Source of the DNA: Dictyostelium discoideum
Taxonomy: Eukaryota
Assembly: GCA_000004695.1 (NCBI GenBank)
Contig: CM000152.2
Coordinates: 4,480,001-4,544,000, forward strand
Reading direction: 5' to 3'
DNA: 64,000 nt
How positions within the stretch are numbered: position 1 is the stretch's first letter; each line of letters starts with the position of its first letter. Below are positions 1-64,000 of the stretch, in pieces. A program made the translations under genes and the position numbers. Below the pieces are notes generated by a model. It saw only the letters and a list, made by a program, of their open reading frames with translations. It ran no database searches and was not told the DNA's origin.

Positions 1-304
1 TTACAAGAAAGATTGATAAAACAAAATCCTCAATAAATCTGTAAATTATAAAAGTTTTATCTTTTATAATTTACATTTTTTTTTTTTTTTTTTATTTTTC
101 CTCCAAAATAGTATAATATATATATAACTCGCACAACTTACAAAAAAATTAATAGAAATAAATAACAACAATATTTGTAATAATTAATAAATAATAATAA
201 TAAAAATAATAAAATTAAAACGAATATTAATTTTTTTTTTTTAAAAAAAAAAATAATAAAATTAATTTATATGATTAGTTTTATTTGATTTTTTATTATT
301 GAAT

Positions 305-4393
<4,089 letters not shown>

Positions 4394-4505
4394 CTTTTTT
4401 TTTTTTTTTTTTTTTGGAGCAAATGAGAAAATTAATAAAAACTTTTTAATAAAAAAAAAAAAATAAAGAAATTAAATTAAGGTGTGTGTATGTGTTTATA
4501 ATTAC

Positions 4506-4854
4506 TCTTTTTCTGGATTTCTTATTATAATCAAGATCATTATCAATGAAATTTGGGAATTGTGGCGATTTACTACTTCTTGGTCTTAGACTAATTGTAT
4601 ACTTCCTATTATTTTGTTGTTCCTCCTCCCCCTCTTCTTCTTCCTCCTCTTCCCCCTCCTCTTGTTCTTCTTCTTCTTCTTCTTCAACCATTTCCTCATC
4701 AACATCCTCTTCTCCATACTCACTATAAGCATTCTCCTCCTCTTGTTGTTCTTCCTCATCATCATCATCTTGTTCCGTCTCAACCTCCTCCTCTTCTTCA
4801 TCTTCCTGTTGTTGATATTGTTTCTGTCTCTGCGAAGTTTGTTGTTGTTGTTGT

Positions 4855-4889
<35 letters not shown>

Positions 4890-5653
4890 TTGTATTTTAT
4901 ATGAAATATTATCATCTTCTCCCTCGTCATCATTATTGTTGTTGTTTCGATTATTATTAGTATTTTGTTTTTTACGTTGTCTATTATTTGAATGAATTTC
5001 ATCAATATCATCATCATAACCATTTAAAGTAGCTTCGAAACTAAATGATTTAGGTGGCACTCTTTGCCTTTGAGGTCTTTGAGGTTGAAATTTCTTTTGC
5101 TCTTCCTCTAATTTCATTTGTTGTTGTTGATATCTAATATGCTTTTGGTGTTGTTTATTTTGTAATTCTTGTTGTATTTGGTGTTGAAATTTCCCAAGTC
5201 CAATATTTTCTTGAGGCTGTTGTTTTTTAAGTTGTTGATTTAAAATTTTATTTTCAATACCTGTATTATCATAAATTTCAGTTTTATTCCCACCATTGAT
5301 ATTATTGTTATTATTATTATTGATATTATCATTGTTAATGGTTTTACTATTATCAATATTACTATTGGTATTACTATTATTATTATTATTATTACTACTA
5401 CTACCACCACTACTATTATTATCATTATTTTTATTATTATTTTCATTTATAAGATTATTATTACCACCACTACCAACAATATCACCAGAGTTACCTTCAG
5501 TTCCACTATTATCAGTACTTCCACCGCTATCTACATTATGTTTTCTTCTCCTATTAACAAAAGATCCATGTGAAACTGGAAAATTAACTGTAGAAATAGT
5601 ACTATTAACATATCCGATACTGTTTGAAGTTGTTATGGTAGTGGGGGGTAGGC

Positions 5654-5747
<94 letters not shown>

Positions 5748-5819
5748 TAAATCATTATTAATTATATTACTATGATTATTACCATTGTTAGTTTGTGTTA
5801 TATCATTAGTGCATTCCAT
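4506..5819 (-). CDS. ATAD2/Yta7-like AAA+ ATPase, 5' exon with the poly-N, poly-Q and acidic N-terminal region. A 112-bp intron at 4394..4505 joins it to the 3' exon.
   Basis: ORF 4446..5876 has the acidic/poly-E N-terminus typical of Yta7/ATAD2. A minus-strand GTAATT donor sits right after codon R at 4506-4508. The intron is over 90% AT and ends in an A-run plus AG at 4394-4395. Both junctions are phase 0, giving ...KSRKR|NKITTPVPRRR... in frame with the downstream ORF. The likely start is the Met of MECTNDIT at 5819; the upstream MFICFFFF is poly-T read-through. Confidence 0.6.
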
Positions 5820-5938
5820 TATTAATATGTATGAATATTTAAATGAAAAGAAAAAAAAAAAAAAACAAATAAACACACTGTGATGAAAAAAAAAAAAATA
5901 AAATTAAATTAAAAAAAATGAAAATTTAAATTCAGTTT

Positions 5939-5975
<37 letters not shown>

Positions 5976-6136
5976 CCTTTTAGGTGACATTAGCTTTATT
6001 TATATGCATTTAATAATATATTTTTGTGAATGGGTTTTTTTTTTAAAATTTCCATATAAAAAAAAAAAAAAATGCCAATATAAACAGAAAAAAAAAAATA
6101 AAAAAATATTAAAACTAAACAAATTCTTATTAAAAT

Positions 6137-6183
<47 letters not shown>

Positions 6184-6205
6184 ATTTTTATTTTATTTTT
6201 TAAAT

Positions 6206-7907
6206 TTAGTTTTTCTTTAAAATTTGAGAACTTGCATAAAAGATACAACCAATTAAATTTAAATTAATGATAATCTTTTGACCAAATACTGGAATGGTTG
6301 ATAACCATTCAAGTTTTGGATGATCTAAGAATTCTTCTCCTAAAAATGGTTTAATTGAACAAACCATTGCATTATTTCTAACGATATTATCACCAATTAA
6401 GAAAACTGATGCACCAAATGTACCAACACTAATTTCTCTAGCGCATCTAACAAGATATTGATAATGAATTTTCATTGTCTTTACACAACTACAATTTAAA
6501 TTCTCTGGATTTGCTGCTGCTTGACTTGCAACTATAATTAATTAATTAATTAATTTTTATTATTATTATTAGTAAATTTAATTTCAAAAAAATAAAATAA
6601 AATAAAATAAAATAAAATAAAATAAATTAATTGATTAATAAATAAATAAAATGTAATTACTTTCTGAATTATTTCTTTCTGGTTCATTTTCATGTTTCAT
6701 AATACTATAAAGTGCTTGAACACCACGACCACTAACAATATCTTCATATTCTAATGAGTAGTTGGTTCTTGTACTAGAAATAAATAGATTAAATAACAGA
6801 TAATTAGATTTGTTATATATATATATTACTATAAAGAGAAAGTTATTTAAAACACTAATAATAATAATAATAATGATACTTTACATTTCCTTTTCTTTAA
6901 TAATGTTTTGTAATTTTTTGAATAATTCTTGTTCACAATCATTAGTATCTGAACAAATGCTAATATGACCAAACTCTGATGGAATAACTTTATATTGATC
7001 ACCAAATTTAGTGATTAAACCTACACCTAAACCAGTACCTGCTGCTAAAACTGGGTCTAAAAATTATAATAAAAATTAAAAATAATTGTAATTATATTAG
7101 TATATATATGTATAATTATACACATTGTAGTATATACTACAAAATAAAAATAATCAAAACTTACAAACACAATTATCTGGTTGTCTTAATGGACCTGTTT
7201 GTTGAACGATAGTTGAGAAAATTGAATCTAAACCACCTTCAGACCTCATGAATGGGATGATACCATAAGCACCACTTTCAAGATCATTTAAAACTGCAAA
7301 TTTACCTGGTGGACAAAGTTTGCTTGGTAATTTCTCTGTGTAAAGGAAATTATCAGATTCAATATAGTTGGTTAATTTATACTAATTTATTAATTTATTA
7401 ATTTAAAAATAATAAAAAATAAAAAATAAAAAAAAGTATTAGAATTACATTTACAATAATATATTAAAAAAAAAAAAAAAAAAAAAAATTATATAAATTT
7501 ATAATTACTTTATTTTTTGAAAGATGTGGACCAGCAAGATCGATACAACAGAATTCTGGTTCGATAAAATTACCTAAACATTCATTTTGAATAATTGTTA
7601 ATTCTTCAATGAGTTTTGTGATATTACTGCATAAGAATTCTTTGATTGTATAATAATCACCATTTTCTGTTGCATATACTACTCTTGTATTTGTACCACC
7701 AATATCAATACCAATAAAATATTGCTAAAATTATATTAAATTAAAAAATAAAAAAATAAAAAATAAAGTTAATAAATGATTTATTTACTTTATTTTTTTA
7801 TTTTTTATTTTTTATTTTTTATTTTTAGTATACTTACAGAGTCTGTTTTTTGTTCTTCAATAAGTTTTGAGTAGTCTCCTAATACTTTATAAACCATTTT
7901 TGTTTTT
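6206..7907 (-). CDS. Glucokinase, bacterial Glk type (ATP-dependent glucose kinase). Six exons: 7848..7907, 7509..7724, 7165..7381, 6885..7056, 6661..6773 and 6206..6531.
   Basis: The spliced translation gives MVYKVLGDYSKLIEEQKTDS|QYFIGIDIGGTNTRVV...(N-terminal ATP-binding motif)...FAVLNDLESGAYGI...DPVLAAGTGLGVGLI...VIPSEFGHISI...YEDIVSGRGVQALYSIM...CAREISVGTFGASVFLIGDNIV. These match the Glk family motifs (GDVGGTNAR, INDF, GAGTGLGV, GEGGHV, SGPGL). All introns are 110-130 bp, AT-rich, start GTAAGT/GTAATT/GTAAAG and end AG. The phases are consistent: 0, 0, 1, 2, 1. Confidence 0.8.
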
Positions 7908-8420
7908 ATGTATGTTTTTAAAAAAAAAGAAAATTATGAAAATAAAAAAAAAAAAAAAAAAAAATTTGGGAGTATTTAATTATTTTTTTTTTAAAAAATA
8001 AAATAAAAAAAAAAAAAATTAAAATAAAATGATGTTGAAAGTCGGGGTGCTGAACTTATCAATTGGAGGATCGTCTGAATGTTCAATTCGAATTAATTCC
8101 GGAAAAAAAAAAAAAAAAAAAATTAAAAAATAAAATTTAAAAAAAAAAAAATAAATTGTTAATTAAAAAAAAATATTGTTAATACTAAAAAAAAAATATA
8201 TTGTCAATATTTAAAAAAAATAATTAAAAAAATTTAAAAACCCAAAATAAATAATTTTTTTTTTTTTTTTTTTTTAGAGGCAGTCAAGAAAAAAAGTAGA
8301 TTATATTTTTATTTAAAATTAATTTTAAGAAAATTAATAGTAGTTCCAAAATAAAAATAAAAAAACACTTATTTGTTATTCCTATTATTTTTTTATTAAT
8401 TTATTTATTTTCGACTAACC

Positions 8421-8456
<36 letters not shown>

Positions 8457-9145
8457 ATTATTTTTAGTTGTTTATGATTTTTTTTTTTTTTTATAATGAT
8501 AATGAAATGTTATTAATTTTATTGATTTCACCTACCCCCATTAAAATAATTTTTTTAATAAAAATAATATATATTATTATTTTTATAATATTAAAAATAG
8601 CGACATATGAACTTTAATTTTGTTTCAGTGAGGAGCGAGGGTGAGTGTTAGTGTGAGTATTTTAAATACATAATTAATAATATCTAAAAGATTTTAAAAA
8701 ATAATTGAATATTCCTATTAAAAAGAGGGACACAATGATGAAACACAACCTCCCTTCATATGTGATTTTAAAAACATATTAAAATTAAAAAAAAAAAAAA
8801 AAAATTAAGAGGAAAAAAAAAACAAATAGTTTTTTTAAGTGGGTTGTGTTTCAAGTGGGGTGATTTAGATAATTTTTTCAAAAAAAATAACCAATAATTT
8901 GCCCCCACCCACTTTCACTATCAAGTTTTTTTATTTTGAAAAAAAAAATTTTGTGTTTAAAAATAAATTAACAAAAAAAAAAAAATAATAAAAATACATT
9001 TTTTGTGGTGAGATAAATAGAGATAATGATGAATATAAACGACAATTCGAGAAATGAAACCTTTTTTTAGAATGTTTTTGAGATCATATTGAGAGATAAT
9101 TAATCAAAGTGGTGAAATACCCACAAAATTATTTTAAAAATAAAA

Positions 9146-9179
<34 letters not shown>

Positions 9180-9675
9180 AATTAAATTAAATTTTTGATT
9201 AATATTATTTTTTATTTTTTTTTTTTATTTTTTTATTTTATTTTATTTAATTTAATTTAATTTAAATTTTAAATATTTATTTTGGAATTCCAAAAAAAAA
9301 TAAATTCAAACTGTATTATATTGTATTATTAACAAGAACTAGAAAATTTCCTAATCTACTTTTTTTTATTTTAAAATAAATAAAAAAAATATATAAACAA
9401 ATTTTAAAAAAGGTAATAAAAAAATCAATTTTAAATTAAACGATAGATAAAATGAGATCAAATTTTATTTTAATTAAATTTAATTTTTAATTAATTAAAT
9501 AATAATAATAATAATAATTGTAAAATAATAATAAAAATAATGATAATAATAAAAATAATAATAATATTTTTAATATTCTTATTAGTAATTATTATAAATG
9601 GAATTAATTTGAAATTGTTTTAAACACTACATTCTTATTTTAGTTTTTTAAAAATTATCAAAATAATTTATATTT

Positions 9676-9797
<122 letters not shown>

Positions 9798-10118
9798 TTA
9801 TTAATTTTAAATTAGATTTGAAATTAAATGTCAGGTTTTTTTAGAAATTTTTTATTTTTTTTCTTTATTATTTTTTTTTTTTTTTTGAATTGTGTGTTAG
9901 ATTTTAATAAATAAATTATTTAATAAATAATAAACCCATTCTCTTAAATAATGGGGTTAAAGAAAATTAACTATAAAAGTTTTATATGGCTAAAACCACA
10001 TAAAATAAAATAAATTTTAAAAAATTATAAATTAAAAAATTAAATATATATTAATATATCGAGCTGAATCTTTTCGATGTTCATTTTTTAAAATAATAAC
10101 AATATATAAAAAAATAAA

Positions 10119-10151
<33 letters not shown>

Positions 10152-10200
10152 ATAATAATAGTAATAATAATAATAATTTTAAACTACCAAGTCCCCACTT

Positions 10201-10202
<2 letters not shown>

Positions 10203-10250
<48 letters not shown>
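10203..10250. repeat. Poly(T) homopolymer of 48 nt.
   Basis: An uninterrupted T run. Confidence 0.95.
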
Positions 10251-10914
10251 CAAAAAATTGAAAATTGTGGGGTGTTTAAGTTTTCAATAACAATTGAATA
10301 GAAATTATATATAATATTCTATATTAAATAATTGTTGGATTTAATTGTGATACTATTTTTACTATCATAACAACCCCATTAATACATATAAGCACACAAA
10401 CACTACACACTACACACACAACATAAACAACAAAAATAACAACAATAACAACAAAACACTAACCACACGTACAACAACACTAACCACACATAATCATTAA
10501 GAAATAATAACAGCAAAATTTAAAAAAAATAAAAATAAAAAAATAAAAAAAAAAGAAAAAAAAAAAAGAAAAAAAGAAAAAAAAAAAAAAAAAAGAAAAT
10601 AATATTGTTCCTTCCACTACTACTACTATTATTATTTTCATACCACTTTCAAACAAAAGGAACAAATAATAATAATAATTGTATCAATAACCAATAGAAT
10701 TAATTTTTTTTTTTTTTTTTTTAAAAACTTTAACTTTTTTTGGAATATTATTAAAACCGACATTAAAAAAAAAAAAAAAAAAAAAAAAGAGGTAAAAATA
10801 ATAATTATACAGATAATAATATTATCATTCATAATAATTATAAAAAAAATAATTATAAATAATAAAATCAAAAATAATTATAATAATAATAATTTTTTTT
10901 TAAAAAAAAAAAAT

Positions 10915-10945
<31 letters not shown>

Positions 10946-11682
10946 TGTGATATGTTTTAGGTTGGTAAAATTATTTTATTTATTTATTTATTTATTTATT
11001 TTATTTTATTTTTTTTAAAAAAAAAAAAAATTAGCTGTTTTTAAAATAATTTGATAAAATAAATAATCACATTCAATTGTGATATATTAATTGTATTCTA
11101 TTTAATTAAAATAAATAACAATTGTTGTTTTTATCCATTTTTTTATTTTTTTTTTTTTTTATTTTTTTGTGAATTACAAAAAAAAAAAAAAAAAAAAAAA
11201 AAAAGGTTACTTTAATTTTTTTTTTTTTTTTTTTTTTTTAAATAATTGTTTTTGTCCAAAATATTTTATTAAAATTTATGCTATCTTATTATTTATATCT
11301 TGCATAATTCAATTAAAATATTTTTAAGAAAAGGAACAACCCTCTTTTAAAAATATTAAATTATAAAAAAATAAATAATAATTAAAAAAAAAATAAAAAT
11401 AAAATTTTTTAAAAAAAAAAAAAAAAACTCTTAAAATTATATAATTGGAAATAATAATAATATAATAATAGTTGTAAAATAGTATGTATTTATTTTTATT
11501 TTTTTATTTATTATTTCCTTTATTTTTAACATTTTATTTAAATAATAATAATAATAATAATTTAAAATAATAATAAAAAAAATTTTATAACAGTTTCAAA
11601 CTTTTAATTTTATAATTAAAATATTTGAAACTATGTCATAACTGACTCTTCTTTAACTGTGTGAGTTTTTTGTGTTTGTGGA

Positions 11683-11710
11683 GTGTGTGTGTGTGTGTGT
11701 GTGTGTGTGT
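11683..11710. repeat. (GT)14 dinucleotide repeat.
   Basis: gtgtgtgt... run. Confidence 0.95.
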
Positions 11711-12823
11711 ATTTATTAATTTTATATGTGTAAAAAATTTATATATTAATTTTAAATATTGTGATATGTTCACCAATTCAAAAAAAAAAAAAATATTAAA
11801 ATAATAATAAAAAAATTTAAATAGTATGTTATTCTTTATAATAATATCAAATTAAAAACATCATACAACACCTACATCATCCAAGTTGTTGTTTTTAAAA
11901 AAGACAGTTAACAATAAAAAACACATTGTTAAATAGATGCATACTCGTTAAAAAAAAAAAAATAAAAAAAAAATAAAATAATAAATAAAAAAAATAAAAT
12001 ACACACAGTTAAAAAAAAAAATAATAATATTAATAACTAGAGAACGAGTGAAATAATAATTTTTTAAAAAAACATATACACCCCCCCACTTTATATAAGT
12101 TTTTTTATTTATTTAATTTTTTTATTAAATTATTATTTTTTTTTTTTTGTGTGTGTCTTTTTTTGTGTGTTGTGGTTATTTTTTTTTAATAGATTTGTGT
12201 TTGAGTGGGTTGGTTTGTGGTGATAGTTGATTTCAAAATATAGCCCTTACAAATAAAAGTTTTATTATGGTGATAACTAAAAAAAATAAAAAAAACAATT
12301 AAAATAAAAAAATAATTTAAAAAAGAATATAAATAATCTTTTTTTTTTTTTTTTATTGTTTTTTTTTTTTTTTTTTTTTTCATAAATAGTTTTTTTTTAA
12401 AAAAAAAAAATTAAATAATAATAATAAAAAACACAATCAAAAAAAGCAACAACACCACCACCACCAACAACAACAACAACAACAATAACATCCAAACCAC
12501 ATACAAAAAAGGGAATACCTAAAATAATCCCAATTTAGAATTTATTAATCAAACCGTCAAATAAAATTAATAATAAAATAAATAAATAATTTATTTATAA
12601 ATATTAATTTTTTAATAATTGTATTATTTATAATAAAACCAAAATTCCTTTTAATGTATGTTTTTATTTGATTTATTTTATTATTTTTATTTTTAACAAC
12701 AACAACACTATTTTAAAAAATTGTTTTGTTTTTTTTTTGTTTTTTTTATTTTATTTTATTTTATTTTATTTTATTTTTTTTACTACAACTCCTAAAAAAA
12801 GAAATTAAATCCAAACAAATCAA

Positions 12824-12856
<33 letters not shown>

Positions 12857-13968
12857 TAGTAACTATACTACAAAAAAATAATTAACAAATTACATTAATT
12901 ATCATCATCATCACCATCATCACCATCCATCATCCATCAAACCTTTTTTCATTTATATATGGTGTAAATTTTATTTAGATTTTACTTTTTTTTTTTTTTT
13001 TTTATTATTGTTTAAAAAAAAAAAAATTTTATTTTTTTTATTTTTTTTTGTTTTTTTTTTTTTTTTTTTTTTACAAAAAAGGTAATTTTTTATAAAACTC
13101 TAATCTTAAAATATTTCACCAACTTTTTTTCACTATTAACAATTTACACCCCACACATACAATACACCATATATTTTTGAGAAGGTTTTACTTTTTTTTA
13201 TTTTTAAATTACATTTAATTTTTTTTTTTATTTTATTTTTTTTTTTTAAATATTATTTTTTTTTTTTTTTATTTATTTTTTTTTTTAATGTTAAATTTGG
13301 AATTATTTTTTAAATACTTTTTCCCTATTTTATCTTTATGTGTTTTTTTGATCATCAACCTTCTTTTTATTAAATAAAATCACAACCCACAATCACCATC
13401 ACCCTACATTTTTAAATCAATTGATAATCTATATAAACGTATATACTAACTTTACTTTAAAATAATATTTTATTTTTTTTATTATATATATCTTAATTTT
13501 CTATAGCAAATAATTAATTTTTAAAAAAAAAAAAAAAGAAAAAAAAAAAATTTTATTTCAAACCACCCAAATAGTATATTACATCATCACGTTTTCATCA
13601 TCAACTTATATTATTATTTTTTTTTTTGTGCCCCACTCCCAACCACATAAATTTCCAATTTAAAAATTAAAAAAACACCCACAAACCCACATAACCCAAA
13701 TTTGTATATTATAAAAAAAAAAAAACCCACACTCTTTGCTATAAATCAAATATATTTATATTAATTTTATTTATTTGTATAAAAAAAAAAAATTTTAATT
13801 TTTAAAAAAAAAATTTATTTATTATAAAAAAAAAATAATAATAATAATTGTTTATTTTAAAAAAAAAAAAAAAAACATAAATCAAAAAAACAATAAAAAA
13901 AAAAAAAAAAAATCAACAGTTAAAAAAAAAATAATAATAATAATAATTAAAGTAAAAAACGGATTTCT

Positions 13969-14018
<50 letters not shown>

Positions 14019-14019
<1 letters not shown>

Positions 14020-14563
14020 TGAGCTTATCAACAGTATCAAACCATATAATAAATCCATTAGGAAATGTTGTTTATGGTAATCCATCATCACCAACATCAA
14101 CTTCATCATCATCATCCCTAACACCAACATCAACCAACGAAGAAATGATAAAGAAAGAAGATAGTGGTACAAGTGAACCATCATCACCTTCTACAGGTGA
14201 GTGTAACGGTAAAAAAGCTGGTAGAAGAAAAATTAAAATAGAGTTCATCGATGATAAATCCAGAAGACATATTACCTTTTCCAAAAGAAAAGCTGGTATC
14301 ATGAAGAAAGCATACGAGCTATCAACTCTTACCGGTACTCAAGTCTTATTATTAGTTGCCTCCGAAACTGGTCATGTATATACATTTGCAACTGCTAAAT
14401 TACAACCATTAATCACTAGACCAGAAGGTAAAAACCTCATTCAATCTTGCTTAAATACTCCTGATAATCCAAATTCACCTTCAATGGCAAATCAAAATAG
14501 TAATAATAATTCAAATTTATTACAACAACAACAACAACAACAATTACAACAACAACAACAATT

Positions 14564-14630
<67 letters not shown>

Positions 14631-14710
14631 GCTGCTCAACAAGCTGTCCAACAACAACAACAACAACAAGCCGCTCAACAACAAGCCGCTCAACAACAAC
14701 AATTACAATT

Positions 14711-14778
<68 letters not shown>

Positions 14779-14931
14779 TACAACAATTACAACAACAACA
14801 ATTATTACAACAACAACAACACCAACAAATACAACAACATCAACAACAACAACAATATATAAATTCAAATGGATATCCTGAAACAATTTACGACATTCAA
14901 GATAAAGATATTGAAAGAAGATTAGGAAAAG

Positions 14932-14967
<36 letters not shown>

Positions 14968-15275
14968 TTAATAATAATAATAATAATAACAATAGTAATA
15001 ATAATAGTGGTAATAATAATAGCAATAATAATAATAATAATAATAATAAAAATAATTCAAATAATAATTCACAATATATTCAACAACAAAATTTAAATAT
15101 TGACTTAAACTATAGTAACCCAAATGTTTATCCAATTGGTAATTATTTCCAACAAACCGTTCAATCAAGATATATTCAAAGTAGTAGCAGTGCCTCTTCC
15201 TCACCAGCTTCTCCAAACCAATTTAATTATTCAAATCATTCAATGCCATTAAATAATCAATTTCCACCATGCTAA
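14019..15275 (+). CDS. srfA: MADS-box SRF-type transcription factor (serum response factor homolog A), 418 aa, single exon.
   Basis: The MADS box GRRKIKIEFIDDKSRRHITFSKRKAGIMKKAYELSTLTGTQVLLLVASETGHVYTFATAKLQPLITRPEGKNLIQSCLN is nearly identical to animal SRF. A long poly-Q/(CAA)n tract follows at 14521-14860, then a poly-N tract. The 418-aa length matches Dictyostelium SrfA. About 6 kb of AT-rich upstream DNA containing CA-rich islands precedes it. Confidence 0.85.
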
Positions 15276-15952
15276 ATAATTTATAAAAAAAATAATAATA
15301 ATAAATAATAATAATAACAATAATAACAATAAGAATAATTAAACAACTATAAATTTTAAAATATAATTCCAACAAACCGCCATATAGAAGTCTTTTTTTC
15401 TTTCCTTTTTTCCATTTTTTTTTTTTTTTTAATTTATAAAAAAAAAAAAAACTAATAATAATCTGTATACATTCCGGGATAGAAAAAAAGAAGTGATCCA
15501 AATACGCATTGGGAACGAGATATAATATAAATAAACATTATTTATTTAAAAATTAAGTAAATAAAAAAAAAAAAAATAAAAAAAAAGTTGAAAAAAAAAA
15601 AAAAAAAAAAATCCATTCTAAACTTTCTATTATTTTATTGTGTAAAGAGAGATATATCCTTTTTTTTTTTTAACATTAATTAATTACTATTATTCACAAT
15701 TAACATATTAAATTTAAAAAAAATAAAAAAAATAAAAACCAAGAAACAAAATTAGGATTTATTTAATTCTCAAAAAAATATAAAATAAAAAGAAATCAAA
15801 ATTAAAAATAAAAAAAAAATAAAATAAAATAAAAATAAAAATTTAAAAAAAAAAATTTGCCACACGAGCGAGTCGCGTTTTTTTTTTTTTTATTTTTTTT
15901 TTTTTATTTTTTTTTAATTAAAAAAATTTGAGAATAGAGATAGAATATAGAA

Positions 15953-17167
15953 ATGGGTGGAGGTAATAAATATTTATCAGCAAATAATAAACAAAGAGTT
16001 GGTTTTGTACATAACCCAGGTAGTAAAAAAACAGCTCATATTCTTTCTTTACCAAATCAAGGTTTATGTTATACATGTCACGAAACTATTGAATGGAAAA
16101 AGAGATATAGAAAATATAAACCATTAACTGTACCAAGCAAATGGTATGTCATTTTAAAAATAAATAAATAGATAAATAATAAACAAAACATAAATTAACA
16201 AACCTCTTTTTTTTTTTTTTTTTTTTTTTATTATTAAAGTAATCACTGTCAACAAAAAACTGTAAGAAGAGCATATCACTTAACTTGTGATGATTGTACT
16301 TTAAAATTACAAGTATGTGGTAAATGCCAAAAACCAAAAGAAATTATAAAGTAAAGTATTTTTTTTTTATTATTTATTATTTTTTACTATTACTATTATT
16401 AATAATTTATTCTCTTTAAAATTAGGGAAATTATTACAAAAGAAACTGAAATCAAAGAACAAGCTGAAATCAGAGAAGCTGTTAGAGATATGACTGAAAG
16501 AGAAAGAAGAACATTTTATAGAGATTTAGAAAAAGGTGATAAAAAAGATAAAAAAGATGAAGAGGATGAAGAAGAGGATGAAGAAGAAGAAGAAGAAAAA
16601 GGAAAATCTAAATCTAAAAAAGAGGATGAGCATGATGATGAAGAGGATGAAGAAGAGGATGAAGACGAAGAAGAGGATGAACAAGATTTTGATAGTGAAG
16701 ATTATGATGATGATGATGAAGATTATAGTGAAGATGAGGTTAAATTATCAACAGTTCCAAAAACTAGAGCCCAATTAACTGTTAAATCTGTCACACAAGA
16801 TATCAATAAACTCTCTAAAATATTTTCAAATGAAAAAGTTGATAATTTAGTTAAAACTAAACCATCATCTGCCAAAGTTGCTGAATCAACAACCACTTCA
16901 ACAACCCAAGTTGATCAAGATGAAGATGATGAAGATGAAGATGACGAAGATGATGTTAGACAAGTATTATCAGCTGAAGCAGTCTATTTAAAACTCAAAG
17001 AACAATATAAATCAAAAAGTAAAACTGAAAAGCAATCAAATAAATTAGTTAAGGAAGAGGATCATGAAGAAGATGAAGATGAAGATGAAGATGATGAAGA
17101 AGAAGATGCAATTTATGAAGGCGAAGAAAATGATGATGAAGAAGATGATGATGAAGAAGAAAATTAA
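15953..17167 (+). CDS. Zinc-ribbon protein resembling the conserved eukaryotic C9orf85 family, with a long acidic (D/E-rich) C-terminal tail. Three exons: 15953..16143, 16240..16350 and 16426..17167.
   Basis: Exon 1 is MGGGNKYLSANNKQRVGFVHNPGSKKTAHILSLPNQGLCYTCHETIEWKKRYRKYKPLTVPSK. Exon 2 is CNHCQQKTVRRAYHLTCDDCTLKLQVCGKCQKPKEIIK. Together they give a Cx2C...Cx2C...Cx2C...Cx2C pattern with the LEWRxKYxKYKPL-like motif recalled from C9orf85. The donors are GTATGT at 16144 and GTAAAG at 16351, and the acceptors are AG at 16238-16239 and 16424-16425. The phases (2, 2) are consistent and run into ORF 16490..17167. Confidence 0.6.
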
Positions 17168-17694
17168 AAACCTCTGACAAAAAAAAAAAAAGAAAAAAAA
17201 AAAAAAAAATGGAAAAACATGGAAAAAAAATATGGAAAAAAAAATACAAAAAAAAATATATAAAAAAAAAATAAAAAAAAAAAATCAAGTTTAACTAATA
17301 AAATTAATTATTAGATAATTTTTAAAAAAAAATAAAATATAAAAAAAAAAAAATGATTGTATGTTTATGAAATTCGGCTTTTTTATTTTTTTTTTTTTTC
17401 ACTCGCAATCAGACAATTTTATTTTTTTTTTTTTTTTTTTTGAATTTTTTTTTTTTTTTTGTTTTAAAATAATTTCATTAATTTTGTAGCTCGACTAAAC
17501 GCAAAATAGAAAAATAATAAATAATTTTCTTTTAATATTAACTACTAAGAATTTATATTAAAATTTTGGGTGTTTTTGATAACAAAAAATAATAATAATA
17601 AAAAAAGAATCAATAATAATAAAAAGTTGAATCAATAAAATTTTTTTTTTTTTTTTTTTTACAGAAAGAATTATCAATATTTAATAAATAAAAA

Positions 17695-18243
17695 ATGTAT
17701 CATGGACAAAAATTAGCAAAATTAGGAAGAGAGTCACATCATAGAATGTTAATGCTTCGTACTATGGTTACCCAATTAATTCGTCATGAAAGAATTAAGA
17801 CAACATTAGCCAAAGCAAAGGCATTAAGAAAAGAAGCAGATAGAATTATAACAATTGCAAAGAGAAACACAAGATTATCACATTCATTAGTATATTCATA
17901 TGTAACTGATAAACAAGTTATACCAAAATTATTTAAAGAATTAAGATTACGTTTTGGCGATAGACCAGGTGGTTATACAAGAGTATTAAAAGCTGGTTCT
18001 CGTTTATCAGATAGATCAAAAATGGCATACATTGAATACGTTGAAAATGATTTAGTACCATTACGTGACTACAAAGCAAATAACAGTAAATTTGCTGTAA
18101 TTCGTAAACCAACACCACAAGGTACTGTTTTTAATTTCGAAGAAAAAGAAACTGGTAAAATTTACTCTTCTGCAATCTCTTTAAATAATAGATTCAAACG
18201 TTTAGAACAATTAAAAAAACAATCAACATCCTCATCAAATTAA
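17695..18243 (+). CDS. mrpl17: Mitochondrial ribosomal protein L17 (bacterial bL17 family), 182 aa.
   Basis: GRESHHRMLMLRTMVTQLIRHERIKTTLAKAKALRKEADRIIT...GDRPGGYTRVLKAG is the bL17 signature. Confidence 0.8.
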   Translation: MYHGQKLAKLGRESHHRMLMLRTMVTQLIRHERIKTTLAKAKALRKEADRIITIAKRNTRLSHSLVYSYVTDKQVIPKLFKELRLRFGDRPGGYTRVLKAGSRLSDRSKMAYIEYVENDLVPLRDYKANNSKFAVIRKPTPQGTVFNFEEKETGKIYSSAISLNNRFKRLEQLKKQSTSSSN

Positions 18244-18696
18244 AATAATAATAATAGTAATAATAATAATAATAATAAATAATAAGTAATATAAATAAAA
18301 AAAAAATAAAAAATAAAAAAAAAAAAAGTAAAAAATATATAAATATAAACAAAAAGAATGTAATAATATTTGTTAATTATTTAATATTAAGTTTTTTATT
18401 TTATTTTATTTTTTTTAAAAATTTCCATTCAAAACTATATATTTATTTAATTTCCATAACCACTTAATTTAATTAATTTCTTTAATTTTTTTTAATTCTT
18501 TTTTTTTTTTTTTTTGGAAATAAAATAATAATAATAAATTTTGGTTTAATAAAAGAGTAATAAACAGAAAAAAAAAAAAAATTATATAATTTTTGATTAA
18601 AAAAAAAAGAAAAAATTGATTTATTTTATAATTGTTTTTGTTATATATTTGTATTAATGTATTTTTGAAATTTTTGAAATAATTAAATAATTGAAC

Positions 18697-20298
18697 TTAA
18701 TTTGATTTTGGAGCTTCAGTGGTAGTTGGGGCAGCAGTGGTGGTAGTGACTGGTTTGGAGACTTGTTCTGGTTTCATAGCTGGGAAAAGAATAACTTCTT
18801 TAATGTTATAAGTATCAGACATTAACATAGCGAAACGATCGATACCAAGACCGAAACCACCAGTTGGTGGAAGACCATATTCGAGTGAGGTAGTGAAAAC
18901 TTTATCGATAAGCATAGATTCATCATCACCGGCAGCTTTAGCTTTAGCTTGTTCAGCGAAACGTTCGATTTGAACGAATGGATTATTTAATTCGGTGTAA
19001 GCATTACAGATTTCTTTGGTGTTGACAAAGAGTTCGAAACGTTCAGTTAATTGTGGTTTCTCTCTGTGATATTTGGAGAGTGGTGACATAATTTCTGGAT
19101 GATTGATGATGAAGGTTGGATTGATACATTGTACTTCTAAATATTCACCAACAAGTTTATCTAATAAACGAGCGGTAGTTTGTGGAGCAGAGCATTCAAC
19201 TTTACGTTCACGACAGGTTTTAACTAAAAATTCACGACATTCTTCACTGGTGTATGGGGTTGGAATCTTTTCACCAATGATTGCTTCCAAATCGGCAATC
19301 ATATCGATCTTTCTCCATGGTGAAGAGAAATCGATTTCGATTTCCTTACCTGATGGACCATCTGGGTGATATTTAATTTTGAGGGAACCATGGATACTCA
19401 TTACGATGGATTGGAGTAATTGTTCGGTCATGGTGTAGAGATCATTATAATCAGCGTATGCCATATAGAACTCGCAAGTGGTGAACTCTGGGTTATGGGT
19501 GTGATCGATATCTTCATTTCTGAATTGTTTACCAATTTCATAGACACGATCCATACCACCGACAACCAATTGTTTAAGGTAGAGTTCTGGTGCAATTCTC
19601 ATAAAGAGATCCATGTTGAGGGCGTTGTGATGGGTAAGGAATGGTTTAGCGGCGGCACCACCTGCGATCATATTCATCATTGGTGTTTCGACTTCAATGA
19701 AACCTAAATTGTCGAGATAACGTCTTACACCTTGAATAACCTTTGAACGAATGATAAAGTTCTTCTTTACACTTTCATTGCAAATCATATCCAAATAACG
19801 TTGTCTGAATCTGGTTTCTGGGTCTGTTAAACCTGAGGCTGCCTTTGGTAACATATGTAAACATGGTGATAATAAAATAACCTCTGTGGCAAATAATGAA
19901 AGTTCACCAGTCTTTGAACGACCTGGTGTACCTTTGGCACCAATAATATCACCACGTCTTAAGAGACCATTGATTTTAACGTAATCTTCTTCACATGATG
20001 CGTATGCACGTTTGTTAACTAAAACTTGTACTTTGTTGAACTCACCAGTGATATCGTAGAAAACTAAACCTGATCCTGCTGCTCTCTTACTTAAAACACG
20101 ACCTGCAATTGATACAACTTGAGTTGATGGTTCACCATCTTTTTCAAGAACTGAAAATTCTTCAACAAATTTTGGTAATTGATGTGAAACTTCAAATTTA
20201 TGTGGCCATGGGTTAACACCAATATCAGCACTTGTTAATTGTTTAGTACGATTTTCTTTATACATTGATGGATCGAAATCTTCTTCATCATTCTTTTT
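18697..20298 (-). CDS. lysS: Lysyl-tRNA synthetase (class II), main exon.
   Basis: The class II motifs and the lysRS-specific block [41 protein letters not shown] are present, with an N-terminal anticodon-binding OB region (WPHKF...[10 protein letters not shown]). The frame is open upstream of the annotated Met to an acceptor at 20299-20300. Confidence 0.85.
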
Positions 20299-20570
20299 GG
20301 CTGGTGCTCTTAAATATTAAAATTAATATATATAAATAAAATATATTTTTATATTTATTTAAATAAATAAATAAATAAATAAATAAAAAAAAAAATGAAA
20401 AAAAAAAAATTGTTAGAAATAAGTTCTGAGAAAAATGAGTAGTATTTGTAAATATTAAAAAAAAAAAAAAAAAAATTAAAAAATAAAATAAAATAGGATA
20501 TTAAAAATTTTAATAAAAGAAAAGGAAATAAATAAATTATTTAAACCAAATATTTCATTTCCGAAATTAT

Positions 20571-20606
<36 letters not shown>

Positions 20607-20649
20607 CTTTTCTTTTCTTTCTATTAAACCTATTTGTTAATCCAATATT

Positions 20650-20688
<39 letters not shown>

Positions 20689-20695
20689 TACATAC

Positions 20696-20739
20696 TGTTT
20701 AGCTGGTTGTTTGGCTGGAGCTGGAGCTGGAGTTGTCAT
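20696..20739 (-). CDS. lysS: Lysyl-tRNA synthetase, putative 5' exon (MTTPAPAPAKQPAKQ), joined across a 397-bp intron at 20299..20695.
   Basis: A minus-strand ATG at 20739 is followed by a GTATGT donor after 44 nt. The phase-2 junction with the AG acceptor at 20299-20300 gives MTTPAPAPAKQPAKQ|[20 protein letters not shown], a Lys/Ala/Pro-rich N-terminal extension typical of eukaryotic LysRS. The intron is unusually long for this genome. Confidence 0.45.
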
Positions 20740-21092
20740 TTTTAATTATTTATATATGTATTGGTATTTCTAAAAAAAAAAAAAAAACTAAAAAACTATC
20801 GAAAAAAAAAAAAAAAAAAAATTAAAAACGAAAAAAAAACTTAAAAAAACTATCAAAAAAAAAAAAAATAAAATAAAAAAATAAAAAAATTAAAAAAAAA
20901 AATTCCAAAATTCAATTCAATACAATCCCACACTTCACCCCATTTTATTATTATTTTTAGTTTTTTTAAGATTTAAAATATTATTATTTTTTTTCTGAGA
21001 TATTTATATTATTTTTTTTCTATTATTTATTTCATAATCAAAAATTCAAAAACTTATTTATGTTTTAATTTTTTTTTTTTTTAATTTTTTTC

Positions 21093-21130
<38 letters not shown>

Positions 21131-21720
21131 TGTAATATAAAAAAAAAAGCTATTATAAAATTTTATTTTTAATATAATTTTATGGTTTTATTCAATAATA
21201 ATATCAATTATGCATTAATTTTATTTCAATATTCAATTCTTTTTTAATGTTAAATCAATTTATTAAATTTATTGAAATAAAAAAAAAAATAAAAATAAAA
21301 ATAAACCAAAATTGGAATTATATAATGCAATTTAATTATTATTTATTCCAATACATTTTTATTTTAATGGAAACTTATTTACACTTCCATAATTTAAAAT
21401 AACCATGTGGAAGTAAACCTATTTATTCCATGTTTTTTTTTAAACGGGAATAGAATGCTCTATTCTAAAAAGATAGAAAAAACAAAAAAAAAAACAAAAA
21501 AAATTAAATTAAACAGCCGATCGTTTATTTTATTGTTTTTTTATTTTTTTTAATTTTTTATTTTTTTTATTTTTCAATTTTTTTTTTTTCGAGTTAAGAA
21601 AAACTATAAAACCATAAAATTTTTTATAATATTTTAAATTAAATATCATTTTTTGTATTATTACAATTACCTTTTTTTTTTTTTTCAATAAATTAATAAA
21701 TATAAAAATTATCATTTAAA

Positions 21721-21832
21721 ATGTGCAAAAAGATTACTTGCGGTAAATGTACTAAACCAACTTGGGCTGTATGTATTTTATTTTTTTATTAATCTTATAT
21801 TTATTTTTATTTTTGTCTATGCTAACCATAAA

Positions 21833-21870
<38 letters not shown>

Positions 21871-21950
21871 TATAGGGTTGTGGTCAACATATTGAAAGTT
21901 GTTTAGCAGATGTACCAGTCAATGAAAGATGTGTTTGTGCTCGTACCTGA
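21721..21950 (+). CDS. Two-exon micro-ORF encoding a 40-aa Cys-rich peptide, MCKKITCGKCTKPTWAGCGQHIESCLADVPVNERCVCART. Exons are 21721..21768 and 21876..21950.
   Basis: The ATG at 21721 is followed by a GTATGT donor at 21769. A 107-bp AT-rich intron ends TATAG at 21871-21875. Both junctions are phase 0, and the TGA stop is at 21948-21950. The peptide has 8 Cys in 40 residues and is not in the ORF track. Confidence 0.4.
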
Positions 21951-22254
21951 ATCGCATTTGTTCAAGAAAATAAAATAATGATATCAATTGCTTTGGTATT
22001 ATTATTGTATAGATTATTTCAATAATAATAATAATAATAATTAAATAAATTTAAAACGATATATAACAATATTTCAATTCTTTTTTTTTTTTTTTCTTTT
22101 TTTTTTTTAAAGAAGAGGAAACAAAAAAATAAAGATTTTAAAAGGATACATAATAATATTTTTTTTAATGTTGCTCTTGATGTTTTTTTTTTTTTTTTAT
22201 TTTAAAAACATAATTAAAAACTGGAAAAAAAAAAAAACAAAAAAAAAAAACAAA

Positions 22255-25063
22255 TTAGTTTAGTAAAAATTCAGATTTAACAACCCATCTCTTTGAAACT
22301 TTGCTAAATTCTGAAACACTTTTTAATAAAACCTTAAATAATGGTGCTTGTTCTTCAGTGATTGTTAATTGGAAATTGTTAATAATTGATTGAGTTGTGA
22401 CTGAACCACCTTTTTCCATAATAAAGTTAAAAATACTTTCGATAATCTCTGAAGAATTTAATCCACCAAATAATGTTTTAGCAGTTTCTTCCTCTTCAGC
22501 ATTTAATGTTGATAATAATTTTGATGATGAAAATCTATTATTATTATTATTTTTATTATTATTATTATTATTACTATTATTACTTTGATTGTTATTATTA
22601 TTATTATTATTGTTATTATTATTGTTATTATTATTTAAAAGTGTACTATCATTAAGTGATGTGATATTTGAAATTTGTTGAAGTGGTGATAAATGAGTTG
22701 GTAATTTTGATTTTTGACCAAATCTTCCGCCACCGCCACCACCACCAATTGGACTAGAAACTGCTAATGAAGTAGAGGTTGTAGTTGAAGTTGGTGATGT
22801 AATGAATGATGGAGCGCCACCAGAACCAAATCTTCCAGTCCAAGTTGGTGTATTACCAGTAATTTGTTCACGAGATTTCTTTAAAATACTAACAGCTTTT
22901 GAGGCGATTTTCTCAGCTTCATTCATTAATAATGAATGTTCTGGTCCTGATTGGTCCATAATTGTGTCATGTTTCAAAGCACTCTTTAAACCTTCTTTCT
23001 CGAATAAACATTTCAAAATATATGAATCGTCATTCTCTCCACTTGGTGAATTATTACCATCAATATCAGCATCAGCATCAACATCATTCTTGATTTTATT
23101 ATTATTATTATTTCCTATAATTCTTTTACCATGATTACCTCTAACTCTTTTTTTACTTTTGCTATCACTTTCATCACTACTACTATAATTATTATCACCA
23201 TCATCTTTTTTCTTTTTTGGTATTAATGGTGAACTACTATTTAAAATACTGTTATTATTATTATTCTTATTTTTAATTGAATTTTTATCATTTTTATCAT
23301 TCATATGTTCAGGTAAAATTTCAGAATTTGAACCAGAAAAGATATCACCAGTTTCTGAACCTTTTTTATTTTTTGTATAGGTGAATAAATCTTTGAAATG
23401 TTTTGATTTAAAGAATCTTTTTTGACGTGGATCTTTTAAGATTTTATTGGTTAAGAATTGTTTATAGATTTGACGATGATAGATTTTCTCTTCTATTGTA
23501 CCCAATGTGATTAGACGATAAATCGTTACAGCTTTCTTTTGACCAATTCTGTAGACTCTTTCCCTTGCTTGCATATCAGTTGATGGATTCCAATCTGGGT
23601 CAAACAAGATCACCCTATTGGCACCAGTTAAATTTAAACCTAATCCACCAACTTTTGTAGTTAGCAAGAAAATGAATAATGAAGGATCAATATTAAATTG
23701 TTCAACTAAACATTGACGTTGTCTAATTGAGGTCGTACCATCCATACGAAGATAATTGAATTGTGTTGAATCTCTAATATACTGCTCTACGATATCCAGC
23801 ATTTGTCTAGTTTGACAAAATAATAATACTTTATCACCTTGTTTAAACCATAGGGGTAGGATGGTTTCCACCACTTTTAACTTTGCACTTCTTTCAATGT
23901 TACCATAATCATGTGGTCTATCTTCATCACTGGCATCCATATGAAGTATATCAGGATGATTGCAAATCTTCTTCAAAATATCAATACCATAGAGAGCATT
24001 ACGCCTTCCATCCAATACTGATTTAATATCGTTACTATCTAAAAACTCCAAATAAAGTTTCTCTTGAAATGGTGTCAATGGACACATTAAAACCTGTTCA
24101 TTCTTTGATGGAAGTGATTTCAATACATCGGATTTCACTCTTCTAAGCATGTATGGTGAGATTAAATCACGTAATGCCACTGCACATTTATAGGCTGCTT
24201 GAACTTGTATTGGAGATGCATTGGCAAATCCACCAACGGAAATGGGTAATGAAAATTGAGATTTAAAAATTGGCAATGTTCCTAACCTACCAGGGAAAAC
24301 AAAATCAAAAAGTGACCATAACTCTGTTAATTTGTTTTGAATTGGCGAACCTGATAAAATCACCCTATGTGGAGTTTGAAGTTGTTTACAAGATAGTGTA
24401 ATCTCTGCATCTGGATTACGAATTTTATGACCTTCATCTAAAATAACATATTCCCAATGATACTTTAACAATATCTCTTGATTTATACGAATTGAATCAA
24501 ATGTTGTCAAAAGTATATGCCCCTTTTCTGCAATCTTTTTAACAATATCTTCTTTATCACTACCATCATTACCACCACCACCACTACCACTTGAATGAAA
24601 TAAACCAACTCTAAATGGTGGCCACCATTTATGAAACTCTTTAATCCAATTAGAAAGTAATGTAGCTGGCGCAACAATTAAAGCAGGACCACCTAATCTT
24701 CTACTATAATGAAGTGATGCCAAGAATGAAACGATTTGTACGGTTTTACCTAAACCCATTTCATCACCAACAATACCACCAGTTTCTTGACAATGCAATT
24801 CATATAACCAACGAACACACGTAACTTGATATTCAAATAAATTCTTATAAATATCAAATGGTATCTTAAAATTTTCATCAATTTCATAATCATCACCAAT
24901 TATTTCTTCTTCAGCTTCTTTTTCTTCTTCTTCTTCAAATATTTTTTCAATTTCATTATTATTATTTTTATTTAAAACTGCTTCTTCATCTAATTTTTCA
25001 TTATTTAAATATTCATCCTCAGCTAAATCATATTGACTTGGATATAATTCATCTTCATTTTCT

Positions 25064-25095
<32 letters not shown>

Positions 25096-26854
25096 TTTCA
25101 TTAAATTATCAGTATATTTCTCTAATACTTCAAGTCTTTTCTTTTGATCCATTTTCTTTATACGATCTCTAATTTTCTTTTTCTTCCATTCTAATAATCT
25201 CTTTTGATAAACTTTTTCATTACCATCATCAGTCCATCTCTCTTTATGAATGTTTAATAATTCTTTTGGTATACGATCATCATAATCAATTTTTTCATCT
25301 TCATCATCTTCATCTTCGTCATCATTGTCATCATCATCATCCACGTCTTGTTTTCTTTTTCTTTTATTATTTGAAATTGTACTTTTTATTGATTTTTTAT
25401 TCTTTTTTAATGTAAATTCTTCTTCAATTTCATCTTCATCTTCATCTTCATTATCTTCAATTTCAATTTCTTTATAATCTTCTTGATCATCATCATCATC
25501 TTCATCATCATCATCATCATTCTCTTCATTTTCATTTTCATCATTCTCTTCTTTTTCATTATCATCATCCTTTTCTTTATTAGTATCGGTAGTTAAATTT
25601 AATCTATTGGTAGGAGTTCTAATTCTACCACTAAGACTAATATCTAAATTTAATAAATCATCATCATTATTATTTTTTGGTTTTGATTTTGATTTTGGTG
25701 TCGAGATTTTTTTTAATTTTGAATTTGATTTTTTTGAAGATTTTGGTGGAGGAGATTCATCATTTTCTTCTTTTTCAATATCAATTTCATCTTCTTCATT
25801 TTCTTCTTCATTGTTATTATTATTATAATCATCATTATCATCTTCTGAAATATTTAAAGATTCCATATCATTAAAATCATCATAAAATTCTTGTAATTTC
25901 TTTGGTGGATCACGTTGAATACTATACTTTTTCATTTTTTTTTGTTTCTTTTTCTCTTTTTCAGTTAATACTTTCTTTTTCTTTGCATCGAATCTATTTG
26001 TGGTCTTTTTAATTGGTTTTAAGAATATTTTACTACCACCACTGCCACCACCGCCACCGCCTTGATTCTTTTCATTTTGTTCAGTTTCTTTCTCTTGGTC
26101 CAATGTTTTTGTGATATCAACAACGTCATCCAATACAATTGTTTTTTTATTTGTTTTTGAATGCATTTCAGAGAATGGTGTAATTTTACCAGTTCTAATT
26201 AACCTATCTCTTTCAGATTCAGTAGTAGAGAAACCAAATGCTTTATCGAATAAACTTGGTAATGGTAATTCACCAATTGATTTATTTTCACCACTACTAT
26301 TTGAACCATCTGGTTTTCTTTTTTGATCATTTATTCTTTTCTCTCTATCTGTTTTTATCTTTTCTTTAATTTCAATGATTTTATTTTGAGTTGATTTCTC
26401 TTGACTCTTTAAATCGCTAAGTTTCTTCTTTTCAAATGTTATCAATGATATTAAACTTGCAAGTGTATCTTTATCAATATCTTTATTCTTTTCATTGATT
26501 TCTCTTTCATTGTTTTTAAATAGAAATTGTTCTGCCTCTGAAATATCGTTTCTAATTTTCTTTAATTTTATATCAAGTTCATTAATTTCATTATATAGTA
26601 TTTCTTTATCAATTTTATGTATTACTTTATTTTCAACATAATTTGAACTATATTGTGTAACACCCAATTTCGATAAATCTAATGATTGATTATTATTATT
26701 ATTATTATTGTTAAATCTATTATTATTAGATGAAGTGGTGGTTGTTGTAGTCGTTTTAAATTTATTACTATTACCAGGGTCGAATCTACTAAAATTTTTA
26801 GGTAATCCATTCTTTTGTTGATCTTGTAACGATGCTCTACTTTTATTATTATTA

Positions 26855-26910
<56 letters not shown>

Positions 26911-27222
26911 GTTATTATTATTATTATTAGTTGTGGTAGTGGTTGTGGTTGGGTAAGAGCTTGTTCTTTTACCATGATACAATTGATTACCTTTACTTTG
27001 AAGAGATGATTGTGATGCTGTTGGATTTGATTTTCTTAAAAAATTAGGTTTATCATCTTTTGGTTTATTGGTAGTAGTATTATTATTATTATTATTGTTA
27101 TTATTGTTATTTATATTATTATTATCATTATTTTCTGTACTTGGTTTCCAACCTGGTAATATAAATTGTCTAATATCTTGTGATTTATTATTATTATTAT
27201 TATTATTACTATTATTACTCAT
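22255..27222 (-). CDS. ercc6: SNF2-family DNA-dependent ATPase, ERCC6/CSB/Rad26 homolog, 1655 aa.
   Basis: The helicase core WLYELHCQETGGIVGDEMGLGKTVQIVSFLASL...HKWWPPFRV...ILDEGHKIRNPDAEITL...LSGSPIQNKLTELWSLFDFVFPGRLGTLPIFKSQFSLPISVGGFANASPIQVQAAYKCAVALRDLISPYMLRRVKSDV is collinear with human CSB. An acidic N-terminal region and poly-N tracts are present. Confidence 0.85.
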
Positions 27223-28283
27223 TTAATTTTTTATTTTTCTCTGATTTGAAAAAAATAAAATACGAGTGTATAAAACAAATAAAATACGAGCGTAACAAAC
27301 AAATAAAATTTTTAAAAAAATAAAAAAATAAAAAAAATAAAAAAAGTAAAAAAAAATAAAAAAAAAAATAAAAAAAAATAAATTAATGAAAAAATTAATT
27401 TTTCTTGGAATTTCCTAAAATAAAATTAATAAAACTAATTTTTTAAACTCATTAAAACATTAAAAAATGAATTATTTACAAACTAAAAAAAAAAAAAAAA
27501 AAATTTTTTACTTATATACAATACTTTTTAATTTTTTTATTATTAAATAAAAAAAAAAAAAGGAATTTCAAATAATTTTTTTTTATATATTTTCAAACAA
27601 ACATATTTTGATATATTTATTTGTAGATTAAAATAATTTTTGAACTATATAGATATTCAGTTTATTTACTCTTTATTATGATTAACCTTGGCTGAAAAAA
27701 AAAAAAAAAAAAAAAAAAAAAATTAAAAAGAGCTAAAGTCAATTTTATATAATAATTTTAAACCATCTGTTTTGATTGAAATGAACCCCTTTTTTCAATA
27801 TTCTACCTATTAAATTAAGAAAATAAATAGTTTAAAAAAAAAAAAATATTAATAAAATTTAAAATGGAAATAAAAAGGTTTTTTTCTTATTTTTTCCCCA
27901 AAAAAAAAAAAAAAAAAAAACAACTGATATAAGTTGTCGGGTGTGGTATTTTAACTAGCTCTCATAAAAATCCATGCAAACACAAGATAAAAAAAAATTG
28001 AAATGAAATGGACTACTACAACAATGTTGCCAGTAGGTTTTTTTTTTTTTTTTCTATTTTTATTATTATTTATATTATTATTATTTTTTTTATTTTTTTT
28101 ATTTTTTTATTTTTTTTTTTTAAAAATCTCAAAACTGATAAAAGTAGTATTTTAATTTTTAACCAAATATATCATCTATGATAAAAACAATTCTAATAAA
28201 ATCAATTTTTCTTCAAACATCAAAGAAAACCATGTGGCTTTATTTTTAAAATATAAAAAAAAATAAATATTAATTTAATTAAT

Positions 28284-28316
<33 letters not shown>

Positions 28317-28730
28317 AAATTTAAAATAGTATTTAAATGAGGTAAAAATTTAGAACATTCATTTAAATAAATTCAAAAGTACTTGTATATTAAAAATAAT
28401 AATAAAAATTAAGAAGATTTAAATATATACATTATATCTATATTTAACAACTCCAAAAAAAAAAAAAAAAAAAGTAATATTAATTAAAAACCTAAATTGG
28501 AAAAAACTAATTGAACACATTTAAAATACAAAATTATTGTTTATAAAAACACATAAATATTTATAATTATCCAAAAAATTTTTTGATTTTCAAAGTTGTG
28601 TTTATTTTTTAAAATTATTTTTAATATAATATATTGGGTAAATAAAAAAGAAGAACATAAAAGTTCTTTATTAATAATTTATCTATTTTTTTAAAAGTAA
28701 ATCTTTTTAATTATTTTATTTTTGTTTAGG

Positions 28731-28773
<43 letters not shown>

Positions 28774-29055
28774 TAAATAAAAAAAAAGTAAAAAAATTAA
28801 TTAAACAAAATATAATAATATTGATTGTTTTATTTACAAAATTTAACTCCAACTGCTCATTGGAAACTTTAATTAATAAAAAAAAAAAAAAAAATAGAAT
28901 TATTTTCAAACCAAAGCAATAAAAACACACCCAATTTTTTGAATTTATTATTTCACACAAAACTAACCCACCCAAGCAAAACAACACACTCCCACACTTT
29001 CAAAAATAGTTTAAACAAACCTAATACATTTTTTTATTATAAAAATAATTTAAAT

Positions 29056-29094
<39 letters not shown>

Positions 29095-29467
29095 ATAAAG
29101 AAAATAAAAAAAAAAAAAAAAAATTCTATTATTAACAAAAAAAGAAAACAAAATAATTACTTAACAAAAAGTTTAATGGCATATAAAGATTCATATATTA
29201 ACAATTTTCAATTAATATAAATTTAAAAAGTAGAAATCAAATCTATAAAAAAAAAAAATTTTATTTTATTTAGAAACAAAAGAATTCTTTATCATAAAAA
29301 TGTATGTATATATATTTAATCAACCCTTTTTTTTTTTTTTTTTATTTTTCAAATTAATTAGTTTCTTTAATAACCCTTTATTTTAAATTTTTTTAAATAT
29401 TAAAAAAAATATGTAATAACAAATAAATAGGAATAGTTTTTTAATTGAAAAATATTGTGATTTTGAA

Positions 29468-30579
29468 TTGCCAAATTATATTAATTTGGCAATTCCAGTA
29501 TTCTTTATTGCAATGGTAGTTGAAGTTACTATTCAATTTTGGAAAGTAAAATATAGAAATCAAGAATCTGATCATGATTTTAATGATACAATATGTTCAA
29601 TTTTATTGGGTTCCCTACAAGAAGTTTTTCATTTCTTTATGAAACCAATGTTTTTTATACCATATTTATATATGTATGTATTTTTTTTATTAATAATTAA
29701 ATTGAATTATTAAATTATCCATAAAATTTTTATTATTATATTTTAGATGGAATAATTTTAGAATTTTGGATGCATCAACTACAAATGTGTTAAGTTTCAT
29801 TTTAGGATTTTTAGGAATTGATTTTTCAATTTATTGGTAATTATTAATAAAATATATATATATACTAAAATAATAATAATAATAATTATAATAAAAATTC
29901 TAATATTATTTTATTATAATATTATTTTATATTTTAATTTTTTAATTTTTTAAAAGTTTTCATCGTTTAGGACATGAATTTAATTTTTTTTGGGCATTAC
30001 ATGTACCACATCATTCATCAGATTATTATAATTTTTCATCAGCAACTAGACAAAGTATGTTTCAATATATTTATGTTTGGATACATTATTTACCAATGGC
30101 ATTTTTCGTTCATCCAATTCATTATTCATTTCATCATCATTGGAATAGAATCGTCCAATTTTGGTTACATACAAATGTATTGACTGGTTATTGTGAATGG
30201 ATTGAATTTATTTTTGTAACACCAAGAATTCATAGAGTTCATCATGCAAAGAATCCACAATATATTGATAAAAATTATGGTGGAATGTTAACGATTTGGG
30301 ATAAACTATTCGGTACATTTCAAGTCGAACATCCTGATGTTAAAATGGAATTTGGTATAACAGAAGATGATGATATCAACACTCATTCAACTATTTGGTT
30401 AAATATTCATCATTTCGTTTATATGTATAATCTATCAAAAAGATTAAAAGGTTTTTCAAAATTAAAAGTTATTTATAAACCACCAAATTGGTTACCAGAA
30501 GATGATTATCCAATTATTATTAATAATAATAATAATAATATTAAAAATGATGATAATAATGATAATAATGATAATAATG

Positions 30580-30657
<78 letters not shown>

Positions 30658-30761
30658 TAATTAATAGTAATGAAGATAGTTGTAATAATAGTAGTGATGA
30701 TAGTGATAGTAATTGTTGTGATGAAAATCAAAAATTATTAAAGATTATTAAAAATAATAAC

Positions 30762-30809
<48 letters not shown>

Positions 30810-31439
30810 TTAGAATCATCAGATTTAATAATTAAAAAACAAGTTTTAATTGAAAAACTAAATATTGAAGATAAAAATCAAAATCAAACAATTTCAAAAA
30901 AAAGAAAAACTAATGATGTTTTTGGTGTTTTAATGTGTGCATATTTATTAATGGAAGCAACAAATATTAGTATTATATTATCAAGTTTAGAGAATTTTAA
31001 ATTTGTTTTCAATGATAAGGATATTTATAAAGTTGCAATTATAATAGTATTCCAAATTGGATTTGTTGGTTCAATTTTATCAAAGAATAATAGTGATCCA
31101 ATTTATATTAATTCAAAAACAATAACTAGAAAATCTAAAAAATATTCAATTTACAATTTAATTTCATCACAACAAATACAACCACAACCATCAATATTAA
31201 TTAATGATTTAAAAATTTCATTCCTTGAAAGTAATCCAATATTATCATTGGTTCAAATGTTAAGAATGGTAATAACAACTATTTTCTTTTATGATATAAG
31301 TATGACAAATGTTTTTCCAAGTGTTCAATTATTCTTTGGTTTCCTTTTCAAATTCACTTGTATTCAAATAGTTTCTTGGTTTGTTGCTGTTTTGTTTTCA
31401 TATCATAAAAATATTATTATCACTTCAGAAAATTTAGAA

Positions 31440-31533
<94 letters not shown>

Positions 31534-31664
31534 TTCAAATTAAAAAAGAATATAAAATAAATCAATTATCAGATAGAGAATCACTTAAAAATCATTATAA
31601 ATATCAAACTAATCAAACAATTGAATATTTAAAATCCAAAATTAAATCTCAAAAAAATGAATAA
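29468..31664 (+). CDS. Alkylglycerol monooxygenase (AGMO/TMEM195) homolog of the fatty-acid hydroxylase superfamily. Three exons: 29468..29673, 29747..29836 and 29957..31664.
   Basis: The His-box region FHRLGHEF...HVPHHSSDYYNFSSATRQSMFQ...HHHWNRIVQFWLHTNVL...TPRIHRVHHAKNPQYIDKNYGGMLTIWDKLFGTF...FHHF is collinear with human AGMO, including the N-terminal TM exon. The donors are GTATGT at 29674 and GTAATT at 29837, the acceptors are TTTTAG at 29741-29746 and AAAAG at 29952-29956, and the phases are 2 and 2. Long poly-N inserts and C-terminal TM segments are present. Confidence 0.75.
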
Positions 31665-31849
31665 ATATTAAGAAATTATATTAAAAATGTTAATTTACTC
31701 ATAGATCACACTTAAAAATTAATTTTTAAAGAAATAAATATTATATACATATCGTTTTACAAAATGCTTGAATTGTGTAATTTCACACTTTATAATATTA
31801 TTATTCTATTTATTATTGTTTTTAATGGATAATAATAGGTCATAATGAA

Positions 31850-31860
31850 GGATTCGAACC
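31850..31860 (-). promoter_or_regulatory. External B box (ex-B box, GGTTCGAATCC) about 30 bp downstream of tRNA-Leu(UAA).
   Basis: The plus strand reads ggattcgaacc, whose reverse complement is the Pol III B-box consensus. Many Dictyostelium tRNA genes carry such an extra B box 3' of the gene. Confidence 0.6.
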
Positions 31861-31889
31861 TACGACTGAATTATATTTGCTAAAAGCTT

Positions 31890-31971
31890 GCAAGAGGCGA
31901 GATTCGAACTCGCGAACCGAATGGATGAGATCTTAAGTCACACGGATTTAACCAGACTTTCCTACCCTTGC
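31890..31971 (-). tRNA. tRNA-Leu(UAA), type II, 82 nt.
   Basis: The minus-strand sequence is GCAAGGGTAGGAAAGTCTGGTTAAATCCGTGTGACTTAAGATCTCATCCATTCGGTTCGCGAGTTCGAATCTCGCCTCTTGC. It has a 7-bp acceptor stem, a perfect T-arm (GCGAG TTCGAAT CTCGC), an anticodon loop CU-UAA-GA and a long variable arm. Confidence 0.85.
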
Positions 31972-32743
31972 TTTGATGAAATTCGATTTTTTTTACTAAA
32001 CTAGGTTTTTTTCATTAAAAAGGCAACAACACTTTTTTTTTTCTTTTCTTTCTTTTTATTTTTTTATTTTTTTTTTTTTGATATTTGACTTAAATAAAAA
32101 CAAAAGTTTTTCTAACCAAGAATTAATTCAATTATTAACCGGAAAGATCCAATATTTAGAATTAAATTACAAATAATAAATATTTATTAAATATGCATAA
32201 AAAAAAAAAAAAAAAAAAAAAACAAAAATTATTTTTAAGGGGAGCCGAATAGAAATAAGGTTTGTCAGTACTTTCTAAAGAAGGAAAAATTAAAGATTTG
32301 GTTAAACCTAGTGATAAAAATAAAAAAGGTAAATTATAAAACAATAAAAACCCATTAACATATGTGATCAATAATTAATTTTTTTTTTTGAATATTTATG
32401 ACCTTAAGGTCAAATTTTAAAAAAAAAAGCAAAAAATAAATTTGGAAATAAAAAAACAAAAAAAAAATAAAATAAAATAAACAAAAAAAAATTAAAAAAA
32501 GGAAATGAAATTAAATAATTAAATAAAAATTCAAAATAATTCAGAAAAACTTTTCTAATCAGTTACAGAGAATAATAAAAATTAAAAATTAAAATTAAAA
32601 TAAATATTTATTCTCATTATTGTAATCATTACATATGAAAATTCTTTTTATTGAAATGTTTTCATTACGGTAAAACAAAAATTTTTCAAAAAAAAATAAA
32701 AAAAAAATAAAAAATAAATAAATTAAAATAAAAAATAAAATAA

Positions 32744-32778
<35 letters not shown>

Positions 32779-33063
32779 AAAAAAAAAAAAATAATAAAAA
32801 AAAAAAAATAATAAAAAAAAAAAAAAATAATAAAAAAAAAAAAACACACACAGCAACAGGAACAAATACACAAATAATTTATTTATCTATTCAATTTATT
32901 TCTTTTTTTTTTTTAAACCTTTTTAAAAATTAAAAAAAAAAAAAAAAAAAAACTAACATATTTTTTTCAAACAAAAAAAAGTAATAAAAAAAAAAAAAGT
33001 AATAAAAAAAAAAAAAACCAATACATATATTATTTTAATATTTAAACTCATATACAATACAAA

Positions 33064-33316
33064 ATGGCAACATTAACAACTCCATATGGAGAGAGTAGTG
33101 GAAGTGGAAGTGGAAGTGGAAGTGGAAGTGGAAGTGGAAGTGGAAGTGGAAGTGGAAGTGGGAGTGGAAGTAATAATATAAACAATAATTATTTATACCC
33201 AACAACTACCACAACAACAACAACTACAACTACCGCAAACACATCATCTGGATCATCATCTGCAATGGGAAGCAGCAGAGGAAGTAATACATCTTCACCA
33301 AATACAAATACAAGCA

Positions 33317-33370
<54 letters not shown>

Positions 33371-33704
33371 GTTCTATTAATATAAATAAGAGTAATAATA
33401 CTGGTAGCACCAACAATAATAATAATAATAATAATAAAAATAATAATAATAACAATAGTAATAGTGAAGAAAATTCATTTAAAGTTAAAAAGATAATGTA
33501 TAATGGAAAGAATAGATGCATTCTTACACAAAAAGATAATGGGCCATGTCCTTTGATAGCAATTCTTAATGTTCTTTCACTAAGAGGAGACCTTGAAATC
33601 AATGACTCCATTCCATTGATAACTCATGATGGTTTACTCGAAACCATTGGTTCCCATTTATTTGAAACCAAAAAAAATGTAAGTTTCAAAGAAAAAAAAA
33701 AAAA

Positions 33705-33744
<40 letters not shown>

Positions 33745-34236
33745 AAATTAAAAAAAATAATTTATCCGCTAACCATAATTTCTTTTTTTTTTTTTTATTA
33801 TTATTAAATAGTATGAAGATTCTATTGAACAATTTAATTATGAAATTAAAATAAATGATTCTATTAATGCATTACCATCAATGATATCAGGTCTAAATCT
33901 TGATGTTAAATTTACTGGGTATGTAATAAAATATATTTAAAATTTAATTAAAAAAAAAAATGTATTTTATTTATTAATTTATAAATTTTTATTTTTATTT
34001 TTATTTCTAGAATTAAGGATTTTGACTCATCATGCGATATGAGTATTTTTCAAATATTAAATATAGAACTAGTTCATGGTTGGTTAGTTGAACCACAAGA
34101 TGTTGAATTAGCATCAATTATTGGAGATTTAACTTATAATCAATTGACTGAAAAAATTTGTAACCCAAAATTAGAAGAAGATTTCTTAAATGATATTGAT
34201 TTAACAAAAATGGATATTAATAGTAATAATAATAAC

Positions 34237-34279
<43 letters not shown>

Positions 34280-35098
34280 TAAACAATTTAAATGGTAAAA
34301 ATAATTTAAGGAATTTATATACTGACAGTGTAAAATATAAAAATAATCCAATAAAATCAAGTGGTGAAGATTTATTTTGTCAATATAAAATCAAACAATT
34401 TTTAAATGATACATCATCTCAACTATCATACCATGGTCTTTATGAATTACATTCAAATCTTAAAGATAATGAATTGGTTATATTCTTTAGAAATAATCAT
34501 TTTAATACATTATTAAAAAAGAATCAAACTTTATATATGCTAATTACCGATGAAGGTTATATTAATGAACCAATTATTTGGGAAAAGTTAGAACAAGTAT
34601 GATTTACATTAAATTATATTTAAATATAAAAAAAAAAAAAAAAAAAAAAACTCATTCATTCATTTTTTTAACTCACTTATATTAACTCACTATCATTTAA
34701 ATTTATAGATTGATGGGGACACTGAATATGTAAAGTCAGATTTTACAAAATATGTTAAAGAAGATTTATATTCAAATTATGATAATATTAATGAAATATG
34801 TGAAGGAATTAACAGTAATAATAATAGCAATAGCAATAGCAATAATAATATTAATAATAATAATATAAGTTCAGCTCATAATAATGTAAATACAGAAGCA
34901 ATGACCGATGAAGAACTTGCACACTATTTGAGTAGCCAAGAAAATGCTCAAAACTTGGATTCAGATTTTGTAGTGGCACTTCAACTACAAAATCAAGAAA
35001 ACTCTAGAGCTGGTTATAGAAAACAATCAAAACAAAAGGAAAAGAAAGAAAACTCTCCAACTCAAAAGAAAGAAAGTAAAATGTGTAAAACTCAATAG
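33064..35098 (+). CDS. MINDY-family (FAM63/DUF544) K48-specific deubiquitinase homolog. Four exons: 33064..33678, 33812..33918, 34011..34596 and 34709..35098.
   Basis: The catalytic motif QKDNGPCPLIAILNVL is followed by LDVKFTG|IKDF...HGWLVEPQD...LTYNQLTE...LSYHGLYEL...ELVIFFRNNHFNTL...LYMLITDEGY...IWEKLEQ|IDGDTEYVKSDF. This is collinear with human MINDY-1/2. The donors are GTAAGT at 33679, GTATGT at 33919 and GTATGA at 34597, and the phases are 0, 2 and 0. The N-terminus carries (GS)n and poly-N repeats. Confidence 0.8.
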
Positions 35099-35264
35099 GG
35101 CTATTTTTTTTTTTTTTTTTTTTTTTTTTGATTAACGGGGGCAGTGGGATTGATCAAAATGTAAATATAATAAATTAAAATGTTTTTCTTTTTTTTTTAT
35201 TTGCCAGTTATTTTCTTGTTTTCTTTTTTAAAATTGGAAACCTTGAGAATTTAAAAAAAAAATG

Positions 35265-35320
<56 letters not shown>

Positions 35321-35399
35321 AAAAAAAAACTTTGTTGTTCGCCCATAAATAATCTATTTTTAAAATAAAAAATCCATAAAAATGATTTTTTGAAAATAA

Positions 35400-35690
35400 C
35401 TGTTTGGGGGAATTAAAAGGTGCATGGTTGTGGGTTACTTCGATTTATCATATCATGAACACTAATACAAAGTTGTAATTTGTCTGAAATTGTTACATTA
35501 ATTTGATGGGATGAGAGGTGTGGCATTCGTCTGCATTCTTCTCGTCCTGTTTAATCAATTGAAACCTTCATTTGCGTATAAAATGGAATAAGAGTTTGGT
35601 CTGGATTAATCCATTCGAGATTAATCTGGACTGAGTCTCTAATAATTCCAAACACCTACACCGCAAACACTCAATAATTCCTTTTTTTTT
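35400..35690. other. GC-richer (~40% GC) non-coding island containing a strong hairpin (tctggattaatc-N7-gattaatctgga).
   Basis: Its composition contrasts sharply with the surrounding >85% AT DNA. There is no long ORF in any frame. An 11-12 bp inverted repeat lies at about 35595-35630. Confidence 0.3.
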
Positions 35691-35854
35691 TTTTCTTTAA
35701 AAAAAAAATCTATTATATGAATTTTTTCCCCTACATGTCGTTGTCCAAAATAAAAAAACAATTACAAAAAAATGAATAGTGAATAAATTTTTGATTAAAA
35801 AAAAAAAAAGTAATAAGAAAGTATAAAAAAAAAAATAAAAAAAATAAATTACAT

Positions 35855-35896
<42 letters not shown>

Positions 35897-36131
35897 AATT
35901 TTATATGATTTTGTATTTTTGGGTGCTCAATTTATCAAAACTAAATCCGGATTTAAAAATAAATAAAATTAAATCCTTGTTTAAAAAAATAAAAAATAAA
36001 AAATAAAATAAAAAATAAAAAATATAAAAAATAAAATAAAAAAATAAAAAATATAAAAAATAAAAAATGAATTTTTTTTTTTTTTTTTTTTAATTTTCAT
36101 TTTTTTTAAAAAAATATTAATTTCACACTAA

Positions 36132-36461
36132 ATGATGAACTTCAAATATATTATTAGTATTTTTATTTTTATATTATATGTATGTATTTTATTTTTAAAA
36201 TAAAAAAATAAATAAAAAATATAGAAAAAATAAAAATAAAAAAAAAAAAACTCATTATTTATATTTTAATATAATAGATTAATCTTATTGATGGCGCAAA
36301 AGAATTAACACCATTCATTTATGGTGATAGAATTAGTATGGAATGTAAAGATAACGAAGGGAATTGGAAATTAGGTCCAATTTGTTTAAATGTAATTAAT
36401 AATAATATTTAAATAATAAATAAACAAATAAATTTAAAAAAAAAAAAAAAAGTTTAATATT

Positions 36462-36504
<43 letters not shown>

Positions 36505-36954
36505 CAAAAAAAGCAAAAACAAGAACTTAGTGTATATTATGGCAGAGATGCACCACTTTATTGTGGAATTTATATAGATGAAAAAGAACTTAATAGAATT
36601 AAAGATGTATTAAATAGAAATTGTAGGATAATCCCATTTCTTTCAAAATTACTGTAAAAAAAAAAAAAAAAAAAAAAAAATTATAATTTAATAACTCTCA
36701 ATTATTTTATTTATTTATTTTAATAATTAAAAAAAAAAAAAAAAAAAAAAAGCATCATGGGAATGTAGAATACCAATATCATCAGAAAGTAATACTGATG
36801 ATATTTATATACCACTTTCAATTCAATTATGGGGATATCCTCAAGATGATCATTTAGATATTACAACTCACTATAATTTTATATTTCATGTTGAAAAAGG
36901 TATTATAATTGGTGCAACTTTATATCCAGGTAAGTGATCACATTTTGGAAAAAA

Positions 36955-36994
<40 letters not shown>

Positions 36995-37301
36995 AACTTT
37001 ATAATTATAATTTTTTTTTTTTTTTTTTATAGTTAAAGATAAATTTCAAGATGTTCGTAAGGGTGCAGTATTTACAATTCATGGTGCAATTAAATGGTTT
37101 AATGGAGGTTCTCATGTTGAATTAAATGATTCATTGAAATTAATAAAAGATAATACAAATGATTTTTTAAATAATTTAGATTATTGGATTGTTATCCTTT
37201 GGATTGTTTTATCAATGTTTACATCTTTAATTTTATTTTCATTAATTTATAAATATAAATTAAAACCAAATTTAATAAGAAAATATTTAAAAAATGATTA
37301 G
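36132..37301 (+). CDS. Hypothetical small secreted/membrane protein (~215 aa) with an N-terminal signal peptide and a C-terminal TM segment. Five exons: 36132..36179, 36278..36391, 36514..36653, 36769..36929 and 37033..37301.
   Basis: Exon-like open frames alternate with AT-rich introns bounded by GTATGT (36180), GTAATT (36392), GTAAAA (36654) and GTAAGT (36930) donors and AG acceptors. The phases are 0, 0, 2 and 1. The N-terminus MMNFKYIISIFIFILY is hydrophobic and the C-terminus reads WIVILWIVLSMFTSLILFSLIY. An alternative exon 3/4 junction (GTAGGA at 36623 to AG at 36751-36752) is also possible. Confidence 0.45.
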
Positions 37302-37750
37302 GTAAAAAAAAAAAAATAAAAAATAAAAAATAAAAAATAAAAAATTAAAAAATAAAATTAAAAAAAAAAATAAAATTTAAAAAATAAAATTTTAATTTTA
37401 AACCACCATTATTCATCATAATTATAATCATTATCATCATTAATTAAATTAATAACTTGAATAAAATAATTTAAAAAAAAATTAAGAAACAAACCTCTTT
37501 TTTTTTTTTATATATTTTAATTAAATTATAAAAGTGATTGAAAAAAAAAAATTAAAAATAAAATCCTTTATAAATCTTGTGGTTTATTTTTAGACTAAAC
37601 ATAAATCAACAACGATCATGTGCATACTTTGAAAAATTTTCTTTTTATTTTATTTTTTATTTTTTTTTCCAAATTTTTTTTTTTTTTAATTTAATTTTTT
37701 ATTTTTTTATTTTTTAATTTTTTTTTTTTTTTTTTTCGAATGGGGACCCT

Positions 37751-37796
<46 letters not shown>

Positions 37797-38434
37797 TTAT
37801 TAATATATAACATTTATATTTATACAAATATAATAGGTAAATATTGCTATCCATTTTTATTTTTTTTTTTTTTTTTTTATTTTTTTTTTTTTTTTATTTT
37901 TTATTTTTTTTTTTTTTTTATTTTTTATTTTTTTTTTTTTTTTACACTTTTTTAAATATAATATTTTTTTTTTTTTTTTTTTTTTTACACAATTAATTTA
38001 GTTTTCTTAAATTAAATCAAATATTTCTTTATTTTTTACATTATTAAATTGAAAAAAAAAAAAAAAAAAAAAAAAATTTGTATGTTCTTTTTTTGTTTTT
38101 TTTTTTTTTCTCTATTTATTATCAAATAAAAAAAATAAAATAAATAAAAAAAAAATAAAAAAAATAAATAAATAAATAATAAATAAAAAAAAAACCATTT
38201 AGGGGTGGTGTTTGATCAATAGACATCTATTTACCATCGTTGTGATATTAGAAGTCTTAATCAAATTTTTATTTTTTTTTTATTTTTTTTTATTTATTTA
38301 TTTTTAAATTATACATTCGATTGTATAATACACAACTAAATCATTCATATAAATAATCATTTATATTTAATTTTTTAAAAAAAAAATTTTAAAGAAATTT
38401 TTTTTTATTTTATTTTAACACAAACCTCTCACAC

Positions 38435-38497
<63 letters not shown>

Positions 38498-38632
38498 TTT
38501 TAAATCAAAAAAAAAAAAAAAAAAATAATAATAATAATAATAATAAAAATAAAAACCTCAAACACACATATTTACATAACTCAAAACATAACTATTATTT
38601 TTTATTTAATATCACCCAAATCATAATTTTTT

Positions 38633-38677
<45 letters not shown>

Positions 38678-39069
38678 ATTTTTTTTTTTTTTTTTTTGAA
38701 TTTTTTTTTTTTTTAAAAATTTTTATTTTTATTTTTTTTTTTTGCCAACCTAACTAACAGACTAAAAAATAAAAAAAATATAAAAAAAATTAGTTTACTG
38801 TACTATTACCACAAAAACTTTTAGAAAAAGAAACTTTCAAATATATTTTTATTACCATTATTTTTTTTTTTAAAAATTACACTAAAAACTAAAAAAAAAA
38901 AAGTAAGAATAATAATAAAAAAAAAAAACCTGTAAAATTTATAAAAAAACAATATCAACAAAAAAAAAAAAAAAAAAAAAAAAATTATCGTCAATATATA
39001 ATTCCATTTTATTTGTAAAACAATAAAAAAAAAAAGTAAAAAAAAACACAAAACAAAAGAAAATACACA

Positions 39070-40084
39070 ATGTCAAAATTATTAAAATTAGTTATCGTTG
39101 GTGATGGTGGTGTTGGTAAATCGGCACTTACTATTCAATTAACACAAAATCAATTCATTGCTGAATATGATCCAACTATAGGTATGTATTAAAATAATCA
39201 AATAAAATTAAAAGGTTAACAAAAAAAAAAAATAAAAAAATAAAAAAAAATACCAAACATTTTATATTAACCCTTTTTTTTTATTATCATTTTTTTTCTT
39301 TCTTTTACATTTAGAAAACTCTTATCGTAAACAAGTAAACATTGATGAAGAAGTTTACATGTTAGATATTTTAGATACAGCCGGTCAAGAGTATGCATTC
39401 ATTTATTATTTTTTTTATTATTATTTTTTTTTTTGTTTTATTTTTTTATTATTTTTTTTGACCTTTACTAATATTATTTATTTATCAATAATGATCAAAT
39501 CAAATCAAATCAAATCAAATCAAATCAAATCAAATCAAATCAAATCAAATCAAATCAAATCAAATCAAATCAAATCAAATCAAATCAAATCAAATCAAAT
39601 CAAATCAAATCAAATCAAATCAAACCAAATCAATCAAACCAAATACAACCAAATCAATTCTCATCAAATCAAAAAAAAATTTAAAAAATTATAAAATAAC
39701 AGAGAGTATAGCGCTATGAGAGATCAATATATTAGATCAGGTAGAGGATTTTTAATTGTTTACAGTATTATATCAAGAGCAAGTTTTGAAGCTGTTACAA
39801 CATTCCGTGAACAAATTTTAAGAGTTAAGGATCTCTCAACCTATCCTATCGTAATCATTGGAAATAAAGCAGATTTACCAGACAAAGATAGAAAAGTACC
39901 ACCAATGGAGGGTAAGGAGTTAGCAAAAAGTTTTGGTGCACCATTTTTAGAAACATCAGCCAAATCTAGAGTAAACGTTGAAGAGGCCTTCTTTACCCTC
40001 GTTAGAGAAATTAAAAGATGGAATCAAAATCCACAAAACGAAGAGATGCTCCCACCAAAGAAAAGGGGATGTATTATATTGTAA
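39070..40084 (+). CDS. rasC: Ras GTPase RasC, 189 aa, C-terminal CIIL. Three exons: 39070..39181, 39315..39390 and 39703..40084.
   Basis: The protein is [37 protein letters not shown]|[26 protein letters not shown]|[13 protein letters not shown]...NKADL...ETSAK...CIIL. The G1-G5 Ras motifs are intact. The donors are GTATGT at 39182 and GTATGC at 39391, and the phases are 1 and 2. The 189-aa length and the N-terminal MSKLLK fit RasC. Confidence 0.7.
39494..39660. repeat. (CAAAT)n pentanucleotide microsatellite of about 30 units inside rasC intron 2.
   Basis: caaatcaaatcaaatc... run. It decays at the 3' end. Confidence 0.9.
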
Positions 40085-40386
40085 ATTTTAAAAAATAAAA
40101 AAAAAAAACAAACCTACCCATAAAAAAAAAAAAAAAAAAAAAAAATAAAAAATAAAAAAAAAAAAAAAAAAAATAAGAAATAAAATAAAATTTGATCAGA
40201 TATAATAGAATAATTTTATTTTTAGAATTGTTTAATCTCCACCATTGACTAAACACACTAATGTTTGTTGTGTGGGATATTTTTAATTTTCGTATTTTTA
40301 TATTTTTTTTTTTTTTTTAGTTTTTCATTTTTTTTTTTTTTTTTTTTTTAAATTTAATTTCAACACACCATTAGATATTATTTTAT

Positions 40387-42336
<1,950 letters not shown>

Positions 42337-42959
42337 ATATAATACCGTTTATAAAAAGATTGATGAAATAGTTTATTGTAATACTTTTTTATATTATTAT
42401 TTTTATTGTTTTTTTTTTAAAATGTTTTTTTGGTTTATTAATTTATGTATGTCCTTAAGCATTTTATTCTTCATTTTCTTAATTTGACCACTTTTATATG
42501 AAATTACTATTTTCAAATTATTAAATAGATAGAAATTTGGTAGGAAAACTTTAAAATTGATTTTTTTTTTAAATTTATAAATTAGTTTTTTTTTTTTATA
42601 GTGAGTGAAGAGTGTGTTGAGTGTTGTGATATATTTGTTGAGATTTGTTGGTAGTGTTACAGAGTGAATTGGAGAGTTCCAATTCTTGCGAAATCTCTCA
42701 GTTGTTTGGATATGATAGATTTGTATTTTTTGGCTTGTTTGTTATTTGTGGCTTTTTTTCTTTTCTAATTAGTTTGTGTTTGTTGTTTTTGGTTAATGAA
42801 ATATCCAATTTGAATTTTAAATTTTTTTTTTTTTTTTTAATAACATCACTCAATTTGAGTGTGTTCTAGGAGAGTTTATTTGTAGTTTTTTTTTTTTTAT
42901 ATTTTTTTTTTTTTTATTCTTATTTTTTTATTATTATTATTATTATATTATTATTATTA

Positions 42960-42989
42960 TTATATTATTATTATTATTATTATTGTTAT

Positions 42990-43034
<45 letters not shown>

Positions 43035-43757
43035 GGTAGTTGGTGTTATATGAGCAGTATGGTCTGAAGTGTTCCTCATGAGTTTCGAGTTCCAGTTGTG
43101 ACTGAATTTTTCGAGTCTTCTTTTTATTGATGCGGTCCGATTGATTGACTCTCGGTTATCAGTGCATCTTAGTTCTTGTCGTAGTTGCTTTTCTACTATC
43201 TTTCTTGTTCTATCCCATTCGGCAACTCTCGCTTTTTTGATTTTATGAATTATTTGGTTCTCTGTTATTATTGTAGTGTTATCGTTGAATTTTATTTGGT
43301 TTCTTCTGTACCATATCGATTCCATAATGGCTCCTATCAGATTTGATGAGAATGGTGTGAGTAGTTTTCCGAGAACTTTTTCGCTCCATGGACCGTGGTA
43401 AGTGTTGTTAGAGTCTTTACAGACCTTTTGATAGATTGAGTCGATATCCTGTTTTATTGATTTGCATTCGAAGAAGATGTGCATAGACCACTCTTCTTCT
43501 TTACATGAGTGGCAATTCTCCCCATGGTGTTTTGGAAGTGCCTTGAGTAGATACCTCCATGCTAAGTCTCTTCCTTTGATAGTTGTTATTGATCTGGCTT
43601 CTCTAAATGGTAGAGTTGGGTGATTAATGTTCTTTTGAATCAGTTTTTGACCTGTTGTTGGCTGGTGTTTGTTCCATCCCTTGTATTTTATATCCATCAT
43701 GTTTCTATAGATTACTTTTTGTTTTAGTATTTGGGTTTTGTAGATAATGAATTTTAA
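42960..43757 (-). mobile_element. 5'-truncated non-LTR retrotransposon fragment (3' part of ORF2 with a Cys/His zinc-finger region) ending in a 38-nt poly(A). It lies about 40 bp upstream of tRNA-Leu(AAG), which is TRE5-like positioning.
   Basis: ORF 42960..43700 encodes ...HHGENCHSCKEEEWSMHIFFECKSI... and runs without a stop into the poly(A) (plus-strand T-run 42995-43032). The frame is open upstream to about 43757. The composition is not genome-typical. The truncated 5' end faces the tRNA at the characteristic ~40-50 bp distance. Confidence 0.6.
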
Positions 43758-43793
43758 ATTAGTATTAGTCTAAATAAAATTAAAAATAAAAAA

Positions 43794-43875
43794 GTAAGCT
43801 TGCCCGAGCTGGTCTAAGGGGTTGCATTAAGGCTGCAATATCATTGATACAAGGGTTCGAATCCCTTAGCTTACA
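43794..43875 (+). tRNA. tRNA-Leu(AAG), type II, 82 nt.
   Basis: GTAAGCTTGCCCGAGCTGGTCTAAGGGGTTGCATTAAGGCTGCAATATCATTGATACAAGGGTTCGAATCCCTTAGCTTAC. It has a perfect 7-bp acceptor stem (GTAAGCT/AGCTTAC), an anticodon stem TTGCA/TGCAA with loop TT-AAG-GC, and a T-arm AAGGG TTCGAAT CCCTT. Confidence 0.85.
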
Positions 43876-43899
43876 AAATTTTTTAAAACGAATCCTGTT

Positions 43900-44811
43900 A
43901 AATTTTATAGTTATAATCTATAAGATCAAAAGCAAGCAATCAAACGGATACTAGATACAGAAAAACATAATAAACAGAAGCAACCCTTACATCCCATCCA
44001 CCCCTAAGACACCTGTCAATAAAGAAAGGAAAGGAATCATTGAGAGCTTCATAGAGAGTATCTACCCTTCACCATCCAAACCGCAGCTATACGACTCCCA
44101 AGAGGAGATCGATATCATCTCATAATGGTAGTAATCAAAATCAACCAATGGAATGTCAGAGGTTGGGGCACTGACACCTCCTTCAAAAACAAAACAGACT
44201 TTATCAAATCCCAATCCCCCCCAAACTCATTGGCACTAACCATAGTCAATGAACTCAATGCTGACGCAACACAAGCACACCAGCTATTTCCTGGCTCCAT
44301 CATTAGTGCAACCAACAGAGGCAACGGAATAGGAATACTAAACCACAACAACCAAAACATAAAACCCTCACCAATATTCATAATAGAAGGTAGACTAATA
44401 ATATCAGACATTCTAATAAAAGATACCACAACGAGAATCTTGGCCATATACGCCCCGGCCCAACCTGATAAAAGAAAAATACTAGCTTCAACACTAAACA
44501 AACACTTCAACAACCAATACCAAATTGGCCACTCTAGAATACATCAAAAAAGCAAAAGATCTGAAAAACTTATCAGCAAAAGACCATAATAACTTCAAAG
44601 ATCCTAAGATCCTTCTCACCTCAACGATCAAGCTAAGAAAAACAACAGCTAATTACTATTGTATTCCAGAATCATCTCTCCCAAATATTATATCTTTTGA
44701 TCAATTCATATGATTAAAATAACCCTTCAGCTTAAATGATAAGCCTATAAATAAATATTAAATAAAAACTCGTATTAACACAGATGGACATATATCAATC
44801 TTGTTAATCCA

Positions 44812-44846
<35 letters not shown>

Positions 44847-44848
44847 AA
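43900..44848 (+). mobile_element. Truncated or internally deleted TRE-type non-LTR retrotransposon copy immediately downstream of tRNA-Leu(AAG), with an APE-domain ORF fragment and a 3' poly(A).
   Basis: The composition is non-AT-rich. ORF 44125..44589 (VIKINQWNVRGWG...ILAIYAPAQPDKR) is paralogous to the N-terminal endonuclease region of the downstream full-length ORF2 (LKLLLWNCRG...ILLIYAPATISER). An A-run at 44818-44848 terminates the copy. It lies about 25-100 bp 3' of the tRNA, as TRE3 elements do. Confidence 0.5.
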
Positions 44849-45069
44849 ACATATCCATCATCAATCTAACATCAACTACATTCAATCTATCTACTCTACA
44901 CACTAATTTCTTCAATCCTTGGATTGGGAATAAGAATAGATCTGAATAAACGAGAAAGAAAAAAAAAAAAAAAAATTAAAATTAAAAATCAAAAATATTT
45001 TTATATAAACACATAATTAAAAAAAAAATAATAAAAATAATATAAAAAAAAAAAAAAAAAAAAAAAAAA

Positions 45070-45941
45070 ATGAATTTTTTCGATAAACTTAAAGGTGAAC
45101 TCAACTTAGGCGAGGAAGAGTTAAATAAAAAAACTATTCAAATAAGGTTATTCTACCCAAATACCTTGGAATTAAATAGTAATTCAACAAAATTAATAGA
45201 TAATTTCATAGTTAATGGTACTCTTAACATTGTCAGAAGACAAAAGGGTATAACAGTATTCGGTAGAATACTAAAAGAAAATTCACATTATTACACGAGT
45301 GTTACAGCACTTTCAAGTATGAAGATTTCCCACTGCAAAAATTCATACTTTACACCCCAGGATATCACTATGTCCACTTTTACACATTTACAAAAAACAT
45401 AATAAAAAAAATAAACAATCAAATGGTAAAAGAAAACTGGGGATTGGAGCCATTACTAATAGATGAATGCAACATAGTAATGCTACCAGATGTGATTAGA
45501 TATTCATGCATACTATTATTTAATAAAGAAGATGATATCTCAATCATTAAAACAAACATTGATGCTATAAAAGGTAGTAAGCATCCAATAAGAGCCTTCA
45601 TCTCTGAATATAACAATAAAGAAATAAGAGATGTTAGAAAAAAAAAAAACACAAGTAATAAAAACCAACAACCAACAACTACAAATACAACTAAATCAAT
45701 ACCATCAACTCCACCAACAACTAATGCATCAACAACCACACCAATAACAACCACACCAATAACAACCACACAAACAACAACCACACCAACAACAACCACA
45801 CATCAATTACCAACAAGCAATACAACAATCTACAACCTAAACAAAACTACTACTACTACTACTACTACTACAAAACCTATCAATAAAATTACTACAAGCA
45901 ATGGTACCAAGTTTCCAATTGCCAGTAGTATTAGAAAATAA
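45070..45941 (+). CDS. Retrotransposon ORF1 (two adjacent ORFs, 45070..45402 and 45423..45941, probably one ORF with a frameshift or stop).
   Basis: Its position immediately 5' of ORF2 and its T/P/N-rich C-terminus resemble TRE ORF1 proteins. Confidence 0.5.
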
Positions 45942-48900
45942 TGGAACAATTAAAATTATTACTATGGAACTGCAGAGGTAATCAATCAACCAACGCTAAG
46001 AATAAAACAGAAGAAACGATAAAAAGAATTGGCACTCAATTAGCACTCCTAACTGAAACTAATTTCAATGGATTCAACCACCACAAAACAATGTTCAACT
46101 TTGAAAGAATAGATCATGGTTCAGGTAAAGGAACTGGCATAGCAATAGAAAATAGAGATACAAGAAAAGGCCACATATCAATAAACTTCAAAGACGATGA
46201 TGGTAGAATACTATCAATTAAATACAATTCCTTTAATTCTATCAACATATTATTGATCTATGCTCCAGCGACTATATCTGAAAGAAACACCTTCATAATC
46301 AACTCAAAATCACTGTTTAAAAAATATAATTCAATCAACCATCAAATAATAGCAGGCGACTTCAATAACAACCACGATTGCAACAGCTTCTTCGGTACTG
46401 AATTACGTAAAATAATAGACCAAGACATGCTACTAGATACTGGTATTGAAGAAAACACTCCAACATTTCCAAGATCAATGAAGAGACTAGATAGAATCTA
46501 CTGTCATCCAACACTACTAAACCAAAATTCAAAACTGGTAGTCCACAACACAGTATTTAACAAATCAGATCACTTTCCCATCACAATCACAATACAAACC
46601 AACAGAGAAACAACAACAACAACAACAACCAAATTAGAAAGACTCCCTTGGACATTATGTAAAGAAATTCTCAACAACAAACATATACATGATGGGTTAT
46701 CAGAATTAATCAGTAAGAACAAAGATAAGATCAAATCAGTGGAGGAATGGACGAAATTTAAAAATAATGTCATCAGAGATTATTTTAAAAAAGAACAAAA
46801 CAAAATAAAGAAAGAAAAGAACAAAAGAAAATACGTAATCCACAAATTACTTGGAAATAGTGATATCATTCCAAAGATGAGAAAAGAACTCAATGAAGAA
46901 ATAAGTAGAATATTAGAAGAAGAAAGAAAGGTAAAAGCATGGGATATCAAATTAAAACTCCACCTGCATCAAGAAACACCAAGCAAATACCTCACAAGTA
47001 TCCTTAAATCCAGAGCCAAAGATAAATCAATATTCCAAATAAAAGATAAAGATAATAAGACCATATCAGATAAAGAGAACATAGCAAAAAGATTTGTTGA
47101 ATTCTATCAAGATCAATATGAAGAGAAAGAAGATAACGAAGAAACCCACAAGAAGTTATTAGAAAAATGGGAAGTAGACGTTGATTTAATCAAGAAACTC
47201 GAGATAGACAGACCGATAAGAATACATGAAGTGACCAAAGCAATCAAAACTTCAAGTATCCACAAATCTCCAGGTTTAGACGGTATCAATGCACTATTCT
47301 ACAAGTACCACATCAACTCAATAGCAAGAATATTGACTATAGCTTTCAACGACCTCCTCACAAATAAGAAAGAAATCCCCACAAAATTCAAAGAAGGAGT
47401 AATAACAACAATATTCAAAAAAGGAGATGAACTAAACATTTCAAATAGAAGACCAATCACCCTTCTCAATACAGATTACAAAATTTTAAGCAAAATTCTC
47501 AACAGTAGATTATTAGATATCACCAGTAAAATTATCAACAAATTTCAAAACGGCTTTGTTCCAAACAGGTTCATCCAAGACAATATTCAGATCATGAAGG
47601 AAGTAATAGAAATAAGTAACAAAAGAAAGAACAATACACTCATTACCTTTTACGATTTTAACAAAGCATTCGATTCAATCAGCCACAAGAGTATCACAAG
47701 AACATTAGAGCATATTGGTATCCCCCCAAAATTCACAGCGATCCTACTAAACCTACTCAAAGATACTAAAAACAAAATAAAGATCAACGACTTTTTAGTC
47801 AATGGAATAACAATCAGAACAGGAACAAAACAAGGAGACCCAATATCACCAACAATCTTTGCTCTAGTTTTAGAACCACTTCTAATAGATATCATCAATG
47901 ATAATACAATCAAAGGCTTCACTCTACCAAATTCCAAATCATTAAAACTCACTGCATTTGCTGACGACATAGCAACCTTTACAAACTCCACAGAAGAACT
48001 AATGAAAATTAATACTAAAATCCAAAAGTACTGCTCAGCAACGTCATCATCGTTAAACAAAGAGAAAACAGTAATGATAGCAATAGGAGATAAACCACAC
48101 GATCTACCATTCCAAGAGAGTACAGTCCCAGAAAGATATCTTGGCCTCAATTTCACCAAAACAGGTTTAAATTCAAAATACAACACTTTAATCCAAGAAA
48201 TGAAAAACAATCTAATCAAATGGAAATCACAAGCAATAACGATGAAGGCAAAGATGACAATTCTCAAAACATACGTTCTATCCAAATTAACATACCATCA
48301 ATACATGGATAATCTAAATGAAGAACAAATTGAGGAAATCAATAACATGACCAGATGGTTCTTATTCTCCTCAGTTAAGAATACATATACAGAAGAGAGA
48401 AAATACAAAACTATGATGAAAATAGACAGAGCATATGCAGATTGGAAAGAAGGAGGCATAAAATTATGGGATATAGAACTAAGACATATAGCATTCAAAA
48501 TCTGGTACATGAACAGGCTACTCCATAACAACTACAACAACAACAACAATACCTTACAAGAATGGTACATGGAGCAATTAAGTAGAAAAAAAGCCCACAC
48601 TTCAACCCTCAACGATATGTGCAGACACTGGGGTGTATTCAGAGTCAAATTTTACCAAAACCATCCAAAGATAAATGAACTTCCAGACTGTATAAGAAAC
48701 GACAATGACGAACCACTAAAACTGAAAGAAATTTACGAACTCATGATCAAAGACAGACACCCAACACCAAGAAGAACAGAATGGCAGAAGTTATGGGCGG
48801 TGAGATACAACACAGCAATACCCAAAGTATTCATAAACATCAACAGCATTTCTCACCAAAAAGGTAGAAACACCCTCTTCAGATTCTTCTCAAGATCACT

Positions 48901-49384
48901 TCCAGGTATCAACCACGAAAGAGACACCAGATGCAAGATCTGTGGCCACCTATTCAGAGACCCTTATTCTCACCTCTTCACTCTATGCCAAGATATCCTA
49001 GATATTGAAAAAACCATCATATCAACAGTTAACAAATTATCATTCATCAAAATCCACAGATGGTCAATGGATACCTTAGACATATCAAAATACAACAGAA
49101 CTGAGAGAATCTTCCCCAATCTCATAGGAATAATAGCACACCAATTATGGAAGATAATCTGTCACAAATTGTTCAACACTGATGAAAGCAAACCAGAGCC
49201 AAAATTCGAACAAAAGGTCATAGAAACAGAATTACTAAATCTCATCGAAACTGAAAAATTCATCACACTAAAGAAAATCAAACACGACGAAGCAATACTA
49301 AAAAATACAAATCAAGATCTTCACAAATACAAATTCAACAAAGCCTGGCAAACCCCAGCAGCTCCGAACCCTCTTCCAATTTAA
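45941..49384 (+). CDS. Retrotransposon ORF2 polyprotein (apurinic-like endonuclease plus reverse transcriptase), 1147 aa.
   Basis: See the element call above. There is one long uninterrupted ORF in non-AT-rich DNA. Confidence 0.85.
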   Translation: MEQLKLLLWNCRGNQSTNAKNKTEETIKRIGTQLALLTETNFNGFNHHKTMFNFERIDHGSGKGTGIAIENRDTRKGHISINFKDDDGRILSIKYNSFNSINILLIYAPATISERNTFIINSKSLFKKYNSINHQIIAGDFNNNHDCNSFFGTELRKIIDQDMLLDTGIEENTPTFPRSMKRLDRIYCHPTLLNQNSKLVVHNTVFNKSDHFPITITIQTNRETTTTTTTKLERLPWTLCKEILNNKHIHDGLSELISKNKDKIKSVEEWTKFKNNVIRDYFKKEQNKIKKEKNKRKYVIHKLLGNSDIIPKMRKELNEEISRILEEERKVKAWDIKLKLHLHQETPSKYLTSILKSRAKDKSIFQIKDKDNKTISDKENIAKRFVEFYQDQYEEKEDNEETHKKLLEKWEVDVDLIKKLEIDRPIRIHEVTKAIKTSSIHKSPGLDGINALFYKYHINSIARILTIAFNDLLTNKKEIPTKFKEGVITTIFKKGDELNISNRRPITLLNTDYKILSKILNSRLLDITSKIINKFQNGFVPNRFIQDNIQIMKEVIEISNKRKNNTLITFYDFNKAFDSISHKSITRTLEHIGIPPKFTAILLNLLKDTKNKIKINDFLVNGITIRTGTKQGDPISPTIFALVLEPLLIDIINDNTIKGFTLPNSKSLKLTAFADDIATFTNSTEELMKINTKIQKYCSATSSSLNKEKTVMIAIGDKPHDLPFQESTVPERYLGLNFTKTGLNSKYNTLIQEMKNNLIKWKSQAITMKAKMTILKTYVLSKLTYHQYMDNLNEEQIEEINNMTRWFLFSSVKNTYTEERKYKTMMKIDRAYADWKEGGIKLWDIELRHIAFKIWYMNRLLHNNYNNNNNTLQEWYMEQLSRKKAHTSTLNDMCRHWGVFRVKFYQNHPKINELPDCIRNDNDEPLKLKEIYELMIKDRHPTPRRTEWQKLWAVRYNTAIPKVFININSISHQKGRNTLFRFFSRSLPGINHERDTRCKICGHLFRDPYSHLFTLCQDILDIEKTIISTVNKLSFIKIHRWSMDTLDISKYNRTERIFPNLIGIIAHQLWKIICHKLFNTDESKPEPKFEQKVIETELLNLIETEKFITLKKIKHDEAILKNTNQDLHKYKFNKAWQTPAAPNPLPI

Positions 49385-49389
49385 GTAGT

Positions 49390-49450
<61 letters not shown>

Positions 49451-49758
49451 ATATAGTTTAAAAAATTTAATACAATTGAATAATAATAATAAAACCTTTT
49501 AACAAACACCGCTGAAAAGACACAAGGACATTCCTTGAAGGTCTGATCACAGGTAAAAAAAAAAAAAAACACCGCTTTTAGGTAAAAAAAAAAAAAAAGT
49601 TATAATATATAAATAAAAACGTAAAACTGATTTTTCGAAAAACGAAAAATTGTTTTTATATTTTATTTTTATTTTTTATTTTCGGTTTTAACAAACCGAA
49701 CTTCGTAAAGTACCAAAATACTTTACAATCCATATTTAATTTTCATTTTGCAGAAAAC

Positions 49759-50330
49759 GCACATGTCCCATGCCAAAATTAATATGGCTGCTGAAATTAA
49801 TATGGTAATTTTGGCATGGGACTTATGTCTGCTAGAATTACCACATTAATTTCAGCAGCCATATTAATTTTGGCATGCACAGACCAACTATTTTAGGCTG
49901 AAATTAATATGGCTGCCGAAATTAATATGGTAATTTTGGGCATAGAAAAATAAAAAAAAAACTCAAAGTCATTTAATTAATAATCATCTCAAATATAAAA
50001 GAATTAAAAATAATAAAAAAAAACTCATGGGATTAATTACAGTAACAATACTGATGACAAGAATAATTATAAAATAAAAAAAAAAAAAAAATCTTTTTTT
50101 ATCTTTTTATTTTTATTTCTTATTTATTTTCATGTGTTCAAAAAAAGTGGTGGTTTAAAACAATTTATTTAATTTTAAACTGTATGATTGTTTAAACAAT
50201 TTCGAAATAAGTTTCTTTAAAGAAATTCTGTATTTCTTTTTTTTATTTTATTTTATTTCATTTCATTCTATTTTTTTTTTTTTATTTTTTTTATTTTTTT
50301 ATTTTTTTATTTTTTTTTTGTATATTTAAG

Positions 50331-50424
<94 letters not shown>

Positions 50425-50426
50425 TA

Positions 50427-50470
<44 letters not shown>

Positions 50471-51573
50471 ATTACTATTATTTAATTGACCGAAGGGATA
50501 TCTTTTACTTTTTTTTTATATATAATTGTTCGAAACTTTAAAAAATAAAATAAAAAAAAAAAATTAAAAAAAAAAATATAAAAAAAAAATTAAAAAAATT
50601 AAAAAGTATTTTTTTTTTTTATTTTTTTATTTTTCCACCCGAAGATGTCGCTTTTTTGGAATTTAAAGATGTTGAATTCAATCAAAGTGATGAATTTGGT
50701 GTATTATTTAACGAAGTTACTATTGATAAAAATGATTTGAAGTACAAAGTAAATGTTGAATTTAGAGAGGCGGAGACAAGTAAAATAAATTGCAAAGGGA
50801 TATCGAAATAACCAAAAGAAAATCAACAGATGACCTAGTTGAAAAAGCAATCGAGCACTCTACCACCGAAGTTAGATCAACACATGAAGCTGCAACAACT
50901 TCCAATAATGGTGGAATCACAACTCAATCAAACAAAAACAAAACGGGTAAAAAAAGAGCTAATCAATTACAATCTGATGCTGATTTTACCAAAAGATTTT
51001 CAAACGAAACTTCATCTGTTAGTAACAAAAGAGAAAGTAGAAGAGTCAATAATTAAAATAAAAAATTAAAAAAAAAAAATTATTTTAATTTTTTTTTTTT
51101 TTTTTTTTTTTTATTTTTAATTTTTTTTTTTATTTTTAATTTTTTTTTTTGTGAGCCGTGGACATAAATGAATAATAAAAAAATATATCAACTAAAAAAA
51201 AAAGAAATGAAAATAAATTATAAAATTAATAATAAAAATAAAAAGATAAAAATAAATAAAAGATATAAATAAAATAATATGAAAATTTTTTTTTTTTTTT
51301 TTTTTATTATTATAATTATTATAATAAAAATAATAATAATAATAATTTTAGTACTAAAATTTTGTTTATATTTGAGATGATTATTAATTAAATGACTTTG
51401 ACTTTTTTTTTTTTTCTATGCCAAAATTACCATATTAATTTTGGCAGCTATGTACATGCTGAAATTAATATGGCTGCTGAAATTAATACGGTAATTTTGG
51501 CAGACATAAGTCCCATGCCAAAATTAATATAGCTGCTGAAATTAATATGGTAATTTTGGCATGGGACACGCAC
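49759..51573. mobile_element. Non-autonomous element (~1.8 kb) bounded by ~220-bp terminal inverted repeats (about 49759..49998 and 51364..51573). The interior is non-coding with an (ATT)n tract at 50335..50468.
   Basis: The left end acgcacatgtcccatgccaaaatta...ttttgggcatag...aaagtcatttaattaataatcatctcaaatataaa reappears as its reverse complement at the right end (...tttatatttgagatgattattaattaaatgactttg...ctatgccaaaatta...catgggacacgcac). Each TIR is built from 44-bp palindromic sub-units (gccaaaattaatatggctgctgaaattaatatggtaattttggc). The internal ORFs 50790..51069 are short and low-complexity. Confidence 0.6.
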
Positions 51574-51579
51574 AATATA

Positions 51580-52078
51580 AAAAATACAGGTTCAACTGGA
51601 ATTATATAAACACAAATCTTGACCTAGTCAGAACACATGCATATTGGAACTTAATCTCATTAGTTATTCACCAAATATGGATATGGTTATGCAAATCATT
51701 ATTTGACATCAATATAACTCAATCAATTGACAATTGGAACAACCAAATAAACAACACAACACTAGATTATGATATATTAAAATCAAAATGGCACAAGCTA
51801 ATAAGATTGGAATATTCAAGAACATTATCAAACTTTAACCAATACTCAATTAAAAACAACCTCACAAAAACTCAAAAAGAAACCCAATGGTCCGAAACCA
51901 TCAAAAAATTTAAAAAAGAATGGAGCATAAACACAAATGAACCAATTCCAACAATTACACCACCAATTAATTATTAATTACCTAATCTAAAATAACATAC
52001 CATTTTAAATTCACAAAAACTAAAAAACCTAAAATAAATAAATAAAAATAACATACTACAATAGTTTATTTATATCAA

Positions 52079-52109
<31 letters not shown>

Positions 52110-52110
52110 T
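51580..52110 (+). mobile_element. 3' fragment of a TRE-type retrotransposon (ORF2 C-terminal end plus poly(A)), abutting the right TIR of the inverted-repeat element.
   Basis: ORF 51561..51977 (HQIWIWLCKSLFD...KKEWSINTNEPIPTITPPINY) parallels the last ~130 aa of the full-length ORF2 (HQLWKIICHKLFNTDESKPEPKFEQK...QTPAAPNPLPI). An A-run at 52082-52110 terminates it. Confidence 0.5.
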
Positions 52111-52368
52111 TTGGAGGTTAAGAAAATCATTTTTTTTTAAATTATTTCTACTATTTTAGAATAAATAAAAAAAAAAAAAAAAAAAAAAAACTGATGATGG
52201 TATAGGTTAAGGAAAAAAATTTAAATTTTCGGGTGACTGTAAAAAAACTAAAAATCTATTTTTACAAAAGTTGGGTTTTGTTTTAATTTCTAATTTTTTT
52301 ATTTTTGAATTTGAAAATCAAAACTCATCATTTATAAAAAAAAAAAAAAAACTAAAATAAAATAAAAA

Positions 52369-56318
<3,950 letters not shown>

Positions 56319-56336
56319 TGAGAATTAGGAATAAAT

Positions 56337-56881
56337 ATGGAAATTAAAAAAACTCATTTCTTTGAAAATTGGACTCAAACAAGCTTATCATATAATAAAC
56401 ATCATTATATTGCAAATATTAAAGGTACATCAAATATTACCATTGAAACTGAATGGTTTGATAGTTTAACAAATATTACATTTGCAAATCAAAAATTAAC
56501 AATGAATCCTCCAACTTTGAAATATAATATCAATATTACAAAATATGAATTTATTTCTAATATTAATTCACTTCAATTAGTTATTCAATCAAAACTATCA
56601 AAAAATTCAAATATTGATCATAGTATTTGTTCAGCTCAATCATTTGGGGAAACAACCTCAAATGATAATTCAAATTATATTCAATTATCAGTTGAAAAAC
56701 ATTCATTATATGGTCGTTTCATAAAAAGAGGTATAGTTGATAATAAAATCATTTCAATTAATAATGAACAATTAAATGATTTAAATTCTGAAAGTTCTTA
56801 TTATACATCAGAATCTCATATTGGTATAAATATACCTTGGTTTAAGGATTTAGTTCAATTAGATCCAGGTATGTATAGTTT

Positions 56882-56918
<37 letters not shown>

Positions 56919-57140
56919 AAGATGTATATATTATATAGTAAATTATTATATAAATACTAATTATCTTTTTTTTTATTTTTTTAATTAAAAATAATCATAA
57001 AAATTATTAGATTTTTCTGTATTATTAGATGGATCATCAACAAACTCAATATGCAAAGATGGTCACAGTTTATCAAAAAAAAGCGTTAATTGGTGTTATT
57101 GTAGGCTGTGTTGGTAATTATCGTTGTAGCATTTATTGTT
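56337..57140 (+). CDS. Tandem partial paralog or continuation of the surface-protein locus, with a N-glycosylation-rich ectodomain. A C-terminal TM exon (ALIGVIVGCVGNYRCSIYCCKI) lies at about 57080..57140.
   Basis: ORF 56337..56868 has many NxT/S sites and no signal peptide. It is in the same frame as the upstream block, separated only by TAA TGA. A GTATGT donor sits at 56869. A downstream AG acceptor at ~57078 gives a clean TM + stop exon in phase 1. Confidence 0.3.
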
Positions 57141-57875
57141 GTAAAATATAGAACCGATATGAAAATTATGAAAATTAAGTTAATAAAATTAAACAAATAT
57201 TAAAATCATATTAACCAACAAGCAATGTCTTGAAAAAAAAAAAAATAATAATAATAATAAAATAGATAATATCTACTAAATAATTAATGATTATTTTTAG
57301 TTTTTATCTTTTTTCTACTCTTTTTTAAAAAATAGAATACAACATGAGATATTAATTTATTTATTTTTTATTTTTTATTTTTTTTTATTTTTTTTTTTTA
57401 TTTTTTTTTTTTATTTTTTTTTATTTATTATTTATTTGAGTTTAAAAATTGTTTTAACCAGTATATCACAGAGAACTTGATATTTCTTTAGGGTTTTTTT
57501 ATTTTGGGGTATTGAATCCATGAACTATGGCACACCATTTTTTCCAAGCATTTAATTAGATAAAGAATGAATAGAAAATTAAAAAAAAAAAAAAAAAAAA
57601 TATATATTATCAAGATCATGGATATTGATAATTTCAAACACTTCCAAAAATAGTTAAAATAGTTTGGTTAAATATAAATATTAAAAATATTTCAAAACCC
57701 TTTAAAAATTTTACCTCTTTTTGGTTATTTCTTTTTATTCATTTATTAAATTTTAGAAAATTAAAAAATATATAAATTAATTTTTTTTTTTTAAAAAAAA
57801 AACCTATAAATATTTGAAAACCAATTTCATTTTTATTTTTTATATTATAATTTTAATAAAGAAAGATAAAAAAAG

Positions 57876-58331
57876 ATGGTTAATGCAATTGTAATTATTA
57901 AGGGATTGGGGGTTGAAGGAAAAGTAACATTATCTCAAGAATGTGAAGGTAGTCCAATTTACATCAATGGAACAGTTAGTGGATTAACACCTGGTCAACA
58001 TGGTATGCACGTCCATGAATTTGGCGATACAAGTAATGGATGTATTAGTGCTGGAGATCATTATAATCCATTGCATAGAGAGCATGGTTCTCCTTTAGAT
58101 GTTGAACGTCATATTGGTGATTTAGGAAATATTAAAGCTCTTTCAAATGGTGTTGCAACAATTTCAATTAGAGATACTATAATGTCTTTATTTGGAGATA
58201 TATCTGTAATGGGTAGAACAATGGTAATTCATTCTGATAGGGATGATTATGGTAGAGGTAATTTTCCAGATTCAAAAACAGCTGGTCACTCTGGTAAAAG
58301 AGTTGGATGTGGTATTATTGCAAAGATTTGA
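57876..58331 (+). CDS. Cu/Zn superoxide dismutase, 151 aa, single exon.
   Basis: The copper ligands (HVHEFGD) are present, together with the zinc-loop and C-terminal SOD1 signature GNAGGRLACGVI-like motif ([15 protein letters not shown]). The catalytic Arg is in [13 protein letters not shown]. Confidence 0.85.
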
Positions 58332-59250
58332 ATAAAAAATAAAAAGGATAATATCAATTTTTGATTTTTTTTTTTTTTTACTTATTTATTTATTTGATTT
58401 TTTTTTTTACTTATTTATATATTTGATTTTTTTTTTTTTTTTTTAATTATTATTATTTTTAAAATTCTGATTAAAATTAGAAATACAAATATGAAATAAT
58501 CATAATGTGAAGTATTAGTTTGAATAACAAATATGGTTGTGTTATTATTAAATTGTGTGGAAGTTAAATTACTAATCCTTATATTCATTTATTTTAATAT
58601 TTGTGTATTTTATATAATGGATTCCATATTCAATTGAATTGTTAATTGAATAGTATTTGTAATATTATTTAAAAGGTATGATCTTGCTCTATCACTTCCA
58701 TCCCCAGTTCAATTCATGGTAGTGGTTCATTATCATCTATATCACCACATTCACTATTATTATATTTTATATGCTATTACTGTTTACAACTAATGTTAGT
58801 GGCTGTGGTGTCAGTAATAATTTTGGTGTTAAAAAAAAAAAATGAATGAAAAAAAAAATGAACACAAATTGAAAGTAAATTGTTAATTATTTTTTTAACA
58901 ATCAAATAACTGTTTTAAATTAATTTTTTTTTTTTATTTTTGGTAAATTGTTTTAATTATAAAAAAAAAAAATTTCAGTGTATTTTTTTTTTTTTTTTTT
59001 TTAATTATTTATTATTCTTTTTTTGGTTGATATTTTGTGAATAGTTTTATTTTTTTAAATTCTCGACACAAATTACTAATTTTTTTTTTTTTAATTAAAA
59101 ATAAATATTTATTTTTTCTTTTACTAAACCATGTTTATAGAGCTTGATGTCAGTATGTTTCTTTTATTATTTATTTTAATTTTTTTTTTTTTTTATTATT
59201 TCTATTAAGATTATCATTAACAATTTCTTCAAAACAATAATAAATAATAA

Positions 59251-60424
59251 ATGATTGCTAATAAAATTTCTGATATTAAAAACTCAAATATTTTTTCTAT
59301 ATATAAAAAAGATTATATTTTAGGAGTCAAGAATGTTGGTGACAAAGAGTTTAAAGTACACGCATTAAATGGTGGTAAATATTTAGATATGTCTTATAAA
59401 AGCGGTACATTATCAAAACTCCTTTTGATACAAGAGGTAATTATTTTTAGTTTTAATTTTAGAAGCTCTATTTAAAAATCAAAATTTTTAATAACATATA
59501 AAAACTTATTTTGTAATTTAGTATTTACATGATGTTTTTACAGAAGGTGAATTAGATGGTGTCATTATTAAAAGAAATTTATCAGAATCTAAATTTGATG
59601 AGTTTGAAGAAAAATATAGAGATTATAAAGTTGAATATGTCAAACATGGAGGTTTGGTAATCATTTATGAAAATCTATCAACTGGAATAGCTCACTTTTA
59701 TTGTACTGGTGCTTTATTTCCAATGTTTGAACGTGTAAATAGTTTTTATGTACAAAGGGTTTTAACTACTAGTTCTGATCTTTCAATTAGTCTTCCTCAT
59801 GGTTCTAGACAACCAGATTTAAGTTCATTACCTGATGGAAGACAAAGTTTGGTTCCTACAACTGTTGTTGAGATTGGTGTCTCACAATCAGTCACTCACT
59901 TAGTAAAAAAGTGTGCTTCTTTCTTTAGAAATACTCAAATCGAAATAGTATTGGGAATAAAGATTTTTTCAAAAGAAGATGATAATACATTTAGAGCAGT
60001 AGCATTTAATTATAGCCGTAATGGGTTAAATGGCAATTGTCTATCAATTGTTTCATTTGGCAGTTGCAGAACAACTGTACAAGATGAAGAACTCTTTTTA
60101 GAATTAACCAACAACAATCAAAATCCAAATATTCTTACAGGTGTTTTATCAACCAATCAAGTTTTAAACAATGCACCAAATACACCACCATTTGTAATCA
60201 ACGTACGTAAATATATTAATAAATTATAATTTTTAATCAATGTATTAATTACAAAAATTATTCTATAGATTCCATTAGCAGCATTATTAAATGGAGCTTC
60301 TCCACAACCACAATTTCTTCCAAACTTGTTACAAGCACCTATTAATATTCCAATTGATTTATTTACAGTAAAAATCTATTTAGAAACAAAAATTCCAGCA
60401 AATAGATCTTTTACATCTTTTTAA
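59251..60424 (+). CDS. Hypothetical protein (~340 aa), three exons: 59251..59436, 59522..60202 and 60269..60424.
   Basis: The ATG at 59251 is followed by a GTAATT donor at 59437. The acceptor AG is at 59520-59521, phase 0, and runs into ORF 59654..60229 (...GVLSTNQVLNNAPNTPPFVIN). The GTACGT donor at 60203 to AG at 60267-60268 is optional; without it the protein ends ...VRKYINKL. No recognizable domain is found. Confidence 0.4.
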
Positions 60425-60649
60425 TATATAAATAAGAAAAATTAGTTTATATTCAGTCTTATTCTCAACTTCACTTAATTACAAATAGAACTAATAAATA
60501 TAATTGGTTTTTATACCTTTTAACACATAAATATTTAGTTTAGTAAAATAGAATTTATTTATTTTATTTTATTACTTTTCTCCTATGAGTATAGAATATT
60601 GTTGTTAGTTTAGTATTTCTATCTTTGGAATTTTTTGACTATTGAAGAA

Positions 60650-60788
60650 CTGATAGGAATGATTATGGTAGAGGTAATTTCCCAGATTCAAAAACAACAC
60701 TAGTCACTCTGGTAAAAGAGTTGGATGTGGTATTATTGCAAGATTTAAATAAAAAAAATAAAATAAAATAGGGTAATATCAATTTTTG
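60650..60788 (+). pseudogene. Duplicated fragment of the Cu/Zn-SOD 3' end, covering the last ~30 codons plus the 3' UTR.
   Basis: 60650-60788 (ctgataggaatgattatggtagaggtaatttcccagattcaaaaaca...ctctggtaaaagagttggatgtggtattattgcaagattt...atatcaattttt) is about 90% identical to 58231-58372, with small indels that break the frame. Confidence 0.7.
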
Positions 60789-60848
60789 TTTTTAGTTTTT
60801 ATTTTTTTATTTATTTATTTATTTATTTATTTGTTTATTTGTTTATTT

Positions 60849-60896
<48 letters not shown>

Positions 60897-60911
60897 TTAT
60901 TATTTATTTTT

Positions 60912-63355
60912 TTAATATCTTCTATTTAAAGTAGTTTCAACTTCACATGGTTTAATATCCCAAATTTGTTCAGCATATTCATTCATAGCTCTATCAGAAG
61001 AGAAGAAATAAGTTGAAGCACTGTTAATGATTGATTTTTTAACCCAAGCACTTTGATCTTTCCATAATTCATCAACTGAAGCTTGAGAGTCAAGGTAGAG
61101 TGGGAAATCTTGAATGCTTAAGTAGAAATCACTAAAGATTAAAGAGTCCAAGATTGGTCTGAAAACATCTGGTGGACCAAATGTACCTAATTCAATATTA
61201 AGGAATACCTCTTGAAGACGTGGGTCAATGTTGACTTCTTTGTTTGTCATTTTTTCACGAGCAGCTTCAACTTCACTTGTACGTAAACCAAAGATAAACA
61301 TATTCTCTTGACCAACTTCTTCGGCGATTTCAACATTTGCACCATCCAAAGTACCAATGATTAAACTACCATTCATAGTGAATTTCATGTTACTAGTACC
61401 AGAGGCTTCGGTACCAGCGGTTGAAATTTGTTGATTGATATCAGAGGCTGGAACGATGACTTGAGCGATTGAAACGTTGTAATTTGCAATGAAAACAACC
61501 TTGAGGTATTGATCGACCTCTTTATCACGGTTGATAACCTCGGCAACAGAGTTGATTAATTTGATATGTCTTTTAGCCATAACATAACCTGGGGCAGCTT
61601 TACCGGCGAAAATTACAACACGTGGTACAACTTGAGCTCTATCTTTTGGAGACATCTTTTTAATGGAAAGATAACGATAGATGACAGAGAGAATATTTAA
61701 TAATTGTCTCTTGTATTCGTGAATTCTCTTGATATGAACATCAAAGAGAGCGTTTGGATTAACATGAATACCACAATGTTTAAGGATGAATTCAGCTAAA
61801 CGTTGTTTATTGCCTTGTTTAACGTATTTCCATTCAGCGATTAACTCTGGATTATCCATATGTTCCTTGATACCTTTGACCAATTCTAAATTGGTTGTCC
61901 ATTTATCGGTACCTAACCATTTGGTGAAGATAGCGGATAAACCTGGGTTAGCTTGTTCAATCCAACGTCTTGGAGTGACACCATTGGTTTTGTTTTGGAA
62001 TTTCTCTGGCCAGAGACAAAAGAAATCTGGGAATACCTTATGTTTGACCAATTCAGAGTGCATAGCAGCGACACCATTTACACAATGTGAACCAACGATA
62101 GCGAGATGAGCCATTCTGACTCTCTTCTCTTCACCTTCTTGAATGATGGAGAGACCTCTCATTTTACCGATATCACCTGGCCATTTTTGAGTGACTTGAA
62201 TGAGGAAACGATGATTGATACCATAGATGAGTTGCATATGACGTGGAAGGAGATCTTCGATCAAACTAACTGGCCACATTTCCAAAGCTTCTGGAAGAAT
62301 GGTATGATTGGTGTAAGCAAAGGTTTTGGTAACGATATCCCAAGCCTCTTCCCATTGAAGACCTTCCTCATCGATGAGTTTTCTAAAGAGTTCAACTACA
62401 CCAATGGTTGGATGAGTATCATTCAATTGAATGGCTACTTTATTTGGGAAATCTTGCCAATTTTGATGAGATTTCTTGAAACGTCTAATGACATCACAAA
62501 GGGTGGCAGCAACAAAGAAGTATTGTTGTTTCAATCTTAATTCTTTACCAGAGTAGGTGTTATCATTTGGATAGAGGACCGATGTGATATTCTCTGATCT
62601 TTGTTTAGCTTCTACGGCAGATAAATAGTTACCACCATTGAATGCATCCAAATCAAACTCTTTATGTGGTTTGCTTGACCAAAGACGAATGTTATTGGTG
62701 TTGGTGGTATGATAGCCTGGTACTGGTGTATCGTAAGCGATTGCTTGTACCAATTCACCATGATCCCATTCAAATTTACTACCATCACTTGATTTCTTCT
62801 CTGTGACTTGACCATAGAAACGAACGGTGTATTGAACATCCAAACGTTCAATCTCCCATGGATTACCAGCTACCAACCAATAATCTGGTACCTCGGTTTG
62901 ATAACCATCATAGATACCTTGTTCAAACATACCATAATTATAACGAAGACCATAACCCCATGCTGGATACTTTAATGTTGCCAATGAATCCATGAAACAT
63001 GCAGCTAAACGACCCAAACCACCATTACCCAATGCAGCATCTTTCTCCTCTTCGTAGAGGTCTTCCATTTCAAAGCCCAACTCTAACAAGGCATTATGAT
63101 ATTCATCTTTGAGATTCATATTGTAAATTGCATTTTGTAATGATCTACCCATTAAAAATTCCATTGATAAATAGTAAACTCTCTTTGGATCTCTCTCTGT
63201 ATAGTATTGTTGTGTTTCATTCCATCTTTCAATTAAACGATCTCTAACACTATATGCTGATCCTTGATATGCTGAAAATGAATCAAAATTATATTTTGTT
63301 CTTGCTAATGTATATTCAACATGATCTAAAATATCTTTTTGAATTGAATCTTCAT
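60912..63355 (-). CDS. glpV: Glycogen phosphorylase, main exon. The total protein is 853 aa with the 5' exon.
   Basis: Phosphorylase motifs are present, including the pyridoxal-phosphate Lys region ([30 protein letters not shown]), and the N-terminal region [25 protein letters not shown]...[15 protein letters not shown]...[15 protein letters not shown] is conserved. The frame is open upstream of the annotated Met to AG at 63356-63357. Confidence 0.85.
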
Positions 63356-63356
63356 C

Positions 63357-63387
<31 letters not shown>

Positions 63388-63493
63388 TAAAAAAAAAAAA
63401 AGAAAAATAAAAAAAAAATAATAAAAATAAAAATTTTATAATATGTTAATATTTATTATAATTATTTAAATTATTATTATTATTAATAGTTAC

Positions 63494-63611
63494 CATTTTT
63501 TAAGAAATCAGTTTTAAGAGCAAATAATTTACTACCCTTCTTCTTTTCAGTTGGTGGTACAACACCAGTTGTAGTTCTGGCAGTATGTTTCAATGGAATG
63601 GTTGTTGACAT
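63494..63611 (-). CDS. glpV: Glycogen phosphorylase 5' exon ([39 protein letters not shown]), joined across a 138-bp intron at 63356..63493.
   Basis: The minus-strand ATG at 63611 is followed by a GTAACT donor at 63493 after 118 nt (phase 1). The AG acceptor at 63356-63357 gives ...FLKN|DEDSIQ... in frame. The summed 853-aa length matches Dictyostelium glycogen phosphorylase 1. Confidence 0.55.
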
Positions 63612-63729
63612 TGTTTTTTTTTATTTTATTTTAATGTTTCAAAAATTGAAATGAATAAATTTAAATTATTGAACAATTATTTATTTAAAAACAAGCGCAC
63701 TTGAATTATTAATTATATGGAAAAATGAA

Positions 63730-63765
<36 letters not shown>

Positions 63766-64000
63766 ACTTTATAAATAAAAAATTATAAAAAAAAAAAAGA
63801 AAACTATTATAATAATTAATAAAAGAAAATTATTAATATTAATAAAAATAATAAAATTTTTTATTTTTTTTATTTTTAATGATTTTAATTTGCAGGGTTT
63901 TTGATGAAAATAAAAATTAAAAATAATTAAAAAAAAATAATAAAAAAATAATAAAAAAAAACAATATTATAAACGCTAAATTATAAATTATATAAATATT

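Follow-up and report, generated by a model that had tools for sequence, protein, structure and literature searches.

The gene described here lies at positions 21721-21950, on the forward strand, of a 64,000-nucleotide stretch of Dictyostelium discoideum DNA (contig CM000152.2, positions 4,480,001 to 4,544,000), the whole of which we call the window. Its two exons (Table 1), when joined, give the 40-residue product MCKKITCGKCTKPTWAGCGQHIESCLADVPVNERCVCART, with TTTAAAATG as the context of the start codon and PTWAGCGQHIESCLADVPVNER as the tryptic peptide that spans the exon junction. When all GT...AG pairs were enumerated, a single intron yielded the 40-aa protein. We are almost certain that this is a real and annotated coding gene of D. 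discoideum, DDB_G0281439, as an identical 40-aa protein stands in NCBI, UniProt and EukProt under the name "hypothetical protein DDB_G0281439" (EAL66701.1, XP_640678.1, Q54TY3). It cannot count as a newly discovered gene, since the model has been public from the time of the D. discoideum genome annotation; neither DDB_G0281439 nor Q54TY3 was mentioned in the literature that we searched by locus tag and accession.

Table 1. Features of the DDB_G0281439 locus; positions are those of the window.
Feature	Position	Strand	Description
lysRS, probable first exon	starts 20739		Divergent from the mini-gene, 981 nt off
TATAAA, TATA-like, putative core promoter	21701..21706	+	15 nt 5' of the ATG; pattern match, putative function
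Exon 1	21721..21768	+	ATG plus 15 codons (16 codons), MCKKITCGKCTKPTWA, by mechanical translation; holds Cys2 near the N-terminus and the C7-x2-C10 knuckle
Intron	21769..21875	+	107 nt, GTATGT...poly-T...ATATAG, phase 0, 89.7% A+T
Exon 2	21876..21950	+	24 codons, GCGQHIESCLADVPVNERCVCART, plus TGA (stop ends at 21950); holds G17-C18-G19-x-H21 and C35-x-C37
AATAAA, putative poly(A) signal	21969..21974	+	19 nt 3' of the stop; pattern match, putative function
ERCC6-like helicase gene, 3' end	stop side 22255		Convergent with the mini-gene

A preliminary description of this DNA, made from its letters alone, had proposed the two-exon structure, with a GTATGT donor, a 107-nt AT-rich intron in phase 0 and a TATAG acceptor. 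Reading and translating the region reproduced this structure, and the 40-mer quoted there matches the joined product exactly. Other points of that description need correction. The gene had been called unannotated, which is contradicted by the identical protein already held as XP_640678.1 and Q54TY3, and its product an 8-Cys peptide, whereas we count seven Cys (at 2, 7, 10, 18, 25, 35 and 37, or 17.5% of residues), the number that the spacing string offered with that claim also lists; six of these are conserved in the family described below. The ORF track was said to miss the gene because each exon was under 20 codons. Exon 2, however, has 24 codons, and a stop-to-stop ORF lister does give exon 1, as a 23-aa read-through ORF at 21721-21792. 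The gene had also been placed in the divergent promoter region between lysRS and the 3' end of ERCC6, which is roughly right: the divergence from lysRS holds, and the ERCC6-like 3' end does lie on the other side, where it is convergent with the gene. These two neighbours in Dictyostelium are uninformative on function. The 40-mer itself ends in ...CVCART, three residues past C37.

The exons stand out from their surroundings in base composition, with a G+C of 37.5% in exon 1 and 40% in exon 2, whereas the intron has 10% and the flanking DNA 14-15%. Intergenic G+C around the gene has a mean of 12.7%, and intergenic windows of the same sizes as the exons reach at most 0.31 and 0.29. Each exon is thus above its maximum, which argues for a mini-gene rather than chance. 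A G+C bump at 21370-21460 shows only low-complexity inverted repeats and has no repeat copy elsewhere in the window; no Rfam family was matched in positions 20200-22300.

Selection and an ancient intron

The distant dictyostelid Cavenderia fasciculata has an orthologue, DFA_07888, which is also 40 aa long and is 73% identical to the D. discoideum protein. DFA_07888 is likewise convergent with an ERCC6-like helicase gene, so that synteny is kept. Nei-Gojobori estimates for the D. discoideum and Cavenderia genes (dN 0.17, dS 0.86, a ratio of ~0.2) show that DDB_G0281439 is under purifying selection. Taken with the orthologue itself and with the G+C contrast, this ratio bears out the earlier reading of the locus as a genuine spliced coding micro-gene.

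The intron of DFA_07888 (92 nt, GTATGT...TATAG) falls after nt 49, in phase 1 and within the codon for Gly17, while that of D. discoideum falls after nt 48, in phase 0. The offset of 1 nt marks a slide of the intron in D. discoideum. The preliminary description had put forward, as the test of its gene, that other dictyostelids should conserve the Cys and the place of the intron. Such conservation was found in Cavenderia, with the Cys kept and the intron within 1 nt, and it also extends beyond the dictyostelids. The genes of the Mucoromycota fungus Pilobolus umbonatus and the tapeworm Taenia solium are likewise interrupted after nt 49 by a phase-1 intron, of 57 nt and 99 nt respectively. Two metagenomic proteins, P0090 and P0092, have extra residues inserted exactly where W-A-G meets G-C-G, as would be expected from read-through of a homologous intron. 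Since the intron is common to Cavenderia, Pilobolus and Taenia, we take it to be older than the split of Amoebozoa, Fungi and Metazoa, and its shared position makes this a neat example of an ancient microprotein gene. The homologues of Ostreococcus tauri and Plasmodiophora brassicae are intronless.

A large unnamed family

A word-indexed search with the 40-mer alone found only the protein itself, and its relatives needed exhaustive phmmer to be seen. Run against 1.84 billion representatives, phmmer returned 641 cluster representatives at E<=1e-3, with the best E-values reaching 4e-12 over residues 1-39 and nearly all of the matches aligning over residues 1-38 or 1-39. A profile search of a named database raised the family to at least 2,761 clusters, the names of which are all "hypothetical" or "uncharacterized", and 0 of the 2,761 carry a precomputed Pfam domain. 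The family profile scores the D. discoideum protein at E=2.8e-17.

Actinomycetota are represented by name in Trueperella, Actinomyces, Arachnia, Tessaracoccus, Leucobacter, Saccharomonospora and Saccharopolyspora, and genome loci extend the family to Myxococcota, Acidobacteriota, Gemmatimonadota and others. The named eukaryotes are the two dictyostelids, Plasmodiophora, Pilobolus, Ostreococcus, Chlorochromonas, oyster (K1QLD1) and Taenia, and a giant virus member is the Yasminevirus protein in BFVD (TM 0.88, 0.6 Å, 43% identity). These matches show DDB_G0281439 to be, by sequence similarity, a member of a very large unnamed family that occurs in bacteria, in many eukaryotic supergroups and in a giant virus.

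Searches of Pfam, NCBIfam and the PDB sequences, with the single sequence as well as with the profile, gave sub-threshold chance matches only. DUF1096 (E=0.13), cerato-platanin (E ~0.4) and a dendrotoxin 'WSGCG' were all sub-threshold and were set aside as chance. Neither phmmer nor the profile matched any sequence in the PDB, and fold searches gave no match and retrieved no solved treble-clef protein. Literature searches by locus tag, UniProt accession and operon keywords found nothing on the family.

Conserved residues and the obligate N-terminus

Members of the family share the signature M1-C2-x4-C7-x2-C10-x-K-P-T-[WFY]-x-G-C18-G-x-H21-[IV]-E...R-C35-x-C37, in which R34-C35-x-C37 (or C35-x-G-H) comes ~13 residues past H21. 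The invariant or nearly invariant columns are M1, C2, C7, C10, K12, P13, T14, G17, C18, G19, H21, E23, L26, P30, R34, C35 and C37, and the D. discoideum protein fits the signature with its MC start, C7GKC10TKPTWAGC18GQH21IE and ERC35VC37. C37 is kept in 313 of 342 members and gives way to G37-H38 in 19 and to G37-W38 in four. Cys25 is lineage-specific, being present in 3/342.

Met stands directly before C2 in 338 of the 342 members. An N-terminal extension is predicted in 53 members, and as 49 of these still have a Met before C2, most such extensions can probably be put down to mis-called starts; the domain is obligately placed at the extreme N-terminus. In the one clear fusion, P0115, in which the Cys/His domain is joined to an OTU protease domain, it is again N-terminal. 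An invariant N-terminal Met-Cys is also the mark of the HypC/HupF and CooT metallochaperones, small cytosolic proteins in which Cys2 at the mature N-terminus is an essential metal ligand. However, these are β-barrel or OB-like proteins of 70-90 residues that act in hydrogenase or CODH maturation, and beyond the MC start they have no known kinship with the family in sequence or fold.

The product of DDB_G0281439 is cytosolic and, at 40 residues, is wholly one Cys/His domain. A secreted disulfide-rich peptide was considered and rejected, given that there is no signal peptide, that the MC start is constant and that the bacterial members lie in cytoplasmic operons. We also rejected a CaaX prenylation box in the C-terminal CART, since Arg is disfavoured at a2, Cys37 belongs to a conserved ligand column and members differ in the length of their C-termini.

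Predicted fold and proposed metal sites

The AF2 model of the D. discoideum protein (mean pLDDT 86.7) has strands at residues 3-6 and 13-16 and a helix at 22-25, and the head of the Arachnia member has the same AF2 fold. C7-x2-C10 falls in the turn of the predicted β-hairpin, and C18-x2-H21 comes immediately before the predicted helix 22-25. The fold is thus confidently predicted to be a β-hairpin, the turn of which holds a CxxC knuckle, leading into a short helix. This predicted order of secondary structure fits that of treble-clef and zinc-knuckle fingers, in which a CxxC lies in a β-hairpin and two further ligands lie at the N-terminus of a helix; the 40-mer domain is likewise small and stands alone. 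With a conserved Cys/His core and with C7-x2-C10 predicted to lie in the hairpin turn, the small zinc-binding knuckle suggested in the preliminary description is still the best reading of the Cys/His pattern.

From the conserved residues and the model, we think it quite likely that the product of DDB_G0281439 binds metal. The seven conserved ligands (six Cys and one His) suggest two tetrahedral sites, and we favour metal ligation over disulfides because of the swap of Cys37 for His38 and because His21 is invariant. In the arrangement that we propose, on the basis of conservation and predicted secondary structure, the peptide would fold around a pair of metal ions, with Zn(II) as the most likely metal. 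Site 1, which would be treble-clef-like, would consist of C7, C10, C18 and H21, and site 2 of C2, C35 and C37 (H38 in variants), so placed as to clamp both termini. The free α-amine of Cys2, exposed by removal of the Met, may be the fourth ligand of site 2 and the eighth overall; if so, this would account for the need to have the domain at the very start of the protein.

Bacterial gene neighbourhoods

In three genomes of Trueperella pecoris, the family gene lies 35 nt downstream of a Pyr_redox_2/Pyr_redox_dim/Rhodanese fusion, from which the gene of a CsoR-family repressor diverges. The order in Arachnia propionica is Pyr_redox_2 (467 aa), family gene, CDR-rhodanese fusion and CsoR-family repressor, with the start of the CDR-rhodanese overlapping the stop of the family gene. 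In the repressors of both Trueperella and Arachnia, two Cys stand 29 residues apart and the residue at -4 from the second of them is not His, which we take to be the pattern of CstR and not that of Cu(I)-CsoR. CstR together with CoAPR (a CDR with a C-terminal rhodanese) is an established response module for reactive sulfur species (PMC9405070). Saccharomonospora has a divergent rhodanese upstream of the family gene and a PIG-L family gene downstream of it. The Tessaracoccus gene lies between murI and rph, with no redox link.

We collected 80 further loci as the best matches to a narrower profile built from eight similar sequences. High-GC shadow ORFs were removed at these loci by a GC3/GC1>GC2 filter followed by Pfam confirmation, which replaced single-linkage clustering of the raw ORFs. 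The loci are mostly from Myxococcota, Acidobacteriota and Acidimicrobiia, so the counts from them are raw and phylogenetically non-independent. Read in that way, the immediate upstream neighbours recognised by Pfam (62 scanned) comprise 10 thioredoxin, 8 ECF σ, 7 zf-HC2, 3 OsmC and 2 CDR-rhodanese genes, and the immediate downstream neighbours (60 scanned) 6 rhodanese, 5 Pyr_redox_2/Pyr_redox_dim and 2 DUF302 genes. Seed BLAST across 81 loci, with counts of the same non-independent kind, placed thioredoxin in 19 (17 on the same strand within 50 nt), ECF σ in 25 (in 24 cases upstream, at up to 1.5 kb) and CDR-rhodanese in at least 8 (in 6 cases downstream, at up to 50 nt). OsmC was found by the same means in 7 loci, DUF302 in 3-6, a persulfide-dioxygenase-like MBL-fold gene in 3 and an SQR-like flavoprotein in 1. 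Of the 81 loci, 42 have one or more of these neighbours, and about half are without any.

Where the junction between thioredoxin and the family gene (X) was inspected, it was a TGATG stop/start overlap in all cases (6/6), most of them with an upstream GGAGG-like motif. The recurrent orders, in which ZAS stands for a zinc anti-σ, are σ/ZAS -> Trx -> X (-> DUF302 -> Rhd); σ divergent from X -> CDR-Rhd; and OsmC -> X. CstR with CDR-Rhd or MBL, plus X, is a recurrent set. Family genes in eukaryotes are monocistronic.

Bacterial family genes occupy the same niche as the accessories of cst-like, CstR-regulated operons (rhodaneses, TusA-like, DsrE-like and DUF302 proteins), and like them they are small and Cys-dependent. 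The neighbours held in common with such operons are CoAPR-like CDR-rhodanese, persulfide-dioxygenase-like, SQR-like and CstR-like genes (for the module, see PMC9405070). However, the accessories are unrelated to the family in sequence and in predicted fold, and the family also occurs in Trx/ECF-σ operons and is widespread in eukaryotes. We judge a thiol/persulfide-linked role to be fairly probable for the bacterial members. That the Dictyostelium protein has such a role, as in bacteria, is plausible, and we would place it a little short of probable.

Proposed function and alternatives

The reading that we favour, and consider reasonably likely, is that DDB_G0281439 encodes a two-site metal-thiolate microprotein, with zinc as the probable metal, that acts in thiol/reactive-sulfur homeostasis. 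The metal-thiolate module would be an oxidant- or persulfide-reactive acceptor or sensor, serviced by thioredoxin or by CoAPR/rhodanese systems, and the Dictyostelium protein would be its stand-alone, tail-less form.

Another way to view C7, C10, C18 and H21 is as the ligands of iron, in a rubredoxin-like Fe(Cys)4 or mitoNEET-like 3Cys-1His [2Fe-2S] domain, which would make the peptide a miniature carrier of electrons, or a redox sensor, that serves the flavoprotein disulfide reductases encoded next to it. The operons are of redox-stress type, Pyr_redox_2 flavoproteins adjoin the family gene and rubredoxin reductases belong to the same family as these. The four residues are moreover a 3Cys-1His set with spacings of 3, 8 and 3, loosely like the 2, 9 and 4 of CDGSH domains, and CDGSH/mitoNEET proteins resemble the family in having Pro and Gly between the ligands, a G-x-H end and redox-linked biology. 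However, the CDGSH motif (C-x-C...P-x-C-D-G-[SAT]-H) is off the family spacing (C-x2-C-x-K-P-T-W-x-G-C-G-x-H), and with the single sequence neither zf-CDGSH nor rubredoxin matched in Pfam at E<=10. We therefore rejected membership of the CDGSH class, on the spacing, on this result and on there being no C-D-G-S-H in the 40-mer. Rubredoxin needs two CxxC knuckles, whereas the family has a single one and a C-x2-H as its second pair; membership of the rubredoxin or zinc ribbon classes was rejected on this ground and because there was no match in Pfam, among PDB sequences or by fold. Finally, CDR and CoAPR draw electrons directly from NAD(P)H, so that a carrier is unneeded (PMC9405070). An iron domain is, in our estimate, unlikely. 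The same operons could also be read in favour of a metal-free thiol peptide, the Cys of which would alternate among thiol, disulfide and persulfide states. Such a peptide would carry sulfane sulfur or be a sacrificial redox buffer, reduced directly by the co-translated thioredoxin. Translational coupling to thioredoxin in 17 loci would suit this reading, as would the adjoining rhodanese, CoAPR-like and persulfide-dioxygenase-like genes, which handle persulfides. Its weakness lies in the residues: an invariant His21 and swaps of Cys37 for His38 are expected of metal ligands, the odd count of conserved Cys plus His (7) suits two tetrahedral sites better, and AF2 puts the CxxC in a classic knuckle turn. 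We hold the metal-free peptide to be quite unlikely.

A Cys content of 17.5%, the CsoR-family repressors that adjoin the gene in Trueperella and Arachnia, and a cation-efflux gene adjacent to it at one locus would all be in keeping with a metallothionein-like buffer or chaperone for Cu(I), Zn or Cd under the control of CsoR-type metal sensors. Those repressors, however, do not have the His that Cu(I)-CsoR has at -4, and each occurs together with a CDR-rhodanese gene in the manner of CstR, and the main neighbours of the family are thioredoxin, rhodanese, OsmC and ECF σ/ZAS genes, not metal exporters. The conservation of the family is rigid, with Gly, Trp, Pro and Arg residues that do not vary and a predicted fold that is well defined, unlike in metallothioneins; membership of the metallothioneins was accordingly rejected, given an aromatic residue (Trp, Phe or Tyr) at 15 and His21 throughout, the rigid sequence and the confident β-hairpin/helix prediction. 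A metal buffer or chaperone of this kind is highly improbable. That DDB_G0281439 might be a chance ORF or an annotation artefact, from which no protein is made in Dictyostelium, would accord with the silence of the searched literature on DDB_G0281439 and Q54TY3, but is barely credible in the face of the G+C contrast of the exons, an orthologue with conserved intron, synteny and a dN/dS of ~0.2, and thousands of homologues with invariant residues.

In its broadest form, the two-site metal-thiolate reading would define an ancient and so far undescribed class of metallo-microproteins with an N-terminal Cys, each dedicated to accepting or sensing sulfane sulfur or oxidants of thiols. Its bacterial members would act alongside thioredoxin and CoA-persulfide reductase/rhodanese, would be controlled by CstR or ECF-σ/ZAS, and would often be tethered to the membrane through a MinD-like tail. 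The class would reach across bacteria, most eukaryotic supergroups and giant viruses, all with a two-site metal-thiolate head. As a joint claim this is doubtful, and we offer it tentatively. If it is true, the family would be a missing and universally conserved part of reactive-sulfur-species homeostasis, overlooked since its members are ~40 residues long.

DDB_G0281439 is then no orphan, but the minimal form of a widespread conserved Cys/His domain that has no Pfam or NCBIfam model. What the analysis adds is its membership of a very large family, the obligate N-terminal Cys, the ancient intron and the consistent association, in bacteria, with thioredoxin and persulfide stress. The bacterial neighbourhoods give the first functional handle on the family, which is thiol and persulfide stress. 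Dictyostelium, as a genetically tractable eukaryote with a bare-domain protein, would offer a cheap route to function for thousands of "hypothetical proteins".

C-terminal tails of bacterial members

Most bacterial members carry a low-complexity tail of 16-40 residues behind the Cys/His head. The tail ends in [SG][FLW][FLW]x[RK][LI][FL]G[RKG] in 92 of the 283 members with tails of at least 10 residues, as in KGFLSTILGR and SFFRRLFGG. The C-terminal membrane-targeting sequence of E. coli MinD is KGFLKRLFGG (PMC5471200), and the tail ends of the longer bacterial members and of some eukaryotic ones resemble it, whereas the tail-less Dictyostelium protein has no counterpart. We treat membrane tethering by the tail as a lead only, suggested by this resemblance. 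A comparison of tails by hydrophobic moment gave 0.33 versus 0.24 (n=12), a weak difference, and in the AF2 model the tail is unstructured (pLDDT 53-56).

Genomic neighbourhood of the micro-gene

The D. discoideum micro-gene DDB_G0281439 and the ERCC6-like SNF2 helicase gene are convergent, and this arrangement is shared with Cavenderia fasciculata. The upstream neighbour is not conserved, being lysRS in D. discoideum whereas in Cavenderia it is an unrelated 507-aa ORF. The lysRS ORF probably has an additional short 5' exon, which would begin at ATG 20739 and whose reading frame joins the long ORF correctly. With its start at this ATG, lysRS would form a divergent pair with the micro-gene, with 981 nt separating the lysRS start from the micro-gene ATG.

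Within the intergenic DNA, which is otherwise 10-15% G+C, there is a small rise to a G+C fraction of 0.27-0.30 at 21370-21460, containing CACTTCCAT...CCATGTGGAAGTAAACC. This segment may be a promoter element. It holds only inverted repeats of low complexity, gave no matches in Rfam and has no second copy in the window.

Coordinates of features neighbouring the family genes in the window and at homologous loci (L numbers)
Feature	Coordinates	Strand	Remarks
lysRS ORF	window 18697-20265	-	
lysRS putative intron	window 20309-20695	-	~387 nt; GTATGT donor 20695-20690, AG at 20310-20309
lysRS putative short upstream first exon	window 20696-20739	-	ATG at 20739, MTTPAPAPAKQPAKQ
ERCC6-like SNF2 helicase, D. 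discoideum	window 22255-27222	-	
ERCC6-like SNF2 helicase, C. fasciculata	L001:3385-6102	-	
Second Cys-rich ORF	L011:5694-5966		
Second Cys-rich ORF	L032:3454-3675		
Second Cys-rich ORF	L045:5793-5975		
Second Cys-rich ORF	L076:1749-1991		

Gene partners at bacterial loci

At four loci (Vicinamibacteria / Acidobacteriota), the family gene has a same-strand neighbour 25-42 nt upstream of it: a second small Cys-rich ORF, unrelated to the family, with the motif ACCPEAQADGVPCTELGRxCExC. We regard this predicted ORF as a further uncharacterised Cys-rich partner. At one Kofleriaceae locus (L070:1409-1760) the family gene occurs twice in tandem, as copies of 54 and 61 aa whose starts are 166 nt apart. 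ECF sigma and thioredoxin genes precede the pair, and DUF302 comes after it.

C-terminal extensions, a viral member and a domain fusion

Among the longer family members, 92 of 283 end in the motif [SG][FLW][FLW]x[RK][LI][FL]G[RKG] (carriers lie among homologues P0161-P0356, for example P0168, P0174 and P0182), which resembles KGFLKRLFGG, the membrane-targeting sequence of E. coli MinD. This likeness suggests that the Cys-rich head of these homologues could be tethered to the membrane. The window protein lacks the motif. Its C-terminal CART (21939-21950) formally resembles a CaaX box, but prenylation there is judged unlikely, given that Arg is unfavourable at a2 and that Cys37 occupies a conserved ligand column.

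The giant amoeba virus Yasminevirus sp. GU-2018 also encodes a family member (BFVD A0A5K0U7B3, 114 aa), matched by Foldseek with E=8.5e-4, TM 0.88, rmsd 0.6 A and 43% identity over 37 columns. The sole clear domain fusion seen in the family is the metagenomic protein P0115 (250 aa), which has an N-terminal family domain and, after it, an OTU-like cysteine protease domain whose Pfam match (E=9.6e-5) is at the gathering threshold.

Follow-up and report, generated by a model that had tools for sequence, protein, structure and literature searches.

The leucine tRNA gene LeuAAG-2 of Dictyostelium discoideum is very probably a landing pad for TRE non-LTR retrotransposons, of which at least five inserted beside it, one after another, by target-primed reverse transcription. 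The gene lies within the 64,000-nucleotide stretch of DNA analysed here (the window), corresponding to positions 4,480,001-4,544,000 of chromosome 3 of D. discoideum AX4. The placement was obtained by comparing tRNA coordinates with PMC5391098 S2 Table, which lists LeuUAA-10 at 4511889 and LeuAAG-2 at 4523794, and both tRNA genes of the window fit at one shared offset of 4,480,000. The tRNA-Leu(AAG) call of an earlier, sequence-only reading was confirmed on the plus strand by both ARAGORN and Rfam (Table 1). No canonical external B box is present 3' of the gene, where only the half match CGAATCC (43890-43896) was found. De novo tagged TRE5-A integrations have been mapped experimentally at LeuAAG-2 (PMC5391098).

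Table 1. Features of the LeuAAG-2 locus, with positions in the window (TSD, target-site duplication)
Feature	Position	Strand	Evidence or content
TRE5-like remnant, ~225 bp, outermost	42586-42810	-	last ~40 ORF2 codons; A12 tail
TRE5-type fragment, 926 bp, 5'-truncated	42822-43747	-	homology; TSD
TSD TGAATTTTAAATT of TRE5-type fragment, 13 bp	42811-42823 (left); 43748-43760 (right)		13/13
tRNA-Leu(AAG), LeuAAG-2	43794-43875 (AX4 chr3 4523794-4523875)	+	ARAGORN; Rfam tRNA, 50.8 bits
Internal B box GGTTCGAATCC of tRNA-Leu(AAG)	43854-43864
Full-length TRE3-C-like element, 4790 bp	43924-43969; 44854-49597	+	copies L001, L002, L006; TSD
TSD AGTTATAAT[C/A]TATAA of full-length element	43909-43923 (left); 49598-49612 (right)		14/15
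First 46 nt of its 5' UTR	43924-43969	+	cut off by nested insertion
Its ORF1, frameshifted	45070-45941	+	1-nt deletion in A-run near 45278
Its ORF2, 1147 aa, stop-free	45941-49384	+	Pfam Exo_endo_phos, RVT_1
Its 3' UTR	49389-49448; 49555-49569; 49570-49597		internal A60 run; A15 tail; 29-nt duplicated tail
Nested TRE3-A-like fragment, 874 bp	43970-44843	+	blastn to L003, L007 full-length copies, 98.2-99%
TSD GAAAAACATA of nested fragment	43960-43969; 44844-44853		10/10
Distal TRE3-B-like fragment, left 36 bp	49728-49763	+	local alignment to L008 7515-7551, 33/38 columns
Distal TRE3-B-like fragment, main part	51575-52105	+	last 135 ORF2 codons, 3' UTR, poly(A) 52077-52105
thug-S-like DNA transposon, 1805 bp	49764-51568	.	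TIRs TGTCCCATGCC...; 6-bp TSD CGCACA
CGCACA TSD copies of thug-S-like element	49758-49763; 51569-51574		6/6
mir-7131 precursor hairpin	49781-49867		Rfam RF03716, 93.8 bits (gathering score 74)

TRE5 elements are known to insert 37-90 bp upstream and TRE3 elements 14-305 bp downstream of tRNA genes, each in a set orientation (PMC5006619 Table 1; PMC5911963). At LeuAAG-2 the upstream TRE5-type fragment is opposite in orientation to the tRNA gene and 46 bp from it, while the three downstream elements share the orientation of the gene, at present or original distances of 48, 94 and ~163 bp from its 3' end. All four distances fall within the published windows (the sequence-only reading had expected ~48 bp upstream and ~100 bp downstream), and all five retroelement pieces follow the orientation rule. 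Target-site duplications match at 13/13, 14/15 and 10/10 positions for three of the elements, and are imperfect or weak for the TRE5 stub and the distal downstream fragment. The four main pieces represent four different families, share no similarity detectable by blastn and have ORF2 proteins 29-39% identical; the downstream units, previously regarded as copies of one kind, belong to three TRE3 families (ORF2 identity 33-39%). Same-family copies at six unrelated loci lie within 110 bp of a tRNA gene in every case, on the expected side and in the expected orientation: 78 bp after tRNA-Leu(UAA) (L001), 84 bp after tRNA-Pro (L002), 85 bp after tRNA-Thr (L003), 109 bp after tRNA-Ser (L006), 62 bp after tRNA-Asn (L008), and, on the upstream side and oppositely oriented, 41 bp from tRNA-Ala (L004). 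The orientations, the distances and these other loci thus agree with the position-specific integration, TRE5 type upstream and TRE3 type downstream of a Pol III gene, that had been proposed from the sequence. Ordinary repeat build-up in AT-rich intergenic DNA, with the tRNA gene a neighbour by chance, could appeal to the tolerance of Dictyostelium intergenic regions for repeats, to the presence of a non-TRE element (thug-S), and to LeuUAA-10, the other tRNA gene of the window, which has no retroelement beside it; but given the fit of 5/5 pieces to the orientation rule and of their original distances to the published windows, the 6/6 tRNA-linked loci and the experimental integrations at this very gene, such an account is almost certainly wrong.

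Two families of tRNA-targeted LTR retrotransposons also adjoin tRNA genes, DGLT-A 13-33 bp upstream and Skipper-2 8-23 bp downstream, and could in principle account for an upstream and a downstream element. The probability of this is vanishingly small: ORF2 carries an AP-endonuclease and, by Pfam, neither integrase nor RNase H, every upstream and downstream unit terminates in poly(A), and the spacing from the tRNA gene (46 bp; 48-163 bp) is that of TRE elements instead. Direct long terminal repeats were not found at the locus by blastn.

Upstream of the gene, the minus-strand non-LTR fragment of the sequence-only reading is present and truncated, but the T-run at 42993-43032 is internal to it, its tail lies at 42822-42838, and the gap to the tRNA gene is 46 bp rather than ~40 bp, limits that are fixed by the exact TSD TGAATTTTAAATT. 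Besides the ORF2 C-terminus with a zinc knuckle, the fragment contains the A-run at 42993-43032, an (AAT)n tract, a unique tail of ~45 nt and the terminal poly(A). It shows 94.8% DNA identity to the element in L004, with the tail match continuing beyond the A-run to 42824, and 94% amino acid identity to residues 822-1047 of P0008. TRE5-A (DRE) has the same integration rule and ORF1 plus ORF2 layout as this family, and its A-module is ~79% identical to the 5' repeats of the family's copies, but the ORF1 products (L004, L008) are only 38% identical over 150 aa. Assignment to TRE5-A was rejected, as B and C modules are missing and the TRE5-A primer sites are absent from the full-length copies in L004 and L008, on which they were tested since no ORF1 remains in the window fragment. 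A genuine TRE5-A, with the published primers, ORF1 Ile-10, duplicated B-modules and C-module positions T15, C26, A35 and C38, was found in L002. The family differs from TRE5-C by having full-length copies. By elimination, the upstream fragment is probably TRE5-B (consensus 5971 bp), which the family resembles in having full-length two-ORF copies that lie upstream of tRNA genes, oriented against them, with 41-48 bp between the 5' end and the gene, although the measured copy comes to ~5.5 kb when a 770-bp insert of foreign sequence is left out. The outermost TRE5-like remnant is the oldest upstream piece. Two proteins of the TRE5 clade, from D. cf. discoideum and D. citrinum, match it by tblastn, P0011 at its C-terminus with 55% identity and P0010 with 40%; it has an A/C-rich strand bias on the minus strand and a possible imperfect TSD (CTAATTTA(T)AAATT), and no TRE5-A/C-type C-module was detected within 42586-42810.

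The subfamily letters used here (TRE5-B, TRE3-A/B/C) are tentative, as they were assigned by length, by abundance and by elimination rather than by comparison with reference consensus sequences. The downstream full-length element begins 48 bp past the tRNA gene and best fits TRE3-C (consensus 4734 bp), which it approaches in length and resembles in its two ORFs, in the endonuclease, reverse transcriptase and zinc knuckle of ORF2, and in its co-oriented position downstream of a tRNA gene; its ORF2 clade stands apart from both 5.2-kb TRE3 families. It departs from TRE3-C in its frameshifted ORF1, interrupted 5' UTR and 29-nt duplicated tail. Because a fifth, sister family of TRE3-like ORF2 exists (P0005, 59% identical to the ORF2 of the element), the choice between C and D is uncertain, and the element could be TRE3-D if the P0005 family were the real TRE3-C. 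In the L006 copy, the counterpart of 43939-43969 runs straight on into that of 44843 onward, so 43924-43969 is the true 5' end of the element, and identity to the copies in L001, L002 and L006 is 98.3-99.4% across 44843-49572. The sequence-only reading was right that a full-length element with an intact, stop-free ORF2 of 1147 aa is present, its endonuclease and reverse transcriptase domains being recognized by Pfam, but not in its limits of 44990-49447 (4.5 kb), which become 43924-49597 (4790 bp without the insert). What it had listed as short tail fragments is the 3' UTR of this same element together with the duplicated tail.

That reading also suggested a potentially active copy, which is unsupported, because despite the intact ORF2 there is a frameshift in ORF1 and the 874-bp fragment splits the 5' UTR. 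An active, autonomous master copy would be in keeping with the catalytic motifs of ORF2, all of which are present (including SDH, FADD and a C-terminal Cys/His knuckle), with the 99% identity to other copies, and with the retention of both element ends and the TSD, yet it is unlikely. The deletion in ORF1 brings a stop after 110 codons, compared with 290 in L001 and L002; the presumed promoter region is interrupted 46 nt from the element start; the orthologous copy in another strain (L007) has an ORF1 frameshift too, but not the same one; and just two intact full-length TRE3-C elements were counted in AX4 (PMC5006619).

The interrupting sequence lies 94 bp past the tRNA gene. It had been described as a truncated APE-containing copy at 43900-44848, and a truncated, endonuclease-bearing copy is indeed there, but that stretch is composite, including the 5' end of the full-length element. 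The nested fragment joins element positions ~1248-1801 to ~4916-end and is thus both 5'-truncated and internally deleted, retaining the end of ORF1 and the N-terminal part of the endonuclease (94% amino acid identity to P0012), then the 3' UTR and poly(A). Its family has full-length copies of 5239-5241 bp and the largest protein cluster (79 members), close to what holds for TRE3-A (Tdd-3; consensus 5229 bp), which outnumbers the other TRE3 families and from which the window copy differs in its small size and 3.1-kb internal deletion. The family is TRE3-A-like in these respects, with TRE3-B (5279 bp) as a possible alternative.

The locus is polymorphic between strains. L007, from another D. discoideum strain, is 99.7% collinear with the window and has, at the same insertion site, an extra TRE3-A-like element of 5241 bp whose ORFs are intact. 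The two TRE3-A-like sequences stand head to tail there with one common short flanking repeat, as might be expected had copies been duplicated locally or recombined with each other to give the layout, without independent integrations. This is nevertheless highly improbable, since poly(A) and TSD are separate for every unit, the downstream units come from three divergent families, and the nested fragment, although identical between strains (848/848), shows 10 differences in ~850 positions from the full-length copy beside it.

The outermost downstream piece is a 567-bp TRE3-B-like 3' end, split by the thug-S-like element. A 3' fragment with poly(A) had been recognized at 51580-52110, but its limits are 49728-49763 plus 51575-52105. 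The two halves are contiguous in L008, and the alignment to it runs through without a break once thug-S and one TSD copy are taken out of the window sequence; the 5' end is ambiguous between 49728 and 49746 (~18 bp), and the TSD is weak (TTAATTTT at best). The fragment shows 95.2% DNA identity to L008 and 99% amino acid identity to residues 1141-1275 of P0118/P0007, and is likewise 99% identical to the C-terminus of 'pol' AAD43057.1 (1275 aa), whose TRE3-B-like family is the sister of the TRE3-A-like family (39% identical). Length lends no support to the TRE3-B lettering (consensus 5279 bp), because the sole long copy measured, in L008, is 4994 bp. The intervening thug-S-like element has inverted arms (49764-50133 and 51246-51568) and contains a near-perfect hairpin (fold z = -12.3) matching mir-7131, presumably the thug-S miRNA of Avesson et al. 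2012. Multicopy miRNA loci reside in thug-S according to published papers, and the window element, provisionally named thug-S-like, resembles thug-S with its ddi-mir-7131 loci in its inverted repeats and hairpin.

Identity to other copies is ~95% for the outer pieces and 98-99% for the inner ones, an age gradient. In the proposed mechanism, the endonuclease/reverse transcriptase machinery of the elements would be guided by the Pol III transcription complex of the tRNA gene, with TFIIIC at the B box and TFIIIB upstream; this protein-level targeting is taken from publications on TRE5-A. TRE5-type elements would nick ~46-48 bp upstream, the element's 5' end being toward the tRNA gene, and TRE3-type elements ~50-160 bp downstream, in the orientation of the gene. 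New arrivals would land at the same distance, displacing older copies outward or splitting them, and position would therefore reflect order of arrival. Upstream, the TRE5-like stub would have been followed by the TRE5-B-like fragment; downstream, the TRE3-B-like 3' fragment (later split by thug-S) would have been followed by the full-length TRE3-C-like element, and this by the deleted TRE3-A-like copy within its 5' UTR, with one further intact TRE3-A-like element arriving at the same nick site in the other strain. TREs are known from the literature to target one tRNA gene sequentially, giving tandems. What the analysis shows at LeuAAG-2 (the families with their orientations and distances, the TSDs, the nesting and the polymorphism between strains) is a real, textbook-type instance of that already known phenomenon, with repeated TRE insertion at this one leucine tRNA gene.

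The window is strongly AT-rich and contains two tRNA genes, tRNA-Leu(UAA) and tRNA-Leu(AAG). Both are offset by exactly 4,480,000 from the published chromosome 3 coordinates of LeuUAA-10 (4511889-4511971) and LeuAAG-2 (4523794-4523875) (PMC5391098 S2 Table), which places the window at D. discoideum AX4 chromosome 3, 4,480,001-4,544,000, and identifies the tRNA-Leu(AAG) gene as LeuAAG-2. Tagged TRE5-A integrations that arose de novo at LeuAAG-2 are listed there too, with counts of 1, 0 and 88 (PMC5391098 S2 Table). Downstream of LeuUAA-10, 29 bp from its 3' end, lies a perfect external B box (GGTTCGAATCC; 31850-31971 together with the gene), but no TRE-like sequence was found around this gene by tblastn.

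Relative to a tRNA gene, TRE5 elements are found ~44-54 bp upstream and oppositely oriented, and TRE3 elements 40-150 bp downstream and co-oriented (PMC5911963). The ranges tabulated by subfamily are wider: 37-90 bp for TRE5-A (consensus 5647 bp), 34-82 bp for TRE5-B (5971 bp), 14-228 bp for TRE3-A (5229 bp), 34-188 bp for TRE3-B (5279 bp) and 14-305 bp for TRE3-C (4734 bp), with only partial consensus sequences for TRE5-C (879 bp) and TRE3-D (PMC5006619 Table 1). Sequential integration at one tRNA gene is possible and produces tandems (PMC5006619). Accordingly, a TRE5 was expected ~37-90 bp (typically 44-54) upstream with its 5' end facing the tRNA 5' end, and a TRE3 ~14-305 bp (typically 40-150) downstream with the transcriptional orientation of the tRNA. 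The elements around LeuAAG-2 follow these rules. The upstream fragment lies on the opposite strand with its 5' end toward the tRNA, the three downstream elements share the tRNA strand, and all distances fall within the expected ranges. The sequence-only reading, which had proposed a TRE5-like fragment upstream and TRE3-like copies downstream and had called for these distances to be measured, was therefore right in kind. Target-site duplications (TSDs), which it had proposed to look for, flank the integrations, with matches of 13/13, 14/15 and 10/10; those around the distal fragment and the outermost TRE5 stub are only weak. An A-tail is present at the end of every retroelement unit.

Features of the LeuAAG-2 locus and the second tRNA gene in the window; subfamily letters are inferred from length, abundance, protein identity and elimination
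Feature	Window position	Strand	Gap to tRNA-Leu(AAG)	Best protein by tblastn (range; identity)
tRNA-Leu(UAA) (LeuUAA-10)	31889-31971	-		
Outermost TRE5 stub	42586-42810	-		
Upstream fragment (TRE5-B-like)	42822-43747	-	46 bp	P0008 (43041-43724; 94%)
tRNA-Leu(AAG) (LeuAAG-2)	43794-43875	+		
Full-length element (TRE3-C-like)	43924-43969, 44854-49597	+	48 bp	P0001 (45941-49381; 99%)
Nested fragment (TRE3-A-like)	43970-44843	+	94 bp	P0012 (43970-44523; 93-95%)
Distal fragment (TRE3-B-like)	49728-49763, 51575-52105	+	~163 bp, later insertions removed	'pol' AAD43057.1 (51570-51974; 99%)
thug-S-like element	49764-51568			

The retroelement pieces belong to four main families, not one. Self-comparison of 42700-52400 gave no DNA similarity among them, and tblastn, using as queries the Dictyostelium proteins recovered by a search with the window ORF2, assigned each to a different best protein. 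The ORF2 proteins form three clades with between-clade identities of 29-33%, comprising the full-length family with P0005 (59% identity), the P0012 family with the AAD43057 family (39%), and the P0008 family with P0010 and P0011 (40-42%). Member proteins of these clusters are annotated only as 'hypothetical protein' or 'pol', and exact-protein look-ups for the window ORF2, P0007 and P0093 returned no match. The letters TRE5-B, TRE3-A, TRE3-B and TRE3-C are inferred from published consensus lengths and copy numbers, measured lengths, cluster sizes and the ORF2 identity matrix. The full-length element, at 4790 bp without the nested fragment, is smaller than TRE3-A and TRE3-B and close to the 4734 bp of TRE3-C, which it probably represents; the extra length comes from an A60 run and a duplicated tail of 29 nt. 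The nested fragment's family (5239-5241 bp) forms the largest protein cluster, with 79 members, and fits TRE3-A, the most abundant TRE3 (PMC5006619), in both length and abundance; the AAD43057 family, its sister at 39% identity, would in that case represent TRE3-B. P0148, an ORF2 from a D. discoideum strain with locus tag prefix ACTFIW, shares no more than 58% identity with the TRE3-A-like family; together with P0005, this suggests that TRE3 has more lineages than the four named.

The same families were found at other tRNA genes: when loci were retrieved from another D. discoideum assembly on the basis of protein identity, each had a tRNA gene at the expected position. The full-length family lies 78 bp after tRNA-Leu(UAA) (L001), 84 bp after tRNA-Pro (L002) and 109 bp after tRNA-Ser (L006); the P0012 family 85 bp after tRNA-Thr (L003; 5239 bp, TSD TTAAGAAATCCATG); and the AAD43057 family 62 bp after tRNA-Asn (L008; 4994 bp, TSD CTCTCAAATATC). 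In L004 an oppositely oriented member of the P0008 family lies 41 bp upstream of tRNA-Ala, and in L008 one lies ~48 bp upstream of tRNA-Asn. TSDs in L001, L002, L003 and L008 are 10-14 bp long.

The full-length element displays the architecture of a non-LTR retrotransposon, with two ORFs, AP-endonuclease, RT and zinc-finger domains in ORF2, and a poly(A) tail. Its boundaries are set by the 14/15 TSD AGTTATAAT[C/A]TATAA at 43909-23 and 49598-612. Locus L006 aligns with the window from 44843, and its preceding 31 nt are exactly those of window 43939-43969, so the 5' UTR of the element is split by the nested fragment. The stretch 44859-44954, considered as a separate tail fragment, was recognized by the same alignment as 5' UTR of this element. 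The 'short tail fragments' placed after the element by the sequence-only reading likewise turned out to be its own 3' UTR, as both L001 and L002 align with the window through the A60 run (49389-49448) to ~49570. After the poly(A) and within the TSD is a 29-nt unit, CACCGCTTTTAGGT followed by A15 (49570-49597), which resembles a shortened repeat of the 3' end of the element itself (CACCGC...CACAGGT + An) and may have arisen when reverse transcription re-primed or switched template. The motif (AAGA)GATCAAAA starts the 5' ends of both the TRE3-C-like element (43924-43931) and a TRE3-A-like element of another strain (L007 3637-3652), despite an ORF2 identity of only 33%.

The suggestion that this copy is potentially active is not supported. 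ORF2 is intact and contains all motifs: the Pfam domains Exo_endo_phos (residues 8-211) and RVT_1 (493-737), SDH209, FADD673, and CX2CX10HX4C at 998-1016. ORF1 is continuous over 290 codons in L001 and L002 but in the window has lost 1 nt from an A-run near 45278, leaving 110 codons. Judged from its sequence, the copy is unlikely to be autonomous because of this frameshift and the split 5' UTR. The deletion may itself be a homopolymer sequencing error. The orthologous copy in another strain (L007/L005) carries a different A-run deletion in ORF1, equivalent to window ~45639, and such differing single-base deletions could reflect either independent decay or sequencing errors.

On the upstream side, the sequence-only reading had placed the poly(A) of the fragment at 42995-43032. 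Homology to L004 resumes beyond this T-run (42993-43032) and reaches 42824, and the two copies share, 3' of the ORF2 stop, an A-run, then an (AAT)n tract, the same 45-nt tail and finally the terminal poly(A); a 13-bp exact TSD, TGAATTTTAAATT (42811-23 and 43748-60), bounds the fragment. TRE5-A was considered for this family, which is abundant and has an ORF1 of ~51 kDa. TRE5-A is defined by an AB-ORF1/ORF2-BC layout, in which the B-module of 290 bp is duplicated and the C-module measures 137 bp, by matches to the published endogenous primers, and by ORF1 Ile-10. C-module positions T15, C26, A35 and C38 have also been described (PMC3159450). A TRE5 element in L002 shows the duplicated B-module, all four C-module positions, Ile-10 and exact matches to the published primers Rep-190 and Rep-109Q. 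None of the defining features was found in the upstream fragment's family: the two primers have no match in L004 or L008, its full-length copies, the ORF1 of L004 is 38% identical to that of the L002 TRE5-A over 150 aa, and no C-module-like sequence is present anywhere in the window. TRE5-A is thereby ruled out, and since the family has full-length two-ORF copies, it is assigned to TRE5-B by elimination.

Farther out than this fragment, the minus-strand segment ending in A12 codes for the C-terminal ~40 residues of another TRE5-clade ORF2; it is an older stub displaced outward. TRE5-C is recognized by a 3' C-module ~78% identical to that of TRE5-A; the best local alignment of the TRE5-A C-module in the stub scored 41, against a null of 29 +/- 4 (maximum 43), so the stub does not show the TRE5-C feature and carries no subfamily letter. 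Another outward displacement by later integration is seen in L004, where the TRE5-B-like element is bordered on its outer side by a 3' fragment of TRE5-A (8556-8983; ORF2 end and C-module) with up to 95% identity to the L002 copy. The 3' UTR of this TRE5-B-like element contains an insert of ~770 bp (L004 7457-8225), in which palindromic repeats of the TTTAAAGGTAATTTTTAA type surround tRNA-like B-box fragments. In the TRE5-B-like element upstream of tRNA-Asn in L008 (1800-2900), a 5' repeat of ~198 bp with ~81% identity to the TRE5-A A-module occurs about five times in tandem; L004 has ~1.5 such units.

The distal fragment consists of two parts, the first of which aligns with L008 7515-7551 and joins the second seamlessly once 49764-51568 and one CGCACA are removed, and its original distance from the tRNA follows when the later insertions are subtracted. 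A hidden second Pol III target was considered for this fragment, but no B box or tRNA pseudogene was found near 49600-51570, and the later insertions explain its distance. The intervening segment has inverted arms, terminal inverted repeats (TGTCCCATGCC) and the 6-bp TSD CGCACA. A hairpin at 49781-49867 matches Rfam mir-7131 (RF03716) with 93.8 bits against a gathering score of 74, and its fold (-89.6 kcal/mol, z = -12.3) is far better than that of shuffled sequence; the right-arm hairpins score well under the mir-7131 threshold. As multicopy miRNA loci have been placed in the thug-S DNA transposon in the literature, the segment is read as a thug-S copy inserted in an old TRE3 fragment.

The nested fragment corresponds to positions 1248-1801 and 4916-end of its 5.24-kb family and is flanked by the TSD GAAAAACATA. 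The orthologous locus L007 of another D. discoideum assembly (GCA_054883475.1, CM142509.1), 99.7% identical over window 40322-59419, contains an additional 5241-bp TRE3-A-like element (3661-8901) at the site orthologous to window 43969/43970, with both ORF1 (429 codons) and ORF2 (1261 codons) open. It directly adjoins the nested fragment on the 5' side, and GAAAAACA therefore occurs three times in L007. The nested fragment is identical between the strains (848/848) and differs at 10 positions from the extra copy, which argues for two separate integrations at the same nick. On balance, we lean to the view that two TRE3-A-like elements integrated independently at one first-strand nick, 94 bp from the tRNA and with GAAAAACA after each poly(A), the first being shared by the strains and the second, with its intact ORFs, confined to the strain of L007.

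The identity of the pieces to other copies, ~95% for the outer and 98-99% for the inner ones, agrees with the order of arrival given by position. The finding is real, but it is known biology in a reference genome and nothing new in kind: tRNA targeting by TRE5 and TRE3 and the resulting tandem build-ups are already well described in D. discoideum, and LeuAAG-2 itself is in the published integration tables. Its value lies in a clean worked example, with five retroelement layers and a DNA transposon that can be ordered by TSDs and nesting, to which the second-strain comparison is a small addition. If the two integrations were indeed independent, the shared nick would mean that the Pol III complex positions TRE3 integration to the nucleotide, and TRE3 would have moved so recently that D. 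discoideum strains differ in its insertions. The intact 5.2-kb element, whose presence at this nucleotide position varies between the strains, could be used to mark recent TRE3 activity.

Follow-up and report, generated by a model that had tools for sequence, protein, structure and literature searches.

A Dictyostelium discoideum transposon with hairpin ends as a probable thug-S copy derived by internal deletion

What kind of element is the 1.8-kb stretch with long, structured, inverted ends that lies among retrotransposon sequences of D. discoideum, and is it anything new? Within the window, by which we mean the whole 64,000-nucleotide stretch that was analysed, this element is very probably a D. 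discoideum DNA transposon of the non-autonomous cut-and-paste kind, namely a copy of thug-S, and an internal-deletion derivative. thug-S is a DNA transposon family of Glockner et al. 2001, as cited in PMC5633606 and PMC4894637; thug elements account for 0.1% of the genome (PMC5633606), and six AX4 loci appear in S4 Table of PMC4894637. The element matches thug-S in its multicopy state and in the structure of its gene model, with exon 1 in the terminal repeat and small RNAs in the intron. No difference from thug-S was detected, in a comparison based on the microRNA literature and Rfam, from which the name is taken. Its gene model makes DDB_G0281529 on chromosome 3 of AX4 the most likely annotation of this copy. 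The element is a routine copy of a repeat already described, with hairpins recognised as a source of microRNAs.

The element spans positions 49764-51568 (1,805 bp; + is the sense strand of its transposase remnant) and ends in TG...CA with a perfect 18-bp terminal inverted repeat. The same hexamer, CGCACA, abuts both termini as a 6-bp target-site duplication (49758-49763 and 51569-51574). The preliminary description had recognised a real element but placed its limits at 49759-51573, 5 bp too wide at each end; the extra bases belong to the duplication, whose presence just outside the termini it had proposed as a check and which we find to be perfect. Homology to the copies L001, L003, L004 and L005 begins and ends precisely at 49764 and 51568. 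All four intact D. discoideum copies examined have perfect 6-bp duplications (CGCACA, CATATT, ATTAAC and TTTGGT), and by our own arithmetic the chance of one such match in AT-rich DNA is about 1e-3. Terminal inverted repeats together with a duplication of fixed length are the marks of class II TIR transposons, and the window element has both.

The insertion interrupts the ORF2 of a 5'-truncated TRE-type non-LTR retrotransposon, with its left part at approximately 49735-49763 and its 3' part at 51575-51977 (+). In a database search, the aligned part of this fragment showed 97-100% identity to the D. discoideum proteins P0007-P0011. Taking out the element and one CGCACA gives ...FHFAENAQYKKYRF..., the arrangement found in paralogue P0007, which is uninterrupted. 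The reconstructed empty site (...FNFHFAENAQYKKYRF...) agrees with P0007 and P0009, both uninterrupted, which are paralogues and not the orthologous site, and it matches the paralogue sequence INFHFAENAQYKKYRF; the predicted empty allele, with a single CGCACA, reads ...GAAAACGCACAATATAAA.... Since this removal rejoins the reading frame of the ORF2 fragment, which is intact in the paralogues, we conclude that the insertion is a true one. A separate TRE-type element lies upstream, with an intact ORF2 at 45941-49384 (+) that encodes endonuclease and reverse transcriptase (Pfam Exo_endo_phos and RVT_1), followed by poly(A) at 49397-49448; a tRNA-Leu gene is found at 43794-43875. The target fragment has weak similarity to the C terminus of this neighbouring ORF2, with which the empty-site peptide aligned downstream of the junction only; that alignment was not decisive, and the database search settled the matter.

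Could the structure be a local palindromic duplication or an assembly artefact, with no mobile element at all? The inverted symmetry itself would fit such an origin, as would the restriction of its motifs to this one place in the 64-kb window, which holds no other copy of the element and no empty site (a self-BLAST of the window was swamped by low-complexity A/T matches). The probability of this explanation is nevertheless close to nil: independent copies with the same boundaries are found on other chromosomes and contigs and in other assemblies, a 6-bp duplication of its own flanks each of them, and the empty site can be reconstructed. The other copies' duplications and this reconstruction refute it. 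The same observations, multiple copies, duplications and empty site, bear out the initial assignment to non-autonomous DNA transposons.

The ends, about 200 bp each, are indeed inverted copies of one another, as had been claimed: 49740-50010 and the reverse complement of 51350-51600 have a mean column identity of 83% with one 28-nt gap. The left terminal repeat region (49764-49999, about 236 bp) consists of TGTCCCATGCCAAAATTA at 49764-49781, three 44-bp units in the orientations +, - and +, and a 35-nt inner core at 49965-49999. The right one (51365-51568, 204 bp) has the inner core at 51365-51399, units in the orientations - (short), + and +, and the terminal TAATTTTGGCATGGGACA at 51551-51568. 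There are exactly two occurrences of the 35-nt core AAAGTCATTTAATTAATAATCATCTCAAATATAAA in the 64 kb, in inverted orientation, and six of the sub-unit motif, always within the element; shuffled sequences are expected to contain neither. The 44-bp units had been taken for palindromes, wrongly: each has an asymmetric 24-nt core, with two direct copies of AAATTAATATGG, between 10-nt inverted tips (GCCAAAATTA...TAATTTTGGC). It is the mutual inversion of adjacent units that produces the long hairpins. The core of the outermost unit points the same way at both ends, so that 49760-49822 and 51505-51567 form a direct repeat with 95% identity (family D8) and inversion is limited there to the 18-bp tips. 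This asymmetry is a feature of the family, since L001 and L003 share it. The 13-mer GAAATTAATATGG occurs 10 times in the window element, six of these in the left terminal repeat region; each end of about 200 bp holds four to six in alternating orientation (five or six in other copies), and there are none elsewhere. Across copies there are 10-11 per element, every one within about 170 bp of a terminus.

The related copies that the preliminary description had suggested counting were found on several D. discoideum chromosomes and contigs: on AX4 chromosomes 2, 3 and 5, and in three other assemblies. Identity between copies ranges from 88% to 96%, and their ORFs are in decay. Thug elements that have the same ends but are longer code for a protein of 469-470 residues, or more once its C-terminal tail is included. 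One of them, L006, is a complete element of 2,615 bp with 153-bp inverted repeats and a 469-residue rve gene (P0016); its left terminus is mutated and it lacks a clean duplication. Another, L005, is 96% identical to the window element at the left end and 99% in the tail; a 760-bp insertion splits it, and another element has cut it short. Near-complete autonomous thug copies are visible in recent long-read assemblies; no fully intact autonomous copy was seen among the elements examined. The rve proteins were recovered by an exhaustive representative search: P0016, P0017, P0018 and the 470-residue ORF of L005 all match Pfam rve (E around 1e-16), and none of the four gave a match to the H2C2 finger models PF17921 or PF09337 at E up to 0.1. 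AlphaFold models of P0018 and P0017, built on alignments of 3 sequences, had a mean pLDDT of 35 and were unusable. A profile search against solved structures gave matches to the catalytic core alone and says nothing on the N-terminal domain.

Comparison with L005 maps the deletion. Window positions 50425-50634 correspond to 5531-5762 of L005 and those from 50635 onwards to L005 from 7134, so the junction at 50634-50635 marks the loss of about 1.37 kb. Codons 1-451 of the transposase, and with them the start codon and the DDE core, lie in the missing stretch (approximately 5766-7133 of L005). The window element is hence derived by internal deletion from a longer thug element with the same ends, such as L005 or L006, which has the transposase that the window copy lacks; it has lost codons 1-451 and kept a decaying C-terminal tail. 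In protein alignment A3, three independent deletion derivatives (P0001, P0004 and P0015) are nested in the full protein. A protein search with a segment specific to L003 returned P0004 and P0015 only. The preliminary description had offered "MITE-like" and "thug/DDT-type" as labels. The first is the weaker half. MITEs are shorter than about 800 bp, carry no coding remnant and are present in high copy number; the element is 1,805 bp long with a 420-nt transposase tail, and we rejected a MITE on size and coding remnant. Its 1.8 kb, low copy number and transposase remnant make it an internal-deletion derivative instead. The second label can be narrowed to thug-S specifically, by exact matches to published small RNAs and a probe, their 65-nt offset and a mir-7131 match, which are described below.

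The interior had been called non-coding, without a credible ORF. The reading frame is indeed broken, but 50635-51056 (+), with a stop codon at 51054-51056, is coding-derived: these approximately 420 nt are a decayed remnant of the thug transposase's C-terminal tail and share 98% identity with the AX4 hypothetical protein DDB_G0290953. In tblastn, residues 331-466 of P0016 and 351-381 of P0018 map to this interval, and protein alignment A3 likewise supports the assignment. The frame is lost in the window copy through a 1-nt deletion in the A-run at 50782-50785. An (ATT)45 tract had also been reported; the microsatellite is there, and we measured it as (TTA)n with 49.7 copies at 50335-50482. It is a variable passenger, absent from L001 and shorter in L003 and L005.

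The databases annotate hypothetical proteins of 89-178 residues with a GT-AG intron on copies of the element, which could suggest a spliced host protein-coding gene of the DDB_G0281529/DDB_G0290953 type, flanked by repeats by chance. The first exon of these models (49784-49826, +; MAAEINMVILAWDL followed by T) is probably a prediction artefact, lying as it does within the left terminal repeat. P0001, P0002 and P0005 all start with MAAEINM(V/I)ILAWDLY, and the window sequence, with an acceptor at 50830, yields P0005 (AX4 DDB_G0281529); look-ups of the exact proteins returned no record for P0001 or P0005. Against a host gene also stand the lesions of the ORF, namely a frameshift in the window, a stop in L001 and out-of-frame indels in L004, and the origin of the sequence in the C-terminal tail of a transposase, in which a Pfam search found no domain. 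Substitutions are spread evenly over codon positions (9/5/9 and 22/25/29), and the lack of a third-position excess leads us to reject a selected host gene, an explanation that we regard as scarcely credible. Entries such as DDB_G0281529 and DDB_G0290953, now "hypothetical protein", are best read as remnants of a transposase, with a first exon that is probably an artefact within the terminal repeat. A gene model with exon 1 in the terminal repeat also explains why PMC4894637 speaks of a "miRNA in the intron of thug-S".

The hairpins tie the element to this literature. Units 1 and 2 form a hairpin at 49779-49867 that matches Rfam RF03716, the mir-7131 precursor, on both strands. It fits the whole model (positions 1-84) with 93.8 bits on the + strand and 93.1 bits on the - strand, nearly equal scores that exceed the gathering score of 74. 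At the left end, whose 187 nt fold with -85.8 kcal/mol (z = -11.9), the minimum-energy stem runs from 49769 to 49877. The right end folds as two related hairpins, at 51419-51502 and 51510-51567 (-73.6 kcal/mol, z = -11.5), for which no RF03716 match was reported. Overall, the z-scores of the hairpin folds range from -9 to -12. The small RNAs of PMC4894637 sit in an alternative hairpin, in which unit 3 pairs with unit 2 on the - strand (49836-49935): both published thug-S small RNAs match exactly and on the - strand only, AUUAAUUUCGGCAGCCAUAUU at 49906-49926 and UAUGGCUGCUGAAAUUAAUGUGG at 49841-49863. Their offset of 65 nt equals that in S4 Table of PMC4894637, and the Northern probe from the thug-S literature matches 49841-49863 (+) exactly. 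Small-RNA reads and Northern signals have been reported in the literature for the mir-7131 family. Transcribed alternating sub-repeats fold into hairpins of 35-50 bp, which the DrnB/RbdB machinery cuts to 21-23-nt small RNAs (the mir-7131 family, "miRNA_can_D3"), mainly in developed cells (PMC4894637, PMC6161686). The structure of the ends had been called unusual; these multi-hairpin ends are, however, on record as precursors of microRNAs (PMC4894637, PMC6161686; Rfam RF03716). The name "mir-7131" itself found no mention in the accessible literature.

These matches raise the possibility that the locus is primarily a host microRNA locus, with hairpins under selection for small RNAs and transposon-like features that are historical. 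The Rfam match and the exact published small RNAs are in line with it, as are the reported DrnB/RbdB dependence and developmental regulation (PMC4894637, PMC6161686) and the strand bias of the alternative hairpin, whose - strand stem pairs perfectly over 35 uninterrupted bp (z = -10.5) and whose + strand has two mismatches. We nevertheless think it very unlikely. The sub-repeats are found at both ends, and also in diverged or autonomous thug elements (L004 and L006), as arrays of transposase-binding sites would be. The mir-7131 match is present in L001 and L003, but the diverged L002 and L004 score below the threshold, and the accessible literature reports no target or phenotype. A role as microRNA source is, moreover, compatible with the transposon explanation, which we retain.

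Is the element then a non-autonomous derivative of Tdd-4 or Tdd-5 (Ginger2/TDD), the integrase-encoding DNA transposons of Dictyostelium, mobilised by their transposase? The two groups have in common the host, an rve-type transposase, a TGT start and long terminal repeats, of about 200 bp here and 260-297 bp in Tdd-4/5 (PMC2836005). The rve core of the parent protein is 28% identical over 138 residues to the DDE core of a Tdd-like transposase in L005. Yet the duplications are 6 bp in all four copies, against 5 bp for Tdd-4/5 and the 4-5 bp characteristic of Ginger2/TDD. The thug transposase lacks the H2C2 finger expected upstream of the DDE core, which the Tdd-like neighbour has (PF17921, 33 bits), and the terminal repeats of that neighbour are made of unrelated TAAAGGTAATTT units. 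Ginger2/TDD termini read TGTNR; the terminal bases here are TGTCC, where TGT fits and the fifth base, C, is not a purine (the thug terminal sequence is given as TGTCCCATGCC). Long thug elements, finally, have their own transposase gene. We rejected a Tdd-4/5 derivative on duplication length, zinc finger and unrelated repeats, and consider such an origin unlikely; 6-bp duplications and the lack of a zinc finger set thug apart from Tdd-4 and Tdd-5.

For thug-S, a transposase supplied in trans would bind the arrays of GAAATTAATATGG, cut at the TG/CA termini and, by analogy with integrases and IS481/IS3-type transposases, integrate across a 6-bp stagger. The accessible literature, which did not include the 2001 thug-defining paper or Repbase, contained no statement linking thug to a transposase, and this link may be unreported so far. 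If so, it would provide thug with both a mechanism and a place in a superfamily, Amoebozoa would gain a lineage of integrase-type DNA transposons that is HHCC-less, and there would be a concrete case, testable in a genetically tractable organism, of transposase-binding arrays that double as microRNA precursors. We tentatively suggest, with somewhat less than even confidence, that thug, until now an orphan "class", is a family with an HHCC-less rve DDE transposase and 6-bp duplications, of IS481/IS3EU/GingerRoot type in Amoebozoa and distinct from Tdd-4/5, in which the same presumed transposase-binding 13-mer arrays generate the DrnB-dependent mir-7131 microRNAs.

How does this family compare with known systems? 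The 6-bp duplication and the finger-less transposase point to the IS481/IS3EU/GingerRoot group, as a tentative placement by features. The members of this group have in common with thug the 6-bp duplication (PMC10045372, PMC6839031), an integrase-fold DDE transposase lacking the HHCC/H2C2 finger, and terminal repeats of 100-150 bp or more. TG...CA ends, as in thug, are standard in IS481 and occur in a minority of GingerRoot elements, whereas IS3EU and GingerRoot ends are mostly TA...TA. The best NCBIfam match of the thug transposase is an IS481 transposase, with 84 bits against a cut-off of 224; the Tdd-like protein also matches IS481 best (50 bits), so this match does not discriminate. PMC10045372 and PMC6839031 make no mention of Amoebozoa for this group, and a literature search for Dictyostelium together with IS3EU gave no useful pairing. 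As for the hairpins, microRNAs derived from MITEs exist, e.g., human mir-548 from Made1, and there too the inverted repeats of non-autonomous DNA transposons form hairpins that enter the microRNA pathway. The window element differs from these cases in being a 1.8-kb deletion derivative and not a short MITE, and its hairpins form within one end, from several nested inverted sub-repeats, rather than between the two ends.

The element is bounded by the termini TGTCCCATGCC...GGCATGGGACA at 49764 and 51568, and the hexamer CGCACA lies immediately outside both (49758-49763 and 51569-51574). Three further intact copies, at loci L001, L003 and L004, were retrieved from D. discoideum assemblies via the interior protein, and in all of them homology starts and stops at exactly the same bases as in the window copy. 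A perfect 6-bp duplication, each of its own sequence, flanks 4 of 4 intact copies: CGCACA in the window (49764-51568), CATATT at L001 (3981-5544), ATTAAC at L003 (3061-5040) and TTTGGT at L004 (3452-5188). In DNA as AT-rich as this, we calculate that six bases at a set position would agree by chance with a probability of about 1e-3 per copy. Removing the element and one CGCACA leaves an open frame reading ...FNFHFAENAQYKKYRFNWNY..., and AX4 DDB_G0274719 and other paralogues read uninterrupted ...INFHFAENAQYKKYRFNWNY... at this empty-site junction. Hence, the transposon interpretation of the preliminary description is supported on the two points set beforehand to refute it: the repeat is not single-copy, and the duplication is present. 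The insertion went into the 3' portion of a TRE-type ORF2 truncated at its 5' end. This fragment follows closely on an intact TRE ORF2 (endonuclease and reverse transcriptase) and a tRNA-Leu gene, both upstream of it; the remaining window holds ordinary host genes. Between the upstream TRE poly(A) and the truncated TRE start, a stretch of about 285 bp (49450-49735) contains two CACCGCT motifs, each followed by A-runs, and could be matched to no element. tRNA genes lie 1-6 kb from several thug copies (L003:2060-2134, window 43794-43875, and 906-977 at a further thug locus, L005), and the window and L005 copies sit directly in TRE ORF2 sequence. The tRNA proximity likely comes from thug tending to occupy tRNA-associated TRE clusters.

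The long inverted ends proposed earlier were borne out by reading the sequence from 49400 to 52000 and by an alignment of the left end to the reverse-complemented right end (83% mean column identity, one 28-nt gap). A 35-nt core common to both ends has exactly two occurrences in the window, inverted relative to each other, and the sub-unit motif occurs six times, all within the element; shuffles lead us to expect none of either. The 44-bp units, however, are not palindromic as had been claimed: they have 10-nt inverted tips flanking an asymmetric core, which holds two direct AAATTAATATGG repeats, and the long hairpins form because adjacent units are mutually inverted. In the outermost unit the core points the same way at either end (49760-49822 vs 51505-51567, 95%; repeat family D8), as it also does in L001 and L003. 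This 60-nt unit is a self-complementary stem-loop with an 18-bp stem and equal loop orientation at both ends. Unlike the window copy, the diverged copy L004 has an outermost unit with true inverted symmetry. We suggest that the loop can flip, e.g., via recombination within the stem. The 13-mer GAAATTAATATGG is present 10-11 times per element, never more than about 170 bp from a terminus, and nowhere else in the 64-kb window; its distribution is alike in L004 and in the transposase-bearing L006 copy. We infer that these 13-mers are putative transposase-binding sites, and hairpin formation would then be a consequence of their alternating orientation.

This element is already on record, as are its family and its microRNA-forming ends. 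The small RNAs UAUGGCUGCUGAAAUUAAUGUGG and AUUAAUUUCGGCAGCCAUAUU and the probe CCACATTAATTTCAGCAGCCATA were published for thug-S (PMC4894637), in which multicopy microRNA loci have also been mentioned by others (PMC6161686). Exact matches to the two small RNAs lie on the window's - strand (49841-49863 and 49906-49926), with an offset, 65 nt, that recurs at all 6 AX4 loci of the S4 Table of PMC4894637. The Rfam family mir-7131 (RF03716, gathering score 74) matches at 49781-49867 (+, 93.8 bits) and 49779-49865 (-, 93.1 bits), and likewise in L001 and L003. Database gene models on thug copies start with MAAEINMVILAWDLY, encoded within the left terminal repeat (49784-49826), and splice across the hairpins, which accounts for the published placement of the small RNAs “in the intron.” With an acceptor at 50830, the window yields AX4 DDB_G0281529 on chromosome 3, for which the S4 Table has one locus (PMC4894637), so that the window copy probably represents this locus, or else the orthologous one of a 2025 assembly. 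The window ORF 51561-51977 and the database protein P0010 (assembly ACTFIT) do not differ.

How could these ends fold? As RNA, the left end forms a hairpin of roughly 50 bp (49769-49877; -85.8 kcal/mol and z = -11.9 for the 187-nt end) and the right end two hairpins (51419-51502 and 51510-51567; z = -11.5). Units 3 and 2 can alternatively pair on the - strand (49836-49935), in a hairpin that contains both published small RNAs and whose 35-bp stem is free of interruptions; on the + strand two mismatches occur, which hints weakly at the - strand being processed. The “3p” RNA of PMC4894637 lies 5' of the “5p” RNA on the same strand, both in the S4 Table and in the window (49841-49863/49906-49926, -). 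Either the two labels have been exchanged, or the RNAs pair separately, one in each of the alternative hairpins (units 1 and 2 vs units 2 and 3).

The preliminary description took the interior, which includes a (TTA)49.7 microsatellite (50335-50482, Tandem Repeats Finder), to be non-coding. This is not entirely so, since 50635-51056 derives from a transposase and is 98% identical to AX4 DDB_G0290953. The window frame is broken where the run 50782-50785 lacks one A; the DDB_G0281529 model likewise skips this region, and the 1-nt deletion is therefore probably real rather than a long-read homopolymer error. Other copies of the tail carry a stop codon (L001) or out-of-frame indels (L004), substitutions in the interior ORF are evenly spread over codon positions, and no Pfam domain was found in the window interior ORF. 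In L003, about 490 additional bases look coding. Its protein, P0004, was the query of an exhaustive HMMER search, which retrieved P0016 (469 aa), P0017 (382 aa) and P0018 (434 aa), all three with the Pfam integrase core (rve, E about 1e-16); their N-termini match the L003-specific segment and their C-termini the window ORF. The L005 copy has a thug left end that shares 96% identity with the window; downstream come a 470-aa rve ORF without interruptions (5784-7196), a nested insert of 760 bp lying exactly between ...PPEDV and AFLEF..., and 189 bp with 99% identity to window 50646-50833, where another element cuts the copy short. L006, from D. cf. discoideum, is a complete 2,615-bp element with a 469-aa gene and 153-bp inverted repeats of the thug type (92%); its left terminus is mutated and a clean duplication is absent. 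Missing from the window copy is thus the counterpart of L005 5766-7133 (codons 1-451). In L001, codon 9 is fused in frame to about codon 449, and P0004 and P0015 represent two more deletion derivatives, each independent. Thug-S therefore comprises internally deleted derivatives of an element with an rve transposase.

Other elements accompany these copies. A TIR element of roughly 750 bp is nested in thug sequence at two unrelated loci, within the transposase ORF at L005 (7149-7909) and within the right terminal unit at L002 (4063-4815). It has ends CACAGC...GCTGTG, a 2-bp flanking repeat (TC in one, TA in the other), internal sub-repeats of the TAAAGGTAATTT type and a tRNA-like stretch with no ARAGORN call, and is possibly a small non-autonomous element of DDT/Tdd type. 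L002 is a rearranged thug locus (3954-4868 and 5535-6415), with a solo right-end fragment containing this insertion and a second partial copy; the right terminus occurs twice, with no left terminus to match. Directly upstream of the L001 copy lies a 615-aa predicted gene (1720-3762) with a weak DUF5906 (primase/helicase-like) match. An element of about 4.1 kb at L005 (9086-13195), with inverted repeats of TAAAGGTAATTT units, has a transposase gene of several exons, whose product combines an H2C2 finger (PF17921, 33 bits) with an rve core; the element is probably Tdd-4 or a relative and served as a contrast to thug.

The thug-S copy is itself an ordinary, well-explained repeat, and the side result for transposon classification is modest. 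Dictyostelium DNA-transposon transposases have been described as lacking similarity to known ones (2017 review, PMC5633606), and we found no link between thug and an HHCC-less rve transposase in the searchable literature, a scope that leaves out the 2001 defining paper and Repbase. This link may be new, although we lean slightly toward its having been made before. In the thug transposase, the D, D and E residues stand in sequence contexts usual for rve (LMFDT, CDNG, GKIERWN; seen directly), and its best solved relatives are retroviral integrase cores (E = 1e-10). Its best NCBIfam model is the IS481 transposase, at 84 bits against a curated cut-off of 224, a match that does not discriminate, as IS481 is also the best match of the Tdd-like protein (50 bits). 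The H2C2 zinc finger had no match in P0016-P0018 or the L005 ORF. In contrast, the adjoining Tdd-4-like element has this finger, its terminal repeats of TAAAGGTAATTT units are unrelated to thug, and the two transposases share 28% identity over 138 residues only. Tdd-4/5 elements make 5-bp duplications, and Ginger2 transposases carry the H2C2 finger (PMC2836005), so thug departs from Ginger2/TDD in two defining features, duplication length and finger. IS481 elements mostly make 6-bp duplications and end in TG..CA; IS3EU/GingerRoot make 6-bp duplications, lack the HHCC, and end in TA..TA or sometimes TG..CA (PMC10045372, PMC6839031). With its 6-bp duplication and no finger, thug therefore fits the IS481/IS3EU/GingerRoot pattern, and we provisionally place it there by described features rather than by a tree.
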